Below are positions 1 through 61,265 of a stretch of 61,265 nt of DNA, piece by piece. The DNA lies in the IMG/VR virus record IMGVR_UViG_3300032164_003159, positions 1-61,265 of that record; one strand, written 5' to 3'. The number at the start of each line of letters is the position of its first letter. Within the stretch, counting starts at the first letter, position 1. The DNA comes from a virus (taxonomy: Duplodnaviria > Caudoviricetes). The notes under the pieces are model-generated. The model searched no databases. It was not told the origin of the DNA and worked only from the letters and a program-made list of their open reading frames with translations. A program made the translations under genes and the position numbers.

Positions 1-456
1 GCCCTTGTAGCCCTCCCACAAGCCCTCAGCGGCGTTGATCGTGTCAACCGGGTGCTCTGCCCTTTCCTTTTGTTCCTTGGCCAGCCACGCGGGCAGCGGC
101 ACGTTTTCGGTTTGCTCCAAGGACCATACGCTATAGTAACGAAACACGGGGATGCGATCCACGTCGCCGTGCGCATCGGTTTTGTTAAACGTGGTATAGA
201 ACGTGATCATTTGGCTCTTTTTGAATTCGGAATCCTTGATCCTTCCCCCGACCGCATGCGCCTGTTTGAGCGTGATCCATGGTCCAGGGCGACCCGACAA
301 AAGGGTCAAGAAAATGTTGATCCCCCTGTACTCGTTGCCCTTGTAGTTCTTGCAGGACGTGTTACTCGCATTCCACGGTTTGCACCAGGGCAACAGGTTA
401 TCATTCTCGATTGCCTTGACGATCTGGTCTGTGACGATCTGGAATACCTTTGACAT
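1..456 (-). CDS. ardC: ArdC-like antirestriction / ssDNA-binding protein (runs off the window edge)
   Basis: Not in the ORF track; translated by hand from ATG at 456: MSKVFQIVTDQIVKAIENDNLLPWCKPW...YRGINIF...WITLKQA...GG...FRYYSVWSLEQ, the ArdC/DUF1738 N-terminal pattern. AACCGGGAGG leader upstream. Confidence 0.85.
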   Translation of the reverse strand, partial: MSKVFQIVTDQIVKAIENDNLLPWCKPWNASNTSCKNYKGNEYRGINIFLTLLSGRPGPWITLKQAHAVGGRIKDSEFKKSQMITFYTTFNKTDAHGDVDRIPVFRYYSVWSLEQTENVPLPAWLAKEQKERAEHPVDTINAAEGLWEGYKG

Positions 457-461
457 TGTAA

Positions 462-523
462 CCTCCCGGTTTGGTTTTCGTTCTAATCTATAAACAAGGT
501 GCGTCGTGTTTGGTATTTGTCAA
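462..523 (-). repeat. 62-bp leader repeat, copy 1 (copy 2 at 1343-1404)
   Basis: cctcccggtttggttttcgttctaatctataaacaaggtg...tttgtcaa; 3 mismatches to the second copy. The two copies flank the sigma gene. Confidence 0.9.
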
Positions 524-527
524 GAGG

Positions 528-1337
528 TTATATTCTATCGTGCGCCATTTCCGCGATCCTGGCGCGAAGGGACACTTCGATCTGTTGAATCCGTTGCCTG
601 GAAACCCCGCCGAGCGTTTGACCGATAACGTCAAGGGTATCCGGTTCGGGGTTAGCGATCCTGCGATTGAAAACCACGGCCTCGCGGGGGTTAAGGGTCT
701 GCTCGAATTCGGCCATGATCCCTAACATCCAAGCTCCGTCAAGCTTGCTTGACGTGTACTCTTCCGGCGTCGGGCAGTCCGAAGCTAGCGCATCGTGTAA
801 GGTCCGCCCGTTGCCTAGCGCGCTGGAATCGAGGACCGGCGCATCAAGGGATCGCTCCGGGCTTGCCATACGCTCAATCATTTGCAGCACGTCCTTTTCT
901 CGCACCTTGCACCGATCCGCGATAGCGTCGGGGGCCGCGTCGCCGCGTTCTGCTAGAAGCTTGCTCGTCTCACGGTGCAAGCGGAAAAACAATTTCCGTT
1001 GGGCTTGCGTTGTGCCGATCTTCACCAGGGAATAATCCGCGATAGCACGGGCAAGAACGAAAGCGCGCGCCCACCACTGAGCATAGGTGCTAAACTTGAC
1101 GTTGCGCGCCGGGTCGAACCGATTCGCTGCTTCGATCACACCGGCCAGTCCCTCTTGAAATAAATCTTCGCGGTTGGTTCGGTCGTATCCGTACACGATT
1201 GCCAATTTCTGGCATAGCTTGATCTGCCCTTCGATCATGGTATCACGGGCGCGCTTGTCCGTTGCCATGTGCGCGCCTAGCTCTGCCTGCTCTTCGGTCG
1301 ATAGCACCTTGGAATTCTTGATAATGGATGCTAACAT
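528..1337 (-). CDS. Sigma-70 family sigma factor, RpoH/sigma32-like
   Basis: Region 2 DLFQEG..G...A..RFDP..VKFSTYA.WW; RpoH-box-like VKIGTTQAQRKLFFRL; region 4 TL..IG..LGGVSRQRIQQIE. Confidence 0.9.
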   Translation of the reverse strand: MLASIIKNSKVLSTEEQAELGAHMATDKRARDTMIEGQIKLCQKLAIVYGYDRTNREDLFQEGLAGVIEAANRFDPARNVKFSTYAQWWARAFVLARAIADYSLVKIGTTQAQRKLFFRLHRETSKLLAERGDAAPDAIADRCKVREKDVLQMIERMASPERSLDAPVLDSSALGNGRTLHDALASDCPTPEEYTSSKLDGAWMLGIMAEFEQTLNPREAVVFNRRIANPEPDTLDVIGQTLGGVSRQRIQQIEVSLRARIAEMAHDRI

Positions 1338-1342
1338 AGTAT

Positions 1343-1404
1343 CCTCCCGGTTTGGTTTTCGTTCTAATCTATAAACAAGGTGTGTCGTGTTTAGTCTTTG
1401 TCAA
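1343..1404 (-). repeat. 62-bp leader repeat, copy 2
   Basis: Near-identical to 462-523. Confidence 0.9.
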
Positions 1405-1484
1405 TAGGGGCAGATACATTTGTTTACGATCTGCCCCTGTAATATGCTATCCTTTAGATAATGAACATCGCAAAGAGATTAGAT

Positions 1485-1547
1485 TGAGGGCGCTCGCGGA
1501 ATCGAACCGCGATATTAGCAGGGGTTGAGCCCCAATCCAGCCCGCCC
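1485..1547 (-). ncRNA. tRNA-like element (T-arm present, D-arm absent)
   Basis: Minus strand GGGCG...GGGG-CTCAA-CCCC...CGCGG-TTCGATT-CCGCG-AG-CGCCC-TCA: canonical T-arm and a closing GGGCG/CGCCC stem. Confidence 0.45.
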
Positions 1548-1554
1548 ATAATGC

Positions 1555-1752
1555 CTAGTCCGGGATCAATTCGTTAACCGCGCTCTGAACGTCACGGGTT
1601 AACACGGCCAGCGCGATATTGTGCGGATCGGGGAGCGGGGTTTTCTTGCTGGCCGATACCAAAAACCACCCGCCAACCGGCTTGATCGTTACCGTGTAGC
1701 TTCCACCGGACGATTCAACCTCGAAAGTCTTGATTGCGCTGGAATTGATCAT
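1555..1752 (-). CDS. Hypothetical protein (start moved to MINSS)
   Basis: AACCGGGAGGCAAT leader immediately before ATG at 1752. Confidence 0.7.
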   Translation of the reverse strand: MINSSAIKTFEVESSGGSYTVTIKPVGGWFLVSASKKTPLPDPHNIALAVLTRDVQSAVNELIPD

Positions 1753-1860
1753 ATTGCCTCCCGGTTCTTTGCTTGTTACTATAAACAAGGTGGATCCGAT
1801 CTATAAAAATGTAAAGGGCCGACGCGAAAATAGATAAAGATATATTTCTACAAATTGCCC

Positions 1861-1902
1861 TTGACAAAACTAAGGATCGTGCTTAAATTGAATAGTAAGG
1901 GG
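1861..1902 (+). promoter_or_regulatory. Class B promoter-like repeat (TTGACA-N16-17-TAAATT...GTAAGGGG)
   Basis: Same motif at 3991, 7158, 10267, 11690 and 12909 (+), with related copies at about 6451-6492 and 2325-2365 (-). Confidence 0.7.
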
Positions 1903-1950
1903 ACTAGACTAAAACAGGCATTTGACAATCGGCGGATCGTACATATAATG

Positions 1951-1978
1951 AAAACAGGCGGACCGTTCGATCCGCCTG
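1951..1978 (-). terminator. Intrinsic terminator
   Basis: CAGGCGGA-TCGAACGG-TCCGCCTG followed by TTTT on the minus strand, downstream of ORF 2001-2225. Confidence 0.7.
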
Positions 1979-2000
1979 CACCACCTTTCCTGCCCGTCTG

Positions 2001-2225
2001 CTAGTAGTTCCCTGTATCCGTATTCATGAAGTCTTCGTCTTCCGCCGCCGCCTCGAACTCGGCGGAACAATGCTGGCCGCAGTCGGGGGTGTCGCAGTAA
2101 AGCGCGCCGGTCTTGTAACGGAATGCGCGCTCACCCTTCTTGATCTCGCACTCGCAACGGTGACACTTGCTGCCCGAATACTTGACTTTGATCCAATAAG
2201 GGTCGCCCGCGTATCTGGTTGACAT
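2001..2225 (-). CDS. Small Cys-rich (zinc-finger-like) protein
   Basis: CxxC and CxxxxC motifs; cassette promoter and leader upstream. Confidence 0.7.
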   Translation of the reverse strand: MSTRYAGDPYWIKVKYSGSKCHRCECEIKKGERAFRYKTGALYCDTPDCGQHCSAEFEAAAEDEDFMNTDTGNY

Positions 2226-2374
2226 GGTTTCCTCCCGGTTTGTGGTACAGATATATTATAAGGCCTGGTTTTTGTTTGTAAAGAAAAAAAGGAGAAAAAG
2301 TACAGTGTTGATTTATTCCGCTTCGCCAACATTTAGAAATTTGTGCATTATTTCTAAATTGTCAAGACAATATC

Positions 2375-2453
2375 AAAAATAAAATGGGCCTGCCGCCTAG
2401 TTGCCTTGGTTCAACCGGGAGGAAGAATACCAAGGTACTTTTGCGGCAAGCCC
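2375..2453 (-). ncRNA. Long 3' hairpin whose loop shows CCUCCCGGUU (antisense to the shared leader)
   Basis: GGGCTTGCCGC..CCTTGGT-ATTCTT-CCTCCCGGTT-GA-ACCAAGG..GCGGCAGGCCC followed by ATTTTATTTTT. Confidence 0.55.
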
Positions 2454-2458
2454 TATCG

Positions 2459-2695
2459 TTATACGATCTGCCAGTGTCCATCCTTGCGTATCTTCATCCC
2501 CCAGGTGCAGGGGTAGGTAATCTTTCCGTCCTTCCAGTACTCTTCCACGATTGCCATTGTCTCGCCCGTAACTGTCCCGGCGTCTAGCGCATTCATCGCC
2601 ACCCGTTCAAGGTTGGCTTTCAATTCGGTCACTGACACGCCGTTGGGATCAATTGCCACGTCAAAGATCAGTCGCAGGTGCTTTGTTTTGCTCAT
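2459..2695 (-). CDS. Hypothetical protein
   Basis: AAGGAG RBS; coupled to the upstream ORF. Confidence 0.7.
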   Translation of the reverse strand: MSKTKHLRLIFDVAIDPNGVSVTELKANLERVAMNALDAGTVTGETMAIVEEYWKDGKITYPCTWGMKIRKDGHWQIV

Positions 2696-2697
2696 AG

Positions 2698-3015
2698 TTA
2701 GTTCTCCTTGATCACATCGCTGAACTTCGCGGGCTTGAAGTAAAGATCCCGTTCGATTCCGATTCCCATGTGCTTGACACTCTCAAGCTCGGCCATGCTA
2801 AACTCGCCCCACTCGTCACAGCCGGGGCCTAGTCCGCAAACGTAGCCGAAGAAAATCCGCTCTTCCGGGTTGTACTCGGCCCCGTACCACGTCATGCAAG
2901 AGTAAGGATGAAAGAACTTGACTACCAGAACCTTGTCGGCCAGCTTGACTTCTTCGGTTGAATACAGCTTCGGAAGTTTGGCCAGGATCTCTTTGGTAAG
3001 CAGCTTCATCGGCAT
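2698..3015 (-). CDS. DUF2958-like protein
   Basis: LLTKE...KLPKLY...VVKFFHP...TWY..E...FFGYV...EWGEFS..ELE...IERDLYF pattern. Confidence 0.75.
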   Translation of the reverse strand: MPMKLLTKEILAKLPKLYSTEEVKLADKVLVVKFFHPYSCMTWYGAEYNPEERIFFGYVCGLGPGCDEWGEFSMAELESVKHMGIGIERDLYFKPAKFSDVIKEN

Positions 3016-3065
3016 GGTTTGTTCCTCCCGGTTACAATACTATTATAGGCACGGTGCGCAGGATG

Positions 3066-3428
3066 TCAAGGAAGCCGTTCGAGGGTGTCGATCAGAATAC
3101 GGGCGGCGGTGAAATCGTTGCCCGCGACGGCCTCGCTTAAGCACACCTTCAAGCTCATGCGCAGCTTGTCTCGGTTCCCCCCGCCTTCTACCTTTAGGAA
3201 GGTATCGAAGGCTGCCATCGGTTGGAAGTTCGCATCGGGGTTGTTATGCTCGAAGATTACCCAACCGCTCGCCCGCAGACTGTCAATGATGTCCTTAGCA
3301 TCCTTCAGTCCGAAGCCAACGGATTCGCGCAGCGCCTTGATCAACTTGATCATAGGCAGTCCGGGATGATCCGGGTCGAAAAAGATTTGATCCTGTAGCT
3401 TAGTCAACGACAATTGCACTGTGCTCAT
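3066..3428 (-). CDS. Protein with a ribosomal L7/L12 C-terminal-like motif
   Basis: IKLIKALRESVGFGLKDAKDIID resembles KxxVIKxVRxxTGLGLKEAKxxVE; start at MSTVQ after GGAGG. Confidence 0.6.
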   Translation of the reverse strand: MSTVQLSLTKLQDQIFFDPDHPGLPMIKLIKALRESVGFGLKDAKDIIDSLRASGWVIFEHNNPDANFQPMAAFDTFLKVEGGGNRDKLRMSLKVCLSEAVAGNDFTAARILIDTLERLP

Positions 3429-3442
3429 GGTAGCCTCCGTAG

Positions 3443-3649
3443 TTATATTGGCCGGATCATTGTCGGGGTTGCCTTGCACCGAAGCAGGGCACGACCGATC
3501 AGGGTGATAAAGGTATTTCCGTTCTTGTTGCGCTTGATCGCTCCGATATCCCAGAGCACCGCATGGTCCGCCCGAGAGATCGCCGCGATGTCAAGCTTGT
3601 TATCCATCACATCGCGCAGCACTTTGCGGGCATTGTCCAACGTATTCAT
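3443..3649 (-). CDS. Hypothetical protein
   Basis: Cassette promoter and AACCGGGAGG leader. Confidence 0.7.
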   Translation of the reverse strand: MNTLDNARKVLRDVMDNKLDIAAISRADHAVLWDIGAIKRNKNGNTFITLIGRALLRCKATPTMIRPI

Positions 3650-3696
3650 GATTGCCTCCCGGTTACAAATACATTATATGTATTATCTTTAGTTTG

Positions 3697-3927
3697 TCAA
3701 GCGTCCTCATCTTCTAGCAGGAAAGGATCGATATCAGCCTCGGTCAGCTTCGGATCGGGCGTCACGACTAGCACGGCATCGAATTCTTCCGCGCTCTTTC
3801 GCAGGGTAAGCTCGGTAAGATCTTCGTAGAAGCACGCTTTCGCCCGGTGAATCATACCCGGCTTATCCAGGTCAACCGTATACTTGATTCCCAGCGTGAT
3901 CGTTCCCACGCGCCTTGACTTTGCCAT
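3697..3927 (-). CDS. Hypothetical protein (start MAKSRR); apparent paralog of 30391-30612
   Basis: Leader before ATG at 3927; shares G.I...I.Y.V.LD ... DPK..E.DI with 30391-30612. Confidence 0.7.
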   Translation of the reverse strand: MAKSRRVGTITLGIKYTVDLDKPGMIHRAKACFYEDLTELTLRKSAEEFDAVLVVTPDPKLTEADIDPFLLEDEDA

Positions 3928-4023
3928 GGTAGCCTCCCGGTTAGATATATTATAAGCACTATTGTAAACTTGTAAAGAGCACATTATCTCTTGACAAAAA
4001 CCAGTTAGTGCTTAAATTACTAT
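3925..4023. repeat. About 99-bp back-to-back promoter repeat, copy 1 (copy 2 at 11624-11722)
   Basis: catggtagcctcccggttagatatattataagca...cttgtaaagag.acattatctcttgacaaaaaccagttagtgcttaaattactat, near-identical at both sites. Confidence 0.9.
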
Positions 4024-4061
4024 AGTAAGAGGACCGACCTTTTAACTAACCAGCACCAACG

Positions 4062-4086
4062 AAAACGCCGCCCCGAAGGGCGGCGT
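4062..4086 (-). terminator. Intrinsic terminator
   Basis: ACGCCGCCC-TTCG-GGGCGGCGT followed by TTT on the minus strand. Confidence 0.8.
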
Positions 4087-4201
4087 CAATCAATCCCAAT
4101 CATTACATGTTCGCAAGGGTAAACAATCGAGTCAAGGATGCGAGCATTTAGTTAGCACATTGGTAATTGTCACCGCCTTTCTAGTCTAGCTGTCCATACG
4201 A

Positions 4202-4306
4202 TGACGGGCACACTTGCTAACTCACTGCCCGGCCTTGCCAGGAATACCTTACGCTCGCCCTGCAAGCTTCGCGGTCCGGGGGTGTAGTCCGTCCGCGTTC
4301 CCGTCA
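4202..4306 (-). ncRNA. Candidate structured ncRNA (family member 1)
   Basis: Starts just after TTGACA-N16-TATAAT with no RBS; ends TGACGGGAACGC/GTGTGCCCGTCA pair; shares CGGACTACA with 11759-11916. Confidence 0.55.
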
Positions 4307-4312
4307 AGTTTA

Positions 4313-6343
4313 TTATAAGGTTGATCCGTCGGTTGTCAATCCCTTGACCGCCGCGATCACCGCTTCCCCAATCTGCCCGTGGTACTTTGGAAGGATGCGC
4401 CGGGCTAACCAGCATTCACCGTCCGTCAAATCGCGGTTCATAGACTTAGCTGCAAGCTGCCGGCCGATCCGCGTATCCATTCGGTTGAAGCCCTCCCCAT
4501 CCTGTTTATGCGCTCCATCGCACATGCCAGCAAGTATCTGTAAACCAGTCGCACAAGCCTCGCGCTGTGCCGCAGTCGCCTTCGGATACTTGGAAGCGGG
4601 CATGGGAAGGGTTGCCGGGTCCGCGTTGACTGTAGCCGGCGTGGGCAGCGCCCGTTGTGTATCTAGCGCTTGTTCGATAATGTATTGCTTCCAGACCAGG
4701 ATATGGGCCAGCTTAGCATCGAGGGAACCGTCAACAACTAGGTGTTGAATCGTAACGTTATCGTGCTGGCCGATCCTGTGACAACGATCTTCCGCTTGCG
4801 TCACGTTACCGGGAACCCAATCAAGTTCAGCGAAAACAACGTGCGACGCGGCGGTCAACGTGATTCCAACCCCGGCCGCTTGAATCGAGCCGATGAAAAC
4901 CTTGACGCGCGGGTCGCTCTGGAATCGATCAACCGCGCTTTGGCGATCTTCCGGAGTATTCTCCCCGGTCAAGACAACCGCGCTCGCACCATAATGTTCG
5001 GTTAGTGCGGATATGACATCGTGGTGGTGCGCAAAAATCACCAGCTTATCCACGCCGCCCTCTAGCACTTCGTCACAATGCTCGATCACGGCGGGCACCT
5101 TGGCAACGGCTAACCTGTGCCGGGCCGCACTCATTTCCGAGAATGCGATCTTGATATGTGAGTCTAGCCGGGCAACCGCCGCGCTATAAGCTTCCACGTC
5201 GCCCGATGCGAGGGCAAGTTCAGCGTCCGCGTGCGCTTCGTCCAGGTTGCCTTCCCATTCCGAGAACTCTAATTGCTCTGCCTTGACATCATTGGCCAGG
5301 CCGTTCTGGCTTAACAGGATCACGCTTCGAGTCTTCGGGGGAAGTTCCTTCAATACGTCCACCTTCAACCGGCGGACCATGATCGAAGCGCGCAAGCGGG
5401 TTTGTAATTCGTCTAGGTTGGATGCGCCTGTGAAATCCCAACCATACTTGGTTTGAAAAGCGGAACAATACCGCTTGGCAAAGGCAAAGAAATTGCCAAA
5501 CATTTTGGGAGCGATTGCGCCGGCTATCGGTTGCAGTTCCACCGTCCTGTTAAGGATCGGTGTGCCGGTCAACATCAGCTTGTTTGTGGCCTTGGAAATC
5601 AGACCAGGCACGCTTCCCTTTGCCTTCCGGTCGTAATAGCCTAGCACTCGGCGGGTCCGTTGCGCCTCGGGATTCTTTACCTTGTGGCATTCATCGATCA
5701 CGATCAAATCCCACTGGCGCGCCATCAGCGAATCAAAAACGTGGTTCTTAACCCGGTCGTAGTTCACGATCACAATGTTCGCTGTGCTAACGTCCACCTC
5801 GTTGGAATCTACCAGGGCGAAGGTTAGCGCCTTATCGGTCAACCATTTTTGCGCTTCCCGTAGCCAATTCAGCCGGAGGGACGCGGGCACAATGATCAGA
5901 ATGTTCTTATAGCCTTTCAGGTTGATCAAGCCAAGCGCCTGGATGGTCTTGCCAAGGCCCATTTCATCCGCGATCAACGTACCATCGCGCTCCGCCGCGT
6001 AGGCAATCCCGGCCTTCTGGAATCCGAGATAAGCTAGACCATCGGGCACAGGGATATTGATCTCAGCGTCCGCCGCCCGCGATCCGTTCAAGCTCTTGAT
6101 GGTTGGCTGTAGGCTTTCCTTGGTTGCTTCGTCGGTGGAATACTGCACTAGCCTTGCAGCGGACTCGGCCTTGAACGTCCACCACTTCATCCGCACGCCG
6201 GCCGCACAAGCCTTGCAACCCTGGAACCTGCAACCGCCCGGCTGTTGATGCCACCAGAACCCGGCGGCTTTCAGCGTATCCTTATCAGAGAACGCGGATT
6301 CGGCTATCCAGATCATGTGCTCACTGTTGAAGCTTATCCGCAT
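4313..6343 (-). CDS. SNF2/SWI2 (SMARCAL1/HARP-like) helicase/annealing ATPase
   Basis: IADEMGLGKT, DECH, LTGTP, GVGITLTAA, QAEDRCHRIGQ. Confidence 0.93.
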   Translation of the reverse strand: MRISFNSEHMIWIAESAFSDKDTLKAAGFWWHQQPGGCRFQGCKACAAGVRMKWWTFKAESAARLVQYSTDEATKESLQPTIKSLNGSRAADAEINIPVPDGLAYLGFQKAGIAYAAERDGTLIADEMGLGKTIQALGLINLKGYKNILIIVPASLRLNWLREAQKWLTDKALTFALVDSNEVDVSTANIVIVNYDRVKNHVFDSLMARQWDLIVIDECHKVKNPEAQRTRRVLGYYDRKAKGSVPGLISKATNKLMLTGTPILNRTVELQPIAGAIAPKMFGNFFAFAKRYCSAFQTKYGWDFTGASNLDELQTRLRASIMVRRLKVDVLKELPPKTRSVILLSQNGLANDVKAEQLEFSEWEGNLDEAHADAELALASGDVEAYSAAVARLDSHIKIAFSEMSAARHRLAVAKVPAVIEHCDEVLEGGVDKLVIFAHHHDVISALTEHYGASAVVLTGENTPEDRQSAVDRFQSDPRVKVFIGSIQAAGVGITLTAASHVVFAELDWVPGNVTQAEDRCHRIGQHDNVTIQHLVVDGSLDAKLAHILVWKQYIIEQALDTQRALPTPATVNADPATLPMPASKYPKATAAQREACATGLQILAGMCDGAHKQDGEGFNRMDTRIGRQLAAKSMNRDLTDGECWLARRILPKYHGQIGEAVIAAVKGLTTDGSTL

Positions 6344-6564
6344 GGGTGCCTCCCGGTCAGATACATTATGTGTATGATGTTTAGCTTGTCAAGAATGTAA
6401 ACGGTTTGTTGACGTGTAAACGAAAGGGTTACACCTGTTTAGCAACCGCTCCCCCAACATTTATAATTTAAGCACGATTGCATGTTTGTCAAGGCATTAT
6501 TTCAAATTAAATAGAAATAGTGGGACCGGGCGCTGTACCCCGATCCCACCGGGAGGAGCTTGTA

Positions 6565-7002
6565 CTAGGCCGGCTGCACCGTGGAAGCGCCCACCAGTTC
6601 CATGCTCAAATCGGTCGTCACCTTGCCCGAGCAATTGACGATCCGCTCGGCCACCTTCTTGACCTTGGCGATCCGGTTTTCCACCGACCGCTTCAGATCG
6701 TCGGCCAACTCCGCCTGTGCCTCGGGATTGTCCATGGCGGCGATGAATTCCTCCGTCACCACGTTCTGGGTTTCCTTGTTCAGCTTGTTGGCGAACAGGC
6801 AGGCGAGAAGCTTCCAATCCACCGTGATCTTGTCGCTCACCGTCTGGGTGTAGTCCTCGCCCTTCTTGATCAGGCCGAGGATGCGGACGAGCAGATCGAT
6901 CTTGTACTCGCCCGGCGCGACCTCTTTGCTCGCCGCGCTCGCCGCCTTGTCCTTCACCACCTTTGCGACTGCCAGGATTGCCTCGTTCGGGAACGTTTTC
7001 AT
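6565..7002 (-). CDS. Hypothetical protein, strongly GC3-biased
   Basis: Own promoter, variant leader AACCGGAGGAG, followed by a hairpin at 6520-6549. Confidence 0.8.
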   Translation of the reverse strand: MKTFPNEAILAVAKVVKDKAASAASKEVAPGEYKIDLLVRILGLIKKGEDYTQTVSDKITVDWKLLACLFANKLNKETQNVVTEEFIAAMDNPEAQAELADDLKRSVENRIAKVKKVAERIVNCSGKVTTDLSMELVGASTVQPA

Positions 7003-7293
7003 TTGCTCTCCTCCGGTTTGGGTTTGTCCTACCCTTTCATTATAAGCACTAGCCCTGACATGTCAACCGCGCTTGTGTTATTTTCATCGGCGCGCTTGCA
7101 CATATATTATAGATACTTGCACGAAAAAGTAAAGCAATAAAAAGCTTGATTCTGCCCTTGACAAGTTTAGTTTAGTGCTTAAATTACTATGTAAGGGGAG
7201 CGTGTGAAAACTAGGTGCTTTTCGGGGCTTTACTTAGCGCCCGCTCGTTCTTATAATGTATACGAAGGATTGCGCGGTATATACTTTGGCGGG

Positions 7294-7665
7294 TTAGCGC
7301 TTCTCGGAAATGTGTCCTTGTGGCTTGTTATGCAAGAACGCCTCTGCGGAACTCCAGTAGGTATTGCACGCAGCGCAGGCGATATGGATCAGATCCTCGT
7401 CGTAGCAATCCTCCGTCTCAAGCCGCGTATCTATACCATCCTCGTCGATGTTTGTCACAATGTAGTCCACATGCTTGTCGAAGGCGGCCCAGATAGTTCC
7501 ACGCGCCCCGCACCTCGTACACTTTAGTGGGGTAACTGCGCAGAATGGACACTTCTCCGAAGGTAACCATTTCTGGTTAGGCTTCTTTTCCGGATAGATA
7601 ATCTCACGCTTGCACTCCTTGCACCTGACCGTATACTTGTCCTCGGTTTCTCTGCGCTGACTCAT
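7294..7665 (-). CDS. Multi-CxxC zinc-binding protein
   Basis: Four CxxC motifs; cassette leader. Confidence 0.7.
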   Translation of the reverse strand: MSQRRETEDKYTVRCKECKREIIYPEKKPNQKWLPSEKCPFCAVTPLKCTRCGARGTIWAAFDKHVDYIVTNIDEDGIDTRLETEDCYDEDLIHIACAACNTYWSSAEAFLHNKPQGHISEKR

Positions 7666-7731
7666 TTTCCACCTCCCGGTTATTTACATTATAAATACGT
7701 TTTGGTTTTTGTAAAGCCGCTTAGGTACGTA

Positions 7732-7863
7732 TGCGCTCGGAGCCGCTTTGCCGCCTGTTCCCCTTGCCCTTTTTGCGGCAGGCGGTCTTATTAGCCTCCC
7801 GCTTGTGATCCCTGTGCCTGCCTGCTTTGCGGCAGAGTCCGGGGATCGCGTAGGGGTTGCGCA
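7732..7863 (-). ncRNA. Candidate multi-stem intergenic RNA
   Basis: TGCGC/GCGCA closing stem; GATCCC/GGGATC, CTGCC/GGCAG and CCGCCTG/CAGGCGG stems; TGCCGCAAA twice. Confidence 0.35.
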
Positions 7864-7865
7864 CT

Positions 7866-8102
7866 TTACTCCGTTTTCTCATTCAACACCTTCGGATCTT
7901 TCCTCGGCCACTTCCCCTGCAACTGCCCGCATTCCAGGCAGACCTTGATCTCTACGTAATCCCCGAAGCCCTCGTCACCGATCCCGCAGTCGGTCGGCAC
8001 GTAGCCGTCGTGCTCCTTGTCACCCATCCGAACGAAGCACAGGTCAGAGCACTTCGCGGTCACGTCCAGCACTCTCTCACTCTTGCATTTCTGACAGGTC
8101 AT
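7866..8102 (-). CDS. Small zinc-ribbon protein
   Basis: CxxC motifs; cassette leader. Confidence 0.7.
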   Translation of the reverse strand: MTCQKCKSERVLDVTAKCSDLCFVRMGDKEHDGYVPTDCGIGDEGFGDYVEIKVCLECGQLQGKWPRKDPKVLNEKTE

Positions 8103-8160
8103 AGTATCCTCCCGGTTAGTGTTACAGAGATATTATAGGGCTAATGTTTAGTTTGTCAAG

Positions 8161-8718
8161 TTATCGCGGTGCTTTTATAACGCATGCGCACGCTTTGCCA
8201 AACTTCTGCGGAGGAAAACGATAGGAGTCCCACAGGTTGGGCAATCCTTTGATTAGGTAGGAAAGCTGGGCGTAGTCCAGCCCGCACTGAAACGTGCCGG
8301 TGCCTGTCAGGAAACCATCGGAGCATGCCTTCCACGGTTTACCATCGCGCTCGGCTCTGCGAGCGTGCTGCGAGACACACGAGATCGGGCGGGTGGCGAT
8401 GATTAGCCGGCCACCCGGCTTGACATGGGACCATGCCCGCCGCAACACGACGCTGCGGTCAACCGGGCGCAGGACGTTCAACACGTAGAACATTAGGACG
8501 GTGGGAAATGTTCCGCGAGGGAAGGCAGTGTAAACTGGATTGTTAGGGTCGTATCCAATTGCAGGAAATCCCCCGTAATTCAGCGTGTCAACATCCATGC
8601 CACGGCCACAACCGAAGTCCAGGATCGGGCTGTTGAGTAGCACAGGATTGGAAAGAAGTCCTTGCAGCGGCTTGCTCGGCTTCGTGCGCGCCATGGCCGT
8701 TAGCTTACTCTTGTCCAT
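8161..8718 (-). CDS. Class I SAM-dependent methyltransferase-like protein
   Basis: ILDFGCGRG.D, GYDP, YVLNV, KPGG.L.I. Confidence 0.8.
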   Translation of the reverse strand: MDKSKLTAMARTKPSKPLQGLLSNPVLLNSPILDFGCGRGMDVDTLNYGGFPAIGYDPNNPVYTAFPRGTFPTVLMFYVLNVLRPVDRSVVLRRAWSHVKPGGRLIIATRPISCVSQHARRAERDGKPWKACSDGFLTGTGTFQCGLDYAQLSYLIKGLPNLWDSYRFPPQKFGKACACVIKAPR

Positions 8719-8765
8719 GATCGCCTCCCGGTTACAAATACATTATGTGTATGATCTTTAGTTTG

Positions 8766-8966
8766 TCAAGCTTGCCCGAACAGTGTAACCGGACCGCACA
8801 GGATGGTCTTATAGTAGAAATCCAACGTCCGCCCGCCTAGGATCGCCGTTCGCTCTGACTCGAATCCTTTTGAAAACCCGTAGTAGTTCACTCGAAGGAT
8901 CAACGATGCAAGCATTACTTCTTGCTGGGTTGGTTCCGAAATCGGCTTTAGCTCTTGTGCGTACAT
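8766..8966 (-). CDS. Hypothetical protein (start MYAQEL)
   Basis: AAGGAG RBS and TTTACA...TATAAT promoter. Confidence 0.6.
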   Translation of the reverse strand: MYAQELKPISEPTQQEVMLASLILRVNYYGFSKGFESERTAILGGRTLDFYYKTILCGPVTLFGQA

Positions 8967-9010
8967 GGCGATCTCCTTCTGTTGTATTATAAGCACTCTT
9001 GTTGTAAATG

Positions 9011-9580
9011 TTAAGCCCTGGTGTGATTCTCGTTGCATTCCGGGCAGGAAGAGCCGATTACGTCCTTTACACACAACACTTGATGCGGCGTTGTCAATAT
9101 CCTTCTGGAGCACCGGAAGGTTCCAAAGCCGTTGACGCTAACCCGCAATGGGCGCACGGTTAACACTGTGAGCACTCGCCCGTCACTGAGCTTGAACATC
9201 TCACCGACCGTGACCTTGCGGTTGACCTGTGCGGCGTGTTTGCGCACTTCTCCCCGCCACTTCTCGTTTGTGTTGCCCGTGCCGTCCTCTTGAACCATAT
9301 CCAGGAACTTGATCGGGCAAGAGTAGTGACACGGCCCCATGGATTCTTCCATATCCTTGTAGCCCCATCCGAACGCTCCATTACTCCCCAGGATGTCACA
9401 CTCGATGAACCGCCCGACTTGATCCGTATCCTTGCGCGTCACTTCCCAAACGATCCACAAGATGTTACCCCGAACACACTTGGCCAAAGAGATCCCCTTG
9501 GCCACTTGGGTATGCCACTCCTTGCAACGATCTTGGATTAGGCTCTTCTTTGTCTCGCCGTGTGTAAACGTCCAGCCCAT
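9011..9580 (-). CDS. DUF6927-like protein
   Basis: MGW start; WGYKDMEESMGP..Y.CP...LD...WR motif. Confidence 0.6.
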   Translation of the reverse strand: MGWTFTHGETKKSLIQDRCKEWHTQVAKGISLAKCVRGNILWIVWEVTRKDTDQVGRFIECDILGSNGAFGWGYKDMEESMGPCHYSCPIKFLDMVQEDGTGNTNEKWRGEVRKHAAQVNRKVTVGEMFKLSDGRVLTVLTVRPLRVSVNGFGTFRCSRRILTTPHQVLCVKDVIGSSCPECNENHTRA

Positions 9581-9637
9581 GGTTCACCTCCCGGTTATCT
9601 ACACAACTATTATAGGACCGATCCTTGGCTTGTCAAA

Positions 9638-9708
9638 TGGGCCTGCTGTGAATCGAACACAGTCCTAACCGTTATGAGCGGCTGGCTCTACCTTTGAGCT
9701 ACAGGCCC
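9638..9708 (-). tRNA. tRNA with CAT anticodon (Ile2-like or Met)
   Basis: GGGCCTG TA GCTC AAAGGTA GAGC C AGCCG CTCATAA CGGTT AGGA CTGTG TTCGATT CACAG CAGGCCC A: full cloverleaf, no encoded CCA; acceptor stem resembles tRNA-Ile. Confidence 0.9.
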
Positions 9709-9713
9709 GATCT

Positions 9714-9944
9714 TTACTTGCCCTTGTCCCAATCCGGCCCGCTCATTACCTCGAACAGGTTGGTATCCACGTACACCCCGACGAAGGCGTTGCCCTTGTC
9801 GGTGCCCGCCTGCTGGCGCTCGTGTAGATCGCCTGCGGTGTCCTGCGCCTCTTCGATCATATCCTGCGGATCTTCAAGCGTCCAGCCGCGCTTCTTAAGG
9901 GCCGCTGCTTCCTTCTTTGTCACCAGTCCGAATAGATATGCCAT
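9714..9944 (-). CDS. Hypothetical protein
   Basis: Cassette promoter and leader. Confidence 0.7.
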   Translation of the reverse strand: MAYLFGLVTKKEAAALKKRGWTLEDPQDMIEEAQDTAGDLHERQQAGTDKGNAFVGVYVDTNLFEVMSGPDWDKGK

Positions 9945-9996
9945 GGTTTGCCTCCCGGTTATCTACACAACTATTATAGGCACGATCCGAAGCTTG

Positions 9997-10203
9997 TCAA
10001 TCTTCCGGCCACAGCACGAGGGCCGCTTGTTCCTTGGCAACGGAGCGCCGGAAACTTCCCAGCGTGCGCCGATTGATCTCGACCATGCACTCCGCGATGC
10101 CAGTCAATGGATTGAAGGCATTCCCTTCCGCGTCGATGGACAAAACCACTTCCAGATCCTGATCGAACTTCTTTAACACCTTAATCAAGTCTTTCACTTT
10201 CAT
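9997..10203 (-). CDS. Small phage protein (MKVKDLI..L...D.D.EV type)
   Basis: Cassette leader; common phage small-protein N-terminus. Confidence 0.7.
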   Translation of the reverse strand: MKVKDLIKVLKKFDQDLEVVLSIDAEGNAFNPLTGIAECMVEINRRTLGSFRRSVAKEQAALVLWPED

Positions 10204-10333
10204 GATTGCCTCCCAGTTAGATATATTATAGTTATAATCTATAGTTTGTCAAGTACAACTAATATCTTGACATTAGCTAAACGATGCTTAAATTACTATG
10301 TAAGGGGACTGCTTCCTTATCTATCCTCTTGGC

Positions 10334-10366
10334 AAAGAAAAACCCCCGGCCGAGGGCACCGGGGGT
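10334..10366 (-). terminator. Intrinsic terminator preceded by an anti-leader sequence
   Basis: ACCCCCGG-TGCCCTCGG-CCGGGGGT-TTTTCTTT, preceded by CATTGCCTCCCGG. Confidence 0.8.
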
Positions 10367-10379
10367 CCGGGAGGCAATG

Positions 10380-10832
10380 TTACGCCGCCGGGGTGGCGGT
10401 CTGCTCCGCCGGCTCGTCCTTCTTCTGCCGGGGGCCGTACTCCTCGCGCACACGCTTGAGGGTGGAAGAGAAGAAGCCCGCCTTGTCCACCTCGAACGTC
10501 ACGCTGAAGGCCACGGGGAACTCGCAGGCAGTCAACATCTCCTTGACGTCGCCGGTCTTGTTGAACAGCGCACCGACCGCCTTCTCCCACGCTTCCTTGC
10601 CCTTGTTGATGCGAGGCGTCTCGGAGCGGGGTATGACCACACGCTTCCCATATAGATATCCTGCCAGGTTGATCAACCCGGCCTCGATTGCCATGGCCTT
10701 GCGCTGCTCTTCCGGGATCTTGGCCAGCAACGCCTTCATCTGGGCCACGGGATCGTTCAGCACCTGCTCCACCGGATCGTTCTTCTTCGAATTGTCCTGC
10801 ACGTGGATCTTCTTGTTTTCCTTGTGGCGCAT
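10380..10832 (-). CDS. Hypothetical protein, GC3-biased; contains a 42-bp shared segment
   Basis: Variant leader AAACGGGAGG; N-terminus KKIHVQDN resembles KRIHVIDN of 23340-23720. Confidence 0.8.
   Translation of the reverse strand: MRHKENKKIHVQDNSKKNDPVEQVLNDPVAQMKALLAKIPEEQRKAMAIEAGLINLAGYLYGKRVVIPRSETPRINKGKEAWEKAVGALFNKTGDVKEMLTACEFPVAFSVTFEVDKAGFFSSTLKRVREEYGPRQKKDEPAEQTATPAA
10630..10671. repeat. 42-bp exact repeat, copy 1 (copy 2 at 14322-14363)
   Basis: ggtatgaccacacgcttcccatatagatatcctgccaggttg; both ORFs read NLAGYLYGKRVVIP here. Confidence 0.95.
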
Positions 10833-10911
10833 ATCAACCTCCCGTTTGGTTGGGCTTGATTGCCCATGTTCCTATTATAAGCACCGATACGATCTTGTCA
10901 ACCGAATCTTT

Positions 10912-11268
10912 TTACTTTCCCACTTGCTCGTCCCACTTGCCTGCGATCTTGACCGCCCATTCGTTCCGGGCATCGAAATCGTGCTTGCGGTATTCCCGGA
11001 AGAAATTCCACAGCATGTTGAAAAGTTCGCCTTGCAGGTAACGATGTTGAAAGTTCATGGCATCGGCTAGCGCCGTCCCGATCTCCTTGCCATCGCCGCC
11101 GTTCAGCGCATCGCACAGGCCTGCGACATGCTCCCTGGCGAACGATTCCAGACTCCCCTTTTGCACGGTTGCCTTGCACTCCGTACACACGTTCTGGACC
11201 TGGCCGCCGCCGGTCAGGTAGGCAGTTCCCAGACTTTCTTTTTCCTTGTGGCACCTGTAGCATTTCAT
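10912..11268 (-). CDS. Hypothetical protein with an N-terminal zinc finger
   Basis: Two CxxC motifs; cassette leader. Confidence 0.7.
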   Translation of the reverse strand: MKCYRCHKEKESLGTAYLTGGGQVQNVCTECKATVQKGSLESFAREHVAGLCDALNGGDGKEIGTALADAMNFQHRYLQGELFNMLWNFFREYRKHDFDARNEWAVKIAGKWDEQVGK

Positions 11269-11323
11269 TTTCGTTACCTCCCGGTTACGATCATTATATG
11301 TATCTATCGTTGCTTGTCAATCC

Positions 11324-11626
11324 TTAGCTGCGGTGTTTGAAGCAAAAGGAATAAGCATTCGAGAAGTCCACGGTGACCTCCGGCTTGCGCTGTACCATAT
11401 CGTCGATCTTGCTTGCGAACAGCACGGCAATCGGGTGATGGTTGATCCAATCGGTTCCCTTGCCCAACCGCCGGGCATCCTCGCACAGGATTGACATAAC
11501 CCGCGCGAAGGAATGGACCACGCCTGACAGGTTGCAAGCGTCCTGGATGATCAAAGCATCGCCGCAGAACTCTGACACACCGTCTGACACGTCGCCGTAT
11601 TCCTTTTCGGTCGCTTCAAGGTTCAT
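11324..11626 (-). CDS. Hypothetical protein (start MNLEAT)
   Basis: Leader before ATG at 11626. Confidence 0.7.
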   Translation of the reverse strand: MNLEATEKEYGDVSDGVSEFCGDALIIQDACNLSGVVHSFARVMSILCEDARRLGKGTDWINHHPIAVLFASKIDDMVQRKPEVTVDFSNAYSFCFKHRS

Positions 11627-11722
11627 GGTAGCCTCCCGGTTAGATATATTATAAGCATATAAATAAACTTGTAAAGAGTACATTATCTCTTGACAAAAAC
11701 CAGTTAGTGCTTAAATTACTAT
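11624..11722. repeat. About 99-bp back-to-back promoter repeat, copy 2
   Basis: Near-identical to 3925-4023. Confidence 0.9.
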
Positions 11723-11758
11723 GTAAGGGGAGCATGTGAAAATCAAAACTAAATAGAC

Positions 11759-11916
11759 TGGCATAGGCGAGGAGTCTCACCCGCTTGGGCTTTACCAGAA
11801 CTGGCCCATTTCTAATCCACGGTCAACCAAAGGCGCAGTGTTCTGGACCGTTCCTCCGTCGCACCGTGGGGCCGGGGCGCTGCGGTATCACCCGCTTGTA
11901 GTCCGGCTCTATGCCA
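11759..11916 (-). ncRNA. Candidate structured ncRNA (family member 2)
   Basis: Starts after TTGACA-N16-TATAAT with no RBS; TGGCATAG/CTATGCCA ends pair; CGGACTACA; CAAGCGGGTGA twice. Confidence 0.55.
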
Positions 11917-11953
11917 TTATTATTATAAGCACGATCTTTAGCTTGTCAATAGA

Positions 11954-12757
11954 TTAGTTCAACGGCTTGCCGGTTGCTCCACCGGGCAGATCGGAGTCCC
12001 TGTAGGCTTTCAGGTGGTTTTTCAACCAAACGTCAATCCGCGACGGCCCAAAGCAATGGTTACAGGTCCGGCATTGCCCGTGCTTAGCAGACACACGGCC
12101 ATGCGAATTGATAATCAGGTTCCACGTTTTCGGGCAGTAAACCATGTTCCCGGTCCGCTCCACCGGATGCAACCCCTTGGGATAGTCGGCCGGCGTGACA
12201 GAGCTTTCAAAGTACATGGTAGACCACCCATGGGCGATCAAGCGCGGGAACATGTGTGCGGTGTACGGATCAACCGATGCCTGGACGAAAGCATTCGGAA
12301 GGATCATAACGTGCCGCTCGATCAAGCGCACAAATTCAGCGTTCCAACCGTGAGACAACCCCGTGGTCCACCGACGGGTAGGAATCCAAAACTTAGTGGT
12401 AGGGTTTTCAAGCACCCAACCGGCCACCTTGTAAACATCCTCCGCCGTATGAAAGGGTTCCCCACGAGTACAGATCCGAACGCGGGCCAGCCCCTTGAAG
12501 GTTGCCGCCGTGATCCGATTCCAGCCTTGATCGTCAACCCCTCCCCGCGACCAGGCTTGACGGGTATACTTGTAAACTTGCGTTGACCGCTGGACGTAGC
12601 AATCGCGACAACCGGCCGTCCTGTGACAGGTCCAACCACCACGATCACAGGCCCAAAGACCGATGGATCCACACTGGCGCAATCCCAGGGCAACGCGGTT
12701 TTTCTTTGCCATCCCGCAAGAGCCGATAGCCGCCTCGCTAACGTGGTATGCCGTCAT
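11954..12757 (-). CDS. Phage Gp88-like Cys-rich (radical-SAM-like) protein
   Basis: C..TAGC..CY, VRI...GE, FWIPTR, ASVD, C-terminal CP...C..C..C pattern. Confidence 0.55.
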   Translation of the reverse strand: MTAYHVSEAAIGSCGMAKKNRVALGLRQCGSIGLWACDRGGWTCHRTAGCRDCYVQRSTQVYKYTRQAWSRGGVDDQGWNRITAATFKGLARVRICTRGEPFHTAEDVYKVAGWVLENPTTKFWIPTRRWTTGLSHGWNAEFVRLIERHVMILPNAFVQASVDPYTAHMFPRLIAHGWSTMYFESSVTPADYPKGLHPVERTGNMVYCPKTWNLIINSHGRVSAKHGQCRTCNHCFGPSRIDVWLKNHLKAYRDSDLPGGATGKPLN

Positions 12758-12796
12758 TTTAGCCTCCCGGTTACCAGATCATTATATGTATGATCT

Positions 12797-12832
12797 TTAG
12801 CTTGTCAATCGAAGTTTGAATCGTTCGGCCAT
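12797..12832 (-). CDS. 11-aa mini-ORF cassette (MAERFKLRLTS)
   Basis: TAGACA-N17-TATAAT promoter and GCGGGAGG RBS; the ORF runs into the next cassette's -35 box. Confidence 0.35.
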   Translation of the reverse strand: MAERFKLRLTS

Positions 12833-13524
12833 GGTATCCTCCCGCGTTATCCTTATTATAGCAATCTTATATCGGTTGTCTAGATATAAAGATAATATAA
12901 AAATCGACTTGACAAAACTAAACTAATGCTTAAATTACTATGTAAGGGGACTGATATACGAAAAACAGCCCACTATTCCAAAATGGTGAAAAATACCTTA
13001 TTTACAAATATAAGGATCGTGCGCAAGATAAACGGGCAAGGTCTGGCCAACGGTTGAAAAGGTTGCCGGGAGGCGACCGAAAGCGGGCCTAGTCTGCTCG
13101 AAGCACGAGCGGGCAAGGAGAACGTGTATATTGCTCCAGCACGCCGCCAATCGGTTACAGCCCCCGGTTAGCTATAATAGCGAGGTAGGGCGCTATTATA
13201 AGTATAAACTAATCAATTCCCGGCCAGGATCTGGTTTACAACGGGGGCTACCAGGGGTCCTTTTTACGGGTGGTTATGCCCGTAGTGCTATTCCTGTGGG
13301 GCTTATCTTAACGGTATCGGTAACCGGTGTAGATGTGTTATACGTCTCTCCGTACCCTTCTACGTATCCTGGGCTCCTCTATCCTGTTCCTTTACGTTTA
13401 TCCCCTTCCCTTGTGTCCTTCGATATAACGTGCGCATCCTTACTTATTTATATCCATTCCCCCGCTCAACATTATTTAGTTTTAGATATTTATCTTTATA
13501 TAATAAAGGGATATAAGTACCTCG

Positions 13525-13632
13525 CTGCCGCTTTAACGGCAGGGGATATATGGGTATCTTATAAAAGGATACCTTTTGGTTATTCCTTATACATGGTTGT
13601 ACGTTTCACCGCTCCTGCCGCTTTTACGGCAG
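13525..13632. repeat. 18-bp hairpin repeat CTGCCG-CTTT(A/T)A-CGGCAG (13525-13542, 13615-13632; third copy 14656-14673)
   Basis: Three copies read directly; two lie in AT-rich DNA lacking a minus-strand gene. Confidence 0.8.
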
Positions 13633-13726
13633 TTGATGGGGTGAAATGGCTAATTGTCTTGCGTTTGCTTCCGGATAGATACTTATGTTTATATATAGAT
13701 AATTTATATTGGGGCTATGTTATGGC

Positions 13727-14854
13727 TTATTGCGCTCCCGGTTCCTCAAAATCTTCTGGGGTGAGTTCTAGCTTTCTACTGGCCTTCGTTGGCTTCTTGT
13801 CTCGTTTGGTTGTTCTGTGTTGCTTGGCCTTTCTGACTCTACTGGTGAATTGGAGCACGTCCCTTACATACTTCTTCCAGTCCTTTGGTTCTACCCCAGT
13901 TCCGTCTCTCCATCCGCAATACCTACAGGGTTTAGTCCTGGTTACATCCTGCACTCCTGTTTTATGGCACGCTGGACAGGGATCTGCTTTTAGGGAGTCC
14001 TCTAGAATCTTTTGCGCCTGTTTGTGCTTGGTGATCTTCTTCGGCTGCATGTCGTTATATATTGCCATTGCTTCTTCCGGTGCTCTCGCATATGGTTTAA
14101 TCAGTGTTGGATCGAATTTCCCAGCTTTACTACTCCCCCAAACGCGCCGCAGGGTTTTTCTAACGAATTCATTCCAATTCCAAGGTAGTATTCCGATCCC
14201 AGCCTTATACCGGCACGCTGCGCAGGGATTGAACTTGGTCACTGTGCGGGTGTTCTCATATCCACACGCTGGGCAATTGAGCCGGTTTGCTTGATGTCTT
14301 GCCTTGGCTTCTTCGTATACCGGTATGACCACACGCTTCCCATATAGATATCCTGCCAGGTTGTCTTGATCCTGCACGAACCTCGCTACTGTTTTAGCCT
14401 GCTGGGTGTGCTTTCCAGGCTTTGCTTGCTTCCTGGGCTTCCTGGTGGCTTTTGGCGGCGGTCCCTTTGGCCATTCACTATCCTCCAAGATAGCCATTTT
14501 CTTTGGCTTCCCTCTAACTTGATCTACCGCTTCCAGGAATGGATTTGGCTGTCTTTCAGCGCCGCACAGGAAATCTGGTCCAAGCGGTTTTTCAGTATGC
14601 GCTACTTCTTTATCATAATCATATTTAGTTGTTTTTTTCGAAGCTTCATATGCAGCTGCCGCTTTAACGGCAGTTAGGACATTGGTTATTCCTATTAGGA
14701 CTGTTCTTATATCCGTTGCCTGGGCAAAGAACCACACGCTTCCCATATCCTTCACGTGCGGATCCCGGCTCATGGCCACCTTGTGAAGCTCAATCAGTAT
14801 CTTGCTCTGCAGCTTAGCCAGATCTTCCAGGTAATCTATCTGCGCGGTGTTCAT
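13727..14854 (-). CDS. Basic protein with duplicated CPAC..C..C zinc-ribbon domains
   Basis: CPACGY...PCAAC...NW..FVR and CPACHK...PCRYC...DW..YVR internal repeat. Confidence 0.75.
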   Translation of the reverse strand: MNTAQIDYLEDLAKLQSKILIELHKVAMSRDPHVKDMGSVWFFAQATDIRTVLIGITNVLTAVKAAAAYEASKKTTKYDYDKEVAHTEKPLGPDFLCGAERQPNPFLEAVDQVRGKPKKMAILEDSEWPKGPPPKATRKPRKQAKPGKHTQQAKTVARFVQDQDNLAGYLYGKRVVIPVYEEAKARHQANRLNCPACGYENTRTVTKFNPCAACRYKAGIGILPWNWNEFVRKTLRRVWGSSKAGKFDPTLIKPYARAPEEAMAIYNDMQPKKITKHKQAQKILEDSLKADPCPACHKTGVQDVTRTKPCRYCGWRDGTGVEPKDWKKYVRDVLQFTSRVRKAKQHRTTKRDKKPTKASRKLELTPEDFEEPGAQ

Positions 14855-17800
14855 TTGCGCTCCTTTGGCGGGTATGTTTCATAATGTTCTGGGTTCAGTG
14901 TAATCCCTGCCTTCATCCACTCCGGACACTTCTCCACAGACTTAGCAGAACGCTTCACAGATTCCCAGAAGGCGCGGCTTCTCTTGGTGGACTTGTTCCT
15001 TATTAGTTTCTTCTTGTCAAGTGCAAGGCATTTGGTACAACGGTAAACCTTGTGTGGATATGGATAGCGCCACTCCGGGTCTTCAAGCCGTACTAGTTTG
15101 ATATCGAATAGTTCACACCTATCTTCATGCTCAAACATTCCAGAAGGTTCATACTTCTCACCATCGTCAAAGCGTCTGCATGTCGTGTCGGTGGCGAATT
15201 CGTGACAATACGGGCCACGCGGGATCTCTACCTCAAGTGTCACGGTTACTTTTCGCATGCACATTCCTTTGTACTATCCCTATGCTTTCTCACCTTAGCA
15301 ACAGACTCGAACGGCTTTAGGCAGACGGGACACCTATAATCTAGTTTGCCGTTCAAGAATTGAATGTGTACGTCTGACGGAATATACCAAGTTCCGTACC
15401 ACGTTTTTATACTTATCTGGTTAACCATTTCTCACTCGGTGGTTTTTGCGTCTGTCCATTCTGCTTCGTATAAACTTAATCATAGGCTTTGGATTGTCGC
15501 ACACTGTCCACTTTGCGTAGTAGCGCTGACAACCACTATGGGACCTCGGTGTATAAAGTGCACAATCCATACAATCAAACCGAAGACACAGTGCACATGT
15601 ACCGGAGGAGATCATGAACACACCAGAGTCTTCCCCGATGCATCTGTTCGGAGGATCGCTACGCACACCGTGTTTACTCAAATTCTCTGGTAGCAATCCC
15701 TTCCACTTCTTTATGGAATGTCTGAGCGCACTTCGTTTGGTTGTGCATTTAATTGCTGGAACTGGATAGAATTCTTTCTTCCATGTTCTCAGGCTCATTC
15801 TTCCTCCTTGCTAAATATGATGCGCGCTTCTTTTATTAATCCAGTTACAGATCGTACGACCTCCACTATATATGATCCATCTCCGCCAAACCCGCCTATG
15901 CAGACTCCCATTCCCTCATGGCCTGTGTCGTGACGGAATCTAGTAATCCCACGATCCTGTTCCTCTTCTATTTTGGTGCACACCTTTCGCCAGTCAAGTA
16001 GCTTGTCCTTGACATAGCAAGGGTCACCAATCCAAATCATTCCTGAATCTACATCCACGTCGCCTACGGGTTCATAAGTTTTCATGGGTTCCTCCAAGAC
16101 CTCTCTACCACGTTATAGTAATCTTTCCATCCTTATCGATTGTTACTTCTATTGTTGGTTTTATCAATCCCGCTCCGAACTTGTTCAACGTGTCCTCCGT
16201 AGCTTTCCTTAAATTCTCCTTCATAAACTCGATATCTTCCGGTGTAAATTTCTTCTTCAGACCCGCCCGCCAATATTTGCGAATGCCCTCTTTAATTTCC
16301 TCTACATCATCTAAACCAGATTTGAACATGGGTGGCCCTTACCAGAAATATCCACGGTGCTCACATACATCGATATAACATTTGCGCGTACTGAATTCCG
16401 TTAGATCCTTTTGCCGATCATACTTGCCCGGCTTCTGCATTAGCTGACCTTCGTTTAGCTCAGAAATGTTCTCTACCACGATGCCAAACTCCTTGGTGTA
16501 CTTCTCGATGTTCTTTGTAGCGGCTTCAATGGTATGCTCTGTCTTGGTATCTACATATAGGCTACCATCCGGGAATGCATACGCGTGGGCGTGCGGATAC
16601 CCATTGAGCATGAACGCCGCTCTTACAATTTCCTCGGCACGCATAAGGATGAATGAGCCAAGCCCAAGGCGGTGGTCTGCGGCACGGGCGTATTCAGCTT
16701 TGATCTGGTCAATGTCCTCTGGGAATCTATAATCTCCCATTGTCCATGCGTACTTCTTGTTTTCTACCCGCAGGGAAAATTCGTAATATGAAAATGAAAC
16801 GCTATAGTAGTTCATTCTATCTCCAGTTCTTCCTCTATGCGCGCTTCAGTTATCTCTGGCGTAGCACCCGGCCTTGCATTTAGACCTTCGCGCAGCACGC
16901 ATTCGTGCATGGATCTTTGATCTAAACGCCCGCTGCCAGTCTTATTCATAAAGAGGGCTGGAATTATATTGGGCGGCACGCTACCGAAGATTTCTAAATC
17001 AGCAGCGGCCAGATACTCCTCCTTTGTTACTTCTTTCTCTTCCTGGCCAATATACTTTAGATAGTATTTCATGCGTTATCCTTATTTACTTTAACCCATA
17101 CCAGGCACGCTGGGCAATCGCACGCATCATCCGCGTCATCTGTATCTCTATATAAACATTCCTCCTGACAAGCTGTTTCTACTTTCCCTAGCTGCTCCTT
17201 CATCTTTTTGGCTTCAGCTACAAGTCGCTGTGTGACAGCAACCAGTGCTCCTGCCCAAAGTACATATTGCTTACTGTATAGGTTTGCTTTATACAACATT
17301 ACTTCTGTTTCCTTAATAACATCCGGCATGGTCATTGTTTCCTCCTAGTCTCCAATGGCAAACTCACGAAACAAACCATACTTCGGTTCACTATACAAGC
17401 GCATGGTAGAGTCAGTCTTATTCGCTTCCACTGCTGTTCCAAACAGCCGAGTACCGACACGATAGCATCTGAAATATACTTCTGGCAGAGACATTAGGAC
17501 GGATTCAGTATCAGTTTGTTCCCGGAATTGCTGCATGGATCCTACAATAAAAGAAATAAGGTTTGATGCCTGTTCCAGCAAATAAGCATTAAAGAGCTTA
17601 TCCACCTCCTCCAGTTCTTTATTTCTCCCATACATAAAACCCATCGCGTATAGTGTATCGAAAGAAGACCGGTAGACAACTTCTTTTCTAGATAGATCCA
17701 CCTTCTGATCGAAGTTGTATTCCATAAGGTGGTTTACGGCCCGCTCGAATGAACAATCGTCCATATCCGGCGGCTGATACTTCTTTAGTGCAGCGTACAA

Positions 17801-20004
17801 AAACACTTCATATTTTGGTCTGCCCAGCATATCACTATTCCCTTTCCTTGCGCTCCCCACAGGTGTACCGTAGATCTATGCAGTACGTGCTTGCCAGATC
17901 CACTTGCTCAAGGATACAATCTGCAAGTGCGTAGTACCGTATCTCGCCCTTATACGTTATGGGAATCCGAAACTGCGCAGATTTGACTAGGGCATTGCAC
18001 ACTTCTGGGGCCGGTTGATCCTGTAACTTATTATCCGCACAGCACGATAACGCAACACCGCATCGTCCTCCTTGACTTATGCCTTCCGATGAGCATCCAT
18101 TAGTTATCGGCGGGGTGATACTAACACCACACCCAGCTAACACTATTGCTAAGCTGGCCGCAATTATAATCTTCATTTACAAATTTCCTTGTCGTACTTT
18201 TTAATTAGCTTCTTGGCAAACTTGACCGTCAGGATTTCCGTAACCGTAAGGTTTCTTTTGCGTGCTTCAATAAATGTTACAGCTACATCAATAAGTCCGA
18301 TGAAGTGGCTATGTAGATAATTTGGTATATTGATCGTTTTCATTTAGCTACCCTATGCCAAAAGTGTTTCCAGTTTAGTTTCTTTACCATCTCTCTTAGT
18401 TCATCAGGGAGACTCTTTATAATATACCCAGGTTTCGCACTCTCTGGGATCTCTTCTCCGCGCTCTATTGCCCGACGTGCGCGCTCCTTTGGTGGATTGC
18501 TGCTGACTAACGGCTCTAGCAGAACCAAATCCACTAGGTATTCCGCTAGTTCATGCAGCGTTCTTATCATTTGCGCATCTCTTCTTCCATCTGCTCAATT
18601 CTTTTCTTCATTACAGCTAACCTCTCTTCGTCTGATTGTGTGGCGGTGACTACAAAATCCACCTTCGGAACATAGATATAACCAGACTCGAAGAAGCTAC
18701 TCATCGGCATCGGTGTAATGAATTTCCTAACGATCCATATTTCGTATCGCTCTTCCGCCTTTTTAAACTTATGCTCCCACCACTTGCATTTCCACCAGAG
18801 CGGACGGAAGAGATTACAAATGCGGTTACGAATGTACCACCAGATGTAGCATTTTATCCAGCGTACAATCTTCATTTTACCTATTCGCTCTAACATCTTC
18901 GCACTGGTTATTAACCCCGCACTCGTTCTCACAGTCCTTGTTTTTCTTATGTGGATCCCTGTGCGTGCATTTGACATTTATGCAATAATTACTGACCTCG
19001 GCATAACATGCTCGCAATGGCGCTTCCTTCAAAACCTTTGCGCGTTTTGAGGGCTCTTTCTTTACTGGATCTGTACTCATCTTCATGTGCGGGCTTGTAC
19101 AAGCAAGTGCAAACTGACAACTATCGCAGTATGGATCCCTTCCCGGACACACATTATTAACTTTGTCCGCTGCAACGGCTGCCATACCACGCACTATATG
19201 CGCAACATCCTCTACTGTTTCTTTTTGAGCGGCCGGTACTTTATCATGATGTTCCTTAATCGCGGCCATGATCTGGTCACACTCATTCAAGCGTGCCTCC
19301 GCCTCGCAGCGCTTGCAGGTTTCACGGATGTCCCTCCTGGTAACTTTTCCATCAATCGTTGGACCTGGCCCGCACTCTTTCATTATGTGGTGGCACATCT
19401 TTATAATTTGCTCATCCAAAATCTTTTTGCGTTCGTCTTTTCGTATCCGTTCCTCTCGTTCCTCTCGTTGGTCCCGTTTGCATTCTGCCAAAATGGATAG
19501 CAATTCTGCCTCTCGCCATTTGGTACGCGCACGGCATTCACCCCGATCTAGTTCTGTACGCGAATTAATATTTGTGCACACCCCGTAGGTATGTCCTTCA
19601 GGATCCTTAAATGGTTGATTACACAGTGGGCAATCACTACAGGTATGTTTCTCACTTGTAGGCGCTGGTGTATCCTCAACTGGTAAGCAGTGTGCTCCCG
19701 GATGATACCCACACGCGGCGTGCGGCCCCCAGGAATGACCATGCGGCCCACGGATGGTGCAAGATATAGCATTACACGTTCCTTTGGCATCCTCGGTGCA
19801 CTGGTACATTTGCTCTGGTCCTCTAGGACGGTGCTGCGCCTCCAAGCCATTAATTCTGTCTTCCAGATTGGCTATGCGCTTATCCCGCGCCGCCCAACAC
19901 TCAGCAATATCAAAATAGCTTTGCATGTTTATCTCCTTACGCTCTTCCGCTTTGGCTTCTTGCGCTTTTTGTTGTTGCTCGTGTTGTGCCCGCCACAGCA
20001 ACAT
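14851..20004 (-). other. Run of about 13 tightly packed small hypothetical phage genes (14851-15264, 15246-15428, 15421-15798, 15795-16097, 16105-16329, 16339-16815, 16812-17072, 17069-17335, 17345-17860, 17835-18176, 18340-18570, 18567-18977, 18877-20004)
   Basis: ATGA-type stop/start overlaps and GGAG RBSs; many Cys-rich; 17835-18176 has a lipobox-like LAGC. Confidence 0.7.
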
Positions 20005-20181
20005 TTCTTTTTGGATCTGTTCTCTGGATCCTTACAGTTGCTGAAGCACACATGTTTCATTGGCGGCCCAGCAACAAAAGCCGATGTTGGTAGTACGAGT
20101 ATCTAGTATGCGCTCTGCAGCATCTCCAAGACAAATAAACTCTATGGATACGTTTGAGCATACCCATTGTCATTCCTCCTC

Positions 20182-20871
20182 CTAGTGTGCCTTGCGTTTA
20201 TTTAATTCTTTATGCGCCTTATCTAACATTCTACCTAGTTTAATTAGCTTACCCAGAAGATCTCCCTTGTCATTTTGTAGTGTATAGATCTGGCTGCGCA
20301 GACGACTAACTTCTAATTCAAGTGCAACTGTATGGCTATGCGCGTGCTCGTATACCTCGTTTGATGTCTTGTAAGATCCACGAACTTTGTTCTCTATAGC
20401 GGACTGCAACTGTAGATTGGTATTGTTTAACTCTTCGATTAGTTGCAACTTGACAGCGGCAATGTCATTGTTTATGTTTGCCACAGCGTCTGCGGGGACA
20501 TGTGACCAGTACTCTTTATAATGTTCAATTTGCCCGTCCAGGTCGATTGGCCTACCTTGTAGATGCTTGTGGAAAGAGTTAAGAATGATTCCGGACATGT
20601 CGTCCGGATGAAATATCTCATTAGACTTGAACCAAAGCACTAATGGGCTATTTTCTTCCCACAGCTTCCACCGATTGCGAAGCTCTCTTCCAAAACCGTG
20701 GTGGAAAACGCCTGGTGCCCTGGTGCGCAATTCTATCTTGGCAGAGACGGGCAGCGTACGATCCAGTAAGTCTATCGCCTCTGTAAGGTTCTTAGGGACT
20801 ACATTCCAAAGTTCACCGAGGTCTACGCTTTCTTTTTCCTTGTCCGTGGCGTTGTTTAACATTAGGCGCAC
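20182..20871 (-). CDS. DUF6794-like protein with a coiled-coil tail
   Basis: HHGFGRELRNRWKLW...HPDDMSGII. Confidence 0.55.
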   Translation of the reverse strand: MRLMLNNATDKEKESVDLGELWNVVPKNLTEAIDLLDRTLPVSAKIELRTRAPGVFHHGFGRELRNRWKLWEENSPLVLWFKSNEIFHPDDMSGIILNSFHKHLQGRPIDLDGQIEHYKEYWSHVPADAVANINNDIAAVKLQLIEELNNTNLQLQSAIENKVRGSYKTSNEVYEHAHSHTVALELEVSRLRSQIYTLQNDKGDLLGKLIKLGRMLDKAHKELNKRKAH

Positions 20872-21215
20872 CTTTTCGTGTTTCTTTCTTCAGCGCCTTG
20901 ATAATCCATTCAAACAGAGAAAGATTATCAAGCATAACCATCAACAAACCCTTAGCCGAGAAATCTATTGCCTGTTCGAATGGTTTCTCTGCTGCCTTGC
21001 TCTTTTGAAATGCCGCGTCCAGATCAAAATGTGATGCTACAGCATGGGCCAACTCATGGAATATTGTTTCTACCTGCGCTGTTAACCCTAATTCCTTCAA
21101 ACCAGAATCCAATTTTATTACTTTGCTGACCGTGTCGCATACACCGTGAAACTTGTCATCTTTTTTGTAAACTATTCGGTATATGTCCTCGCCAACCTTG
21201 ACTTTTCTTATATTC
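20813..21215 (-). CDS. HExxH metallopeptidase-like protein; 5' end apparently interrupted by the TnpB element
   Basis: ETIFHELAHAVA; the reading frame begins exactly at the IS right end. Confidence 0.6.
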
Positions 21216-22415
21216 TTGAACCTCCCCCCAGCTAAAGCCGGTGGATTCCTGACGGAGTTACGCGACATCGCGGCTCCTCTCGTGGCTCGTTCCGAGCCCG
21301 GCAAGTAGCGTGTTACGAGCCGCGTTTACATCGCGGTCGTGCGTAGACCCACAATCCACACAGCGCCATTGCCTCACCGCAAGCTCGCTCAATCCTGTAG
21401 GACCAGAACGGCTCCCACAGTTCGAGCAAGTCATGGTGGTATTTCTGCTGTCTACGAGAACACATTTCCTACCATGATTATCACTCTTGTAGAAAACGAA
21501 GTTCCGTAGTTGGCTAATTCCTGCATCCCCAATTGACTTTCCAAACCGGCGCGCTTGTCCTTTGAGATTATCGTTTGTGATATAGAGTTCAGCATAATTC
21601 TGTACAAGATCTTTGGAGATTTTGTGGTTATAATCCTTTCTGCGATTGGCAATTTTTTCATGCAATCTGGCTGCTAACTTCTTCCTGTTTCCTCTCTGTG
21701 CTTGTGCTAATTTTTTCTGTCCTTTAATAAAGTTCCTTTGATTTTCATACTTGGTTCCATCACTAAGTACTGCTAAATGTTTGAAACCAGTATCAATACC
21801 AACCTTCTTGGTTGTTTCATAGACTTTGAAAGTGTGGTTAGCGTCCAGTATTAGTTGGAGATACCAACCGGATGCTTTCTTTACAATTCTTCCTCGCTTG
21901 ATTTTTCCTTTTGGAAGGTCTTGTTTGAAATACCGAATCCTTCCTAATCCTGGAAGATTGATCTTTCCGTTCTTGAACCGAGATACGGGGATAATATCTG
22001 GAAATTGGATGGATCGTAGTTTGTTGCGGATCCCTTTTAGTTTCGGTTTCCTTGCTAATTTCTTGAAGCAGCGTTTCCAAGAATTGTAAGCGCCCATCAG
22101 AGTTGCTTGAAGGGTATGGGAGGGAATCTCAAGTTTATCGGAATGATTAGAGCAAAGGTTACAAAAATCAAACGATGAAAAGTATAGTTTGTCTTTTGCA
22201 TTTAGTTCTATCTTCCTAATGCCAAAATTGTAAATACCTGTCAAAATCCACAACCACTCGTTTAGAGTAGATTCCAGTCTCTTTGCCGGTCTGAGTTTTA
22301 GTTCTCTTACTAACATTACAACTTTCTCATTCGCTTGACTACATGCCTAAAGGTAACGGTAGTTGACGGTATTATCCTACATTGGATCATACCAGAAGAA
22401 CTTGGATTATTTCAA
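21216..22415 (-). mobile_element. Non-autonomous IS200/IS605-family element (tnpB only)
   Basis: Right end GGAATCCACCGGCTTTAGCTGGGGGAGGTTCAA (typical hairpin plus TCAA) ending at 21216; left boundary approximate; no tnpA in the window. Confidence 0.7.
21258..22316 (-). CDS. tnpB: TnpB RNA-guided nuclease homolog
   Basis: N-terminal LKLRP HTH, RuvC-I VGIDTG, zinc finger CSNCG...CVDCG, RuvC-III DRDVNAARN. Confidence 0.92.
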   Translation of the reverse strand: MLVRELKLRPAKRLESTLNEWLWILTGIYNFGIRKIELNAKDKLYFSSFDFCNLCSNHSDKLEIPSHTLQATLMGAYNSWKRCFKKLARKPKLKGIRNKLRSIQFPDIIPVSRFKNGKINLPGLGRIRYFKQDLPKGKIKRGRIVKKASGWYLQLILDANHTFKVYETTKKVGIDTGFKHLAVLSDGTKYENQRNFIKGQKKLAQAQRGNRKKLAARLHEKIANRRKDYNHKISKDLVQNYAELYITNDNLKGQARRFGKSIGDAGISQLRNFVFYKSDNHGRKCVLVDSRNTTMTCSNCGSRSGPTGLSELAVRQWRCVDCGSTHDRDVNAARNTLLAGLGTSHERSRDVA

Positions 22416-22442
22416 TTAGTGTCCGTAGACATGGCACTGTCC

Positions 22443-22658
22443 TTACTCTTCTTCCACTGCCCAAACTGGTTCAAAGCCAATGACCTTCAGCATTTTTGTC
22501 ATACGAATCTTAGCGCTCTTCTTGTCTTCATCTTCCATATGAATGCTAAGCTTGTGCTCTCCCCAGGCAACCGTAGCAATGTCGTAAACGCCCTTTCGTG
22601 AACGGATTCTCTTGATAATGCACTGAGCTTGTTTACGTGTTTTGGCCGGCTCTTCCAT
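22443..22658 (-). CDS. Hypothetical protein
   Basis: AAGGTG RBS; in the gene run. Confidence 0.6.
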   Translation of the reverse strand: MEEPAKTRKQAQCIIKRIRSRKGVYDIATVAWGEHKLSIHMEDEDKKSAKIRMTKMLKVIGFEPVWAVEEE

Positions 22659-22686
22659 GTGTCACCTTATGTATCATACTCCATAA

Positions 22687-23337
22687 TTACACATTCTTGA
22701 GATGCGCAAAGTCCCTGAACTTTAGCTTTGTAATGATGCGACCACCAGCGCGGCTAGCCATAAAGATCACTGGGCGCAGTACAATCCCCTCGGCCTGGAA
22801 TGGGTTAGTGGGGTTCCACTTTGAAAAGAACCCAGCCTTGACAAATTCTACGGCCTCTGGAATAGTTCCTATACCCATCACAGGCACAAAATCAATGCCC
22901 AGCTTCACAGCAATATCGACCACGTTTGGTTGTAGAAGCCACCAACGGCCAACACGAACGTCAAATAGTACAAAACTCGGATCGTCACGGTATTTCCCCC
23001 CTTTGTTAATCTTCGATCCGTAGCATTCTCCATAAAGAACTACCAAATTCTCTGGATTGTTTATATCTGGAGGAAATTGCGCCGCCAATTTCTCAGCAGG
23101 AAACATACCGCGCAATGTTTCAAGGGGGAAGGCAGGCATAACAGCCATGTCTGTCTTTCCTCCAAACTGCACGGTCTTGCCATCCCATATTACACGGCAA
23201 TTCATGCCGTCCACCTTCTCTGTCCACATCCATTGGTTGCCTGCTAGGTATTCGATTTCGGGGGTGGCGTACTGTCCTATAATAAAGTGTTTGTGCTCGT
23301 CCCGTTTGAATACTGAATTTATCTTCGGGTACTCCAT
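22687..23337 (-). CDS. ATP-dependent RNA ligase (Rnl2-like); start MEYPKI
   Basis: Motif I TEKVDGMN, LYGECYG, FVLFDV, EGIVLRP, KLK. Confidence 0.85.
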   Translation of the reverse strand: MEYPKINSVFKRDEHKHFIIGQYATPEIEYLAGNQWMWTEKVDGMNCRVIWDGKTVQFGGKTDMAVMPAFPLETLRGMFPAEKLAAQFPPDINNPENLVVLYGECYGSKINKGGKYRDDPSFVLFDVRVGRWWLLQPNVVDIAVKLGIDFVPVMGIGTIPEAVEFVKAGFFSKWNPTNPFQAEGIVLRPVIFMASRAGGRIITKLKFRDFAHLKNV

Positions 23338-23339
23338 GA

Positions 23340-23720
23340 CTAACAAGTTTCCTCCTTCCCTGCAGCGATCATTCCATCGACTAAGGATCGCAGCACTTTC
23401 CGTTCCCCAGTCTTGGCAAAGCCAGAGGCCCACAGTATAGCGATTAGTTCATTCACGCGCTTCTTGGTTTCCTTGGACAGTTCCCGCGTGTAGATCGCAT
23501 GCCCAACGTCCCGCGCCTCTTTCTTCGCACGCCTGACCCGACGCTTGTCCAGCACCTTCTGTGCCTTCACAGGAAGCGCTCCCTTGGCCTTGCGAGCCAT
23601 GGCTACCTCGACAGGGTCGTCCTCTGGCGGAGGGGTCTTGGGAGTAGGGAACACAGCAGGGGTTGTCTTACCGGTATTGTCGATAACATGAATCCGCTTC
23701 TCCGTCTTCGTTTCGGACAT
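23340..23720 (-). CDS. Basic hypothetical protein with its own promoter
   Basis: TTGACA-N17-TATATT promoter and GGGAGG RBS. Confidence 0.7.
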   Translation of the reverse strand: MSETKTEKRIHVIDNTGKTTPAVFPTPKTPPPEDDPVEVAMARKAKGALPVKAQKVLDKRRVRRAKKEARDVGHAIYTRELSKETKKRVNELIAILWASGFAKTGERKVLRSLVDGMIAAGKEETC

Positions 23721-23759
23721 GCATTACCTCCCAGCGCGTTAACTTAATATAAGCACTGT

Positions 23760-24785
23760 TTAGTGTTTGTCAAGTATGGACTTTCGCAGCAGGTGTTGAT
23801 TACTGTGAATACCAATTCTACTGGAAAATTCATCGCTAGATATTTTTCTGCTGTCCATTTTCTTCAGCATGTCAAGTGTGCTTTCGAAATCATTTCCTAA
23901 GCACTTTACACTAATGACTAACTCAGCGAGAGCAGCGAATGACAATCCATCACTTCGCGCTACCCACTCTGCCAATTCCCCGCCATTTATTTTTAGCTTA
24001 GTGCTAAGATAAATTCTTCGTGTCTCCTTAGACGGTGGCTCTACCTTTATAACTCTGTCAAATCGTCTTGGGCGGGCCACCAATCTACGATCCAACCGCT
24101 CTGGATAATTAGTGGTGGCTATATTCAAAACTTTATCTATTTGATATTCACCATCGAGCAGTGCTAAAAGTTCATCGTCACCATGGTGTGATACAATTGC
24201 GTCGATATCCTCGAATATACATATGATGCGGCGGTCCCGCTCAATCTTACGAAATGTTACCAGCGCGTCTTTCAGGATGGACGGGTGTGCACATACCATT
24301 ACGATTCCGCCGGACATTACAATTTTATTAGAGACTAGTTGAACTACTGCTGTCTTACCCCCACCAGCAATACCATATAGTAAGTATCCTCTCCTGTGTA
24401 GAAATCCATAATCATGAAATATCTTCTCGCGTGTCCAAAAAGATTCAATCTCGTCACAGATTAGTTTTGGCAGGCCGTCTGGAAAATCTATGAGCGCGTC
24501 TACTTTGATGTCCATCTTTTCAAATCTAATTCCCTGTTGTGTTCGGTGTTGGTTGTACACGCCGGGTGGAAGTATTGGGATGGTTTGCCCAACTGCTAAA
24601 TATTCGTCATGGCCCGAGATAGCCCATTGGGTAAGCTGACTACCATACCCGCGTTCTTTAGACTCACAAGGATCGCATGGGGCTACTGATTCGCACTGTG
24701 CTTTAGAGGGCACTATGTTTTCGTTGCTATTTTTTTGGTCGGTTCCGAATTCATTAAGGGGATCGGACTTAGTCTCATCTGCCAT
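23760..24785 (-). CDS. AAA+ ATPase
   Basis: Walker A GYLLYGIAGGGKT, Walker B IFEDID, TTNYPERLD..L..RP.RFD. Confidence 0.9.
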   Translation of the reverse strand: MADETKSDPLNEFGTDQKNSNENIVPSKAQCESVAPCDPCESKERGYGSQLTQWAISGHDEYLAVGQTIPILPPGVYNQHRTQQGIRFEKMDIKVDALIDFPDGLPKLICDEIESFWTREKIFHDYGFLHRRGYLLYGIAGGGKTAVVQLVSNKIVMSGGIVMVCAHPSILKDALVTFRKIERDRRIICIFEDIDAIVSHHGDDELLALLDGEYQIDKVLNIATTNYPERLDRRLVARPRRFDRVIKVEPPSKETRRIYLSTKLKINGGELAEWVARSDGLSFAALAELVISVKCLGNDFESTLDMLKKMDSRKISSDEFSSRIGIHSNQHLLRKSILDKH

Positions 24786-24962
24786 AATGTTCTCCTATAC
24801 GTCTGGAACCTTTTTGGACTTCCAACTGCGCAAACAAAATGAATTCCCAATGTATTTCTTACGCTTGCGCTTTTGACGCCTCGCTGGCTTATCGCATCGT
24901 TGCGGGCATACTCGTGCCGTCTTCTGGCTCATTACAGGCATTATACTTCGAAATTCACGAGT

Positions 24963-25226
24963 TTAGTTGTTGGACTTTTTGTAACTAAAGATCTTGGCTT
25001 TGACCCCGATGAATGTTCCTACAGCATTTCCACAAGCGTATCCTAGAAGCAACCAGTAATCTTTTGTAGCGGTGTACTCACTTACAACAAGAATCGCCAT
25101 CAGGGAAATGATCAGAGAGAGGAAAGACGCCAGGCAGGGCCGGTTTGAAATAACGGACTTCTGATAATGAACTAGCAGAAAGTCCATTCCAAGACCAAGC
25201 GCGAAGTATAAAGCGAACGACAGCAT
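24963..25226 (-). CDS. Small membrane protein (about 3 TM)
   Basis: Hydrophobic helices; YACGNAVGTFIG. Confidence 0.65.
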   Translation of the reverse strand: MLSFALYFALGLGMDFLLVHYQKSVISNRPCLASFLSLIISLMAILVVSEYTATKDYWLLLGYACGNAVGTFIGVKAKIFSYKKSNN

Positions 25227-25292
25227 GTCCTACTCGCTTCAGCGGAGGTTCTTCTACAGGTGATGCGTCTTGTTCCTTGTCCATTTCAAAAC

Positions 25293-25796
25293 CCTTGCTA
25301 AGCCTTGCAACGCCCTGCCACGCCCTACCGTGCAACGCCCTGCCCAGCTACACCCAGCCGCGTACCGCCGCAAACACCTTTCAATCGACAATATTGCTAT
25401 GCCTTGCCCAGCCAGGCCGCGCTCTGCCACGCCCTGCCGCGCCGCTCCCAGCCCAGCGCACTTATAGTCTAACTTAGATTTACAGGATTGTAAACTGCTG
25501 TCAACAAACTAGCCTTGCCTAGCTATGCAGCGCCCAGCCCAGCCACGCAACGCCCTGCCACGCACGTCCGCGCATCGCCAAGCCTCGCCGCGTACACAGC
25601 GAACTACGAAAACTTGTAAAACAATCCTTGCCGCGCATAGCCGTGCCGCGCCGTACCCTGCCACGCCCAGCCGATCTTCGCCGGGTATTTATAGAACTAT
25701 ACATTTTATATTATAAAACGTTTGCCTTGCCGTGCTCTGCCCGGCCTCGCAATGCCGCGCCAGGCGCAGCCGGTCCGTGCCGTTCCTGGCATCGCC
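25293..25796 (-). repeat. Array of five (GGC-NN)n pentamer units with AT-rich linkers; candidate guide-RNA array
   Basis: Units 25722-25796 (15 pentamers), 25626-25682 (11), 25510-25589 (16), 25394-25458 (13), 25293-25369 (15). Strict 5-nt phase; each has NGCAAGG at or near its 3' end. Confidence 0.9.
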
Positions 25797-25801
25797 ACGA
25801 G

Positions 25802-26410
25802 CTAAGCCTTAAATTCCATTGACTTGAACTCTACCAACCGGAATTTTCCGAAGTGTGGACGGAACGTGCCAAGACCTACACAGAGCCCGCCTTCCTCGAA
25901 GATTCTCTTCAGGTCTTGTACTTCTAATTCCTTAGACGGCAGAACAATCAGGTGGAACGTTATCTCCCAAGGGGTAGGAAGCACAGGCCTGCTCTTAGGA
26001 TTTGGAATACCCTTGGGCAATCTAGCAACGGCATGATGAATATACATACCAGAGAGCGCATCCTTACCATCATCGTCGAACTTTCCAATCTTTATGGGCT
26101 TGCCCTTCTTAGTAAATACAATCTCATCCTCTTCGATAGTTACAGCAGTTGCGATGCTGCGGGCAACCTTCTTATACGTCCTTGAGTCGAATAGGATTTT
26201 CGTGGCGCTGGGCGTATTTTCTGCGGTTAGAAAGCTTGATATATTTGTCGATGGCAGAACGAGTGTTTTTCCGTCGGCGGCGAGATACATCTTTTCTTGT
26301 GGATTCAGTTCCGTCCTGTTTGACCCTGGATAGCGGTCGAACATTATCCCACGCATCCCAGTAATCCCCTGCAAGACAAGCTTGATCCGTGTCGGCTTTG
26401 AGATCGCCAT
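25802..26410 (-). CDS. Solo RAMP/Cas7-like protein
   Basis: N-terminal strand I.L.LQG...IMF, LVLPS.NI..FL, R P....W...F.L, and C-terminal glycine-rich loop GLGTFRPHFGKF typical of RAMP proteins. Confidence 0.7.
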   Translation of the reverse strand: MAISKPTRIKLVLQGITGMRGIMFDRYPGSNRTELNPQEKMYLAADGKTLVLPSTNISSFLTAENTPSATKILFDSRTYKKVARSIATAVTIEEDEIVFTKKGKPIKIGKFDDDGKDALSGMYIHHAVARLPKGIPNPKSRPVLPTPWEITFHLIVLPSKELEVQDLKRIFEEGGLCVGLGTFRPHFGKFRLVEFKSMEFKA

Positions 26411-26443
26411 TCTGATCCTCCGTTTCGTTTTCGATTATTAAAC

Positions 26444-27196
26444 CTAAATCTTTTCTACTGGTGCTACCTGAAATGGTTCGTGTACTAAAAGTTCTTGCCA
26501 TCTGTAGTCCTCCCTACTTTTTATGTCAAAGTAGAGGAACCCTACGTCTATAATACCTTGACAAATGCGTGTACCGAAATCGCTGCTAAGCTGGAGCCCC
26601 GGAGTAGTGAGTGCCAATCCGAAGCGGGTCTTGGCCATAACATGGTAATGCACGTGGCTACGAACAACCACATCAGCCTTTACATTTTCCTTTACACACG
26701 CTCCTAGGATAGTCCAAAGCTGTTCTCTTAGAAGCGCGGTGGCTCGCCCATGTGGAACAGTGGAGGAACTGATCTTGTGCCTGAAGTTGAACATGCAGCC
26801 ATTTACATCCAAGGACATCGCAAGATCGAATCTCGCGCCAAGGTAATCAGCCAGGATCTTTTCGAAGTTCTCTTCCTGGCCAGTGTGATATGGTGTGCCG
26901 GCTATTATATAAACTTTCTTGGCATCGAACTGGTTTATGCACTCCATCGCCATTCGAACCTGTTCCTCACGATCCGTAGTGATCAATTCGTTGCCACCGC
27001 TCTTTGGAGACTTCCCGTCAATCGCATCGCCATTGCACACTAATGCGTCAACCGGCCCGAGCGCCTTGGCCTGCTTCTCATACCATTTCCATAATTTCTT
27101 TTGTACTACGGTGGTTTGCCAGCCTTCTCTTGAAGGCGGAACCATGCCCAATTTGTGACCGCAATGCAAATCACTAATTATTACGAGTCTTTTCAT
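26444..27196 (-). CDS. Calcineurin-like metallophosphoesterase
   Basis: ISDLHCGH, NGDAIDG, GT.YH, SHVH. Confidence 0.8.
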   Translation of the reverse strand: MKRLVIISDLHCGHKLGMVPPSREGWQTTVVQKKLWKWYEKQAKALGPVDALVCNGDAIDGKSPKSGGNELITTDREEQVRMAMECINQFDAKKVYIIAGTPYHTGQEENFEKILADYLGARFDLAMSLDVNGCMFNFRHKISSSTVPHGRATALLREQLWTILGACVKENVKADVVVRSHVHYHVMAKTRFGLALTTPGLQLSSDFGTRICQGIIDVGFLYFDIKSREDYRWQELLVHEPFQVAPVEKI

Positions 27197-27565
27197 GGGT
27201 TACCTCTTACAGCTATAATACTGTAAATCGAGGAACCCGATTAAAATACTGTCTGGGAGGCTTTTAGAGGGCTTTTGGAGGTTAGTTACTTCTTGGCTTT
27301 ATCTTTGCATCCGGACAGTACACCATCTAGAAACTTACAAAACTCGTCCACAAAACTGGTCTTGTTCTCGGCCGCTTCCTTGTTTAGCTTTTGCACAACT
27401 GGGCTTTTCATCCAGTGCACAAGCACTACAGAAGCTGACGGAGGTTCTTCCAACATTCTCCTACCACAACACTGGTACTTCTCTGCATCTTCCATGAGCA
27501 TAATGTTTGCTCTAGGAACATTCTTGGTCTTGCAGCAGACATGGCACCACAGCACTGTTTTGCCC

Positions 27566-28231
27566 TTATGTTTTGTCGGCATCGGTCGGCTCCTTGATAG
27601 GTGTAGCAAGCGCCGGCACGAACTCAGCGTAACGCCCACCACCCATTGTAGCTAGCACTTTGGGATCAGTATGAACTGGGTTTCTAAAGCCCGGGGTCTT
27701 AGACCGCTCATTTAGTAGTTCGAGCACGCGCTCCTGTGTAATAGGAAGAAAATTAGTAACGTCCACGCCGACATTAAGAGAAATCCCAGAAAATATCCTA
27801 AGCTGGTGGATGTGCCCTGAGATTACAAAATCGAATCCGTCAACACTTATCTCGTTGGCTGAATCCTTAAACGGGTCATCAGAGCCCACCGGATAGATAG
27901 GCCTATGGTTCAACAAGCAGCGGTACGGACCGATGTTCGCTATCATCTGATTGCAGCAGAAGGGCATCCGCTTACGTGTGCGGCTGCTGTCGTGGTTGCC
28001 CGCAATAAGAATGATAGTACCCTGGAGATGCTTCAGGTATTGGTTCGGGTCATGGTTTCTTGTAAATGCGAAGTCTCCCATGTGTATAACAAGATCACTC
28101 TGCTTTACAACGGAATTCCAATTCTCAATTAAAGCCTTGTCCATTTCTTCTACTGTAGCAAAAGGGCGTTTGCAATATTCAATAATATTGACGTGCCCGA
28201 AATGGGAATCTGAAGTGTACCAGATAGTCAT
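27566..28231 (-). CDS. Calcineurin-like metallophosphoesterase
   Basis: TSDSHFGH, GDF, GNHD, GHIH, NVGVD. Confidence 0.88.
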   Translation of the reverse strand: MTIWYTSDSHFGHVNIIEYCKRPFATVEEMDKALIENWNSVVKQSDLVIHMGDFAFTRNHDPNQYLKHLQGTIILIAGNHDSSRTRKRMPFCCNQMIANIGPYRCLLNHRPIYPVGSDDPFKDSANEISVDGFDFVISGHIHQLRIFSGISLNVGVDVTNFLPITQERVLELLNERSKTPGFRNPVHTDPKVLATMGGGRYAEFVPALATPIKEPTDADKT

Positions 28232-28448
28232 TAACCTGTGTTACTCCCGATAGGTTCGATCATATGGATTCTCTGTATCACGCCGTATGTCTCGTTGATA
28301 CTGCTGCGCAACATTCCTGCAATCCTTGCACCAAGAAGACAATCCGTCAGCATGCGTGCGATCCCTATGATAATACTTCCGACCCTGCCAGTGTCCGCAC
28401 CTAGGACAGGTTTTAGTCGTTATAAGTCCGCCGTCGGAATTCACCATA

Positions 28449-28805
28449 TTACGTTCCTTCTTTGTTAGGCCCACTAGCCGACTCCTTTTCCACCGGGCAT
28501 GTCACCGGTTTTCCAGAATCATCCAGCTTAGAAAACAGAGAGATTTGATCATAGCGACAGAAGTAATAATATATGTGTCCTTCCAGACATGCCAACTTTA
28601 TAACTGCGCGGTCGAAAATCGTATTATCGTATGCCACTACATCCTTTCCAGAATAATTTGTGCAGGATTTCTCTGGTGGACATTTATTGTCGCAGGCAGT
28701 AAAAACATTACTAACGAGGATTGTTATAAGCGCTCCAATAATGCAAAACAACAAAAAGTTACGCGCTTCCCTGTCTGTACTAAACATGTGATTACTCCTT
28801 TTCAA
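28449..28805 (-). CDS. Membrane-anchored hypothetical protein
   Basis: N-terminal hydrophobic helix; overlaps the rmlD stop. Confidence 0.55.
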   Translation of the reverse strand: MKRSNHMFSTDREARNFLLFCIIGALITILVSNVFTACDNKCPPEKSCTNYSGKDVVAYDNTIFDRAVIKLACLEGHIYYYFCRYDQISLFSKLDDSGKPVTCPVEKESASGPNKEGT

Positions 28806-29694
28806 ACATGTCAGAGGAAATTACAGTAATGCCCTGAGGCGGTGTGACGTGTGCTGCTATCAATTTACCACAAAACATTGCTGCAAGCCGTGGGCGTTTA
28901 GCGAAACGACCTTTATTTGCTTCATCCATAGAAACGGCATTGATCTTGAAAGAATGTTCAGACCAATCGAAGCATGCAGCAACCCTATTAGCTAGAGCAT
29001 AGGGGCTGCACGATTCTCCACACGCATGATAAATTCCAAATGGTACCGGCTTCTCTACACAATCAAAAATCACACGCGCCAACTCTGGAGCCCACGTAGG
29101 ACAAAACACAGAGTCACATGAAAAGTTCAGATCTCTATTCTTTTTCATTTCCCTAAAAATAGTTAATGGTAATCCTTCTCCATTAATCCCAAATAGCCCA
29201 CTCGTTCTAAAGACCCAGGACTCCGGCTGGATCGTGCCAACATTTATTTCCCCGAGAAATTTACTTATTCCATACTGTGAAAGTGGGTTTGGGTATGTAA
29301 TTTCTTTGTACGCAATTAGTTCTGCTGCACCCCTACCACGGTCAAAGCCATCAAATACATAATCTGTACTCACGTGCACTAGGGGAATCTTAGCAAGCGC
29401 GCAAGCAGATGCCAAGTTCGCAGGCCCGATAGAATTGGTAGCGTACGCCTCGGAACGTCCGGGGCCAGTCTCAGCCCCATCTACATTGTTATATGCGGAG
29501 CAGTTTATCACTAGTCTCGGTTGCCAATCATTCTCTACAATCTGCTGAATACATTCAGCATGGTTAGTGATGTCTAAACTAAATCGGATGGTGCGATTAT
29601 GGTACGGAGCCATCAACACATGCTTACGCAATGCGCCCTCGTGCATTACGGCCTTCCCCAGCTTTCCTGCACCACCAATCACTAAGATGTTCAT
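28792..29694 (-). CDS. rmlD: dTDP-4-dehydrorhamnose reductase
   Basis: GGAGKLG, NCSAYNNVDGAE, STDYVFDG, YGISK, KRP. Confidence 0.88.
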   Translation of the reverse strand: MNILVIGGAGKLGKAVMHEGALRKHVLMAPYHNRTIRFSLDITNHAECIQQIVENDWQPRLVINCSAYNNVDGAETGPGRSEAYATNSIGPANLASACALAKIPLVHVSTDYVFDGFDRGRGAAELIAYKEITYPNPLSQYGISKFLGEINVGTIQPESWVFRTSGLFGINGEGLPLTIFREMKKNRDLNFSCDSVFCPTWAPELARVIFDCVEKPVPFGIYHACGESCSPYALANRVAACFDWSEHSFKINAVSMDEANKGRFAKRPRLAAMFCGKLIAAHVTPPQGITVISSDMFEKE

Positions 29695-29867
29695 TTACAC
29701 TGGCCCCCAAATGGAATACTGATCGTATCCAAGTTCTCTGTTGTAAGCCGCCACGACAGGCGCTTGTTTTCTACCTTATGCACACGCTCGCATCGCGCTG
29801 CGCCTTCTTCCAGTTCGTAATGTTTATGACAAATGTCGCACTCATACTTTATTACTTTGGTCGGCAT
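29691..29867 (-). CDS. 58-aa C2H2-like zinc-finger protein (not in ORF track)
   Basis: MPTKVIKYECDICHKHY...CERVH; GGGAGG RBS; ATGA overlap with rmlD. Confidence 0.55.
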   Translation of the reverse strand: MPTKVIKYECDICHKHYELEEGAARCERVHKVENKRLSWRLTTENLDTISIPFGGQCK

Positions 29868-29868
29868 A

Positions 29869-30077
29869 CTACCTCCCGTGTCGCAGTTCCTTGAGGAATG
29901 CTACAAGCGCCCAAATGCCGAAGAACAATAGGGCGACGGCGACGACAAATGCGATCCCTCCCCAGAACGGACAGGTCACCCACCACCAGGACCAATCGAT
30001 TACCCCACACAGCTTGAGCGCCACGAACAGTACGCCCAGTGCGCGCTAGGGCATCCCGTGCAGTTCCGTGATAGCAT
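29869..30077 (-). pseudogene. Doubly frameshifted small membrane protein gene
   Basis: Three frames splice to MLSRNCTGCPS/ALGVLFVALKLCGVIDWSWWWVTCPFW/GGIAFVVAVALLFFGIWALV..., a common phage small membrane protein pattern. Confidence 0.55.
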
Positions 30078-30390
30078 TCCCTTACATTACCTAGGCGATC
30101 CCATTGTTTCGGCACATAGGGATATTTCCTGTTTTTCCAGGAACGCACATTGACAAAACCCTCTATCTTGGGGCCAGCCCGCGATGAGGATTCGAACCGC
30201 TTAGAATTTCCAAATAGTTCGATCACGGAGGATATGTGCCTCTCTGGTATTCTCTGCCACCATCCCGGCTGCACGCTTCCCCATCAATAGCCTTACATTT
30301 TCTCATGCGCCGGGCTTTCCCTCTATTGCGCTCTTCGCGTTTGCTATACTTTCTGCAGCGTTTTGGCCTGGAATCCATTAAACCTACTTT

Positions 30391-33245
30391 CTACCTGTCT
30401 GGATTATAGTAATGCTTGGGAATGTCCTTTTCATCCATCTTTGGATCGCCCTCCACACGAACATAGTTTAGAAAGCGTTCCGCATCGGTAATATCACGTG
30501 GGAGCCAAAGAAATTCCCTGAGCAGATCGATTGCTTGATCAATGTTGCCATCATCCAAGCACACTGGATAACTGATACTGAAGATTACCCGTCCGTATCG
30601 TTTTTTGCTCATGTTATGCTCCTCTGTTTTTCCAATTTATCTACCAACTCATTCGCTTCCTGGAATCCATACTTGTATGTCTCCTACCGTTGGGATGCCG
30701 CGCCTATAGAATAGAACAACCAGCAGAGCACGGCCGCTAATATGACAACTGTAGCCAGCATCCACCTAACAGCTTTCCTACTGATCCCACGTGGCATTTT
30801 CCTAAGGCAATCTTCGCAAAGTTCTGGACTTTCTGGCATTCGTTCTATGAATGCGAGTACAGCAACACGTTCCATTGCATGTATTAGTGAACTATCATCT
30901 TTAACGTAATCCAGACCAAACTTATTTCTAACAATGTTCAGCAATCGTTTTCTTAAGGTAACTTGCATCCTATCCTCCGATGCTTGGTAATACGGATTGC
31001 CAAGCGTTACTTGATGTAATAGATATAATCCTTATCTTCACCAATAAATCCATCGTTGAGTTTTCTTACTATTTCATCTGCAAGCTCAAACGATGTCGAT
31101 GTAAGGATCGTCCATCCTCTCATAACTGCTGAAGTTACAAGAAGCTGAAATCTACCAGATTTCCTTGACTTGCGGTAAAGACGTGTATCTTTGTTCATGG
31201 CATCCTCCTTGACAGCTTACACTGATCATTATACCCACTGATCGTATTTTGTCAAGTAATTATCTTTAGGTGGAACTTAAATCAATAAGGTCGTACTGTA
31301 CCATAATGGAATACGCTTGATTAAGCTCAGTCATTACCCGCCCAAGGCACTCATCTATCAGCAATACACGGTTTTCGCTGGCGTGCGGATTATCCATTAC
31401 GTGCCTTTGCAGAGACACCAATTCCTTATTAAGCAAGTCCAAATGCTTAAGAAGGTTCTGAATCTTAGTATTTACTTCTGCAGTGTTCATTAGCAACTCC
31501 GCAGAGTATTATCCGATATATTATACCAGCATGTCAAGTTCTGAAGATTATTTTGTTGTGTACACGTAAGTTACATCGATACAGCGACTTGGCGTTCCTG
31601 GAGTCTGATCTTCTTTTGATCCTGGTATGATAGGCGGCAGCGTAGAATTGCCGGAATTGAAACGCTGCACTAGCTTATCCAGTTCTTCATCCGACAAATT
31701 GTACACAATGAACTCTATAAGGTCCGCCTGGGATGTAAATTCATGTTTCAGGCAGTACGCCAGGTAGTTCTCTTTAGCGCCGCGTTTGCGCTCGCCTGCC
31801 GTCATGGTCGCCTCCACCTACATTATACGGCTCGGCCAGACTTTGTAAAGCTTAAACGTGTCCCCGTTCTCTCTGCGTCGGTTCCGAATCGCCAGCAGGG
31901 TGGACCTGTCCAGGTGACGTTGCCAAGTCCTCCAGAGCCTCACTCAAGTCTTTAGCGCGCTTGGACTTAGGGACCAGCGCTATCTTCTCTCTGTGTTTAA
32001 GTATCCATTTCATTAACTCGGGAACAGGAAGATACTTTTCATTGAATTGGCATATCTTGTCCTCTAGCAAAATGAACTTTTTAGCAAGCTCTCGCAATAT
32101 ATAGCGCATGATGCTATTCTTCTCTGCTGGATCATTAACCTCTACAAAGCGGGCATCAGTCAACTCATTATGAATCAATGTCTTTACCTCAGTTACCCGG
32201 GAATGCATATCGACAAATTTCTCCTGCAGATCCAAATAGGATGATTTCCACATATCCGCCGCTTTTTTCGCGTCGTCGCATTTTGACTGCGCTTCTTTGC
32301 TCTCATCGACCGACCGTGCCAAGCGATCTTCGAAATCTCTGCGATTTTGCGCCAGGGCATTCTTATGAGCATTGAGAGACGCCTGGGTAGCGTGTAACTC
32401 GTCAATTAATTGGTTCTTGGTTTGCTTTTTGGACATGACCAACTCCTTTTCGTTTGCGCTGCGTTTACGTTACATTTCGTTTCGTACAACTACTACTATA
32501 ATAATGATAACCAAGAACTAATTAGTTGTTAAAGTACTGTTTTATGTATAGCTGCGTCAGTGTCAAATGTGCTCTCTATATTGGCAACCGCATTAGATAT
32601 TCTGATGCGCTCATTATCAGAATAATGAAACCAATGTGGGCAAGTACTGCACGGTTCTGATATCTGTACTATCGGCCAGGACTTGAATTCAGCAGTAATA
32701 GCATCGTGGTACGACTGCATTCTTGTATATGTCTCCACACTTTCCATCCGTACGGCTCTTGACAAGTCATACAATATAATTATCTTGAGAACATTAGGCC
32801 CCCACATCTTTGTAACCTTATCTGAAACCTTTTGAAGCTTATCTGTAAATTCGATTGGGGTAAATCGTGGAACTTCTTTACCATACTTCTTTAGCGCGAG
32901 CAAATCAATATCTGGGCCGAGTGCATAGCGTGTTCCATCTTCTAATATGTAACCCCTAAAACAACCCTCATTGAACGGAGAGAACAGGAATGTGTGAATT
33001 GCGGTTGGAATCTTAAATACCCGAACATAGCCCTCTCCCCAAAGGTCTTGGTGGGGAACAGGGACACGAATACCAGGCTCAGCCTTTTCCAAAAAGAAAT
33101 CCATAGTCATAGCATGTGCATTGTAGGTATCGGACCATGGAATCGTAGCACAATTACACATGCTAAATCTACGAATGTAGTCTATTCCACCAGCTACGGC
33201 CATGGTACTTACTCCTATTGGAAAAAAGAAAAATGAAACGGGCAT
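30391..33245 (-). other. Run of small hypothetical genes (30391-30612, 30684-30968, 31007-31198, 31266-31496, 31548-31805, 31852-32436, 32529-33245), several with their own TTGACA/TATAAT promoters
   Basis: RBSs, and promoter boxes near 31230-31255, 31520-31537 and 31822-31850. Confidence 0.65.
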
Positions 33246-33516
33246 GCGGAGGAGCCCTAGCCTGTTTCACGATTAACCTGTTGGATATGTGCGGCTTTGT
33301 TAGGATGATCTCAACTGGTTCTATCGGATCTTCTGGGCGGGGAAGCGGCCCGCGTGGTGGCCCCAACTCTAAATCTTCTTCCTCGCCGCTCGCTGTAGGT
33401 TTTGCATTAGAAAAATACACCCTGCGTATAACTTGTATTGTATAGTCTGGGTCGTTTGTAGTTGAAGTACGATCCGGAACAAGCCGTGTAACGTATGCGC
33501 CATGCACACTTTCTAC

Positions 33517-33611
33517 AGTTGTACCAGTGTCTGCACGCACATTTGTGTATGTACAAGTTGTACCAGTGTCTGCACGCACATTTGTGTATGTACAAGTTGT
33601 ACCAGTGTCTG
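33517..33611. repeat. 39-bp tandem repeat (2.4 copies) inside ORF 33169-33639
   Basis: agttgtaccagtgtctgcacgcacatttgtgtatgtaca repeated; DTGTTCTYTNVRA in the protein. Confidence 0.9.
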
Positions 33612-33646
33612 AATAGGTATTTGCGTAGAATGCGGCCACAATCGTA

Positions 33647-34606
33647 TTATACTACGGTGGGTGACTTACCTATCGTCTCTTTTAGTTCCTGCGTCCAATT
33701 ACTTATTTCCTGTAGGCTGTTGCTTAACACTTCCTGGAACATTAACCTAGCTGCAGGTTCATCCTTAGCCTCACAAAGCAGCTGGTAACGCTCTTCATCC
33801 TCTATAATCGAATCTCCTATCCCGTGCCGTAGTTCATCTGGCGTATAACCCCAGCGTTTCACCACAGCCACAGCCTTGTCGTAGTCTATGACTACCGCTG
33901 GGACGGTATCCAGTCCAATCTGTTTGGCGGCGGCTAGGCGGTGGCTCCCTGTCCAAGCCTGGTATCCATCCTCGAAGGGCTCCACAAGCAAAGGGCGGCC
34001 TTCCCAGCCATGTTCCTGCATCTTCTGGGTGAGAGATGCTAGCTTCTCTTCATCCCTAACCTCGTGCAGCGGGTTCACGCGCTCTATCGGAAGCTCCACA
34101 ACAGCCTGGGTTGCCCGTCTGGCCGGTCCGAGCTTCTGTCGGAACTCTTCCCAACACTCTGGGGCCTTAAACGTCTCTCCATAGGTCTTGAACATGTCCA
34201 GGTTTTTATCTTCATCATCGACAAAAACCATTTCCGCATCACCGTATATCGGGAGAACTTGGTTCTTTAGTATACTTCTCTTCAGTGTGCGACTGTGCAT
34301 ATTGCTATCATTCGGGCGCATAAATAACTCATCTTCAGACGGCCGTATGCCATAATGTTCTTGAAGCCAGGCCGCAGTCGTTTCCCTGAGATGCTGTGGT
34401 CGCCCCGTTAGAAAGATTACTTTATCAAATTGTTCTACAAGACGAGGAAGCACATCTTGAGTTAATGGCAGCGGGGGATCTTGCGTAACGAGATCGTGAT
34501 CGAAGAACTTGTCCCATTCCGTTAGTGTCATCCTCCAATTACCGACGGCTGGTGCACGATGGGATGCATCAGCTAGCGTCCCATCGATATCAAGAACCAA
34601 GATCAT
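33647..34606 (-). CDS. HAD phosphatase (PNKP-like) fused to a ParB/Srx-like domain
   Basis: DIDGT, LTGR, MRP, VDD; C-terminal half PLLV...TGSHRLAAAKQIGLDTVPAVV. Confidence 0.8.
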   Translation of the reverse strand: MILVLDIDGTLADASHRAPAVGNWRMTLTEWDKFFDHDLVTQDPPLPLTQDVLPRLVEQFDKVIFLTGRPQHLRETTAAWLQEHYGIRPSEDELFMRPNDSNMHSRTLKRSILKNQVLPIYGDAEMVFVDDEDKNLDMFKTYGETFKAPECWEEFRQKLGPARRATQAVVELPIERVNPLHEVRDEEKLASLTQKMQEHGWEGRPLLVEPFEDGYQAWTGSHRLAAAKQIGLDTVPAVVIDYDKAVAVVKRWGYTPDELRHGIGDSIIEDEERYQLLCEAKDEPAARLMFQEVLSNSLQEISNWTQELKETIGKSPTVV

Positions 34607-34915
34607 TGCTTATCTTTCAAAGCCCTACGTGCTCAGAGATCGTCATTAGTAGATCCATAAACTTCTCGTCGATCTCTTCTAGAAAGTGCAGCGCCTGTTG
34701 TTCCTGTGCTGTAAGTAGCGGCTCCCGCGCAATCTCTTCCTGAAGAGTAGCCATTACACCGCCCGCCTGCTCAGCAACCGTCGAAAGCTCTGTTAGAAAA
34801 GAGATGGCAAAATCGTCTGTTTTTTGTAGGATCTGTTGGCTCTGCTGTGCTGTTCTTTTCCTCATGGCACGCTCCTTATACGAGGATAAGAATAACGCAA
34901 AACCACGGCAAAAAA

Positions 34916-35353
34916 TCAAGTTCTGTCGGTTAACTCTTTCAGAGCGTTGCCTAGGAAATCAAGCAAGACTTCAAGGCCAGGATGCTTTGGATCCAACGCC
35001 ATAAGTTCATCGTATGTGCACCATTGAAGTTTATCATTCTCTGAATTCTTTTCGAACTCGGCTACTTCGGCAGGCATCAGCCCAATATAGTTTCGATATT
35101 GGAATAGCCCAGGATCGTCGTAATCCAGCGCCGGGATCAAATCGATTGGACCCTGATAGCCAGTCTCTTCTATAAACTCGCGCAGTGCAGTTTCTCGTAG
35201 GGACTTGTCCTGCGGATCGCGCCTTCCACCAATAGTTCCCCAGGTACCCGGCTCGCGTACCTTTTCTCCGCGCAACGCCACCAGTATCCTGCCGGTATCT
35301 TCGGCAACTGCCAGAACTCCAGCACCCGATGTTCCCCAATAAGCTCGTTTCAT
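34916..35353 (-). CDS. NUDIX hydrolase
   Basis: GG.......LRETALREFIEETG Nudix box; HPG. Confidence 0.88.
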   Translation of the reverse strand: MKRAYWGTSGAGVLAVAEDTGRILVALRGEKVREPGTWGTIGGRRDPQDKSLRETALREFIEETGYQGPIDLIPALDYDDPGLFQYRNYIGLMPAEVAEFEKNSENDKLQWCTYDELMALDPKHPGLEVLLDFLGNALKELTDRT

Positions 35354-37766
35354 TATTCCTCTTGCAGTTCAATTTCCCAATGTTCTCGCTCCAGGTCATC
35401 CTGTACAATCCTATCTGGAAGAATGCTAAGCAACGCGCTCTTTACTTTAGGACCATCAGGCGTGCCGATAATATAAGCGAGATCACTACAGTCTGTAAGC
35501 TGGACACTGGAAAATTCGTTTAGCTTTGCTAAGTCATCATCGGTAATCAAATCCTTATCGTATAGTTCCTGTATGTATTCTCCTAGCAAGTCTTCCGGTA
35601 GGCTACGCAACCTATCATAAATGTCTTCTGAGAGTTGTTCACACTTAGTCATGGCTTGTCCTCTGGTTTGCAGTTAGGGCAATATGGTGCTTTTCCACCG
35701 GCAGGCCCGTAAGGCAAATACCGCCAGCCTTTGGGAAAAACCGGATCGTCTATGTCTACAAGTTTGTTATCTCTGTAATGGCGATGGATCTTTATGCGTG
35801 TCAGTACATTACAACGCACACAGTTGGCTTCACCGACACCAATATACTCTCCAACATCAACGTCTTTCTCGATGGCGAGCCGGGGCATGGATTCTCCTAA
35901 AATAATGATCTACATTCATTATACCAAGGAGCTAACATTAGTCGTCCAATTCTCCGGGATCTACTTCGCCGGGCGCATCCGCAAACATCATTTGTTCCTT
36001 AACTCCGTCGATTACCATTTGCAAATTCTTGGCGGCATCATTGATTTCAACCTGTACACTGGTATCGACTGCAGAAACAACCGTGCTGATCGTACTTTGT
36101 ACGCGGGACAGGAGTACCAAGATATCTTCAAAAAAGCGCTTCGTCTCATAGCCACCATCGCGCGGGAGCTTATGTCTGTTGTCTCTTAGATATTCTTGAT
36201 ACTTAGGGTTCAATAAAAGATCTACCGGATCTTGGCGCTTGGGCCTTGGTTTCCGTTGTGGGATGGCCGGAGGCAACGGCTTTTGTTCTTCCTTGAGTAC
36301 GTCTTCAATGTCCTCCGAAAGCTCTTCCTCTTCCATTTCCTGTTCCCAATCTCCCATACCCTTTAGCGCTGCCTCAAGCCGTTTTAGCAATTCCATAAGT
36401 ACTCCTTAAAGTAAAATGCACCGTATGTTCTACGGTGCACAGTATCACAACAATACCTGAAAAATTCAACTGTTGTCCACTACATTACCTACTAAGCTTA
36501 GTAGCCCATGTATAAATGCACTAAATAATGTTTTAACACTTTCCTCATTTATACATTCGAACATGCGTAATGAACAAGCACAATCCCAACGATCCGTATC
36601 ATCTAATATCGACGCGAATTGTTTTCGTTGAGAAGGCATCTGCACTCCCCGGTCTATACGCGTTGTACACTACACAGGGCCGATACCAGCCGTCTCCAGT
36701 TGCGCGGTTCCGCACCTTTAGATTGCGGAATGCTGTTTCGACGCTCGGTTCCAAACCCAAACATACTAGAGCGTTAGCTAGTCCCCGTGCCGCGCATAAT
36801 TGCTTTTCTGTCGGATCGTTCTCTACAGCGTACTCCTCCGCATGAACATCCAGACACGCTCTGGGCATTTCATGTGCTAGGCATTCATGCAGGAAAAGTG
36901 GCCACCCTGTATACCCCTGCGCCAGCTGTTCTTTAAGCCGGTTGGACCCGTGAAGTTTAGCCCACTGCGCAATTTCCTTTGCCTTTTTTTGGATTCTTTC
37001 TCTGTCACCGGAAGTTAGGTGTTCCATGGAACTACCTTTCTGGAAGCCGTGGCCTCCAATTAAGCGGACAACTTATGTCCGCTGTGTTGTGTGCCTTAGC
37101 ACACATAAGCATTATACTCACGAAACGTTAATCGTCAATGATCTTTTTTCTCCGCCTACCACGACCCCACCGAAGCTTGGTATCTTCAAAGAGCCCGTAC
37201 AGTTTCTTAGCAGATTTCATATCCTTGGGAGTTATGTACTCCGAAAGACTTGCCTTCACGTTTATCTTTCTACGGATTCTGGTTATTACTTCTACCCCAC
37301 AACCGAAGCGCTCAACCAGCTGGGTGTTTGTCAGTGATGGATCCTTCTGTAGTGCTTCCACAATTCTCTTTCCCAGTGCTTCCTTCTGTGCTAGGTGATA
37401 GCCCATCGACGTCTCCGGTTAGTTGAGTAACATTACCAAGAATCCTTATGCGATGGGAAAGCGCCGTGTCACCCTGTTGCCGCATAAATTTATAAAGTTT
37501 GGATCTCCCTTGCTCGAACGTCTCTTTACTGAATACAAGGCCTTCCGGATCTTCATGTGAATCCCATATAGAGAACTCCAGTACATTATTTTCAGCGTCT
37601 ACTGTCATGGCCAATGCATAACCCAATGGATGGAGCACCATTCTGTTTATTTCGAAGAGCAGCCCCGTATCGATAAGAAAATTCCCCGGACGTGGAACCA
37701 CCTTTTTCTTGGAGTTAACCAAATCTACCCCGTTACACGGCACACCCATCTTTTCCATTGCTTCTC

Positions 37767-38123
37767 CTATGCGTCACGTAATTCGATTGTGTTCCAACAC
37801 CATGGAGCGCGGGTAGCAGTTGGCAGTATACAGCATATAGCGTTAGCCCCAGAGGCATTAAGTGAATGCACTATAATGTTTCCAGGCATTCTTTCCGGGT
37901 GTTCCTTCAACCATAATGCCACGCCATAACCGGTGTCCTCGCCGGATGGAACGTACTGCTGGCCACCAAGATCGTGATCAAGGAATAAGTAATCCCACGC
38001 CTTGGTCTTAAGTAGCTCTATCGCCTCGGGAACTGTTTCTACAACAACCGTGTTTGTCCCGGCCAGTCGGAACAAAAACGCACGCTGCCGCATCCTGTCA
38101 TCTTCTAATATAAGGATGTTCAT
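37767..38123 (-). CDS. Receiver-like domain (cyclic-phosphate processing type)
   Basis: ILILEDD, LFLDHDLG, TGYGVA.W, IVHSLN..GA. Confidence 0.7.
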   Translation of the reverse strand: MNILILEDDRMRQRAFLFRLAGTNTVVVETVPEAIELLKTKAWDYLFLDHDLGGQQYVPSGEDTGYGVALWLKEHPERMPGNIIVHSLNASGANAICCILPTATRAPWCWNTIELRDA

Positions 38124-38867
38124 GTACTTAATATAAGCAGCTTCACCGTTTTGTCAAGTTGCCCAATTTAGTCAAGGTTACTGTTGCGGGAGAAGTTCAA
38201 AGCGGCAATTTTCGCTAACAGCGTAGCATGTGCTAACTTCGAATGAGCGCACATCGACATCATTGTTGGTCAGCCGCACATAGATATCTATTCCCTGCGG
38301 CGCGAATCCCTTAGTAACAAACTGTGGGATAGCATCTGTTCCACGGTTTGCTGGAAAGATAAAATCAGGGTAGCTCATTTCCGCAACTGTTCTGTCACCG
38401 CCCGGGTACGTATGGGTTTCAGCTGGTTCGCCGTCATGCAAAACTTCAACTTTATATGCCGTGGCTATAACTGGTCGAACAGTTATAGACAAATTAGTGA
38501 ACGGCTGATTAGACCGAACAACCGGAAATGATTTGATACTATCAGGTGCACCGGACGCCCCTAAGACAATTATTCCACTCTGCTGTACAAACGTTATTGG
38601 ATACATCATGATCTCCTTTTCCGTTACTGTCTATTATACAATTTTCCTGTAGTTTTTGAACTCTTCATGCAATTTTCCGTATCTGCACGTTTCCCAAGAG
38701 AAACCAGCTTTCTTTAACCCACAACTAAACCTATCTACATCACAATACTCTGAACTCATTATATTGTTGCAATCTTCAATAATAGAATTTCCCGTTTCAT
38801 CATTCCCGAAAAAGCAGGGGCGCTCGAATGTATGCTTAGGGCTTCCCATACCTAATCCTTACGCTCA

Positions 38868-40370
38868 CTAAAATGTAAAACTATCTTTTCTCTTTACTAT
38901 TGTTCCTTCAGACACATCAGTAACATAATCTCCATCATGATCAAAATCTGCTGCATACGTCTTTACAGCGGCACCGACTTTCACATCGCCAGTTCCCGTA
39001 ATGGTTGTTGCGGATGTAATAAACACTTTTGCACCATAGCGCGCATAGATACCATAGCCGCCATTGCCTGTACCGGTAAGTGCAGTAAATCGTACTGCAG
39101 CGTTTGTTCCTACACGAACAGCATCTCCAGTACAGGAAGTAACAACAAGCGATCCAGAAGCCTCGATAGTGCTTCCACCAGAACTCCCACTGGCATCCAC
39201 TAAGAGGCCGGTACCGCAGACCGTAATTGTCCCTCCGGATAAGTATGCTAAAGGAGAAGCTCTAAATTCAACTCCCGCGATAGTACAATTTTCAATATAC
39301 AATCCAGTACCTAATGTCATATACCCAGAGTTGCTCAAGCGTATTCCAGTACCGCAATTATTTACTTTTACATTGGAAACCGTAGCAGCGCTCTGCTGAT
39401 TTCCAATTTCTAGACCAAGGTTATTTATATTATCTGCATAAATATAAGCTATACTAGGTATTTCATGTATACCACCAACATAAATTCCCCTAGTTACCGT
39501 CCCAGAATAAACAAATATGTTCGAGAAATCTCGCAGTTCTAACCCGTCAGCTATCAGTATATTGCTTCCTGGGGTAGCCGCAGCGTTGTAAACAACTATG
39601 TTTTTCATCCTAACACTTGAGAAGATCCCCACAAGAAAGGGGATTAGTGTTGAATTATTACCATCTACAGATATATATGTCATATACGGCCCGTCAGTCA
39701 GAAAGCACATCAATCCATAATTAGCTCCACCCAAAGAAGTAATCTTTATTCTGTCCAGATTGAAGTTCATTCTAGTAGCTTTTACAACAGTGATATAAAC
39801 AATGGCACCAACAAGTGTATTCGCCGGGGCACTATTGAGATTCGTTCCCCAATCCATAATATTATATGCTTTGCCGCTTGTGGACGTACCAAATGCCCCA
39901 ACTGTTTCTATAGAGGTTGCGTCGTTCTTACGGATAATTAGGTACTCGGAGCCGACCTTTAGGATTTTCCCGCGAAGATTATTCACAGTCCAGGTCTGCC
40001 CACCATCTATGAGTGTCGTTGTCGTCCCACCCGTGGCCGTGCCGGAATTAGTCCCTGTCGCTACTGTAAACGCCACATAGGCTGCGCCACGAATGGTCAG
40101 TCCCTGATTCCCCAGCCCCTCAATAATATTTCCAGTTAGAGTAAAACCAGCGAAATTCCCTGCACCAATGTTTATAGTAGTTGCATGCCTAATAAATTTG
40201 GGAAGTTTGTCTATAGCTGCCTGTACAGTCAGTAAAGCACCACCGGCTGTATCTACTAATCCAGTATTAGTATCAGCACCGTCTGTTCTTACGTATAGAG
40301 TTATTGCTCTGTCCGTAACAGTAGCAACCGTTCCACCAACGGCATTACCAGTAAGTATTCTATTTGTCAT
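38868..40370 (-). CDS. Beta-helix tail fibre/tailspike-like protein, paralog 3
   Basis: LYVRTDG.D.NTGL...ALLT..AAIDK.P; G/N/T-rich parallel beta-helix repeats. Confidence 0.7.
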   Translation of the reverse strand: MTNRILTGNAVGGTVATVTDRAITLYVRTDGADTNTGLVDTAGGALLTVQAAIDKLPKFIRHATTINIGAGNFAGFTLTGNIIEGLGNQGLTIRGAAYVAFTVATGTNSGTATGGTTTTLIDGGQTWTVNNLRGKILKVGSEYLIIRKNDATSIETVGAFGTSTSGKAYNIMDWGTNLNSAPANTLVGAIVYITVVKATRMNFNLDRIKITSLGGANYGLMCFLTDGPYMTYISVDGNNSTLIPFLVGIFSSVRMKNIVVYNAAATPGSNILIADGLELRDFSNIFVYSGTVTRGIYVGGIHEIPSIAYIYADNINNLGLEIGNQQSAATVSNVKVNNCGTGIRLSNSGYMTLGTGLYIENCTIAGVEFRASPLAYLSGGTITVCGTGLLVDASGSSGGSTIEASGSLVVTSCTGDAVRVGTNAAVRFTALTGTGNGGYGIYARYGAKVFITSATTITGTGDVKVGAAVKTYAADFDHDGDYVTDVSEGTIVKRKDSFTF

Positions 40371-40374
40371 TTTC

Positions 40375-41973
40375 TTAGTCCTCTCTACGCAGAAGGCTGC
40401 CATTTGTAATGTCTACAACCTTATCATTATTGTTTGCAAAATCGGTAGACCAATCTAATACAGTGGTGCCGCCGTCTATGGTTGCGTCCCCAGCGGATCC
40501 TGTGATTGTAGTCTCTGATGTTACTCTTACCTCGCTACCGCGTTTTACATCTACACCATAGCCACCGTTTCCAGTTCCGGTGCATGATGTCAGTATAGCA
40601 ATTGATCGATGGTTAGCGATTACTCCACCAAGTGTATTATTAGAAATAGTTAATACACCAGCCGCATTTACTAAGGTATGTGCCCAATCATTGGTAGCCG
40701 AACACTCATCGACTTTCATGCCATAGCCGCCGTTACCTATGATTGTCCCACTATTGATGTCTACCGACCGCGTATCCTGAGCATAGTAACCATCATTGGT
40801 GTTGTTCTGAATAAGGAAACCTTCTGTCTTGGTATATCCGTTATACTCTGACCAGAACCCATCAAGATTATTTTCGGAACGCATATAATAAAGATATACA
40901 AGTTCAGATTGGTACATCTCTATACCTGTTGCTGAACTGCTCTGTGCGAATGCAGACGCTATCATTATACCCAGGCAGGTATTACCTATAATACCGCTAA
41001 GGCTAGTATTGTAAGATGATATACCATTACCATCGGCACCTGTAGTATACGAGCCGCGTGTGCCGTTTAGCAGATTAAAAAGTATTCCATAGCTACCGTT
41101 TTCAGCGCGTATATTGGATACCACAAGTTGCTTAGTTAAACTTATAAAAGCAAAGCACCCAGTAGTTCCCTTAGTGCCAGTTACCAAAATTCTTGATATA
41201 TAGGCAGGATCGGAACTTATCATGTAAAATCCGTACGCTTTGCCTGTTGCTGTGATCTTAAGGGATTGTACTAATACAGAATCTCTTGCCGCAGTAACCA
41301 ACCCTCTAATTAGAACAATGGCGGAAGCATACCCCCCAGCACAGGTAGCATTCAGATTGGTCTTGTTTTCCAGTATTGAATATGCCTGTCCTGTAGGTGC
41401 ACCACTAAGTGTGTAGCAAAGTTCTATTGTATTAGATGTGTTGTCCCAAACATACGCATATTGTGAATTGACCAGTACAAGTCTACCGCGTAGATCATGA
41501 GCAGTCCAAGACTGTCCAGCATCTATAAGTGTATGGGTGTCCCCTCCGGTAGCTGTTCCCGAGGTAGTACCAGAAGACAGCGTTGGAGTACCCAGCACGC
41601 CTTTTATGGTAAAGGTTGCACCAATAGGTACATTGAACCCAGAAAGTTCGAATCCTGGAAAGTTACCTTCACCGATATCTATTGTTACATTGTGCCTTAT
41701 ATATTTTGGTACTTTATCCACAGCAGCTTTCGGAGTTAAAAGGGCATCCCCAATTGTCAACCCTGTGTTGCTATCATTTCCTGTTGTCCTTACATATAGT
41801 GTTAATACACCCGTAGTGGTGGTTACCTCTCTACCAGCAACGATGTCCATTGCAGTTTGTACATTATCCGCATCAAGCTGACTAGCACTTGGATTGTACG
41901 TAACTTCAGATGCAGGACCACCTGTACCACCTGTGCCCGCTTCTTCACTCCACACATAACGCTTTATAGTCAT
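40375..41973 (-). CDS. Beta-helix tail fibre/tailspike-like protein, paralog 2
   Basis: Same N-terminal and C-terminal blocks as its neighbours. Confidence 0.7.
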   Translation of the reverse strand: MTIKRYVWSEEAGTGGTGGPASEVTYNPSASQLDADNVQTAMDIVAGREVTTTTGVLTLYVRTTGNDSNTGLTIGDALLTPKAAVDKVPKYIRHNVTIDIGEGNFPGFELSGFNVPIGATFTIKGVLGTPTLSSGTTSGTATGGDTHTLIDAGQSWTAHDLRGRLVLVNSQYAYVWDNTSNTIELCYTLSGAPTGQAYSILENKTNLNATCAGGYASAIVLIRGLVTAARDSVLVQSLKITATGKAYGFYMISSDPAYISRILVTGTKGTTGCFAFISLTKQLVVSNIRAENGSYGILFNLLNGTRGSYTTGADGNGISSYNTSLSGIIGNTCLGIMIASAFAQSSSATGIEMYQSELVYLYYMRSENNLDGFWSEYNGYTKTEGFLIQNNTNDGYYAQDTRSVDINSGTIIGNGGYGMKVDECSATNDWAHTLVNAAGVLTISNNTLGGVIANHRSIAILTSCTGTGNGGYGVDVKRGSEVRVTSETTITGSAGDATIDGGTTVLDWSTDFANNNDKVVDITNGSLLRRED

Positions 41974-41984
41974 CAGAGTATTTC

Positions 41985-43568
41985 CTAATCTCTACGCTCG
42001 ATGGTGGCCCCCGTAGCTAGATTGCTTACAATATCTCCATTGTTGGCAAAGTCTGTTGCCCATGATAACACGGTTTTCCCCTCATCAACCGTAGCATTTC
42101 CGGAAACCCCAGTTACTGTAGTTGCAGAAGTAATCAATCCGTATGTGGCAGAATTAAAACGAATACCATAGCTACCATTTCCGGTCCCGGTTACATCAAC
42201 TAATGAAGGAGTAGATCCCAATGATGCGTAAATTCCATCTAGCGTATTATTATTAATTGTTGTTGCTCTAACTACTATTTGGACATTACCACTCTTATAG
42301 TCTGCAGTAGGAATAGTGTCATTGCCTAAGCGCATACCGTACGTGCCGTTATTGCTAAGGTCACCGGAGTTCATCCGCCCAAATGCACACCCACGTTCAA
42401 GTACCAAGCCACTAAGTGTATTGTGATCGCTAAACAAACCAGCATAGAACCCCGCATATGCTACGGCCTCTAGCCTAACTCCATTTTCCCCATTGTACGA
42501 AGTGTACGCACCACCGGGCAGCACTTCAAAATCAGGCGCTCCAAATATATATATCCCATTTGCCCCATTATAATCTGCGTACCAATAACCACCATATACA
42601 GCGAGCGCTGAGAATACTGCGATTCCCCCGTAACCAGCGACGCCATTGTTATAAGCATAGATCCTCTCAATGTCTCTTACTCTACGAAGTGTCTGAAAGA
42701 GGAATCCTGCAGATGTATTGCTTGCTGCATAAGAATCGAATATGTTTATATCCCCATTACCGCTGTTATATAGACCATAAGAAGTTGCAAGCTCAAAGCG
42801 GCCCCGTTCAATATGTAAACCACTAGAGTGCGCGTATATTCCGTAGGCACCACCAGTTGTACGTATATTCCGAAACACAAGTGTGGTACTTCTGGTCCCC
42901 ACAAGGTAAACTTCTACCCTACCAGATCCGCCAGCGGCCGTGGTGTTTATAATAGTCTTCTGCTCTAGTAGCGAGTACGCTTTTCCAGAACAGGTAGCGG
43001 ACATTGCGCCAACTAAATTTATCGTAGTACTTGTGTTGTTTCGTACAACACGATATTCACCAGCTATTAACACTAATTTACCGCGTAGGTCGTTTACCGT
43101 CCAGGATTGTCCACCATCAACACATGTAAGTGTATCTCCACCGGTAGCGGTACCAGAGGTTGTGCCGGTAGCCAGTGTTGGGGCTCCTAGCTCTCCAACT
43201 ATAGTAAATATGTTTGGATATATAATTTCATAATTAGCAATACGAAATCCTGCGAAGTTACCTGCACCAATGTCAATAGTCACGTTATGCTTTATGTACC
43301 TCGGTACCTTGTTCACAGCCGCTTGCGGAGTTAATAGTGCATCCCCAATAGTAAGTCCGGTGTTATTATCATTTCCAGTTGTTCTCACATAGTAGGTTGC
43401 CACTCCAGTAGTTGCTGTAACATCTCTTCCGGCTAGAACATCTACTGCAGACTGAACATTGTCTGCTCCCAATTGACTTACGGCTTCGCTATAGGTTACA
43501 TCTGAGGCAGCACCACCACTGCCACCAGTGCCTTCTTCTTGACCCCATACATAGCGCTCTATCGTCAT
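41985..43568 (-). CDS. Beta-helix tail fibre/tailspike-like protein, paralog 1
   Basis: MTI.RYVW..E.GTGG.GG.AS.VTY...SQL.ADNVQ shared with paralog 2. Confidence 0.7.
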   Translation of the reverse strand: MTIERYVWGQEEGTGGSGGAASDVTYSEAVSQLGADNVQSAVDVLAGRDVTATTGVATYYVRTTGNDNNTGLTIGDALLTPQAAVNKVPRYIKHNVTIDIGAGNFAGFRIANYEIIYPNIFTIVGELGAPTLATGTTSGTATGGDTLTCVDGGQSWTVNDLRGKLVLIAGEYRVVRNNTSTTINLVGAMSATCSGKAYSLLEQKTIINTTAAGGSGRVEVYLVGTRSTTLVFRNIRTTGGAYGIYAHSSGLHIERGRFELATSYGLYNSGNGDINIFDSYAASNTSAGFLFQTLRRVRDIERIYAYNNGVAGYGGIAVFSALAVYGGYWYADYNGANGIYIFGAPDFEVLPGGAYTSYNGENGVRLEAVAYAGFYAGLFSDHNTLSGLVLERGCAFGRMNSGDLSNNGTYGMRLGNDTIPTADYKSGNVQIVVRATTINNNTLDGIYASLGSTPSLVDVTGTGNGSYGIRFNSATYGLITSATTVTGVSGNATVDEGKTVLSWATDFANNGDIVSNLATGATIERRD

Positions 43569-44978
43569 TGACTTCTCCTATGAACACGTCGGACAACTAT
43601 ACTGCAGGCCCGGTGGAGCATACGGAATGTATGTTGTCATTAGTGATCTGTGCTGCTCTTCCGTAATGGTTCCTATATAGCGCGCCATATATCCAGGATC
43701 GCCAGTCTGATAGAATCCCTGCCGACGACTAACGTATTGCTTAGAAATCCTAAGCTTTTTCAGTACGTACGTCGCCCATGTCCTAGCAGCATTGTTAGGA
43801 ATCAGCATCTCATATGGATGATTGTTGTACGGATCTAGAACGGTTTGAGCAAGCACTCTCATAAGTGCTTACTTTAGCACAAAAACTGTAGCGGAATTCA
43901 ACTTCTGGCGCTAAACATCATTCGGTCGTGGTGGCATAGGTAGCGGCAAAATCTTTTGGTTGCCCTCGATGTCTCGCACGATGTCAGAAATAGTTGACAG
44001 AATTTCTGACGAAAACTTCTCCGTCAATGGCACTCCTGGAAGATGGTGCATCACAGAAATGAGAACGGAAACGTAGCCATACTTCATTCCAGGAAATCCC
44101 CGGAACACATCTTCAACCCGGCGAGCCATCCACTTGTCCTTGTATTCGAAATGCCGGCTGAGCGTCCCGTCCGGATTCTTTCCAAACCCGAACGAAATGT
44201 AAATTAGCACATCGTCGGTTTCAATCAAATTGTCCGTAGTTTCTGCTAGGAAGTCCACCTTGCGAAAAGGTGGTCCCAGCTGATTCCCCCCATCGGAAGT
44301 TTCCATCTGGGTATACAGGTGATCCCAGATAGGAATGTAGCGGATCCGTGGTTTCTTTAGCATTTTACCCTCCACAGACATTATGTGTACTATGGGGAGT
44401 TTGTCAAGCTAAAGTTTCTGGATCCATCTTTTCTGATTCTATTGGCTCATTGGCAGGGAGGACATCGATTGTGTAATCTAGTCCTTGGAACCTGTTTTGC
44501 TGGATCTCTGTAAGCAGGCCTTCTACACGTGGGAATAGGTCAAAGAGCCCTACACCGCCGGCAGAACTACCAGGAGTAACCGGGTCCTCATCCCTGACCC
44601 ACGTGGACTGCAGCAACCGTACCTCTGGGAATTTCTCTAATATAGCAAGTATATCTTCGTCCACTTTGGCACATTGTATTGCATCTTCACAGAGGAATTC
44701 CAACTCAACCATGAAATACATGTCTATGCGTAAATCATAATCATCGTACAATGGTTCGATCTTATCTTCAACTGGTTTTTCCGGGGGCATGTTATCTCCG
44801 AATATCGCCGGGGTTGCTTTCGATGCTTCCTTCTATGTCCAATACTTCATCTAGCGCCTTTAAGATTTCTTGCAGTGTAGCGCCCACGCCCAGTAATGTG
44901 TGCGGTGAATTTTTGAATGTAGATGCACTAACATTGAACGATTTAAACTCTTCCCCGGTATTTTTTAGAATCACAATT

Positions 44979-45989
44979 TTAGCCATTTGGATTCACCGGA
45001 GTTTGCGGGTGCGGCCACCATTCCGGTTGATCTCCGGGCTCTTGCCAGGTCGTTGTTTCCGGCCATTCCATTTGAATGTGGCTAAGGTCCGCCCCTTCTT
45101 GCCAAGCGTTATACATGGTGCCTATATTCTGTCCAAGAGCACCACCACCAAAGCGCTTGTCAACCCACTCAGTGTTTACCCATGGGAGCAGCTTGTGATT
45201 TACAATAGAATTCCAATAGTAGAACAAATCGTCAATCGGCATACTTTTAGTCATACGGCTGATCAAATGTTGCTTATTGAATCCGAAGCGCGATCTACTG
45301 GCAACGCCATCAATATTATATTGCTCCGCTTCGTCCTCGTGGTTTGCCGCGAGGTACTGATAGACCATTTCCATTATGTACGGGCGCGGAACCTGTTGAA
45401 GTGCAGCCAGTAATTGTTTCTGCATTCCTTTGGAGTAGCCGGCTTGCGATGCCTGATCCATAGCTGCAAAATTTGGAATCTCCTCTGGGATTGGCGGAGG
45501 CGGGCCAACACGGTATCCCGTTTCCATTAGTTCCGGGTCCTTGTACTGCTGTTCCGGGTGCGGCATAATCCGCTCTACCTCGGGCTTCACTTCAGGAATG
45601 CCTGGAGCGCGCGTTAGGTTCTGGTACGGAGAACGCGGAGCTTGCAGGTCCGGTGACCAATAGTCCTGTTCTTGCTGCTGCGGAAAATATCTTCCTCCCG
45701 GCTTATCCGCATTCATAGGAAATGCTGTTTCAGTAATCTCGTCTACTTCCTCCATAAGCACTTCCGGAGGCATGTACTCAGTTATAATATCTACAATGTC
45801 GTTGATTAGCACATTCTTCTTACCAAGCGCGCCCCACGTGCCTATTTCCGCCATATAGAATTGCTTTTGTTCTTCTGGCAGTTGATCAGCAAGTTTAGTA
45901 AGAATTGAGCTAAGAGATTCTGTTGGAAGCATGTTCAGGAGATTGATTAAATCTTGCTCCGCTTCAGCCAAAACAATAAGTTTAGCCAT
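44979..45989 (-). CDS. Acidic Pro/Gln-rich hypothetical protein (possibly virion-associated)
   Basis: GGAGG RBS before MAKLIVLAE; long ORF. Confidence 0.6.
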   Translation of the reverse strand: MAKLIVLAEAEQDLINLLNMLPTESLSSILTKLADQLPEEQKQFYMAEIGTWGALGKKNVLINDIVDIITEYMPPEVLMEEVDEITETAFPMNADKPGGRYFPQQQEQDYWSPDLQAPRSPYQNLTRAPGIPEVKPEVERIMPHPEQQYKDPELMETGYRVGPPPPIPEEIPNFAAMDQASQAGYSKGMQKQLLAALQQVPRPYIMEMVYQYLAANHEDEAEQYNIDGVASRSRFGFNKQHLISRMTKSMPIDDLFYYWNSIVNHKLLPWVNTEWVDKRFGGGALGQNIGTMYNAWQEGADLSHIQMEWPETTTWQEPGDQPEWWPHPQTPVNPNG

Positions 45990-47178
45990 GTACGGTCCTC
46001 CACGTACTGGCATAATACCTTGGAATGGCTATGAATGTTTAATTGTCGTCATCGTCGTCGTGAGTATAGAGCAGGGCAGTGTACTTTCGGTTGTCGCTGT
46101 AAGCCTTGATTACCGTAAGGATGTAGAGCACGAAAAAGACCCCCATCGCTACTACAACACCCTCGGTACCACCATCGTTCTTTTTTCCCAGCACACCAAC
46201 GGCGTGCAGCAACAGCATGACCCCTAGGCTCTCTATGATAATGATGCAGAAGCACCCAAGAAAGATATTCCAGGTGCTGGTTACTTTTCCCCTAAGGAAG
46301 CCAGTGAAAAAGATGTAAAGTCCGATGAAGAACGTTATGATGAAAATTCCAGAGCCCGAATCTTCCTGGTGTTCATTGCTCATAATGTGCTCCTTTGTTA
46401 CAAAGCCTTGTACAAAGCCTTGTCAAGGGCATTCACAATTGCTGTATACGCTTCGCCGGCCGCTTTCTCGTCCGCATATGCGAGCATTGTATCATTTCCA
46501 GGTCCCAGCCATAGGCGAACATTGTATACATGGCTGCCATCTGAAAGGGTGTCTTTGATCAGCTGGATAGTTAGACTTGGGAACTTGCTACTATCTAGGA
46601 CGTAAAAATTGGGCATCGTATCCTCCTAGGTTACCTACACTAGTATTATAGGTCCCAGGAGGATAATGTCAAGAGATTATTTTGAGGCGGAGATGGATGG
46701 TTCCCATGGCATGTTATACGGAGGGGTATATGGAGGGGTATATGGCTTTTTCGACTTCGACTGTTCTCCTGGGATCATATTTATAGCAGTATCCAAGTGT
46801 TCTTCCGCAGAATATGGAACACTAATTACGGCCTCTGCAACCTCATCCCAATTGATCTCGTGGATTGCATTATATACAAAATCTGCGAAGGGCGGAGCAA
46901 GGCCGGTAGCTTGATTGTACAGACTGTCCTGCAGCATCTGTACAAAGTTGTCATAGACAGCGTCTGCGTCCTCTTCCTGAAAGCGTGCTTCTATCCATTC
47001 TTTAAGCGGTTGCAGCGCCTTTGGATCATTTATCAGCCAGTCCGCATAAACCTTTGTAGGCTCGTTGGAATAACCAGGAGTGCTCTCAAAATATGGCTCT
47101 TGCACATTCCAAGGCGCTTCTTCCCAGGGAGCATTCTTTTCTTGAGCTATTCTGCGCATTGTATCTCCTCCGCGAAGA

Positions 47179-47742
47179 TTATATATCTGTAGTATGTACT
47201 TGTTTAAGTTTTGTTCCCTCAACATTAAGACTTACGGATAATCCATTATCAAAATCCATATGTGGAATATACGCCTTTGAGTAGTCATCAAATTCTTTGG
47301 GAAGGCACTCGCGCCAATTCCACAGATGAATGTCTGAGAATCCGCACTCCTCTAAAACACATGCTAGTGTAGATAAGTTGTATATATGTGTATGGCAGGA
47401 ATTATTTGGGTTTGATCTGGTACCATAAATTAACCCCATAATCATATTTAGATCTTTGTACTTAGCATACACTGACAGTATAGCATCAAAATCAGGAACT
47501 GCTAACCGCAGTATTCCAGTTTCAGGCTTTAACACACGACACCACTCCTTTAAAACGTCTGGCGCTTCGGTGTAATGAAAGTGCTCCAATATATGAGATG
47601 CATATATAAGATCTACTGAATCATTATTGATCATGGTTAAATTACGTGCATCACAAACATAATTAACATGCGGATAATACTGTATGTCTATGTGCATGAA
47701 CCCATCTAGGTACCGTTTTCCACAACCAATATGAAGTTTCAT
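47179..47742 (-). CDS. SAM-dependent methyltransferase (type 11-like)
   Basis: KLHIGCG, IYASHILEH, RVLKP..G.LRLAVPD. Confidence 0.85.
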   Translation of the reverse strand: MKLHIGCGKRYLDGFMHIDIQYYPHVNYVCDARNLTMINNDSVDLIYASHILEHFHYTEAPDVLKEWCRVLKPETGILRLAVPDFDAILSVYAKYKDLNMIMGLIYGTRSNPNNSCHTHIYNLSTLACVLEECGFSDIHLWNWRECLPKEFDDYSKAYIPHMDFDNGLSVSLNVEGTKLKQVHTTDI

Positions 47743-48776
47743 TTAGTATTTTCCAGTTTCAAATCATTCTGCACCATCTTATCTACTAATTCGTTGAAGC
47801 CAACTCGTGGCTCCCACCCAAGCGTAGCTTTGGCCTTAGAATAATCCCCGCGTAAGCATTTTACGTCTGTCGGCCTGTAATACTGTTCATTGACCGCAAC
47901 AAGCACAGAACCAGTCTTCCTATTTATGCCAACCTCCGATGCACCAGAACCTTCCCAAGTTACATCTATAGAACAGACAGCAAACGCAAGGTTTACAAAT
48001 TCCCTAACACTGTGGGTAGTTCCAGTAGCGATCACATAATCGTCCGGTAAAGTGTAGTTCATAATCCTATACATTGCATCGCAAAATTCCTTCGCATACC
48101 CCCAATCTCGCTGTGCATCTAAGTTTCCCAAGATAAGTGTATCTTGTTTCCCAAGATGAATGCGTGCAACGGCCCTGGATATTTTTCTGCTCACAAATGT
48201 CGCTCCCCGGCGCTCTCCAGTATGGTTGAACAGGATCCCATTACATGCAAATATTCCGTAGGCCATCCTATAACTGATCGTCGTCCAGTACGCATACAGC
48301 TTAGCAGCAGCGTAGGGACTGCACGGCTTGAACGGAGTGTCTTCATTCTGGTATTTGGTGGAAGCATTTCCAAACATCTCTGATGTTGACGCTTGGTAAT
48401 ACCGGCAAGCTGGGGCATATGTCTTTATAGCATCTAGTAAGCGTATTGTACCCAGGCCATCCACGTTGGCACTGTATTCTGGAACCTCAAAGCTTACTTT
48501 AACATGCGATTGCGCCCCAAGATTGTAGCATGCATCTGGGGAACACTCACGGATTATTTTTGATACGCTCGTACCGTCTGTCAAATCTCCATAGTGCAAG
48601 AACAGTGTCTTATCTATTATACGCGCATCGTAAATTAGATGATCTATTCTATATGTATTGAACGTGCTAGATCTACGAACAATACCGTGTACAGTGTAGC
48701 CCTTCTCCAGTAAAAGCTCTGAGAGATAACTTCCATCTTGCCCAGTTATACCAGTTATGACTGCGACTTTTCCCAT
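47739..48776 (-). CDS. gmd: GDP-mannose 4,6-dehydratase
   Basis: ITGITGQDGSYL, AQSHVKVSF, QASTSE.FG, SPYAAAK, RDWGYA. Confidence 0.95.
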   Translation of the reverse strand: MGKVAVITGITGQDGSYLSELLLEKGYTVHGIVRRSSTFNTYRIDHLIYDARIIDKTLFLHYGDLTDGTSVSKIIRECSPDACYNLGAQSHVKVSFEVPEYSANVDGLGTIRLLDAIKTYAPACRYYQASTSEMFGNASTKYQNEDTPFKPCSPYAAAKLYAYWTTISYRMAYGIFACNGILFNHTGERRGATFVSRKISRAVARIHLGKQDTLILGNLDAQRDWGYAKEFCDAMYRIMNYTLPDDYVIATGTTHSVREFVNLAFAVCSIDVTWEGSGASEVGINRKTGSVLVAVNEQYYRPTDVKCLRGDYSKAKATLGWEPRVGFNELVDKMVQNDLKLENTK

Positions 48777-49714
48777 TTTATAAATTCTCTGTATGTTGAT
48801 GCAAGCCCATCTTCTAGGGTTATTCTTGGTGCCCATCCAAGAGATCTAATTCTAGAACTATCCAATAACTTTTGTGGCGTACCATCCGGAAATGATGTGT
48901 CCCAAAGTATCGCGTTGTTGAAGCCTATTACACTCGCTATTTTAGTTGCTAGTTCTTTTATAGTAATGTCGCTACCATAACCAATATTTACCATCAAATC
49001 GGACAGTGCTTTGTTTTTTACATCATATGCATCCAGTAACAGCACCAAGGCACGTGCCAGGTCATCTACATGTAGGAATTCCCGTCTAGGAGAACCGGTA
49101 CCCAGGAGCGTGGCAGCTTGGTCTAACTGCTTTGCGCTATGTATTTTGTTGATCATTGCCGGTACTACATGGCTTCCTTGTTCATCAAAAAATCTATCGT
49201 TGGGACCGTACAGATTAGTAGGCATAGCTACTATATAGTCTGTATCAAATTGCCGATTATAGGAACGGCACATTTCCACACCACATATTTTTGCTACTGC
49301 ATACGCCCTATTTGTATCTTCCAGTTCCCCAGATAGCAGACATTCTTCCTTTATAGGTTGCTTCGAGAACTTTGGATAAATACAGGAGCTACCCAGGAGG
49401 ATAAGCTTTTTCACACCGTTGCGATGTGCCCCAGAAATAATATTTGTCTGTATTAAAACATTGTCATGTATAAAATTCACTGGGTAACTATTGTTTGCTA
49501 ATATTCCACCTACCTTGGCGGCACAGACTATTATTGCAGCTGGATTAACTACATCTAAAAACGCCATTGTAGATCTGGCGTCCCGCAAGTCAACTGTTTT
49601 TCTGTTAATAGTAATTATTCGTTTATACCCCGTCCTGGCCAGTTCTCTACAAACCGAGCTACCCACTAATCCCGTGTTGCCGGCTACCAAAATAGGCAAA
49701 TCAATATAGCTCAT
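48755..49714 (-). CDS. fcl: GDP-L-fucose synthase
   Basis: AG..GLVGS, AAKVGGILAN, LGSSCIYPK, YAVAK, PTNLYGP, REFLHVDD, PDGTP.K. Confidence 0.95.
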   Translation of the reverse strand: MSYIDLPILVAGNTGLVGSSVCRELARTGYKRIITINRKTVDLRDARSTMAFLDVVNPAAIIVCAAKVGGILANNSYPVNFIHDNVLIQTNIISGAHRNGVKKLILLGSSCIYPKFSKQPIKEECLLSGELEDTNRAYAVAKICGVEMCRSYNRQFDTDYIVAMPTNLYGPNDRFFDEQGSHVVPAMINKIHSAKQLDQAATLLGTGSPRREFLHVDDLARALVLLLDAYDVKNKALSDLMVNIGYGSDITIKELATKIASVIGFNNAILWDTSFPDGTPQKLLDSSRIRSLGWAPRITLEDGLASTYREFIKWEKSQS

Positions 49715-50613
49715 TTGTTTTTACTAGTAAACATTCTTTTGAAAAACGCTATAATCCTATCCTTATCTGCATACTTATTTACCACGTTATTAGGATACCA
49801 GGGCTGTTGCAACATAGAAAGGTACGCCATGGGATCTTTGTCTATTTGAATGGTCCTGCTAACCAATTGCGTAATTGTGCTCACTATATCTGTGTTTGGT
49901 ACACTTATAAAACTGTTTGTGTTAAACTCTTTTCCTATAGTTGGATTTCCAAAATAAATAGGTATGCAGTTTGCCATCATTGCTAAGTATATCTTCTCCG
50001 TAGTGTATCCTACATTCCCCGTATTCTCAAATGCTATGTTGAATTTGTATCGGGACAAAAAGCGGACTAATTCCTCTGGATAATGCGTAGAACCACGAGA
50101 CTGCTCTATAGTAGCAAATCCTCCTAAAGGTGGAAAGTTGTGCATGCATTTCCCGGGGGCATCTACCTGCGCATACTTACTTAGTGCACGAAATAACTCG
50201 TTCCTAATTGGCACATTGTGGTAGTAAACAAATGCACAAAACTTAGTTTTATATGCAGCGATTACTTTTGGATCGAATGTAGGACCCTTTATTAGCTTGT
50301 CCTGTCCGCCGTACAAAACGTAGTTTGGAATCCTTATATATCTGTCACTTCCTACATCTTCTTCATACATAAATCCTACGGCCCAATCATACCTTTGCAT
50401 GTCTATATTGGAGAATTCCTGAGAGTAAAAAATCTTTACAGCGGATCCTGCTGGAACGGACTGCGCCCTGTTGAAGAAGATTATGTAATCTGGTTTATCC
50501 GTGTATACAAATCGGAAGTGCTCAAACATGTACGGCATTCTATGAAACAGATAATTTTCGCATGTGGCATTCGGAACATCTGACATTAGCAGTTTTATAT
50601 TGACATCTAGCAC
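49711..50613 (-). CDS. Alpha-1,3/4-fucosyltransferase (GT10)
   Basis: KTKFCAFV, YKFNIAFEN...GYTTEKI..A..ANCIPIYFG GT10 motif. Confidence 0.88.
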   Translation of the reverse strand: MLDVNIKLLMSDVPNATCENYLFHRMPYMFEHFRFVYTDKPDYIIFFNRAQSVPAGSAVKIFYSQEFSNIDMQRYDWAVGFMYEEDVGSDRYIRIPNYVLYGGQDKLIKGPTFDPKVIAAYKTKFCAFVYYHNVPIRNELFRALSKYAQVDAPGKCMHNFPPLGGFATIEQSRGSTHYPEELVRFLSRYKFNIAFENTGNVGYTTEKIYLAMMANCIPIYFGNPTIGKEFNTNSFISVPNTDIVSTITQLVSRTIQIDKDPMAYLSMLQQPWYPNNVVNKYADKDRIIAFFKRMFTSKNK

Positions 50614-51067
50614 TATGTAGTCCCAAGACGCGTGTTCTCGTCTAAACTACATAGATTATAGCTTTATAATAGGTACTTATTTAAGTTTTGTGTGGTTCAA
50701 TTAGCTCAGGCATCATCAACATTTCAGGAAGGGAAATGACCATTATGGGATGTTCTTTATTACATGCCTTACAGTCTACAGTGATTACAGCTTCTATGTC
50801 ACCAGTTTCTGGATTTATATTTCCATGCGCGACAAAGCCCTTTACAGAAACTAATGTGCGGGTATCCGGACAAACGAAGGTAAATGCTGCTTGGCGAATC
50901 TCTGATCCTAGATCTTCGGGGAATTTAGTCTCTTCTTTTACTCTGTCACTTAGCGCGATTCGCTCTTCCGGTGTTAACTCTGCGGTAATCCTTTCGTAGA
51001 ATTTACCGATAACAGCCAATAAAACTTTAGACGCGTGCTTACCATCAGGCTCCATAAAACACCTTCT

Positions 51068-51799
51068 TTACAGGTCAATGCACATATTTGGTATAAAGTC
51101 CTCGTTCACCGTTCTTCCTATATACCCAAGCGGATTGCACACTACATGGGTTTTGCCGATGAGGTAATTACAGCTTTTGTGCGTGTGCCCATGAACCCAA
51201 AGTTTAGGTTGGCGGAGATTGATCAGCTTTTCAATGTCACACACGAAGAAGATGTTAAGTCCGTCTACCTTATAGATTTCCGCCACGCTCTTGTTGGATG
51301 GCATATGATGGGTAATAACTACGGATTCTCTATTCACATGCCAATTTAGGAAGCGGCGTGCTTCTTTATTTTCTGCAAACACGCGCGGATGAAATCCGTA
51401 AATCATCTTGAAGTCAGCTAGGAGCGGAGCAAAAACTTGGTAATCCGTAACCTGCTTGAACCAGAGCGGGGATCCTACAAACTGAACTCCGCCAATTTCA
51501 ATCATTTCATTGTTCAGTAAGTGCGTATTCGTATGCCTGGCAAAGATCTCTTGCAATTTCTCATTGGCAGCGTCAAATGAGCTACCATAATAGTCGTGGT
51601 TTCCTGGAACGTAGAGTATTTGTGCTTGTGAGTAGCATGCGGAAAGCAACGCCACGGTCTGTGGAATTGTACTGAGCGTTCCGAGATCCCCGGCAATTGC
51701 CAGAATATCTACACCATCTGGCTTCAGGTAAGAAATAAACTTCTCCCCATAGTCCTTATGGAATTCGGTGTGGACATCAGATAGTATTTGAAGTCTCAT
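51068..51799 (-). CDS. Metallophosphoesterase
   Basis: LSDVHTEF, AGD, VPGNHDYY, ITHH.P, WVHGHTH. Confidence 0.88.
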   Translation of the reverse strand: MRLQILSDVHTEFHKDYGEKFISYLKPDGVDILAIAGDLGTLSTIPQTVALLSACYSQAQILYVPGNHDYYGSSFDAANEKLQEIFARHTNTHLLNNEMIEIGGVQFVGSPLWFKQVTDYQVFAPLLADFKMIYGFHPRVFAENKEARRFLNWHVNRESVVITHHMPSNKSVAEIYKVDGLNIFFVCDIEKLINLRQPKLWVHGHTHKSCNYLIGKTHVVCNPLGYIGRTVNEDFIPNMCIDL

Positions 51800-52563
51800 C
51801 TTCTTTCACTTTTTCTTCGCAGTGCATGTTTAACTCTGGAAAATCTAAGCATACAAAGTAGACTGTTTTCCCGTTCTCTACAGCTTCCTTGACAGAGAAC
51901 CTCGGATGCGGCATGCGTGCTTCGTGCTTGTCCAATTGTGTGTACTGCTCATTTAGATCATGCACACACTGCTGCAGTTTGTCAAGTTTATCTTTAGTCA
52001 AATCCCTCTCCCACAGTACATTATACTCAAAAACAGACAACCTACCAACTGCGCGACAGTGTTGATATTATTTTCCGCCAACTCCGCTCACCCACTGTTG
52101 GAAGTTAGCTAAAGTGGCATCTTCTGGCTTGATTTTTTCTACACGAATGTAATTAGCAATTACCTTGCGTACCATATCCGAGCGGCGGTCACTAAGGTAC
52201 GCCTCGTAAACCTCAAGCTTTCCATCCATCTTATCCAATTCGCGTTGTACAGTATGGTTTGTATCCCGGCATTCCGCCAATTGGCCTTCTTTCAAAAGAT
52301 ACTTGTCGGTTGCCGCGTACAGGGCAATCATAAGAGCAACACAGATTGCAACAGCCAAAAGCGTTACAGCGGCCATACCAAATGCTAAAACCTTTCTGTC
52401 AACTGACTTCACTTCGTCTTTTGCAAGCTTTGCCTGTTTGTCCAAAAACCGTTTGTATTGCTGAACTTCTTCGTGTTCCTCAATTGGAGCCTTAGAGCTT
52501 TTGTCGTCAGACATAGGGTATCCTTTCTTAGATCAATCCAATCTCCATTATACAAATAAGAAT

Positions 52564-52592
52564 AGGACTGACGCTAAACTAACGTCAGTCCT
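52564..52592 (-). terminator. Hairpin terminator after the basic HTH gene
   Basis: AGGACTGACG...CGTCAGTCCT inverted repeat followed by ATTCTTATTT. Confidence 0.6.
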
Positions 52593-52613
52593 AATGTTTG
52601 TGGGTTTACTTGG

Positions 52614-53072
52614 CTAGCGGAGGGCGTTGAGCAGCGCGGCCACGTTCTCGATGGTGCCCTCAATCTTGGTGCCGTCACTCCTGGTCACGTTGATCAGGTT
52701 GGACACCGGGGCGGTCACGGTCCGGGCGACCTTGTTCCTGGAGCCCTGCGGACGGCCCGCCTTGGACTTGTGCGCCCGCTTCGCCTTCTTGGCCTTGCGC
52801 GCCACCTTGGCCTTGCGGGGCTTGCTGCCGCGAGCCAACTTGGGCTTCTCGGCCAGCTTCTTCTCCACCTCGGTCTTGCGCTCCCAGGTGCGCAGGGTGA
52901 TGTAGGGCACGGACACCTTCTCGGCGGCCTTGTCCGTGTTCATGCCTTCCTTGCGCGCCGCGTGGTACTCCTTCAGCAGACTGCGCCGCTCCTTGGGGGA
53001 GAACCGCTTGCTCTCCTTGACGTCGTTCTTCTGCTCGGCCTGATTCGGGTTCTTGTTCTCGTTGGTTTCCAT
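52614..53072 (-). CDS. HTH plus Lys/Ala-rich (histone-like) DNA-binding protein, GC3-biased
   Basis: RFSPKER...AAEKVSVPYITLRTW HTH; KAKVARKAKKAK and GRP.GS.NK; own promoter. Confidence 0.7.
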   Translation of the reverse strand: METNENKNPNQAEQKNDVKESKRFSPKERRSLLKEYHAARKEGMNTDKAAEKVSVPYITLRTWERKTEVEKKLAEKPKLARGSKPRKAKVARKAKKAKRAHKSKAGRPQGSRNKVARTVTAPVSNLINVTRSDGTKIEGTIENVAALLNALR

Positions 53073-53433
53073 GGCACTCTCCTTTTTCGTTTCGTTTTTG
53101 GTTATCAACCTCGTCACAATAATAGTATAAACATCGCTGTGACGTTGTCAAGTTTATTTTGAATAAATTGGAGAGGACTACTAAAGGACTATGCTAGAAG
53201 TTGTAAATATCTTTATTATTTGATGGGTTCTACAGAGACACCACGCGCCCCGAAGAACGGGCAATTGCGTGGGATAAGTTCCTCGCTCGCAATCAGTCTT
53301 TCCCCAGCGTGCCCATTCAGGTTGCACGCGGCCAAGCCTAATGCAGCGTCCGTGCTCATTCCCATCATGAACTTTACTGACGCATAGCACGGGCAACCTG
53401 TGCAGCCGGGGCCTTTGAAAAGGATGTCCATAT

Positions 53434-53706
53434 TTACTCCACCCTACCCGGATTTTCCACTATCGGCGGTACCTTGGCCGGCGCTTTATCTGGTGTACTC
53501 TCTGGGGCAGTGTCTGGTGCTGCTGGACTGGCACCTAGAGCGGTAGTCAATAGCTTAGTAATGTAGTTCTGGATAGTCGTGCCCTCGTCTGCGACCTTCA
53601 TGCGCAGCTTCTTGTGTAGGTTGTCATCCAACCTTATATGGATCTTCTTCCGGTATGCAAACAGAGGCATAGCCGCCTCTACACGAAATTTCTTTGACTT
53701 ATCCAT
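53434..53706 (-). CDS. Ribbon-helix-helix-like DNA-binding protein
   Basis: IHIRLDDNLHKKLRMKVADEGTTIQNYI. Confidence 0.6.
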   Translation of the reverse strand: MDKSKKFRVEAAMPLFAYRKKIHIRLDDNLHKKLRMKVADEGTTIQNYITKLLTTALGASPAAPDTAPESTPDKAPAKVPPIVENPGRVE

Positions 53707-53924
53707 CGGATTCCTCCTTATGTTTCTCAATCAGGGATTTTATCTTGGAATAAGGTATATTGTAAACTGCTGAATTCTTAGCGCAAGGAAGGAATTTAGC
53801 TGAAAACGTCTGGGGTTGACCCACTATACCAATGAGGCATATACGCAGATCGTCATTGAGTAAGACCCACACTTCCTTATTTTTGTTGATTAAATCGGAC
53901 AATTCTTCGAAGGTCTTCATTGTG

Positions 53925-54536
53925 CTATCGAGCGTCCTCAAGAACCTCATATCCTACCACCGCCGATGCCAGCGCCCAACCAAGCAGGCCTTGGTTCTCT
54001 GGATCCTTCACAAAGTTTGCAAATACAGGATCCATGGCGAACCCGGCCTCTACGAGAAAGGCCGGCGCGATGATCCCCGCAAACGGATGCTCCCACATAC
54101 CTGCTGGGTGCCCAATTAGAAAAGCACGGTTTGGAAAGTTAGGATCGGGCTGCTCTACAACGGTAAGGAGCCGCGAAGAGGGCAGCAGCTTCTTTATCAT
54201 AGAGTCAACACGGCGGGCTAGTGCGTGTTCTACCTTATTTCCCTTATGGTGCTCTACCATGTGACCAAATCTGGGATTGGCTACATTGGGGCCGGGCGCG
54301 TTCATGTGCAGTTCAAGGGCGAACGCTTCTGGATCAGCTGCCCGCAGGGCATTAGCTCGCTGATTTATAATTTCCTGTGCTCCGGACACAATCATACAAT
54401 CCCACTTGGCAGCGTGCAGCGTTTTTTCGAAGACCTTCCCAACGGCAGTGGCAAGTTGGAACTCGCTGATCTTATCTTTTGTCTCTACACCGTGACCTGT
54501 ACCAGAGTGGGCTACGCAGTAGATCGCAGTTGGCAT
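53925..54536 (-). CDS. N-acetylmuramoyl-L-alanine amidase (Amidase_3), possible endolysin
   Basis: AH...HG...E, ELHMNA, AFLVEAGF. Confidence 0.75.
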   Translation of the reverse strand: MPTAIYCVAHSGTGHGVETKDKISEFQLATAVGKVFEKTLHAAKWDCMIVSGAQEIINQRANALRAADPEAFALELHMNAPGPNVANPRFGHMVEHHKGNKVEHALARRVDSMIKKLLPSSRLLTVVEQPDPNFPNRAFLIGHPAGMWEHPFAGIIAPAFLVEAGFAMDPVFANFVKDPENQGLLGWALASAVVGYEVLEDAR

Positions 54537-54539
54537 AGA

Positions 54540-54758
54540 CTAATCCTTTCTCTGCCACGAACTCCAGTTGTGTGATGATTTTCCGTGGGCAGTCATCAGT
54601 TTTTTGAAAACTGTCTTACCACATTTTGCACATTTGATTTCTATGTCGGACAGGTCCATGTTTGCAGAGTCTCGCCCGGTCATATCAGAGAAGTGCAGGA
54701 TTTCCTCGCGGAGTGTATTGCACCGCTTGTTCAGGCACTGCAATTCGTAAATAGGCAT
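54540..54758 (-). CDS. FmdB-like zinc ribbon protein
   Basis: MPIYELQC...C....E ... C.KCG. Confidence 0.75.
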   Translation of the reverse strand: MPIYELQCLNKRCNTLREEILHFSDMTGRDSANMDLSDIEIKCAKCGKTVFKKLMTAHGKSSHNWSSWQRKD

Positions 54759-54761
54759 GCA

Positions 54762-55229
54762 TCATCCATGAATGCTAGCGAGCCAGGGAAAATTAACCTT
54801 TGGCATATCGTAATGATATCTAAGCTCGTCTGGCTCTTCAGCATCGTATTCTGCGTCTGGAACATTAATGATATATGCAACATCGTTCCCGAGATTCTGA
54901 AATCCGTGCAGTAGACCAGGAGGAATAGTTATAAGGTATGGATCGCTGGAATCAACAATGAAATCCATAAGTACAACACCTGTTTTCTCATCTGCTGCGG
55001 CAAACCGGACAATACCCCTAATTACCATCATTCTGTCTGTCTGTTTTTTATGAAGATGCCAGGCTTTTATAATGCCGGGGTTTACTGTAGTCACGTAGGC
55101 TTGCCCGAATGGAAGGGTGGATTGACTACCTCTAAGGCATTCTACCAGCGCTCCCCTTCCATCAGCATTCCATCGTCTACGGGATATTTGGATCGGATCT
55201 TTGATAATCTTCACATATGCGTAGGTCAT
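54762..55229 (-). CDS. rmlC: dTDP-4-dehydrorhamnose 3,5-epimerase-like cupin
   Basis: DGRGALVE, KAWHLHKKQTD, IPPGLLHGFQN. Confidence 0.8.
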   Translation of the reverse strand: MTYAYVKIIKDPIQISRRRWNADGRGALVECLRGSQSTLPFGQAYVTTVNPGIIKAWHLHKKQTDRMMVIRGIVRFAAADEKTGVVLMDFIVDSSDPYLITIPPGLLHGFQNLGNDVAYIINVPDAEYDAEEPDELRYHYDMPKVNFPWLASIHG

Positions 55230-55446
55230 TTCGTACCTCCAGAAGCATTATACTTAAAGAGTTACGAAAGCTTCCTATCTACCACATCGAGCTTGTTCTT
55301 TAGCTTTTCCATGCTGACATACCACCAAACTAGCTCCGCATCGTCCTGGCTTATCTCGCCACGATCTATGTGGTCATCTAGTTCGGCACGGCATGTCCCA
55401 TTGAGCTTCACCAGTTTCGTGATTAGCATTGAATAACGTTCAAAAA

Positions 55447-55833
55447 TCATTTGTTACCCCTGCGGAGAAGGTCATCTACCTTTTCGTCTATATGATCTAT
55501 TTTCTGATGCACAACATTAAGTTGGTTGGACATAATCTGCGCATCGCGCACTAAATCGGCACGTACTTGCTCTATGCTCTTCCCCGAATCGGCTTTTATC
55601 TGACTAATTTCCTTTTCGCGATTCTTACCAGCCTCATCTAACCGAACTATTTCTTTTTCGGAAGCCCTGATGCAACCATCACACGCGGCAATAGTGCCCT
55701 TTAGCTCTTCCGTCTTTTCCTTTAATTGATCCTTAACCGCCTGGAATGCCTTAGTGGTAGAAAACAGCTTCCACCACGTTGCCAACACTGTAAGTAGCGC
55801 AGCACTAAGAGCAACAATTTCTTGCATCGTCAT
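55447..55833 (-). CDS. N-terminal TM plus coiled-coil protein (holin/spanin-like?)
   Basis: One hydrophobic helix then heptads; near the amidase. Confidence 0.4.
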   Translation of the reverse strand: MTMQEIVALSAALLTVLATWWKLFSTTKAFQAVKDQLKEKTEELKGTIAACDGCIRASEKEIVRLDEAGKNREKEISQIKADSGKSIEQVRADLVRDAQIMSNQLNVVHQKIDHIDEKVDDLLRRGNK

Positions 55834-55839
55834 GGTGAT

Positions 55840-56235
55840 CTACCTCTCTTGGATTAACTTGAAGATCCCACTAGCAAATGCTCTCGGATGTAGTGGCTTA
55901 TGAAACCATGCACTGGCTCCGTGCTTCATGCTTTCGTATTCTAATCCAATACCCTGTATCGCGGAAATTACAACGATAGGAACGGCGAACTGCGGGAACT
56001 TCTTTCTTATCTCTTTTATTAGGGTCCAACCATCTAAACGGGCCATAAGTATATCTGTAATTATGAGTTCAAAATTGTGCTCTTCTATAAGGTTCAAAGC
56101 GACAACCGGGTCGGCAACAATGGTTATATCAAGCGACCACGTAGATTTATATTGTGTTTCCTTATATTTAGTAAGAATGTCCTTGATCATCTCAAGCATA
56201 AGTTCCTGATCATCTATTACCAGAACTCTAGCCAT
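55840..56235 (-). CDS. Stand-alone response-regulator receiver
   Basis: RVLVIDD, IITDILM..LDG, VISA, GA..W..KP. Confidence 0.85.
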   Translation of the reverse strand: MARVLVIDDQELMLEMIKDILTKYKETQYKSTWSLDITIVADPVVALNLIEEHNFELIITDILMARLDGWTLIKEIRKKFPQFAVPIVVISAIQGIGLEYESMKHGASAWFHKPLHPRAFASGIFKLIQER

Positions 56236-57373
56236 GGCAATCACCAAAGAAATGTCTATTACCTTTCCAAAATTCCTTATACTGTCTGTGCAATGTACTA
56301 GGAAGATGCGGATCTTCCTTATAACGTTCATAATATTCTCTTATGTTCTTAATTCCTAGTTCATGTACTGCGATCATAGCGTCTACAAAACCATAAAGAT
56401 TAAGATCTTTCTTAAATAAAGAAGGGCTTTTCAACCGATTGCATATTGGGCAGCCACACTTCTTTGTTAACTGCCCTAGTCTTTTCCATATACGTCTACA
56501 CGACAGACATTTATACCAATAATGGGTAGCAGAATTAATCCATTGTTTACAAAATTTTGTTCCTTGTTTTATACCCAAAAACTCTAAATTTTGTTTTCCA
56601 GCGTCCTCTTCTGCCAAGCGTATTTCGTCATACGTATGGTAATCTGCGAATACCTTGCTTGCACTTAGGGTAACATTAGGAATGTATCCTAGTTGTTTCT
56701 TTATTCTCTTAATTACATGATCTAGCTTTTGCTTATTTGTATTATTTGGATTAAAATAACGTATCTTTATTAATTTTATCCCTTGTTCTTTACATAATCT
56801 ACATTTTATTCTATCGTTCTTTTGTATATAGGAAACATCTGAAGATCTTGGATTTTTTAGATTCAAGTTTCTATAATGCTGCGGACCTTGGTATTCAAAC
56901 GCTACTTTCAAATCTGCATTGTAACCGTCTAACTCCAACGGTTTACCGGTCTTTTTATTGAATAAAAAACTCGGATGAACAGTATGAAAACGGGCATTAA
57001 ATAAACCTTCAAATATCTTCCTTACGATTTCCTCACTTTTGTGTTTCCTATTACTACACCGTTTGCACCAACGATTATGATGCATAACGTTAGTAGGATA
57101 ACAATTCCATACATGCCCATTTTTACATTCTACCAAGACAGGAACACGCGTACCTTTATACTTTCCGAGAACGTGCCCGCCGAAACTTGAAACAAGTTTA
57201 TTAAATATCGTAGGAAGAGTCTTGACGTATATAGTAACATTATTGTAGCTAAGGATCTTATAAAGGGTACCAGCACCTATTTTGAAATGCCGGTATGTGG
57301 CACTGCTAGAATGTGTAGATTTGTAATAATCACAAATCTCTTTTTGTAATGTTTGAGATAAATAAATAGCCAT
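56228..57373 (-). CDS. Zinc-ribbon plus PD-(D/E)xK endonuclease (homing-endonuclease-like), AT-rich
   Basis: C..GH.W...WC..C, LELDGYN..LKVAFEYQG.QHY; C-terminal Y..RYKEDP.LPS repeat unit. Confidence 0.7.
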   Translation of the reverse strand: MAIYLSQTLQKEICDYYKSTHSSSATYRHFKIGAGTLYKILSYNNVTIYVKTLPTIFNKLVSSFGGHVLGKYKGTRVPVLVECKNGHVWNCYPTNVMHHNRWCKRCSNRKHKSEEIVRKIFEGLFNARFHTVHPSFLFNKKTGKPLELDGYNADLKVAFEYQGPQHYRNLNLKNPRSSDVSYIQKNDRIKCRLCKEQGIKLIKIRYFNPNNTNKQKLDHVIKRIKKQLGYIPNVTLSASKVFADYHTYDEIRLAEEDAGKQNLEFLGIKQGTKFCKQWINSATHYWYKCLSCRRIWKRLGQLTKKCGCPICNRLKSPSLFKKDLNLYGFVDAMIAVHELGIKNIREYYERYKEDPHLPSTLHRQYKEFWKGNRHFFGDCHG

Positions 57374-57442
57374 TATGGTACAAGCCTCCCACGCTCGAAC
57401 CCATTATAGCTTATGCATGTAGTAAGAAATTAAGAATTGTTA

Positions 57443-57808
57443 CTAGAATCTATAGTAGGATCCAAAATGGAAATGCTTGAACTTGAGGTAATCTCTTGAG
57501 TACATAGCCATATTTCTAACCAAGTTATCCGCATACGCCCACGCACGAAACTCTGATTCCAATGTTGACCAGGATCGATCATTCCCCTCTCGGGTAAGGC
57601 ACTTTAGTTCTTTCTTACATTTTTGGAGGGTTTTGGCGTGCCCAATTTCATGGGCCAGTGCAAATACTTTATGGATAGCGCTTTGTCTCGAATCTAGCGT
57701 GATTATCTTATGATCTACAACGCATCTATTTCTACTACAGTAAACTACTTCATATCCTAAGTTTTTTGCTACTCCCTCAAGTCTCTTCAATTCTTGGTGT
57801 ATAGCCAT
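57443..57808 (-). CDS. ImmA/IrrE-like metallopeptidase
   Basis: FALAHEIGH ... E..AW..A. Confidence 0.7.
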   Translation of the reverse strand: MAIHQELKRLEGVAKNLGYEVVYCSRNRCVVDHKIITLDSRQSAIHKVFALAHEIGHAKTLQKCKKELKCLTREGNDRSWSTLESEFRAWAYADNLVRNMAMYSRDYLKFKHFHFGSYYRF

Positions 57809-58148
57809 AGGTTTTCCTGTAGTATCTCACCCGTTGGTAATGGCGTCTACAAAGGCCCTTGCTGACGGGGGTGTCGTCGCAGCCCTTGATCCGACAACGG
57901 TCGCCATCGTGGTACATCTTTGACTTGCCAGAGTGTGCGGAGCGCCCCCACCAATCCGAAACCTCTCCCTCCAGGCCAAGAACCTTCTTGAGCTTATCCC
58001 ACACAGCGTCACCTGGCGGGTACTCACCGCGCTCATAGGCAGAAAGTGCTTGCCGGGAAACACCAACTTTATTCTCCAGCGTGCGTAGAGTTAACTTCTT
58101 GTTGCGCCGTGCCATCTTTAGCTGTGCGAGCTTTTTTTCCAGCTTCAC
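57777..58148 (-). CDS. XRE-family HTH regulator with a C-terminal zinc finger
   Basis: LTLRTL..KVGVSRQALSAYERG..P; C.IKGC...KGLCRRHY; GTG start after AGGAGG. Confidence 0.8.
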   Translation of the reverse strand: MKLEKKLAQLKMARRNKKLTLRTLENKVGVSRQALSAYERGEYPPGDAVWDKLKKVLGLEGEVSDWWGRSAHSGKSKMYHDGDRCRIKGCDDTPVSKGLCRRHYQRVRYYRKTYGYTPRIEET

Positions 58149-58164
58149 TGTAAGCCTCCTAGCA

Positions 58165-58989
58165 TTATACCGCAGGGGTTGGGTCGTTGCATTGCCTACA
58201 TTCCAGCAGGCGCGCATTGGCTAGTTTCTCAAGCTTTACAATACGCTCCAAGAGATAATCGACCTTGAATTGCAGCAGGCCGTGGTAAAGTTCGATCTTT
58301 TCACGCAACTTCTGTAGTTCAGCGATTCTGATGTTTATCGCATTCCGTCGATTAGTTTTAAACTCGGTTACATCTCGATATATTTCATCCAAGCGCGCAT
58401 CCACAGCAGTATGTAATCCTTTATAAATTGGAAGCGTCGTAGCTTCAGAATCGATTTGTGGCATAGCATAGAAATTGCACCCGATGGGAAGTGCAATGAC
58501 TAATGCTTGGATCTTAACAAGGCGATCTGCGAACAAGAATGGGACAAAATCAATAAGATATGGATCTTGAATTCGCACAGGGGATAGCTGTGACAGTAGA
58601 CTAGAAAGCATTTGATTAAGCTGGATCGGTGTAAGTTCTTCTCTATGTGCACAATATGTATCAGCTACCTGTTTTACAATTGAGTGGTCCATATCATTGG
58701 AAAATATTTCTCCCGTAGCATTATTCAATGCCACAGTAACTGACATGTTTGGATCTGCTACGGCAAATTTGTATTGCCCAGAAGACTTCTTTATCTTCCA
58801 AATTTCCTTACCTGTTTTGGCGCTTACTTCGCGAATAGCCTGAAGGAATATCTGGCAATTTACGGCGCTGGGAAGTTTATAACCTATTTTGAATTTCTCC
58901 AATAGTTTAAACACTTCTGTGCGCGTGACCCGGGGCGTTCCCATAGTCCACCAGCAAAGATAACCAATAATTGTGTGTCGATCAGACAT
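58165..58989 (-). CDS. Hypothetical protein (DUF6744-like)
   Basis: G.L.WW N-terminus; helical C-terminus. Confidence 0.45.
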   Translation of the reverse strand: MSDRHTIIGYLCWWTMGTPRVTRTEVFKLLEKFKIGYKLPSAVNCQIFLQAIREVSAKTGKEIWKIKKSSGQYKFAVADPNMSVTVALNNATGEIFSNDMDHSIVKQVADTYCAHREELTPIQLNQMLSSLLSQLSPVRIQDPYLIDFVPFLFADRLVKIQALVIALPIGCNFYAMPQIDSEATTLPIYKGLHTAVDARLDEIYRDVTEFKTNRRNAINIRIAELQKLREKIELYHGLLQFKVDYLLERIVKLEKLANARLLECRQCNDPTPAV

Positions 58990-60896
58990 TAGTTCAGCGC
59001 CTTTAGCCGCTTGAGTGAAAATTCCACCAGATCGAAGAATTCCTTTTCACCAAGTACCTGCGTTCCATAAGTTCTAGCCTTCTGTGCTTTGCCTGATGCC
59101 GAATTCTTGTTAGCCTGGACCAAATAGGTTAGTCCACGGCTCACACTGGACTTTACTTCACCACCAAGCGATTCCACGAGTTTGAATGCATCTCCGCGCT
59201 TGATCGAAATCTCACCGGTAAAGCAGAAGCTTTTTCCAGTAAGCTTGCCAATGATCTTTCTCTTAATGTTTACGCCGTTGGCAAGCAGTCTCTGAATCAA
59301 ATCCCTTTTCTTCTGCAGTCCAGTGGCAGCCGCTTTAGCCGTAATCTCACCGATTCCACTGATTACTGCAAACTCGTGCCAATCCGCTGCTTGCATCTTC
59401 TGCAATGTATCAAACCCGGCCTTGTCAAAAGCCTCAAACGTGGAGTTTCCGGCGTTAGGAATGTTCAACGCGGCCAGGAATTTGGGAAGCGGAAGCTCCC
59501 TTGACTTGTTAATGTTTTTGACCAGCGTCTTAGCACTGCTAGATCCATAGCCTGGAAGTGTGCTAATCGTGGTTTCCGAAAGAATATAAAGATCTGCCGG
59601 ATCCTTAATGAATCCCGCCTTGATAGCGGAAATTACAAATGCTTCTCCGGCCTGATCGATGTCCAGAACATTTATCCACTTGAGAATGTCACCCTTGGTC
59701 TTTGCGGGGCATACCGGATTTTTACAAACCAGATACTCTCCGTCGAATCCTACCTTATCAGAGCAAACGGGGCATGTCATTGGGTGTGCCGCAAGCGCGC
59801 CCACGTGCGGATTCAAAACCTGTTCCACATATGGGATTACATCGTTTCTTCTGCTAACCAAAACTTCTGCGTTCATCCAAATTCCAAGTTTCTTCATATT
59901 ACTGAAATTGTGCAAGCTGGCCCGCGAAACAGTTACTCCACCAATCTGAACCGGCTTCAGAATAGCTACCGGTGTGATCCTTCCAGTAAGACCAACGTCC
60001 CATTCGATTGCTAGAAGCTTGGTCTTCCGCATTTCAGCAGAGAATTTCCAAGCGATCTGTCCCTTGGGCCTTCCATCTGTTTCGCCCAACGCGTCTTGCG
60101 CTGCGAGATCATTAACCTTTATTACAAGACCGTCGATCTCGTAATCCAATTCGGCGCGATGTTTACTCTGATAATGATCAAACCACTTGATCGCATTGTC
60201 CAGTCCCGCTACCCTGGTTGGGACGCACTGCAACTTTAGCTGGTTTTCCATGAATCTAATCTTGTGGTGCTCCCTCTCAAATGAAAGTGCGTCGGTGATA
60301 CAGTCATAGTGAATTACCTGCATGGTAGGAACGGCTTTATGCACATCTTTCCTACGCATAATACCGGCAGCAGCGTTCCGGGGATTTTTGTATTCACCTT
60401 TGTCCAATTTATCAAATGCACTCTTACTGAAAAGGATCTCCCCACGAAGTGATCCGGTAAAGTCACCAAGCCTGGCTGGAACATTTTGCATTTTAGAAAC
60501 GGTGTGGGTAACATCCTCCCCCTCATCTCCGTCCCCACGTGTAATGGCTTTGTCCAACTTGCCTTTCTTATACAGAATCTCGACGGACGCGCCATCAAGC
60601 TTTTCTTGAACTACAAACTTATCTGATTTTGTCTTCTTGACCCAGGCCTCGAATTCGTCCTGGGAATTTACCTTATCCTGCGAGCCCATTGGTATGTCAT
60701 GTTTGACCTTTTGAAGTTGATTGTCCTTCGGGGCAGCCCCAACCTTAGTTAGCACGGGATTCTTGGGGTCCAGATCGCGCAGTTCATCAGCCTGGGCGTC
60801 GTACTCAGCATCCGACATGATCGGACTGCCATCGTAGTAAGCATCCTGGGCTTCCGTCAGGGTTTTCTCTAGTTCCACGATTCTTGCTTTGTCCAT
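58989..60896 (-). CDS. ligA: NAD-dependent DNA ligase
   Basis: AYY...P.MSDAEYD, EKLDG, TRGDG..GED, RGE, NPRNAAAG, DGLVIK, zinc finger, HhH, BRCT (FCFTG). Confidence 0.97.
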   Translation of the reverse strand: MDKARIVELEKTLTEAQDAYYDGSPIMSDAEYDAQADELRDLDPKNPVLTKVGAAPKDNQLQKVKHDIPMGSQDKVNSQDEFEAWVKKTKSDKFVVQEKLDGASVEILYKKGKLDKAITRGDGDEGEDVTHTVSKMQNVPARLGDFTGSLRGEILFSKSAFDKLDKGEYKNPRNAAAGIMRRKDVHKAVPTMQVIHYDCITDALSFEREHHKIRFMENQLKLQCVPTRVAGLDNAIKWFDHYQSKHRAELDYEIDGLVIKVNDLAAQDALGETDGRPKGQIAWKFSAEMRKTKLLAIEWDVGLTGRITPVAILKPVQIGGVTVSRASLHNFSNMKKLGIWMNAEVLVSRRNDVIPYVEQVLNPHVGALAAHPMTCPVCSDKVGFDGEYLVCKNPVCPAKTKGDILKWINVLDIDQAGEAFVISAIKAGFIKDPADLYILSETTISTLPGYGSSSAKTLVKNINKSRELPLPKFLAALNIPNAGNSTFEAFDKAGFDTLQKMQAADWHEFAVISGIGEITAKAAATGLQKKRDLIQRLLANGVNIKRKIIGKLTGKSFCFTGEISIKRGDAFKLVESLGGEVKSSVSRGLTYLVQANKNSASGKAQKARTYGTQVLGEKEFFDLVEFSLKRLKALN

Positions 60897-61001
60897 GGAC
60901 GCCTCCTGTCACAATCATTATACTCACGAAAACGCCGATGTCTAGTATAATTTGAGAAAGAATGTGCTTGACAAAGTAAAAATAACATTTAGGATACGAA
61001 C

Positions 61002-61265
61002 ATGGACATCCATTCAATATTGGCAATTCTGCCGCCTGACCTTCCGTTGCCCGCCGGGATCAACGAGCGGGACCTAATCCATATGTACGATTTGATCCTC
61101 AAGAACATGGTAGACCGAGTAAGTGCCGAAGAATTGAAAGAAATGGAAGAATTCCTCGACAAGTATCGCACAATCTACCTTTTACTAGACAAGAAGGCAA
61201 CAGTGGAAGGTGGCCAAATCCTTTATAATAGATCTTCGGATTACTGGAACATGCAGAATGACTAG
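61002..61265 (+). CDS. Hypothetical protein divergent from ligA
   Basis: TTGACA upstream, AGGA RBS, stop at the window end. Confidence 0.5.
   Translation: MDIHSILAILPPDLPLPAGINERDLIHMYDLILKNMVDRVSAEELKEMEEFLDKYRTIYLLLDKKATVEGGQILYNRSSDYWNMQND

Follow-up and report, generated by a model that had tools for sequence, protein, structure and literature searches.

[quoted passage not shown] For Bacillus subtilis it has been reported that anti-SD (aSD)-like 8-mers, located hundreds of nucleotides downstream, pair with the ribosome-binding site (RBS), speed up decay and cut translation, and that the genes of this organism are depleted of such 8-mers (Gill et al. 2025, PMC12697547). [quoted passage not shown] RsaE, in turn, is described as a C-rich, SD-targeting small RNA (sRNA) of Firmicutes (PMC2790875), and for phage T4 a global post-transcriptional shut-down of early mRNAs has been attributed to the RegB endoribonuclease, for which GGAG is a recognized feature, together with the repressor RegA (PMC3014915).

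The window analysed here, 61,265 nt in full, belongs to an uncultured sediment phage whose early genes lie on the minus strand. As the preliminary description had claimed, most of these genes have a leader in common: its core, CCGGGAGG, is found exactly at 16 of the 23 start sites in the early region, and in this shared-leader set (462..12772, minus strand) 15 of the 16 read AACCGGGAGG, with the start codon 5–7 nt downstream. Over the whole window, the core has 21 exact matches, of which 17 belong to the minus (gene) strand and four to the plus strand; dinucleotide shuffles, with both strands summed, average 1.17 matches and never exceed 4. AACCGGGAGG itself has 15 exact minus-strand copies and a single one on the plus strand, at 2413. 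Since most of the shared leaders follow a TTGACA-16-TATAAT promoter at a distance of 6–14 nt, they are probably situated at or near the 5′ end of their mRNAs. The plus-strand copies of the core start at 2415, 6549, 10367 and 13066. Three of them are the leader complements already located in the preliminary description, all of which are present where it had placed them, while the fourth (13066..13073, CCUCCCGG on minus-strand RNA), a non-coding copy upstream of the early region, had been overlooked; we found no evident terminator context around it.

Each of the three sites is located in the 3′ UTR of a minus-strand gene, 1–37 nt past the stop codon. At site 1, the anti-leader UUCCUCCCGGUU (2411..2422, minus strand) is a 12/12 complement of AACCGGGAGGAA, a sequence present in the leaders of 2698..3015, at the last promoter of the site 1 unit, and of 2001..2225. 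It follows a 78-aa gene of no known family (2459..2695, minus strand), the last in a unit with promoters at 3976, 3700 and 3069, and is part of an intrinsic terminator (2372..2453, minus strand) composed of a long hairpin (2386–2453) and a U-tract. Folding places the motif in the apical loop of this hairpin, in agreement with the earlier proposal; the hairpin has a predicted energy of −39.5 kcal/mol (z = −4.95), 0 of 200 shuffles fold equally well, and AUUUUAUUUUU follows. At site 2, the anti-leader CUCCUCCCGGU (6548..6558, minus strand) starts 8 nt past a TAG stop, behind a 145-aa gene of no known family (6565..7002, minus strand) which has eight homologues in the protein database and a variant leader, AAACCGGAGGAG, behind a 5′ hairpin. 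Here the motif abuts a terminator (6505..6550, minus strand; 12-bp stem, U-rich tail), as had been noted, or more precisely reaches into it: CCUCCC is unpaired, and the final GGU provides the first three pairs of the stem 6550–6519. Its flanking CU matches GGAGGAG, which among the leaders listed is found only in site 2's own. At site 3, the anti-leader AUUGCCUCCCGG (10367..10378, minus strand) begins 1 nt past a TAA stop and runs into the stem (10368–10340) of a terminator (10330..10368, minus strand) with 11 bp and UUUUUCUUU. The gene upstream encodes 150 aa of no known family (10380..10832, minus strand) and has the variant leader AAACGGGAGG; both variant leaders read as first given. The 12/12 match of the site 3 motif, just before its terminator, to the leaders of ORFs 1555..1752 and 3443..3649 was likewise confirmed.

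The leader complement is real and occurs far above chance. On the sense strand of positions 1–13000, CCUCCCGG is observed three times with 0.2 copies expected, and it ranks first among 168 same-composition 8-mer permutations; the 322 nt of stop-to-terminator (3′ UTR) sequence contain all three copies, and at most one copy of any other permutation. The shorter CCUCC is found five times on this strand (8.2 expected), three of the five being the sites themselves. Elsewhere it is depleted, with two copies in the remaining early sense strand, 8.2 being the expectation for the whole region. On the sense RNA, the motif is exposed at the terminators, unpaired just 5′ of the hairpin for sites 2 and 3 or, for site 1, in the apical loop, with opening energies of 2.6–5.2 kcal/mol. 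All three sites fold as a hairpin followed by a U-tract, sites 2 and 3 being also listed by the terminator scan; the early terminators at 1979–1954 and 4085–4066 are clear, yet do not carry the motif. Searching positions 1–13800 with Rfam covariance models yielded only tRNA at gathering score, besides a ryfA scrap at an E-value of 0.73.

Such complements could conceivably have no RNA-pairing function and be by-products of recombination between near-identical promoter-leader cassettes or of C/G-rich terminator composition. Cassettes do recombine, since in run X15 a ~90% relative has 10214 and 3940 fused at the leader; in addition, ACCCCCGG, which forms the 5′ side of the stem at site 3, is similar to the motif, and the copy at 13066 stands apart from any evident terminator. 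However, the plus-strand genes that an inversion would leave are absent, the motif heads the composition control, and aSD-like sequences would be expected to be costly, judging by the B. subtilis report (PMC12697547). One relative speaks against this explanation as well. Two were compared at the DNA level, one of them 99.7% identical (L034) and uninformative, the other (L030) a distant relative with a GC content of ~38% and 34–41% protein identity, in which a single site is covered. In L030, the orthologue of the 150-aa gene is followed by TAG-CCUCCCGG-terminator, while the flanks differ, the terminator hairpin is unrelated to that of the window and the protein alignment places the stop codon 33 nt earlier, indicating that the motif tracks the stop codon and terminator rather than the alignment; the chance expectation, estimated for that strand of the 4.8-kb L030 contig at its GC content, is ~0.01 copies of CCUCCCGG. 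L030 also retains UAACCGGGAGG leaders, and the gene directly upstream of its motif has a variant leader, as in the window. Since neither relative shows a change in leader or anti-leader, this amounts to co-conservation and not to covariation. Altogether, we consider an origin as mere by-products unlikely.

A function on the plus strand or in double-stranded DNA, with the sites serving as RBSs of antisense transcripts from TAAATT promoters or as a leader-box DNA-binding site, is very improbable. An antisense promoter-like element, TTGACA-16-TAAATT-ACTATGTAAGGGGAC (10267..10315, plus strand), does point into the site 3 terminator and belongs to a family found at unit boundaries; such elements precede site 3 by ~70 nt and the 13066 copy by ~120 nt, and at site 3 GGAGG is followed by an ATG. 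But this ATG stands at a spacing of only 2 nt and is antisense to a conserved gene, sites 1 and 2 offer neither a start codon 4–12 nt past the motif nor a nearby plus-strand promoter of the TAAATT class, and the conserved open reading frames (ORFs) are those of the minus strand. Moreover, L030 keeps the motif while it possesses neither the ATG nor an antisense promoter. We therefore rejected the notion that the sites are plus-strand RBSs, which the preliminary description had named as grounds for abandoning its proposal.

That proposal was a purely trans-acting one: sRNAs derived from the 3′ UTRs or, in the form examined here, the full mRNAs would turn off the early genes with canonical leaders while sparing their own. 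Its first part is in keeping with the pairing predictions. Duplexes of the motifs with the 16 canonical leaders have energies of −18.9 to −30.0 kcal/mol, compared to mostly −6 to −13 kcal/mol for two other 3′ UTRs used as a control. All four motifs keep GG(UU), matching CC(AA) of the canonical leader, and thus are complementary beyond the SD core; measured against the canonical leader, and not against the genes' own variant leaders, the complement extends to CCGG(UU) and, for site 3, to 12 nt of three leaders. The genes directly upstream carry variant leaders both in the window and in L030. In models, the motif has the properties of a trans-acting sRNA seed, being accessible, complementary to the 16 canonical leaders and kept in L030. 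CpxQ is an sRNA derived from a 3′ UTR, and so, reportedly, is NarS; like these two and RsaE, the phage RNAs would display an exposed seed, complementary to ribosome-binding regions, beside a terminator hairpin or within its loop, the difference being that they would act on the phage's own regulon. Blocking of the SD by unpaired C-rich motifs is described for a known class of sRNAs (PMC2790875). A stand-alone sRNA of the RsaE type was considered and rejected, as the motifs lie 1–37 nt behind the stop codons of conserved ORFs, with no promoter between ORF and motif.

The second part of the proposal, the sparing of the motif-bearing genes, is contradicted by whole-mRNA partition functions. In all three monocistronic mRNAs folded, two from the window and one from L030, the motif is predicted to pair with the SD of its own mRNA with a probability of 0.86–0.97, a result to be read in the light of the poor reliability of long-range predictions at ~500 nt and of the tendency of the folding program to pair a sole CCUCCC with the SD almost by construction. 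As their SDs are thus predicted to be paired at a probability of ~0.9, the genes' own mRNAs would not escape. With the 8-mer replaced, opening the SD costs 1.6–2.9 kcal/mol less, so that the predicted gain in SD masking is modest. In sites 2, 3 and L030, the own variant leaders pair over 6–7 bp and the canonical leaders over 8–12 bp; the motif of site 1 pairs over 12 bp with transcripts of its own unit that start from the promoter at 3069, and this pairing would constitute a pseudoknot beyond the reach of nested folding, because the motif sits in a hairpin loop. Pairing over 8–12 bp with canonical leaders is not required by pure cis selection. According to these models, the phage mRNAs conform to the icaR type, each with a C-rich 3′-UTR motif that complements its own SD region. 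Cis fold-back of 5′ and 3′ ends, which the preliminary description had mentioned as its alternative, is at least as well supported as action in trans. The two would also compete, since transcripts started at the units' upstream promoters have a canonical leader at the 5′ end themselves, and upstream of site 1 no internal promoter for a short RNA was seen on reading the sequence. A purely trans-acting mechanism that spares its own genes appears doubtful to us.

The motif might, alternatively, insulate against read-through by masking the SD of the next gene, which would then be translated only from the mRNA of its own promoter. At all three sites the next leader is indeed found 130–190 nt downstream and is complementary to the motif over 12 bp at site 1, 9 bp at site 2 and 12 bp with one G-U at site 3 (11/12 plus the G-U; gene 9997..10203). 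Yet this leader is never the best partner, ranking 4, 3 and 9 of 23, and the next gene in L030 has AGAGG only in place of a canonical leader, rendering insulation extremely improbable.

As the best explanation, which we put forward tentatively and at somewhat less than even confidence, we propose that the three motifs are selected anti-leader/anti-SD elements, acting primarily in cis and possibly in trans, as an RNA brake on early expression. Located where the three multi-promoter early transcription units end, in the 3′ UTR at each unit's intrinsic terminator, the single-stranded motif would pair with the 5′-proximal, SD-containing leader AACCGGGAGG, first within the same molecule (5′–3′ closure); as other early mRNAs become abundant, it may pair with these too. 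The SD would thereby be hidden, ribosome loading lowered and decay probably accelerated, making early expression self-limiting. In three of four cases the motif starts 0–8 nt past the stop codon, so that a terminating ribosome would cover it or melt the duplex; a well-translated mRNA may thus stay open, while an idle one closes. We have shown the motif itself together with its position, exposure, enrichment and conservation; the pairing in vivo, its effect and this coupling to ribosomes we infer. A wider version, in which accumulating RNAs that end at the three terminators titrate ~16 early leaders both in cis and in trans and so shut early translation off, is conceivable but improbable. Its effectors would be abundant mRNAs or 3′ fragments displaying the exact complement of the 10-nt leader, with terminating ribosomes and the terminator-aimed antisense promoters as possible modulators.

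Compared to the described systems, the proposed brake most resembles icaR, sharing a C-rich 3′-UTR anti-SD motif opposite a 5′ SD and the expected outcome of blocked initiation and faster decay (PMC3868564). It differs from the icaR case, as described there, in that the phage motif lies 0–37 nt behind the stop codon, right at a terminator, whereas the icaR 3′ UTR is long; in complementing the 10-nt leader of ~16 genes instead of a single mRNA; and in recurring at three terminators of one genome. With the long-range aSD elements of B. subtilis it has in common a pyrimidine-rich SD complement hundreds of nucleotides downstream, but those are engineered substitutions in coding sequence (PMC12697547), while the phage motifs are natural, non-coding and conserved, which suggests that they are used rather than avoided. 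The short, highly expressed hbs mRNA likewise features long-range pairing of 5′ and 3′ UTRs, although the hbs pairing is not presented as an anti-SD element (PMC5737220). In T4, the early shut-down, like the one proposed here, acts via translation initiation regions; its described effectors are proteins (PMC3014915), whereas the phage effector would be RNA complementarity encoded in the mRNAs themselves, and the regulon-wide switch, if true, would be an RNA-only counterpart of RegA/RegB.

If our proposal holds, 5′–3′ UTR pairing would extend from single bacterial mRNAs, such as icaR and hbs, to a viral regulon, and would provide a small portable part for synthetic translation control. It would also explain why the 10-nt leader is longer than an SD needs to be and conserved at 34–41% protein identity. 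The phage would then time or limit an entire class of early genes without a protein regulator, by means of a leader complement placed in its terminators.

Positions 1 to ~13,000 of the window, whose record is classed as a provirus with a completeness estimate of 21%, make up a region of early type with small genes; all long ORFs of the window lie on the minus strand. Recognisable products of this region are a sigma-70-family protein (528..1337), an ArdC-N protein, a DUF2958 protein and an SNF2 helicase. A regular-expression scan returned 18 promoter-leader cassettes, all 18 on the minus strand, with the pattern TTGACA, 16 nt, TATAAT, 6-14 nt (in most), AACCGGGAGG, 5-7 nt and ATG, and a separate promoter scan gave 56 promoter-like sites against 12.5 expected. 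If transcription starts ~7 nt past the -10 box, the mRNA 5' end would coincide with the leader or fall a few bases from it. A third upstream box, CACCTTGTTTATAG, stands in place of the TATAAT promoter at 501, 1382 and 1792 (-), preceding the three leftmost genes (those for ArdC-N, the sigma factor and 1555..1752), and may mark a different promoter class.

Several further features of the early region were noted. In a 120-aa early protein (3066-3428 (-)), a short segment matches the ribosomal L7/L12 C-terminal domain (E-value 1.9e-5), narrowly under the Pfam cut-off; the protein is possibly translation-related. Two tRNA genes lie within early units at 1486-1556 (-) and 9638-9708 (-), one a tRNA-Met and one tRNA-like without an assigned anticodon and unscored by Rfam, in which nothing except tRNA was matched. 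Two promoter-driven stretches of ~200-250 nt hold no ORF: 4058-4312 (-), which ends in a strong terminator, and 11725-11920 (-). They have their own TTGACA-16-TATAAT promoters at 4339 and 11949 and share CGGACUACA near the 5' end; neither has an Rfam match, and they fold weakly better (z = -2.31, 4058-4312) or no better (z = -0.96, 11725-11920) than shuffled sequences.

The exact leader core CCGGGAGG occurs 21 times in the window, 17 times on the minus and 4 times on the plus strand, where 1.17 copies would be expected on both strands together and the shuffle maximum was 4; it is exact at 16 of 23 early start sites. Plus-strand copies lie at 2415, 6549 and 10367, where the preliminary description had reported complements of the leader behind stop codons, and at 13066. 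The three reported sites are indeed present, the sense (minus-strand) RNA reading CCUCCCGG at each. At site 1 (2411..2422 (-)), behind a 78-aa gene (2459..2695 (-)), the RNA is predicted to fold into a hairpin (-39.5 kcal/mol, z = -4.95) ahead of a U-tract, with UUCCUCCCGGUU in the apical loop region. At site 2 (6548..6558 (-)), CCUCCC is unpaired and lies 8 nt past the stop codon of a 145-aa gene (6565..7002 (-)), with the next GGU starting a 12-bp terminator stem. At site 3 (10367..10378 (-)), AUUGCCUCCCGG begins 1 nt past the stop codon of a 150-aa gene (10380..10832 (-)) and adjoins an 11-bp terminator. None of the three upstream genes matched a Pfam or PHROG family, and the predicted structures of the 145- and 150-aa proteins (mean pLDDT 46.9 and 42.0) were too poor for a fold search. 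The fourth copy, at 13066-13073, is non-coding and lies upstream of the early region, ~120 nt downstream of a plus-strand promoter-like element at 12909; its surroundings fold no better than shuffles (z = -0.93).

This recurrence is far above chance. With 0.2 copies expected under a first-order Markov model, CCUCCCGG was seen 3 times on the sense strand of 1-13000; the shorter CCUCC was found 5 times against 8.2 expected, with the sites accounting for 3 of the 5; all 3 copies of CCUCCC are at the sites. As a control for the C/G-rich composition of terminators we counted every one of the 168 permutations of the 8-mer: CCUCCCGG ranked first with its 3 copies, and 132 were absent altogether. Within the 322 nt of stop-to-terminator-end sequence of five units, every other permutation had at most 1 copy. 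A custom terminator finder was not used as a control, since it missed sites 1 and 3 and made many doubtful calls.

Relatives proved scarce. No GenBank phage was matched by megablast of window 1-13000, viral_contigs had 0 matches to either the exact 24-nt promoter box or the promoter-leader pattern, and protein-guided scans for the 150-aa and 145-aa families in viral_contigs and genome_contigs found nothing. In tblastn against cultured phages the 145-aa protein had no match and the 189-aa protein distant matches only. Protein homologues do exist in both families: P0002 and P0003, which are 88% and 80% identical to the 150-aa protein upstream of site 3, and P0005-P0011, which belong to the 145-aa family at 41-62% identity. 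The promoter-leader pattern was found at 10 loci in genome_contigs and 20 in metagenome_contigs, among which only the contigs L034 and L030 are relatives; each of the remaining 28 of 30 shows just one cassette, with no match at the protein level save a weak 129-aa helicase match in L015. Relatives of the SNF2 helicase (L009-L013) are without the architecture, the L030-type 19-mer hit 8 viral contigs, all unrelated, and a relaxed pattern hit 1 unrelated MAG contig. Of the 15 sediment-metagenome runs listed for the phage, none is recorded as RNA; contigs of 4 runs included a ~90% relative in run X15.

L034 (10.6 kb) has sites 1 and 2 unchanged; at 99.7% identity to the window (29 mismatches in 8,627 nt), this says little on conservation. 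L030 (4.8 kb, GC ~38%) is distant, its proteins being 34%, 37% and 41% identical to the 145-, 150- and 189-aa proteins, and in three places on it a promoter of TTGACA/TGCTTATAAT type precedes a UAACCGGGAGG leader. Its 150-aa orthologue has CCUCCCGG directly past the stop codon and then a terminator, the hairpin of which (GGGGAGUGGGGC...) bears no relation to that of the window; this is one site compared, as the contig does not reach as far as the 3' UTR for the 145-aa orthologue. From the base composition of L030, we estimate by arithmetic ~0.01 chance copies on the relevant strand. The L030 protein ends 11 residues earlier, and a DNA aligner places the two motifs in different columns, indicating that the motif follows the stop codon and terminator rather than ancestral alignment. 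The two orthologues again have variant leaders, AACCAAGGGAGG (150-aa) and AAAAACGGGAGG (145-aa). Since the window, L034 and L030 share an identical leader and an identical anti-leader, this is co-conservation, not covariation. Conservation across a large distance is seen at one orthologous site.

A reading of the sites as ribosome-binding sites of plus-strand genes, which the preliminary description had named as counting against an antisense role, was not borne out. Sites 1 and 2 have no ATG, GTG or TTG 4-12 nt past the motif, the ATG at site 3 follows at 2 nt and is antisense to the gene with the 88% and 80% protein relatives, and in L030 there is no start codon on the opposite strand, nor an antisense promoter of the TTGACA-N15-17-TAAATT type on the contig.

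Such elements, cTTGACA-N16-TAAATT-ACTATGTAAGGGGAC, recur in the first 13 kb and form a second promoter-like family of high conservation, with six plus-strand copies (1861-1905, 3991-4035, 7158-7200, 10267-10315, 11690-11735 and 12909-12955), a minus-strand copy at 6492-6445 and a diverged one at ~2368-2320. Copies are found wherever two early transcription units meet, often lying back-to-back with a sense promoter, and most aim antisense into the preceding terminator; the predicted transcript of the 10267 copy is complementary to the site 3 UTR. Because L030 keeps the anti-leader with no copy of the strict form, we treat this family as a separate feature. A further copy (~9030-9120) lies in an extra segment of L034 (8612-9170), where one additional gene, which has a terminator of its own that carries no anti-leader, and this antisense element are placed between the sigma-factor and ArdC-N genes.

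Joints in run contigs (10214/3940, 3069/3429 and 7868/8731) show cassettes joined or replaced at shared promoter-leader sequences in related strains, so that the early region is apparently shuffled by recombination there. An identical 37-nt stretch occurs in frame in two different minus-strand ORFs (10635-10671 and 14327-14363; also at 14733). In the 150-aa gene it adds ~12 residues that are missing from the 88% and 80% relatives, and an X15 contig leaves out 38 nt at precisely this point. The stretch is possibly a small insert of mobile or repeat type. A perfect hairpin, CTGCCG-(C)TTTA/TTTT-(A)CGGCAG, is repeated at 13525-13542, 13615-13632 and 14656-14673, two copies in an AT-rich non-coding stretch and one within an ORF, and the body of the phage record includes a TnpB/Cas12f-like ORF (OrfB_IS605 and TNB domains; 21258-22316 (-)).

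We also asked what the motif could pair with. In RNAduplex, 26-36-nt pieces around sites 1, 2 and 3 paired with the 16 canonical leaders at -21.9 to -30.0, -19.3 to -28.2 and -18.9 to -26.2 kcal/mol, values that are upper bounds on strength since the pieces take in some flanking stem bases; two control 3' UTRs gave -6.1 to -12.6 kcal/mol against all 23 leaders, except for -16.4 and -20.6. Opening the motif to single strand would cost 2.6-5.2 kcal/mol. In whole-mRNA folds of three monocistronic transcripts of 457-538 nt (window 145-aa and 150-aa, L030 150-aa), CCUCC(C) was paired with the SD of the same mRNA in all three minimum-energy structures, with pair probabilities of 0.86-0.97. With the 8-mer replaced, the predicted cost of opening the SD fell by 1.6-2.9 kcal/mol, and ten shuffled versions were intermediate; long-range fold predictions of this kind are weak evidence alone. 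Site 1 lies beyond nested folding, as loop-to-5'-end pairing would form a pseudoknot. The proposal in the preliminary description that the carrier genes are spared does not hold in these predictions, their own SD being paired in each of the three folds. A 5'-3' complementarity in the 2001..2225 mRNA (7-9 bp, P ~0.99) was discarded because its length is near the estimated chance expectation and a lone L034 SNP in the leader (window 2245) is without compensation.

In the literature searched, mostly at title level, we found no account of a phage whose genes share a leader that is complemented close to terminators. The closest known cases are icaR (PMC3868564), hbs (PMC5737220), C-rich sRNAs (PMC2790875) and engineered distal aSD sequences (PMC12697547), while the likeness to T4 RegB/RegA (PMC3014915) is in logic only. 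For the engineered sequences, Gill et al. report that in B. subtilis aSD-like 8-mers located 467 nt downstream bind the SD by base pairing, reduce the half-life of the mRNA and depress translation, that an aSD-like 12-mer beyond 500 nt still lowers protein level by 44%, and that natural genes are depleted of aSD-like sequences (PMC12697547).

The selected partner could be the canonical leader, in trans or otherwise: all four motifs keep a GG that matches the CC of AACCGG, which their own variant leaders are without, and the AUUG flanking site 3 matches the leaders of three genes beyond its unit. A strong terminator was looked for between the 7294..7665 gene and the promoter at 7066 and not found, so each of the three motif-bearing terminators is probably shared by a nested set of promoters, numbering 3, about 8 and 3, and the canonical leader would begin most transcripts that end at them. 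Pairing in cis is favoured by the CU flank of site 2, complementing a GGAGGAG unique to its own leader among the leaders compared, by the 12/12 match of site 1 to the leader of the last promoter in its own unit, and by the start of the motif 0-8 nt past the stop codon in 3 of 4 cases, presumably within the cover of a terminating ribosome. Judged from sequence, the most likely function of the anti-leader is the predicted pairing with the leader and its SD, which would take place in cis at least as likely as in trans.

Follow-up and report, generated by a model that had tools for sequence, protein, structure and literature searches.

A probable VIPR system with five predicted vrRNA genes in a phage from sediment metagenomes

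The minus strand of the phage DNA analysed here, a stretch of 61,265 bases that we call the window, very likely carries a genuine VIPR (Viral Interference Programmable Repeat) system, made up of a Vipr gene and five predicted vrRNA genes. VIPR was described only in 2026, in three bioRxiv preprints with Doudna among the authors of all (10.64898/2026.04.26.720920, 10.64898/2026.04.26.720927, 10.64898/2026.10.15.759431), and is mentioned once in a further preprint; it has been proposed both as the ancestor of the RAMPs of CRISPR systems and as a programmable DNA binder of very small size. Judged on the text of these preprints, beside which a list of 667 systems has been published, the locus adds a member to the known class and is no new class. 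The original prediction for this DNA had suggested that one subunit of a RAMP-like protein binds each GGC triplet, while the intervening NN dinucleotides form a discontinuous guide. By analogy with the mechanism described in the preprints, that suggestion is supported and appears to have been right, because the locus fits the published VIPR description point by point.

According to the preprint texts, Vipr is a phage-borne RAMP of ~20 kDa, and its vrRNAs are ~100 nt long with 9-16 YNNGG repeats (10.64898/2026.04.26.720920); the published vrRNA criterion is a tandem YNNGG repeat with at least 4 copies per call (10.64898/2026.04.26.720920, 10.64898/2026.10.15.759431). One Vipr protomer takes up each repeat, with the GGY bases flipped into protein pockets (10.64898/2026.04.26.720927), and the NN dinucleotides pair with DNA in such a way that the target strand skips every third base (10.64898/2026.04.26.720920, 10.64898/2026.04.26.720927). 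Binding of the complex silences competing satellites and prophages at the level of transcription (10.64898/2026.04.26.720920). The VIPRs characterised in the three preprints are those of Escherichia phage SUSP1 and of a Pseudomonas fulva prophage (type II). Seven types and six vap accessory genes are described, and a two-gene operon with vap is typical and not universal, since stand-alone vipr genes exist (10.64898/2026.04.26.720920).

The features of the locus, with vrRNA boundaries from our own parse and, where they differ, from the scan in brackets, are as follows.

26444..27196, minus strand: gene for a metallophosphoesterase, on the strand of vipr and 33 nt upstream of it (Pfam Metallophos, E 3.1e-4)
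25802..26410, minus strand: vipr; its product P0001 (202 aa, RAMP family) has the G-loop GLGTFRPHFGKF and, in its thumb hairpin, the invariant R141-P142
25722..25796, minus strand: predicted vrRNA gene 1, 15 GGY-NN units, 3' end GGCAA GGCAA, beginning 5 nt past the vipr stop
25628..25682 (scan 25618-25672), minus strand: predicted vrRNA gene 2, 11 units, the initial pair (GGCGA AGATC) being less secure, 3' end GGCAA then GG
25510..25589 (scan 25505-25589), minus strand: predicted vrRNA gene 3, 16 units, 3' end GGCAA GGCTA
25466..25494, minus strand: promoter-like site, TTTACA, 17 nt, TAGACT, in the linker 5' of vrRNA 4, predicted from sequence
25394..25458, minus strand: predicted vrRNA gene 4, 13 units, 3' end GGCAA GGCAT AGCAA
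25295..25369 (scan 25290-25359), minus strand: predicted vrRNA gene 5, 15 units, GGCGG TACGC ... TGCAA GGCTT AGCAA, then GGGTTTTG

Fold, family and contact residues of the Vipr protein

The translation of the 202-aa ORF ends in a C-terminal glycine-loop motif, GLGTFRPHFGKF, just as the original prediction had described it. An AlphaFold2 model of P0001, built with the family alignment as input (pLDDT 95.9, pTM 0.89), shows beta-alpha-beta elements, together with a hairpin spanning residues 123-144 and a G-loop spanning 178-189, and points with high confidence to a minimal RAMP/Cas7 fold with an RRM core, a glycine-rich loop and a thumb. When the model was compared with the PDB by Foldseek, 52 matches were obtained at E <= 0.001, the top ranks all being Csm3/Cas7 backbone chains of type III complexes (best E 4.6e-6, prob 1.00, TM 0.43-0.54), followed from rank 25 on by other type III effector chains (Cas7-11, Cmr, type III-D). 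The PDB copy used ends at 2026-04-08 and is without the SUSP1 Vipr structure, so that "closest fold" refers to that set. In BFVD, the three best matches were viral RAMP-like proteins. The RAMP/Cas7 fold that had been proposed from the letters was thus recovered by structure prediction and Foldseek, complete with glycine loop, thumb hairpin and Csm3/Cas7 as the top matches.

By sequence, P0001 matched no family in Pfam, NCBIfam or PADLOC, and matched phrog_4652 (7.3e-9), a PHROG without a name. In a set of 5.8 billion proteins we found 68 homologs of near-equal length, none of which bears a functional name, and a profile of 61 homologs extended to 1,102 representative clusters at 50% identity (E <= 0.001). 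The single P0001 sequence matched the SUSP1 Vipr protein (36pp_D, 202 aa) at E 0.02; with the 61-member family profile the match was at E 1.1e-7, and no second sequence reached E <= 1 in a set of 177,635 distinct solved-structure sequences. VIPR had been named in the original prediction as possibly the same class of system, and that suggestion proved sound: systems of such architecture are in print, and SUSP1 Vipr is the only one of these sequences that the family profile finds. The profile alignment covers positions 139-192, from thumb to G-loop, which amounts to the C-terminal ~54 residues only; outside them, the relation to SUSP1 Vipr rests on the predicted fold.

In the cryo-EM structure of SUSP1 Vipr, as the text of 10.64898/2026.04.26.720927 describes it, the GGY bases are contacted by R138, D177, W178 and R179, and also by H17, K33, E71 and M72. 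Our mapping onto P0001 covers the first four residues, the other four lying beyond the sequence alignment. R138 and R179 align with R141 and R184 of P0001, both invariant in the family, and W178 aligns with F183, a position that is F or W across the family. The G-loop residue D177, which contacts G1 and whose Ala mutant is inactive (10.64898/2026.04.26.720927), aligns with T182, and Thr is invariant in the family at this position.

The array of GGY-NN tracts and its linkage to vipr

On the minus strand, a 5-nt phase begins 5 nt past the vipr stop codon (TAG, 25802-25804, followed by CTCGT), as had been claimed; it can be read directly and was also found by a pentamer-phase scan, in which a tract was called when at least 8 in-phase units each had at least 2/3 matches to G-G-Y and at least half of the units were perfect. 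The scan returned five tracts of in-phase GGC-NN pentamers, 11-16 each, between 25290 and 25796 (25722-25796, 25618-25672, 25505-25589, 25394-25458 and 25290-25359, all on the minus strand). Our own parse gave 15, 11, 16, 13 and 15 units, in agreement with the 11-16 that had been counted before, and the string given earlier for the first unit recurs letter for letter as 15 pentamers at 25796-25722. The linkers, expected to be AT-rich and roughly 25-50 nt long, measure 39, 38, 51 and 24 nt and have a GC content of 0.21-0.42, compared with 0.68-0.75 in the tracts. There was no sixth tract on either strand of the 61,265-base window at the 8-unit threshold; lowering the threshold to 5 units added none in the window, at a level where shuffles yield ~1 per window.

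A chance origin of the tracts is excluded, because the 8-unit threshold yielded on average 0.02 tracts per shuffle when the window was shuffled 50 times, and none in 500 shuffles of the 507-nt array region. In the array region, base autocorrelation peaked at lags 5 (0.43), 10 (0.46) and 15 (0.42); other lags there gave 0.24-0.29, and the whole window ~0.25. Tandem Repeats Finder barely scores the tracts.

If the gene and the array form one system, they should travel together. IMG/VR contains 254 stretches that encode a Vipr relative, and in the best 80 of these we looked for tracts within 1.5 kb of the gene. Same-strand GGY-NN tracts were present in 79 of the 80 loci, downstream of vipr in 56 and upstream in 60, with many loci having them on both sides, compared with any opposite-strand tract in 2/80 loci and a distant same-strand tract in 4/80. 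In the lone exception, L034, a degenerate array is visible by eye. Every one of the 19 GTDB genome loci with a vipr relative also had tracts (hosts include Planctomycetota, Methylococcaceae, Burkholderiales and Desulfovibrio). When 50,697 phage records were searched with P0001 by tblastn, one match only was obtained, in Burkholderia phage vB_E436, where the gene is annotated "hypothetical protein" and tracts are present beside it. The adjacent pentamer arrays that the original prediction had expected in homologs are thus the rule, on the same strand in 79/80 viral and 19/19 genome loci, and gene-array linkage is near-obligate across the family.

The relatives' arrays share the form of the repeat as well as its place. 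A logo of 3,797 of their pentamers gave G 0.94, G 0.96 and C 0.89 (C+T 0.95) at the first three positions followed by two variable positions, at which all 16 dinucleotides are used. These results bear on the reading in which the repeats have nothing to do with the protein, and a GC-rich minisatellite, a G-quadruplex region or a recombination hotspot lies by a RAMP-like gene. In principle, two-tier G-quadruplexes could arise where GG recurs at every fifth nucleotide, and the weak Tandem Repeats Finder scores might be cited on the same side, but unrelated repeats would not be expected to accompany the gene on the same strand in nearly all viral and in all genome loci whose proteins are only ~40-60% identical, or to conserve positions 1-3 while varying positions 4-5 over 3,797 units; moreover, the experiments described in the preprints tie exactly such a repeat to the Vipr family. 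We regard this reading as close to refuted and give it almost no chance.

DNA contigs from four other sediment runs were also considered as a source of evidence for turnover at the NN positions, with 32 of 40 listed variant positions falling within 25290-25796. These were not accepted as NN turnover, because arrays of other phages cross-map at 80% likeness, giving depth spikes and many loose ends.

In relatives, tracts have 8-20 units (mode 13) and are separated by linkers of 15 to ~60 nt, some with hairpins; the three or four terminal units are biased to GGCAA/GGCGA, with 2-4 of them near-constant and accompanied by a U-rich stretch. AA occupied NN in the second-last unit of 94/190 of the relatives' tracts and in the third-last unit of 91/190, versus 13% in the interior. 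A 3' end of the GGCAA type is present in all five window tracts. For vrRNAs of the SUSP1 clade, the VIPR preprints describe an invariable structured 3' tail with a pseudoknot; fold z-scores of the five window units (-2.4, +0.9, -0.1, +0.3 and -2.7) gave no consistent structured 3' tail, and an Rfam scan found no family, and no hammerhead or other ribozyme, at the locus. The terminal GGCAA units and the U-rich stretch are the only 3' feature common to units of this vipr clade.

Besides the promoter-like site in the linker 5' of vrRNA 4, a second one falls within the end of vipr. There were 3 such sites in the 1.5-kb region versus 1.3 +/- 1.2 in shuffles, which is not significant, and a promoter and terminator scan of the region gave no excess over shuffles. 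The remaining linkers are AT-rich, and two contain TTTA(C/T)A motifs.

The window's own pentamers are less regular than those of relatives. Among the 70 scan-called units, position 1 was G in 53 (T in 9, A in 6, C in 2), compared with 0.94 across the arrays of vipr relatives; position 2 was G in 68 and position 3 was C in 59, and all four bases occur at positions 4-5. Eleven units were without a pyrimidine at position 3 or without G at position 2. Since position 1 is looser in the window than in relatives, some units may be poor binders, or the array may have undergone partial decay. A base other than G at position 1 may equally be tolerated, because functional VIPR types with a relaxed consensus (NNNGG, YNNNG, NNNNG) are described in the text of 10.64898/2026.04.26.720920.

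Target searches and gene neighbourhood

Targets of the five guides were sought with the published rule of a 1-nt skip (xNN), larger collections being searched with exact seeds of 8-10 units. Both strands of the window, which covers 61 kb of a 199-kb contig, showed no self-target above shuffled-guide controls (best 16-20 matches versus 17-23 in controls), and the same absence of self-targets is reported for other VIPRs in the text of 10.64898/2026.04.26.720920. Apparent targets found in the window with a skip of 3 were guides matching themselves and were set aside. Across 99 related loci (906 kb), matches to the guides stayed at control level; conversely, 258 guides of related loci gave 3 match windows at 0.8 in our stretch versus 4 in shuffled controls.

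In IMG/VR, an exact 9-unit seed of vr1 had 0 matches, and the seeds of vr2, vr4 and vr5 had 8, 8 and 14, with extensions at chance. An exact 8-unit seed of vr3 had 5 matches, the best being L103, with a score of 25/32; it lies upstream of a gene for a DnaQ-like exonuclease, where the DNA is GT-rich and of low complexity. L103 was not accepted as a vr3 target, given this low-complexity setting and because the p of its extension, ~0.0075 by our own binomial estimate, precedes correction for the 5 matches. JGI metagenomes gave 0 matches for vr1 and 2 for vr4, the latter with chance-level extension, and GTDB genomes gave 1 match for vr1 (1/10 extension matches) and 0 for each of vr3 and vr5. These seed negatives do not prove that targets are absent, because exact seeds miss matches with scattered mismatches.

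Together with the irregular pentamers, these searches could be taken to mean that, beside an intact protein, the array has become a decoy or is decaying, some or all of the five RNAs being non-functional guides or protein sponges: position 1 is T, A or C in 17/70 units, and 11/70 are off at position 2 or 3, against conservation of 0.94, 0.96 and 0.95 (C+T) at these positions in relatives, no target was found, and solo vrRNAs acting as redirecting decoys are described in the text of 10.64898/2026.10.15.759431. However, decay is hard to reconcile with a strict 5-nt phase kept over 11-16 units and with the family's GGCAA 3' end in 5/5 tracts, the relaxed-consensus types in the literature are functional, and for a phage of sediment that is uncultured one would expect such searches to miss the targets. 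We consider a decayed or decoy array very improbable.

The genes around vipr are phage genes, and in the window nearly every gene is encoded by the minus strand. Among the products are a sigma factor, a helicase, an RNA ligase, a polynucleotide kinase and several phosphoesterases, as well as an NAD-dependent DNA ligase, a homing endonuclease and TnpB. The phage was found in sediment metagenomes, its vipr gene sits on the 199-kb contig, and megablast of 4 kb against 50,697 records of isolated phages gave no match; the carrier is an uncultured and probably jumbo phage of sediment. No CRISPR-type repeat or array was detected in the 61 kb, and no cas family was found among 101 ORFs compared with PHROGs or among 7 neighbouring ORFs compared with Pfam. 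To this extent the earlier description of the neighbourhood stands; its further statement that no nuclease partner was recognisable overlooks the metallophosphoesterase gene upstream of vipr, whose superfamily includes Mre11.

This gene is the only window neighbour common to other vipr loci, and it adjoins vipr in 10 of 81 loci, the window included. The nine other vipr-adjacent homologs are 38-45% identical and occur in ~6 distinct contexts, on either side of vipr, in neighbourhoods otherwise unlike that of the window. The motifs DxH, GD, H and HxH are invariant in 7 aligned homologs, and the predicted structure (pLDDT 76.8) has a generic fold that matches Vps29, Mre11, GpdQ and Rv0805 equally. 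From the opposite direction, 80 IMG/VR loci with a metallophosphoesterase homolog included 15 with Vipr and 17 with Vipr or tracts, a frequency far above the background of vipr. An optional accessory gene and a preferred insertion site in one phage lineage fit these results equally well. The metallophosphoesterase is not a dedicated partner of Vipr, since 63 of the 80 homolog loci have neither Vipr nor tracts and 71 of the 81 vipr loci have no phosphoesterase. The words phosphoesterase, Mre11, calcineurin and metallo have no mention in the main text of 10.64898/2026.04.26.720920. Nor was there a conserved vap gene, the most frequent unrelated neighbour family being present in 13/81 vipr loci.

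The neighbouring gene also raises the question of what a bound complex would do to its target. It is conceivable that this is a genuine Vipr-vrRNA system whose clade acts on RNA or destroys its target, with the metallophosphoesterase as nuclease effector. The nearest solved folds of P0001 belong to Csm3 of RNA-targeting type III complexes; the metallophosphoesterase retains all catalytic motifs, shares its fold superfamily with Mre11 and recurs beside vipr in 10/81 loci, in unrelated contexts and on either side; and types III-V in the text of 10.64898/2026.04.26.720920 have predicted nucleases or helicases. On the other hand, most loci of either gene (63/80 and 71/81) do without the other, the fold fits Vps29/YfcE-type phosphodiesterases as well as Mre11, and the only VIPRs tested in the preprints bind DNA (10.64898/2026.04.26.720920, 10.64898/2026.04.26.720927). 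A clade that acts on RNA or destroys its target therefore seems quite unlikely to us.

Also doubtful, in our judgement, is that the locus represents a distinct VIPR variant, in which a protein-bound, constant GGCAA run would serve as a 3' cap and the metallophosphoesterase as an optional effector or RNA-end processor. If this were true, the metallophosphoesterase would turn silencing into cleavage, or would mature five vrRNAs from one transcript.

Proposed mode of action and comparison with known systems

For the VIPR system that we favour, the mechanism would be as follows, by homology with SUSP1. Vipr protomers would polymerise along each vrRNA, one per pentamer, with neighbouring protomers enclosing each GGC by G-loop and thumb and leaving the NN dinucleotides exposed. 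The concatenated NNs would pair with double-stranded DNA, the target strand skipping one base per unit (xNN), usually in codon register, and the bound filament would keep the target from being transcribed. As target, a gene belonging to a rival phage, satellite or prophage within that host is the likeliest. We infer filament formation, the targeting of DNA over RNA, the 1-nt skip and silencing from the literature; we are less confident that the locus silences DNA targets with a 1-nt skip than that it belongs to VIPR, because this step is borrowed from a distant relative.

The locus places VIPR in a phage of sediment that is uncultured and stands far from the models in E. coli and Pseudomonas, and in a clade that is large, with its 1,102 clusters at 50% identity and 254 IMG/VR stretches.

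Comparison with class 1 CRISPR-Cas systems shows both kinship and distance. P0001 resembles Cas7/Csm3 in its predicted RAMP fold, which is built on an RRM and bears a thumb hairpin and a glycine-rich loop, at 9-17% sequence identity to Csm3 chains in structural alignments, and both Cas7/Csm3 and Vipr (the latter as described in the text of 10.64898/2026.04.26.720927) polymerise on guide RNA at a fixed step. The step is 5 nt in Vipr versus 6 nt in Cas7/Csm3, and the Vipr guide is discontinuous, 2 of 5 RNA bases pairing with 2 of 3 DNA bases, unlike that of Cas7/Csm3. In contrast to class 1 systems, CRISPR repeats, Cas5, Cas6, Cas10 and Cas1/2 were found in none of our scans.

The closest counterpart is VIPR itself. 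Like SUSP1, the window has a stand-alone RAMP of ~200 aa, in fact 202 aa in both, with G-loop and thumb motifs that align. As in published VIPRs, same-strand GGY-NN arrays flank the gene, the 11-16 units of the window falling within the published 9-16, several vrRNAs stand in a row downstream, and the system is phage-borne, with no CRISPR array and no cas genes. The differences are equally distinct. Sequence similarity between SUSP1 Vipr and P0001 is confined to the C-terminal ~54 residues; Asp177 of SUSP1 is replaced by Thr182 in P0001 and by Thr throughout its clade; no vap1-like neighbour is conserved beside vipr in the P0001 clade; the SUSP1 clade has a pseudoknot tail, whereas the window's clade has terminal GGCAA/GGCGA repeats and a U-rich stretch, with no pseudoknot detected; and repeat position 1 is looser in the window. 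The differences between the clades in G-loop chemistry, 3' end and neighbours provide concrete variants for probing the GGY pocket and the requirements for a tail.

A metallophosphoesterase gene beside vipr

In the window, the gene for the RAMP-family protein Vipr is accompanied by a metallophosphoesterase gene whose catalytic motifs are intact:

26444-27196 (-), metallophosphoesterase gene

A metallophosphoesterase gene directly adjoins vipr, on either side, in 10 of 81 vipr loci, and the other IMG/VR loci with this arrangement are L011, L012/L015, L023, L033/L035, L037 and L059/L063. Conversely, among 80 loci with a metallophosphoesterase homolog, VIPR is present in 15-17. Either the adjacent gene is an optional accessory gene, or the site is an insertion hotspot.

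At two further IMG/VR loci, L148 and L166, six same-strand GGY-NN tracts surround a metallophosphoesterase homolog, and no Vipr was found within 3 kb when ORFs of at least 80 aa were searched with the Vipr family (A1) profile at E ≤ 1e-5. Both loci may carry solo vrRNA arrays or else encode a divergent Vipr.

Array length and vipr copy number

Unbroken tracts of 41-89 pentamers adjoin same-clade Vipr homologs at five IMG/VR loci (L075, L055, L074, L062 and L021), far exceeding one vrRNA of 9-16 units. They may correspond to the 'staggered' overlapping vrRNA arrays mentioned in the first preprint (10.64898/2026.04.26.720920). When neighbouring ORFs were clustered, the Vipr cluster (cluster 0) comprised 80 ORFs over 71 loci, 11 of them outside the matched gene; therefore, a second vipr copy or fragment seems to be present within 4 kb in some IMG/VR loci.

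Genes and ORFs downstream of the array

Three features lie downstream of the array:

25078-25335 (-), predicted 85-aa ORF starting inside tract 5, the last tract, with an ATG at ~25284
24963-25226 (-), predicted membrane-like ORF of 87 aa that matches DUF5698 below threshold
23760-24785 (-), AAA ATPase gene with PADLOC and NCBIfam matches

The two predicted ORFs overlap in different frames, both after the last tract. The AAA ATPase gene, ∼500 nt from the array, encodes a product weakly similar to the anti-phage ATPase IetA/IteA (PADLOC IetA, 1.3e-8; NCBIfam IteA, 1.5e-4), and it is not kept beside vipr at the other vipr loci compared.

End-repair and mobile-element genes

The window also contains a set of five genes for repairing RNA and DNA ends, all on the minus strand, together with three other genes:

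22687-23433 (-), RNA ligase gene
27566-28231 and 51068-51799 (-), two further phosphoesterase genes
33647-34606 (-), polynucleotide-kinase/ParB-like gene
58989-60896 (-), NAD-dependent DNA ligase gene
528-1337, sigma factor gene
56228-57373, HNH homing endonuclease gene
21258-22316 (-), TnpB-type gene, 352 aa, with Pfam and PHROG matches

A perfect tandem repeat (39-nt unit, 2.4 copies, score 190; 33517-33611) sits in a gap immediately upstream of the polynucleotide-kinase/ParB-like gene. Because the exact Vipr protein is also recorded on a 199,096-bp contig, a jumbo phage is suggested.

The TnpB-type gene lies ∼3 kb from the array, on its downstream side, and its product matches OrfB_IS605 (2.3e-12) and Cas12f1-like TNB (2.3e-19) in Pfam, and the transposase family phrog_506 (4.1e-75) in PHROG. 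It is a phage-carried relative of the IS200/IS605-family RNA-guided nucleases.

Follow-up and report, generated by a model that had tools for sequence, protein, structure and literature searches.

VIPR (Viral Interference Programmable Repeat) has been described as a CRISPR-related, phage-borne device that binds the DNA of rivals, and the first accounts date from 2026 (10.64898/2026.04.26.720920; 10.64898/2026.04.26.720927; 10.64898/2026.10.15.759431), the last of them being a preprint on competition with satellites. As presented in the 2026 preprints, VIPR binds DNA under RNA guidance, its guide code is interleaved and non-contiguous, and it is proposed to be older than CRISPR. The Vipr protein is reported to be a ~20 kDa protein with a RAMP fold, whose partners are vrRNAs of 9–16 GGY/NN repeats followed by a 3′ tail (10.64898/2026.04.26.720920). 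Each repeat is occupied by one protomer, with its GGY bases sequestered in the protein (10.64898/2026.04.26.720920; 10.64898/2026.04.26.720927); the NN bases pair with double-stranded DNA, passing over one base of the target at every repeat, which in coding targets is mostly the wobble base (10.64898/2026.04.26.720920). The use of one protomer per short RNA segment and the periodic flipping of bases by a thumb are likened to Cas7 (10.64898/2026.04.26.720920; 10.64898/2026.04.26.720927). According to two of the preprints, the mechanism as a whole has been shown for Escherichia phage SUSP1, in whose clade the vrRNA 3′ tail is invariant, is structured with a pseudoknot, and caps the RNA (10.64898/2026.04.26.720920, 10.64898/2026.04.26.720927). 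These accounts name rival prophages and satellites, along with other VIPR loci, as natural targets (10.64898/2026.04.26.720920, 10.64898/2026.04.26.720927, 10.64898/2026.10.15.759431). Some VIPR types are described as carrying predicted nucleases or helicases, the nuclease-bearing ones being types III–V (10.64898/2026.04.26.720920). As further family traits we took discrete vrRNAs of at most ~100 nt that co-purify with Vipr, natural targets with at least 80% NN identity under the 1-nt skip, and an accessory vap gene beside vipr in most but not all types.

We analyzed a 61,265-nt stretch of viral DNA (hereafter, the window) from an IMG/VR record with a CheckV completeness of 21%. Almost all of its genes lie on the minus strand, and its left end also looks phage-like. 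Pentamer arrays in this window adjoin the gene of a RAMP-fold protein that is homologous to the SUSP1 Vipr protein and whose homologues co-occur with such arrays in 98/99 loci; therefore, we consider it very probable that the minus-strand segment at 25294–26410 is a VIPR locus of an uncultured sediment phage, consisting of one vipr gene and five vrRNA genes. The element is real, but of an already known kind. It adds one natural VIPR example from an uncultured sediment phage, in a clade whose protein has only its C-terminal part in common with SUSP1. An earlier reading of this DNA from its letters alone (the sequence-only reading) had taken the free bases of each pentamer for guide information, a view that both homology and the experiments published for a relative support.

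Pentamer arrays of the window

The minus strand at 25294–25796 contains five arrays of 11–16 pentamers each, of the form N-G-C-N-N (Table 1). An independent parse reproduced the five units and every NN string listed in the sequence-only reading, unit for unit, and agreed with it that NGCAAGG stands at or near the 3′ end in 5/5 units and that U1–U3 open with GGCGA. The GGCGA start is local rather than family-wide, being the first pentamer in 8/226 related arrays. The GT-AG/AG-GT runs pointed out in the same reading do recur, but their excess over composition is weak (three shared words of three dinucleotides vs. 0.95 expected; 160/2000 shuffles were as high).

Table 1. Features of the putative VIPR locus and its immediate surroundings (window coordinates)
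Feature	Position	Strand	Remarks
Putative vrRNA unit U1	25721..25796	-	15 GGC/NN pentamers; last two NN are AA AA, within the GGCAAGGCAA 3′ motif
Putative vrRNA unit U2	25627..25682	-	11 pentamers; ends in GGCAAGG
Putative vrRNA unit U3	25509..25589	-	16 pentamers; ends in GGCAAGGCTAG
Putative vrRNA unit U4	25393..25458	-	13 pentamers; ends in GGCAAGGCATAGCAAT
Putative vrRNA unit U5	25294..25369	-	15 pentamers; ends in TGCAAGGCTTAGCAAGG
AT-rich spacer	25683-25720		no promoter-like site called
AT-rich spacer	25590-25626		no promoter-like site called
AT-rich spacer	25370-25392		no promoter-like site called
Candidate sigma-70-like promoter	25466..25494	-	TTTACA-17-TAGACT in the AT-rich spacer before U4; weak
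vipr (probable)	25802..26410	-	202-aa stand-alone Cas7-like RAMP protein, from fold model and profile match to SUSP1 Vipr protein
Metallophosphoesterase-like gene	26444..27196	-	250 aa; 34 nt upstream of vipr; Pfam Metallophos E 3e-4

When the whole 61-kb window was scanned, U1–U5 were the sole runs with at least five in-phase GC dinucleotides at period 5. Strict GGY runs with at least four members were confined to U1–U5 (4 vs. 0.07 expected in base-shuffled windows). Among the 70 pentamers of the window, position 1 was G in 51, position 2 was G in 69, and position 3 was C in 62, and the information content at the two following positions was 0.16 bit (position 4) and 0.01 bit (position 5). That is, the triplet is fixed, mainly at G2-C3, and NN is near random, which bears out the claim that the units differ far more at NN than at the triplet. 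The variable guide parts of U1–U5 comprise 13, 10, 14, 10, and 12 dinucleotides, respectively, if one to three A/T-rich repeats at the end of each unit are assigned to the tail.

The spacers between the units are AT-rich and 23–50 nt long. We regard the candidate promoter before U4 as weak because three promoter-like sites were found in 1.8 kb when 1.9 were expected, and the promoter/terminator scan of the same 1.8 kb returned no terminator. Rfam at gathering thresholds reported tRNA alone; therefore, no hammerhead lies between the units.

The probable vipr gene and its family of loci

The arrays start 6 nt past the stop codon of the 202-aa ORF, downstream of it and on the same strand. This ORF had no Pfam match, and its PHROG match was phrog_4652, a family of unknown function. 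A single-protein scan of IMG/VR returned no close relatives and 4 kb of the locus gave no blastn match among GenBank phages; in public metagenomes, 68 homologues of ~200 aa were found. An alignment of 50 sequences showed an invariant glycine-rich C-terminal motif, G..G.GT.R...G, with G174, G179, G181, T182, R184, and G188 invariant, and R141 was invariant as well. The AlphaFold (AF2) model of the protein had a pLDDT of 96.1. Its closest structural neighbour was Csm3 (9g9a_D; Z 12.3, 166 residues aligned, rmsd 3.9), followed by Cmr4 and then by type VII, type IV, and type I-D Cas7 (Z 9.4–12.3, Csm3 included), and Foldseek agreed with the Csm3/Cmr4/Cas7 family (E 3e-6). The predicted fold of the 202-aa protein is thus that of a Cas7-type RAMP, with an RRM core, a thumb, and a glycine-rich loop.

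The profile of the 50 homologues matched one solved chain, PDB 36pp_D, annotated as 'SUSP1 Vipr protein' (E 1.5e-7). Using hhalign, the family was aligned with the SUSP1 gene product (KT454805 28474-29061) with a probability of 96.3% and an E value of 1.6e-9, over the C-terminal 52 columns only; this stretch comprises the thumb end and the G-loop. SUSP1 residues R138, W178, and R179, which are reported to contact G2 and Y3 (10.64898/2026.04.26.720927), align with R141, F183, and R184 of the window protein. SUSP1 D177, which is reported to contact and read G1 (10.64898/2026.04.26.720927), aligns with T182, so that the G1-reading aspartate is replaced by an invariant threonine in the family of the window.

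The window shares its RAMP fold with the class 1 CRISPR-Cas backbone proteins (Cas7: Csm3, Cmr4, Csf2, and type I-D Cas7). In contrast to class 1 systems, the period is 5 nt with two pairing bases, and the guide would be interleaved with the scaffold rather than contiguous. No CRISPR-like direct repeats were found in the window, and the 17 ORFs scanned at 18877-34606 contained no cas families (cas1/cas2 or other) except a TnpB/Cas12f-like transposon gene at 21258-22316. Membership in class 1 CRISPR-Cas was rejected, as these scans showed neither a repeat-spacer array nor a further cas gene.

The comparison with VIPR type II (Escherichia phage SUSP1 and a Pseudomonas fulva prophage; PDB 36pp) is closer. 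Both have a stand-alone RAMP protein of ~200 aa with a G-loop; 9–16 GGY/NN pentamers adjoining the gene on its strand; a fixed scaffold with hypervariable NN and a conserved 3′ end in each unit; and a phage-borne setting without cas genes or CRISPR repeats. The differences lie in the details. The scaffold of the window is GGC with a relaxed first position (the 51/70 G noted above), i.e., looser than the published GGY, whereas the SUSP1 arrays that we recovered use GGT in every GGY unit but three. The 3′ end is a short GGCAAGG followed by a U-rich stretch with no supported fold in the window, compared with a structured tail of ~40 nt in SUSP1. All five units lie downstream of the gene, whereas SUSP1 has one upstream and three downstream, and no vap1-like gene is evident next to the window's vipr, whereas SUSP1 carries vap1 after vipr. 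As a positive control, our array finder recovered the SUSP1 vrRNAs on both sides of vipr-vap1, namely one upstream and 2/3 of those reported downstream, each with a hairpin-forming tail after it. What sets the locus apart from the VIPRs studied so far is the use of GGC rather than GGU with a loose first base, the short GCAAGG 3′ motif, the five units all downstream, and the absence of an evident vap1-like gene; such members show which features are essential (G2, Y3, and the G-loop arginine) as opposed to those that are free to vary.

Loci with a homologue were fetched via the family alignment, giving 99 loci (80 from IMG/VR and 19 from GTDB genomes). At least one GGY/NN array lay within 3 kb of the homologue gene in 98 of these, and nearly all arrays were on the homologue's strand, directly up- or downstream. 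In the 226 distinct family arrays, the frequencies were 0.90 for G at position 1, 0.97 for G at position 2, and 0.89 for C and 0.07 for T at position 3, with 0.14 bit at position 4 and 0.04 bit at position 5. A pattern scan for such arrays matched at least 136 viral contigs.

GCAAGG was present at the 3′ end of 157/226 family arrays; therefore, the "handle" proposed in the sequence-only reading is a clade-wide feature. That part of the claim stands; the putative capping or processing role given to the handle is based on this conservation and on the analogous 3′ tail of SUSP1. The spacers 3′ of the window's arrays showed no conserved or unusually stable fold (z-scores -2.4, 0.7, -0.25, 0.3, and -1.4); therefore, a SUSP1-like pseudoknot tail is not supported, and the tail of the window's clade appears to be short and unstructured.

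The strand and the partner protein also bear on whether the arrays act as guides at all. TRAP, which governs trp attenuation in Bacillus, binds (G/U)AG-NN(N) repeats, ~11 or more, with one protein subunit per repeat; the bound RNA is the target of regulation rather than a guide, and its spacers are devoid of information. The window resembles TRAP RNA in having triplets parted by two free bases, although the protein folds are unrelated. This resemblance, together with the absence of target matches for any guide in the searches described below, would suit arrays that serve as DNA binding sites (origin, partition, or packaging iterons) or as a decoy RNA titrating a ring- or filament-forming protein in the manner of TRAP, with NN devoid of target information. 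We consider this very unlikely. The arrays stay on the strand of the RAMP gene in almost all of the 98 loci, which a double-stranded site would not need. Their partner folds as an RNA-binding RAMP, and a homologue of it was shown to be guided by RNAs of this kind (10.64898/2026.04.26.720920; 10.64898/2026.04.26.720927). The near-random NN over 226 arrays also fits hypervariable guides, although a pure spacer could vary too. No TRAP-like protein was found among the 17 neighbouring genes scanned (18877-34606). G-quadruplexes, an R-loop origin, Rho or TRAP-like sites, and DNA iterons were rejected as candidates, given that the conserved bases are G2-C3 and not GG and that the arrays share their strand with the RAMP gene.

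Parts of the stretch were present in 13 sequencing runs, all of DNA and labelled as sediment or lake-water metagenomes, and the contigs of four of these runs were aligned to 24900-26500 to compare strains. These four sediment runs yielded 14 in-array differences: six at position 1, one at position 2, one at position 3 (T to C), three at position 4, and three at position 5. Positions 2 and 3 account for one change each vs. six at positions 4 and 5 together; position 1 varies as much as the latter two combined. In U2, the NN of pentamers 9 and 10 were changed, and one double NN change was seen; the U5 variant differed mainly at position 1, and a single contig was strongly diverged in the U4–U5 spacer.

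One contig of run X4 carried ~103 extra nt, the size of one unit, at 25514-25528, where the 3′ motif of U3 lies. Run X3 contigs also break there, with an array-like loose end. These single low-depth contigs fit whole-unit gain or loss at the conserved motif.

The variants also help to judge whether the arrays are merely a functionless pentanucleotide microsatellite derived by slippage. Tandem Repeats Finder does report weak period-10 and period-20 arrays inside the array region. Nevertheless, this origin is hardly credible, since NN varies widely inside each unit while the 3′ ends are conserved, the five units are separate and parted by AT-rich spacers, they are strictly associated with one protein family, and the strain variants spare G2 and C3.

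In the same four sediment runs, contig depth was 4- to 10-fold higher at 25386-25443, and short contigs with 7–10 mismatches and array-like loose ends were stacked at 25400-25443. The stacked contigs suggest that many other GGC/NN (VIPR) arrays exist in the same habitats.

Proposed decoding and target search

Returning to the VIPR reading, we infer that the mechanism described for SUSP1, including its decoding, operates at the present locus. Each unit would be transcribed to give an RNA of ~60–90 nt, along which Vipr would form a helical filament with one protomer per pentamer. Within each pentamer, G-G-Y (mostly G-G-C at this locus, where G2 and C3 hardly vary) would be flipped into protein pockets, and the two N bases would be displayed for pairing. 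The filament would then bind double-stranded DNA reading NNxNNxNN, with one target base skipped per repeat, usually the wobble base in coding targets. Binding would produce an R-loop or triplex and thereby block transcription in a competing phage, prophage, or satellite. The 3′ end, in which A/T-rich repeats and a U-rich stretch come after GGCAAGG, would be this clade's counterpart of the capping 3′ tail of SUSP1. Two ideas of the sequence-only reading anticipated this scheme: that NN carries the information, which matches the mechanism published for VIPR in 2026, and that one target base is skipped per pentamer with the wobble positions ignored, which matches the published VIPR code almost exactly. 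For the present locus, both are probable by analogy.

We scored the guides under skips of 0–3 nt, with shuffled-order controls. Within the window, the best NN identity of any self-target was 60–77% across skips 0–3, not above the shuffled-order controls. In the 236 fetched loci (0.99 Mb), the best values were 62–82% for the same skips and lay inside the null. IMG/VR and metagenomes were searched with exact seeds of 7–9 dinucleotides from U1, U3, U4, and U5 under the 1-nt skip, and the rest of the guide was scored after each match. Later seeds were set at the 3′ side because R-loop growth is reported to start at the 3′ end (10.64898/2026.04.26.720927).

In IMG/VR, the 8-dinucleotide seed of U1 gave one match, which reached 19/30 on extension. 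The 7-dinucleotide seeds matched at least 116 loci for U3, at least 79 for U4, at least 119 for U5, and at least 119 for the second U1 seed. Among the matches listed, the seed extensions followed binomial expectation. The best of those listed was 19/20 for U4 in locus L377, with 0.3 such matches expected among 79. For U1, three loci reached 22/26 vs. 0.3 expected among the matches listed, which is a slight excess and the sole one; the expected frequency of a 22/26 match is one per 3.5e9 positions. These three matches lie in different, unrelated genes and frames, one of them being the gene of an HTH protein in a 62-kb phage. When the other four guides were compared with the four whole phage records behind the top matches, none scored above the null.

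In metagenomes, the 9-dinucleotide seed of U3 gave five matches, which reached 20–21/28 on extension. The full U3 pattern with up to three mismatches had no match in five genomes with related Vipr genes. Gapped matches of the concatenated NN strings had been expected in the sequence-only reading; this expectation was not borne out, as no match exceeded the shuffled or binomial background. In sum, no natural target was found for U1–U5 in the window or the fetched loci, or for the seeded guides U1, U3, U4, and U5 among the matches listed from IMG/VR and the metagenomes, and all gapped matches were at chance level.

Neighbouring genes and further arrays

The neighbours of vipr include two metallophosphoesterases, an AAA ATPase, an RNA ligase, the TnpB gene, and a PNKP-ParB fusion; a sigma factor and an SNF2 helicase lie further left in the window. 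No gene other than vipr was conserved across 101 loci. A YqaJ-like exonuclease was found near vipr in 17/101 loci.

The metallophosphoesterase-like gene directly upstream of vipr may be an accessory gene or a mere syntenic neighbour. A homologue adjoins vipr in 12/101 loci. Seven of the nine tree-placed loci that carry it form one supported Vipr clade beside the window, among sequences from Planctomycetota bins; the tree was a quick version with several long branches from crude ORF calls, and only its coarse clustering was used. This distribution, together with the predicted nucleases or helicases described for some VIPR types (10.64898/2026.04.26.720920), would be consistent with a VIPR locus that destroys its target, the metallophosphoesterase being an accessory nuclease recruited to vrRNA-bound DNA as proposed for types III–V. 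We regard this as improbable. The Pfam match is weak, no solved relative of the protein was found by sequence, and the clustering may reflect nothing more than shared synteny of related phages. In addition, a second metallophosphoesterase, the RNA ligase, and PNKP are nearby, and the gene may instead belong to an RNA-repair module; the word 'phosphoesterase' does not appear in the main text or in the methods/legends supplement of the preprint that describes the types (10.64898/2026.04.26.720920).

A broader proposal combines this possibility with the features that set the window apart from SUSP1: its clade, drawn from sediment, planctomycete, and proteobacterial sources, would be a distinct VIPR type with an N-G-C scaffold (threonine for aspartate), a short unstructured GGCAAGG cap, and one sub-clade bearing a target-cutting metallophosphoesterase nuclease. 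We put this forward as a speculative and rather unlikely extension of the VIPR assignment.

The RNA ligase (22687-23433), the two metallophosphoesterases (26444-28231), and the PNKP phosphatase fused to a ParB-like N-terminal domain (33647-34606), all on the minus strand around the VIPR locus, together resemble a set for the repair of RNA or nucleic acids. The TnpB gene (21258-22316, minus strand) is of the IS605 family, has Cas12f1-like TNB and OrfB_IS605 domains, and lies 3 kb downstream of the VIPR array. The strongest tandem repeat of the window is a perfect 39-nt repeat at 33517-33611 (2.4 copies, 100% identity). The tRNA reported by Rfam is a tRNA-Met at 9638-9708. ARAGORN called a tRNA-like gene at 1486-1556 (minus strand) with a two-base anticodon ('ca'), which is absent from Rfam at the gathering threshold.

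Further arrays were observed outside the window. Viral contigs L022, L137, L196, and L221, among others, carry unbroken GGC/NN tracts of 40–140 pentamers, far longer than one vrRNA; these may correspond to arrays that the preprint calls 'staggered'. Burkholderia phage vB_E436 contains a 14-unit GGC/NN array (L001 3883-3952; PQ789831.1 ~31063-31132) in an unannotated VIPR locus. The array lies in the gap just upstream of 'hypothetical protein' vBE436_00039, a protein with 44% identity to the Vipr protein of the window.
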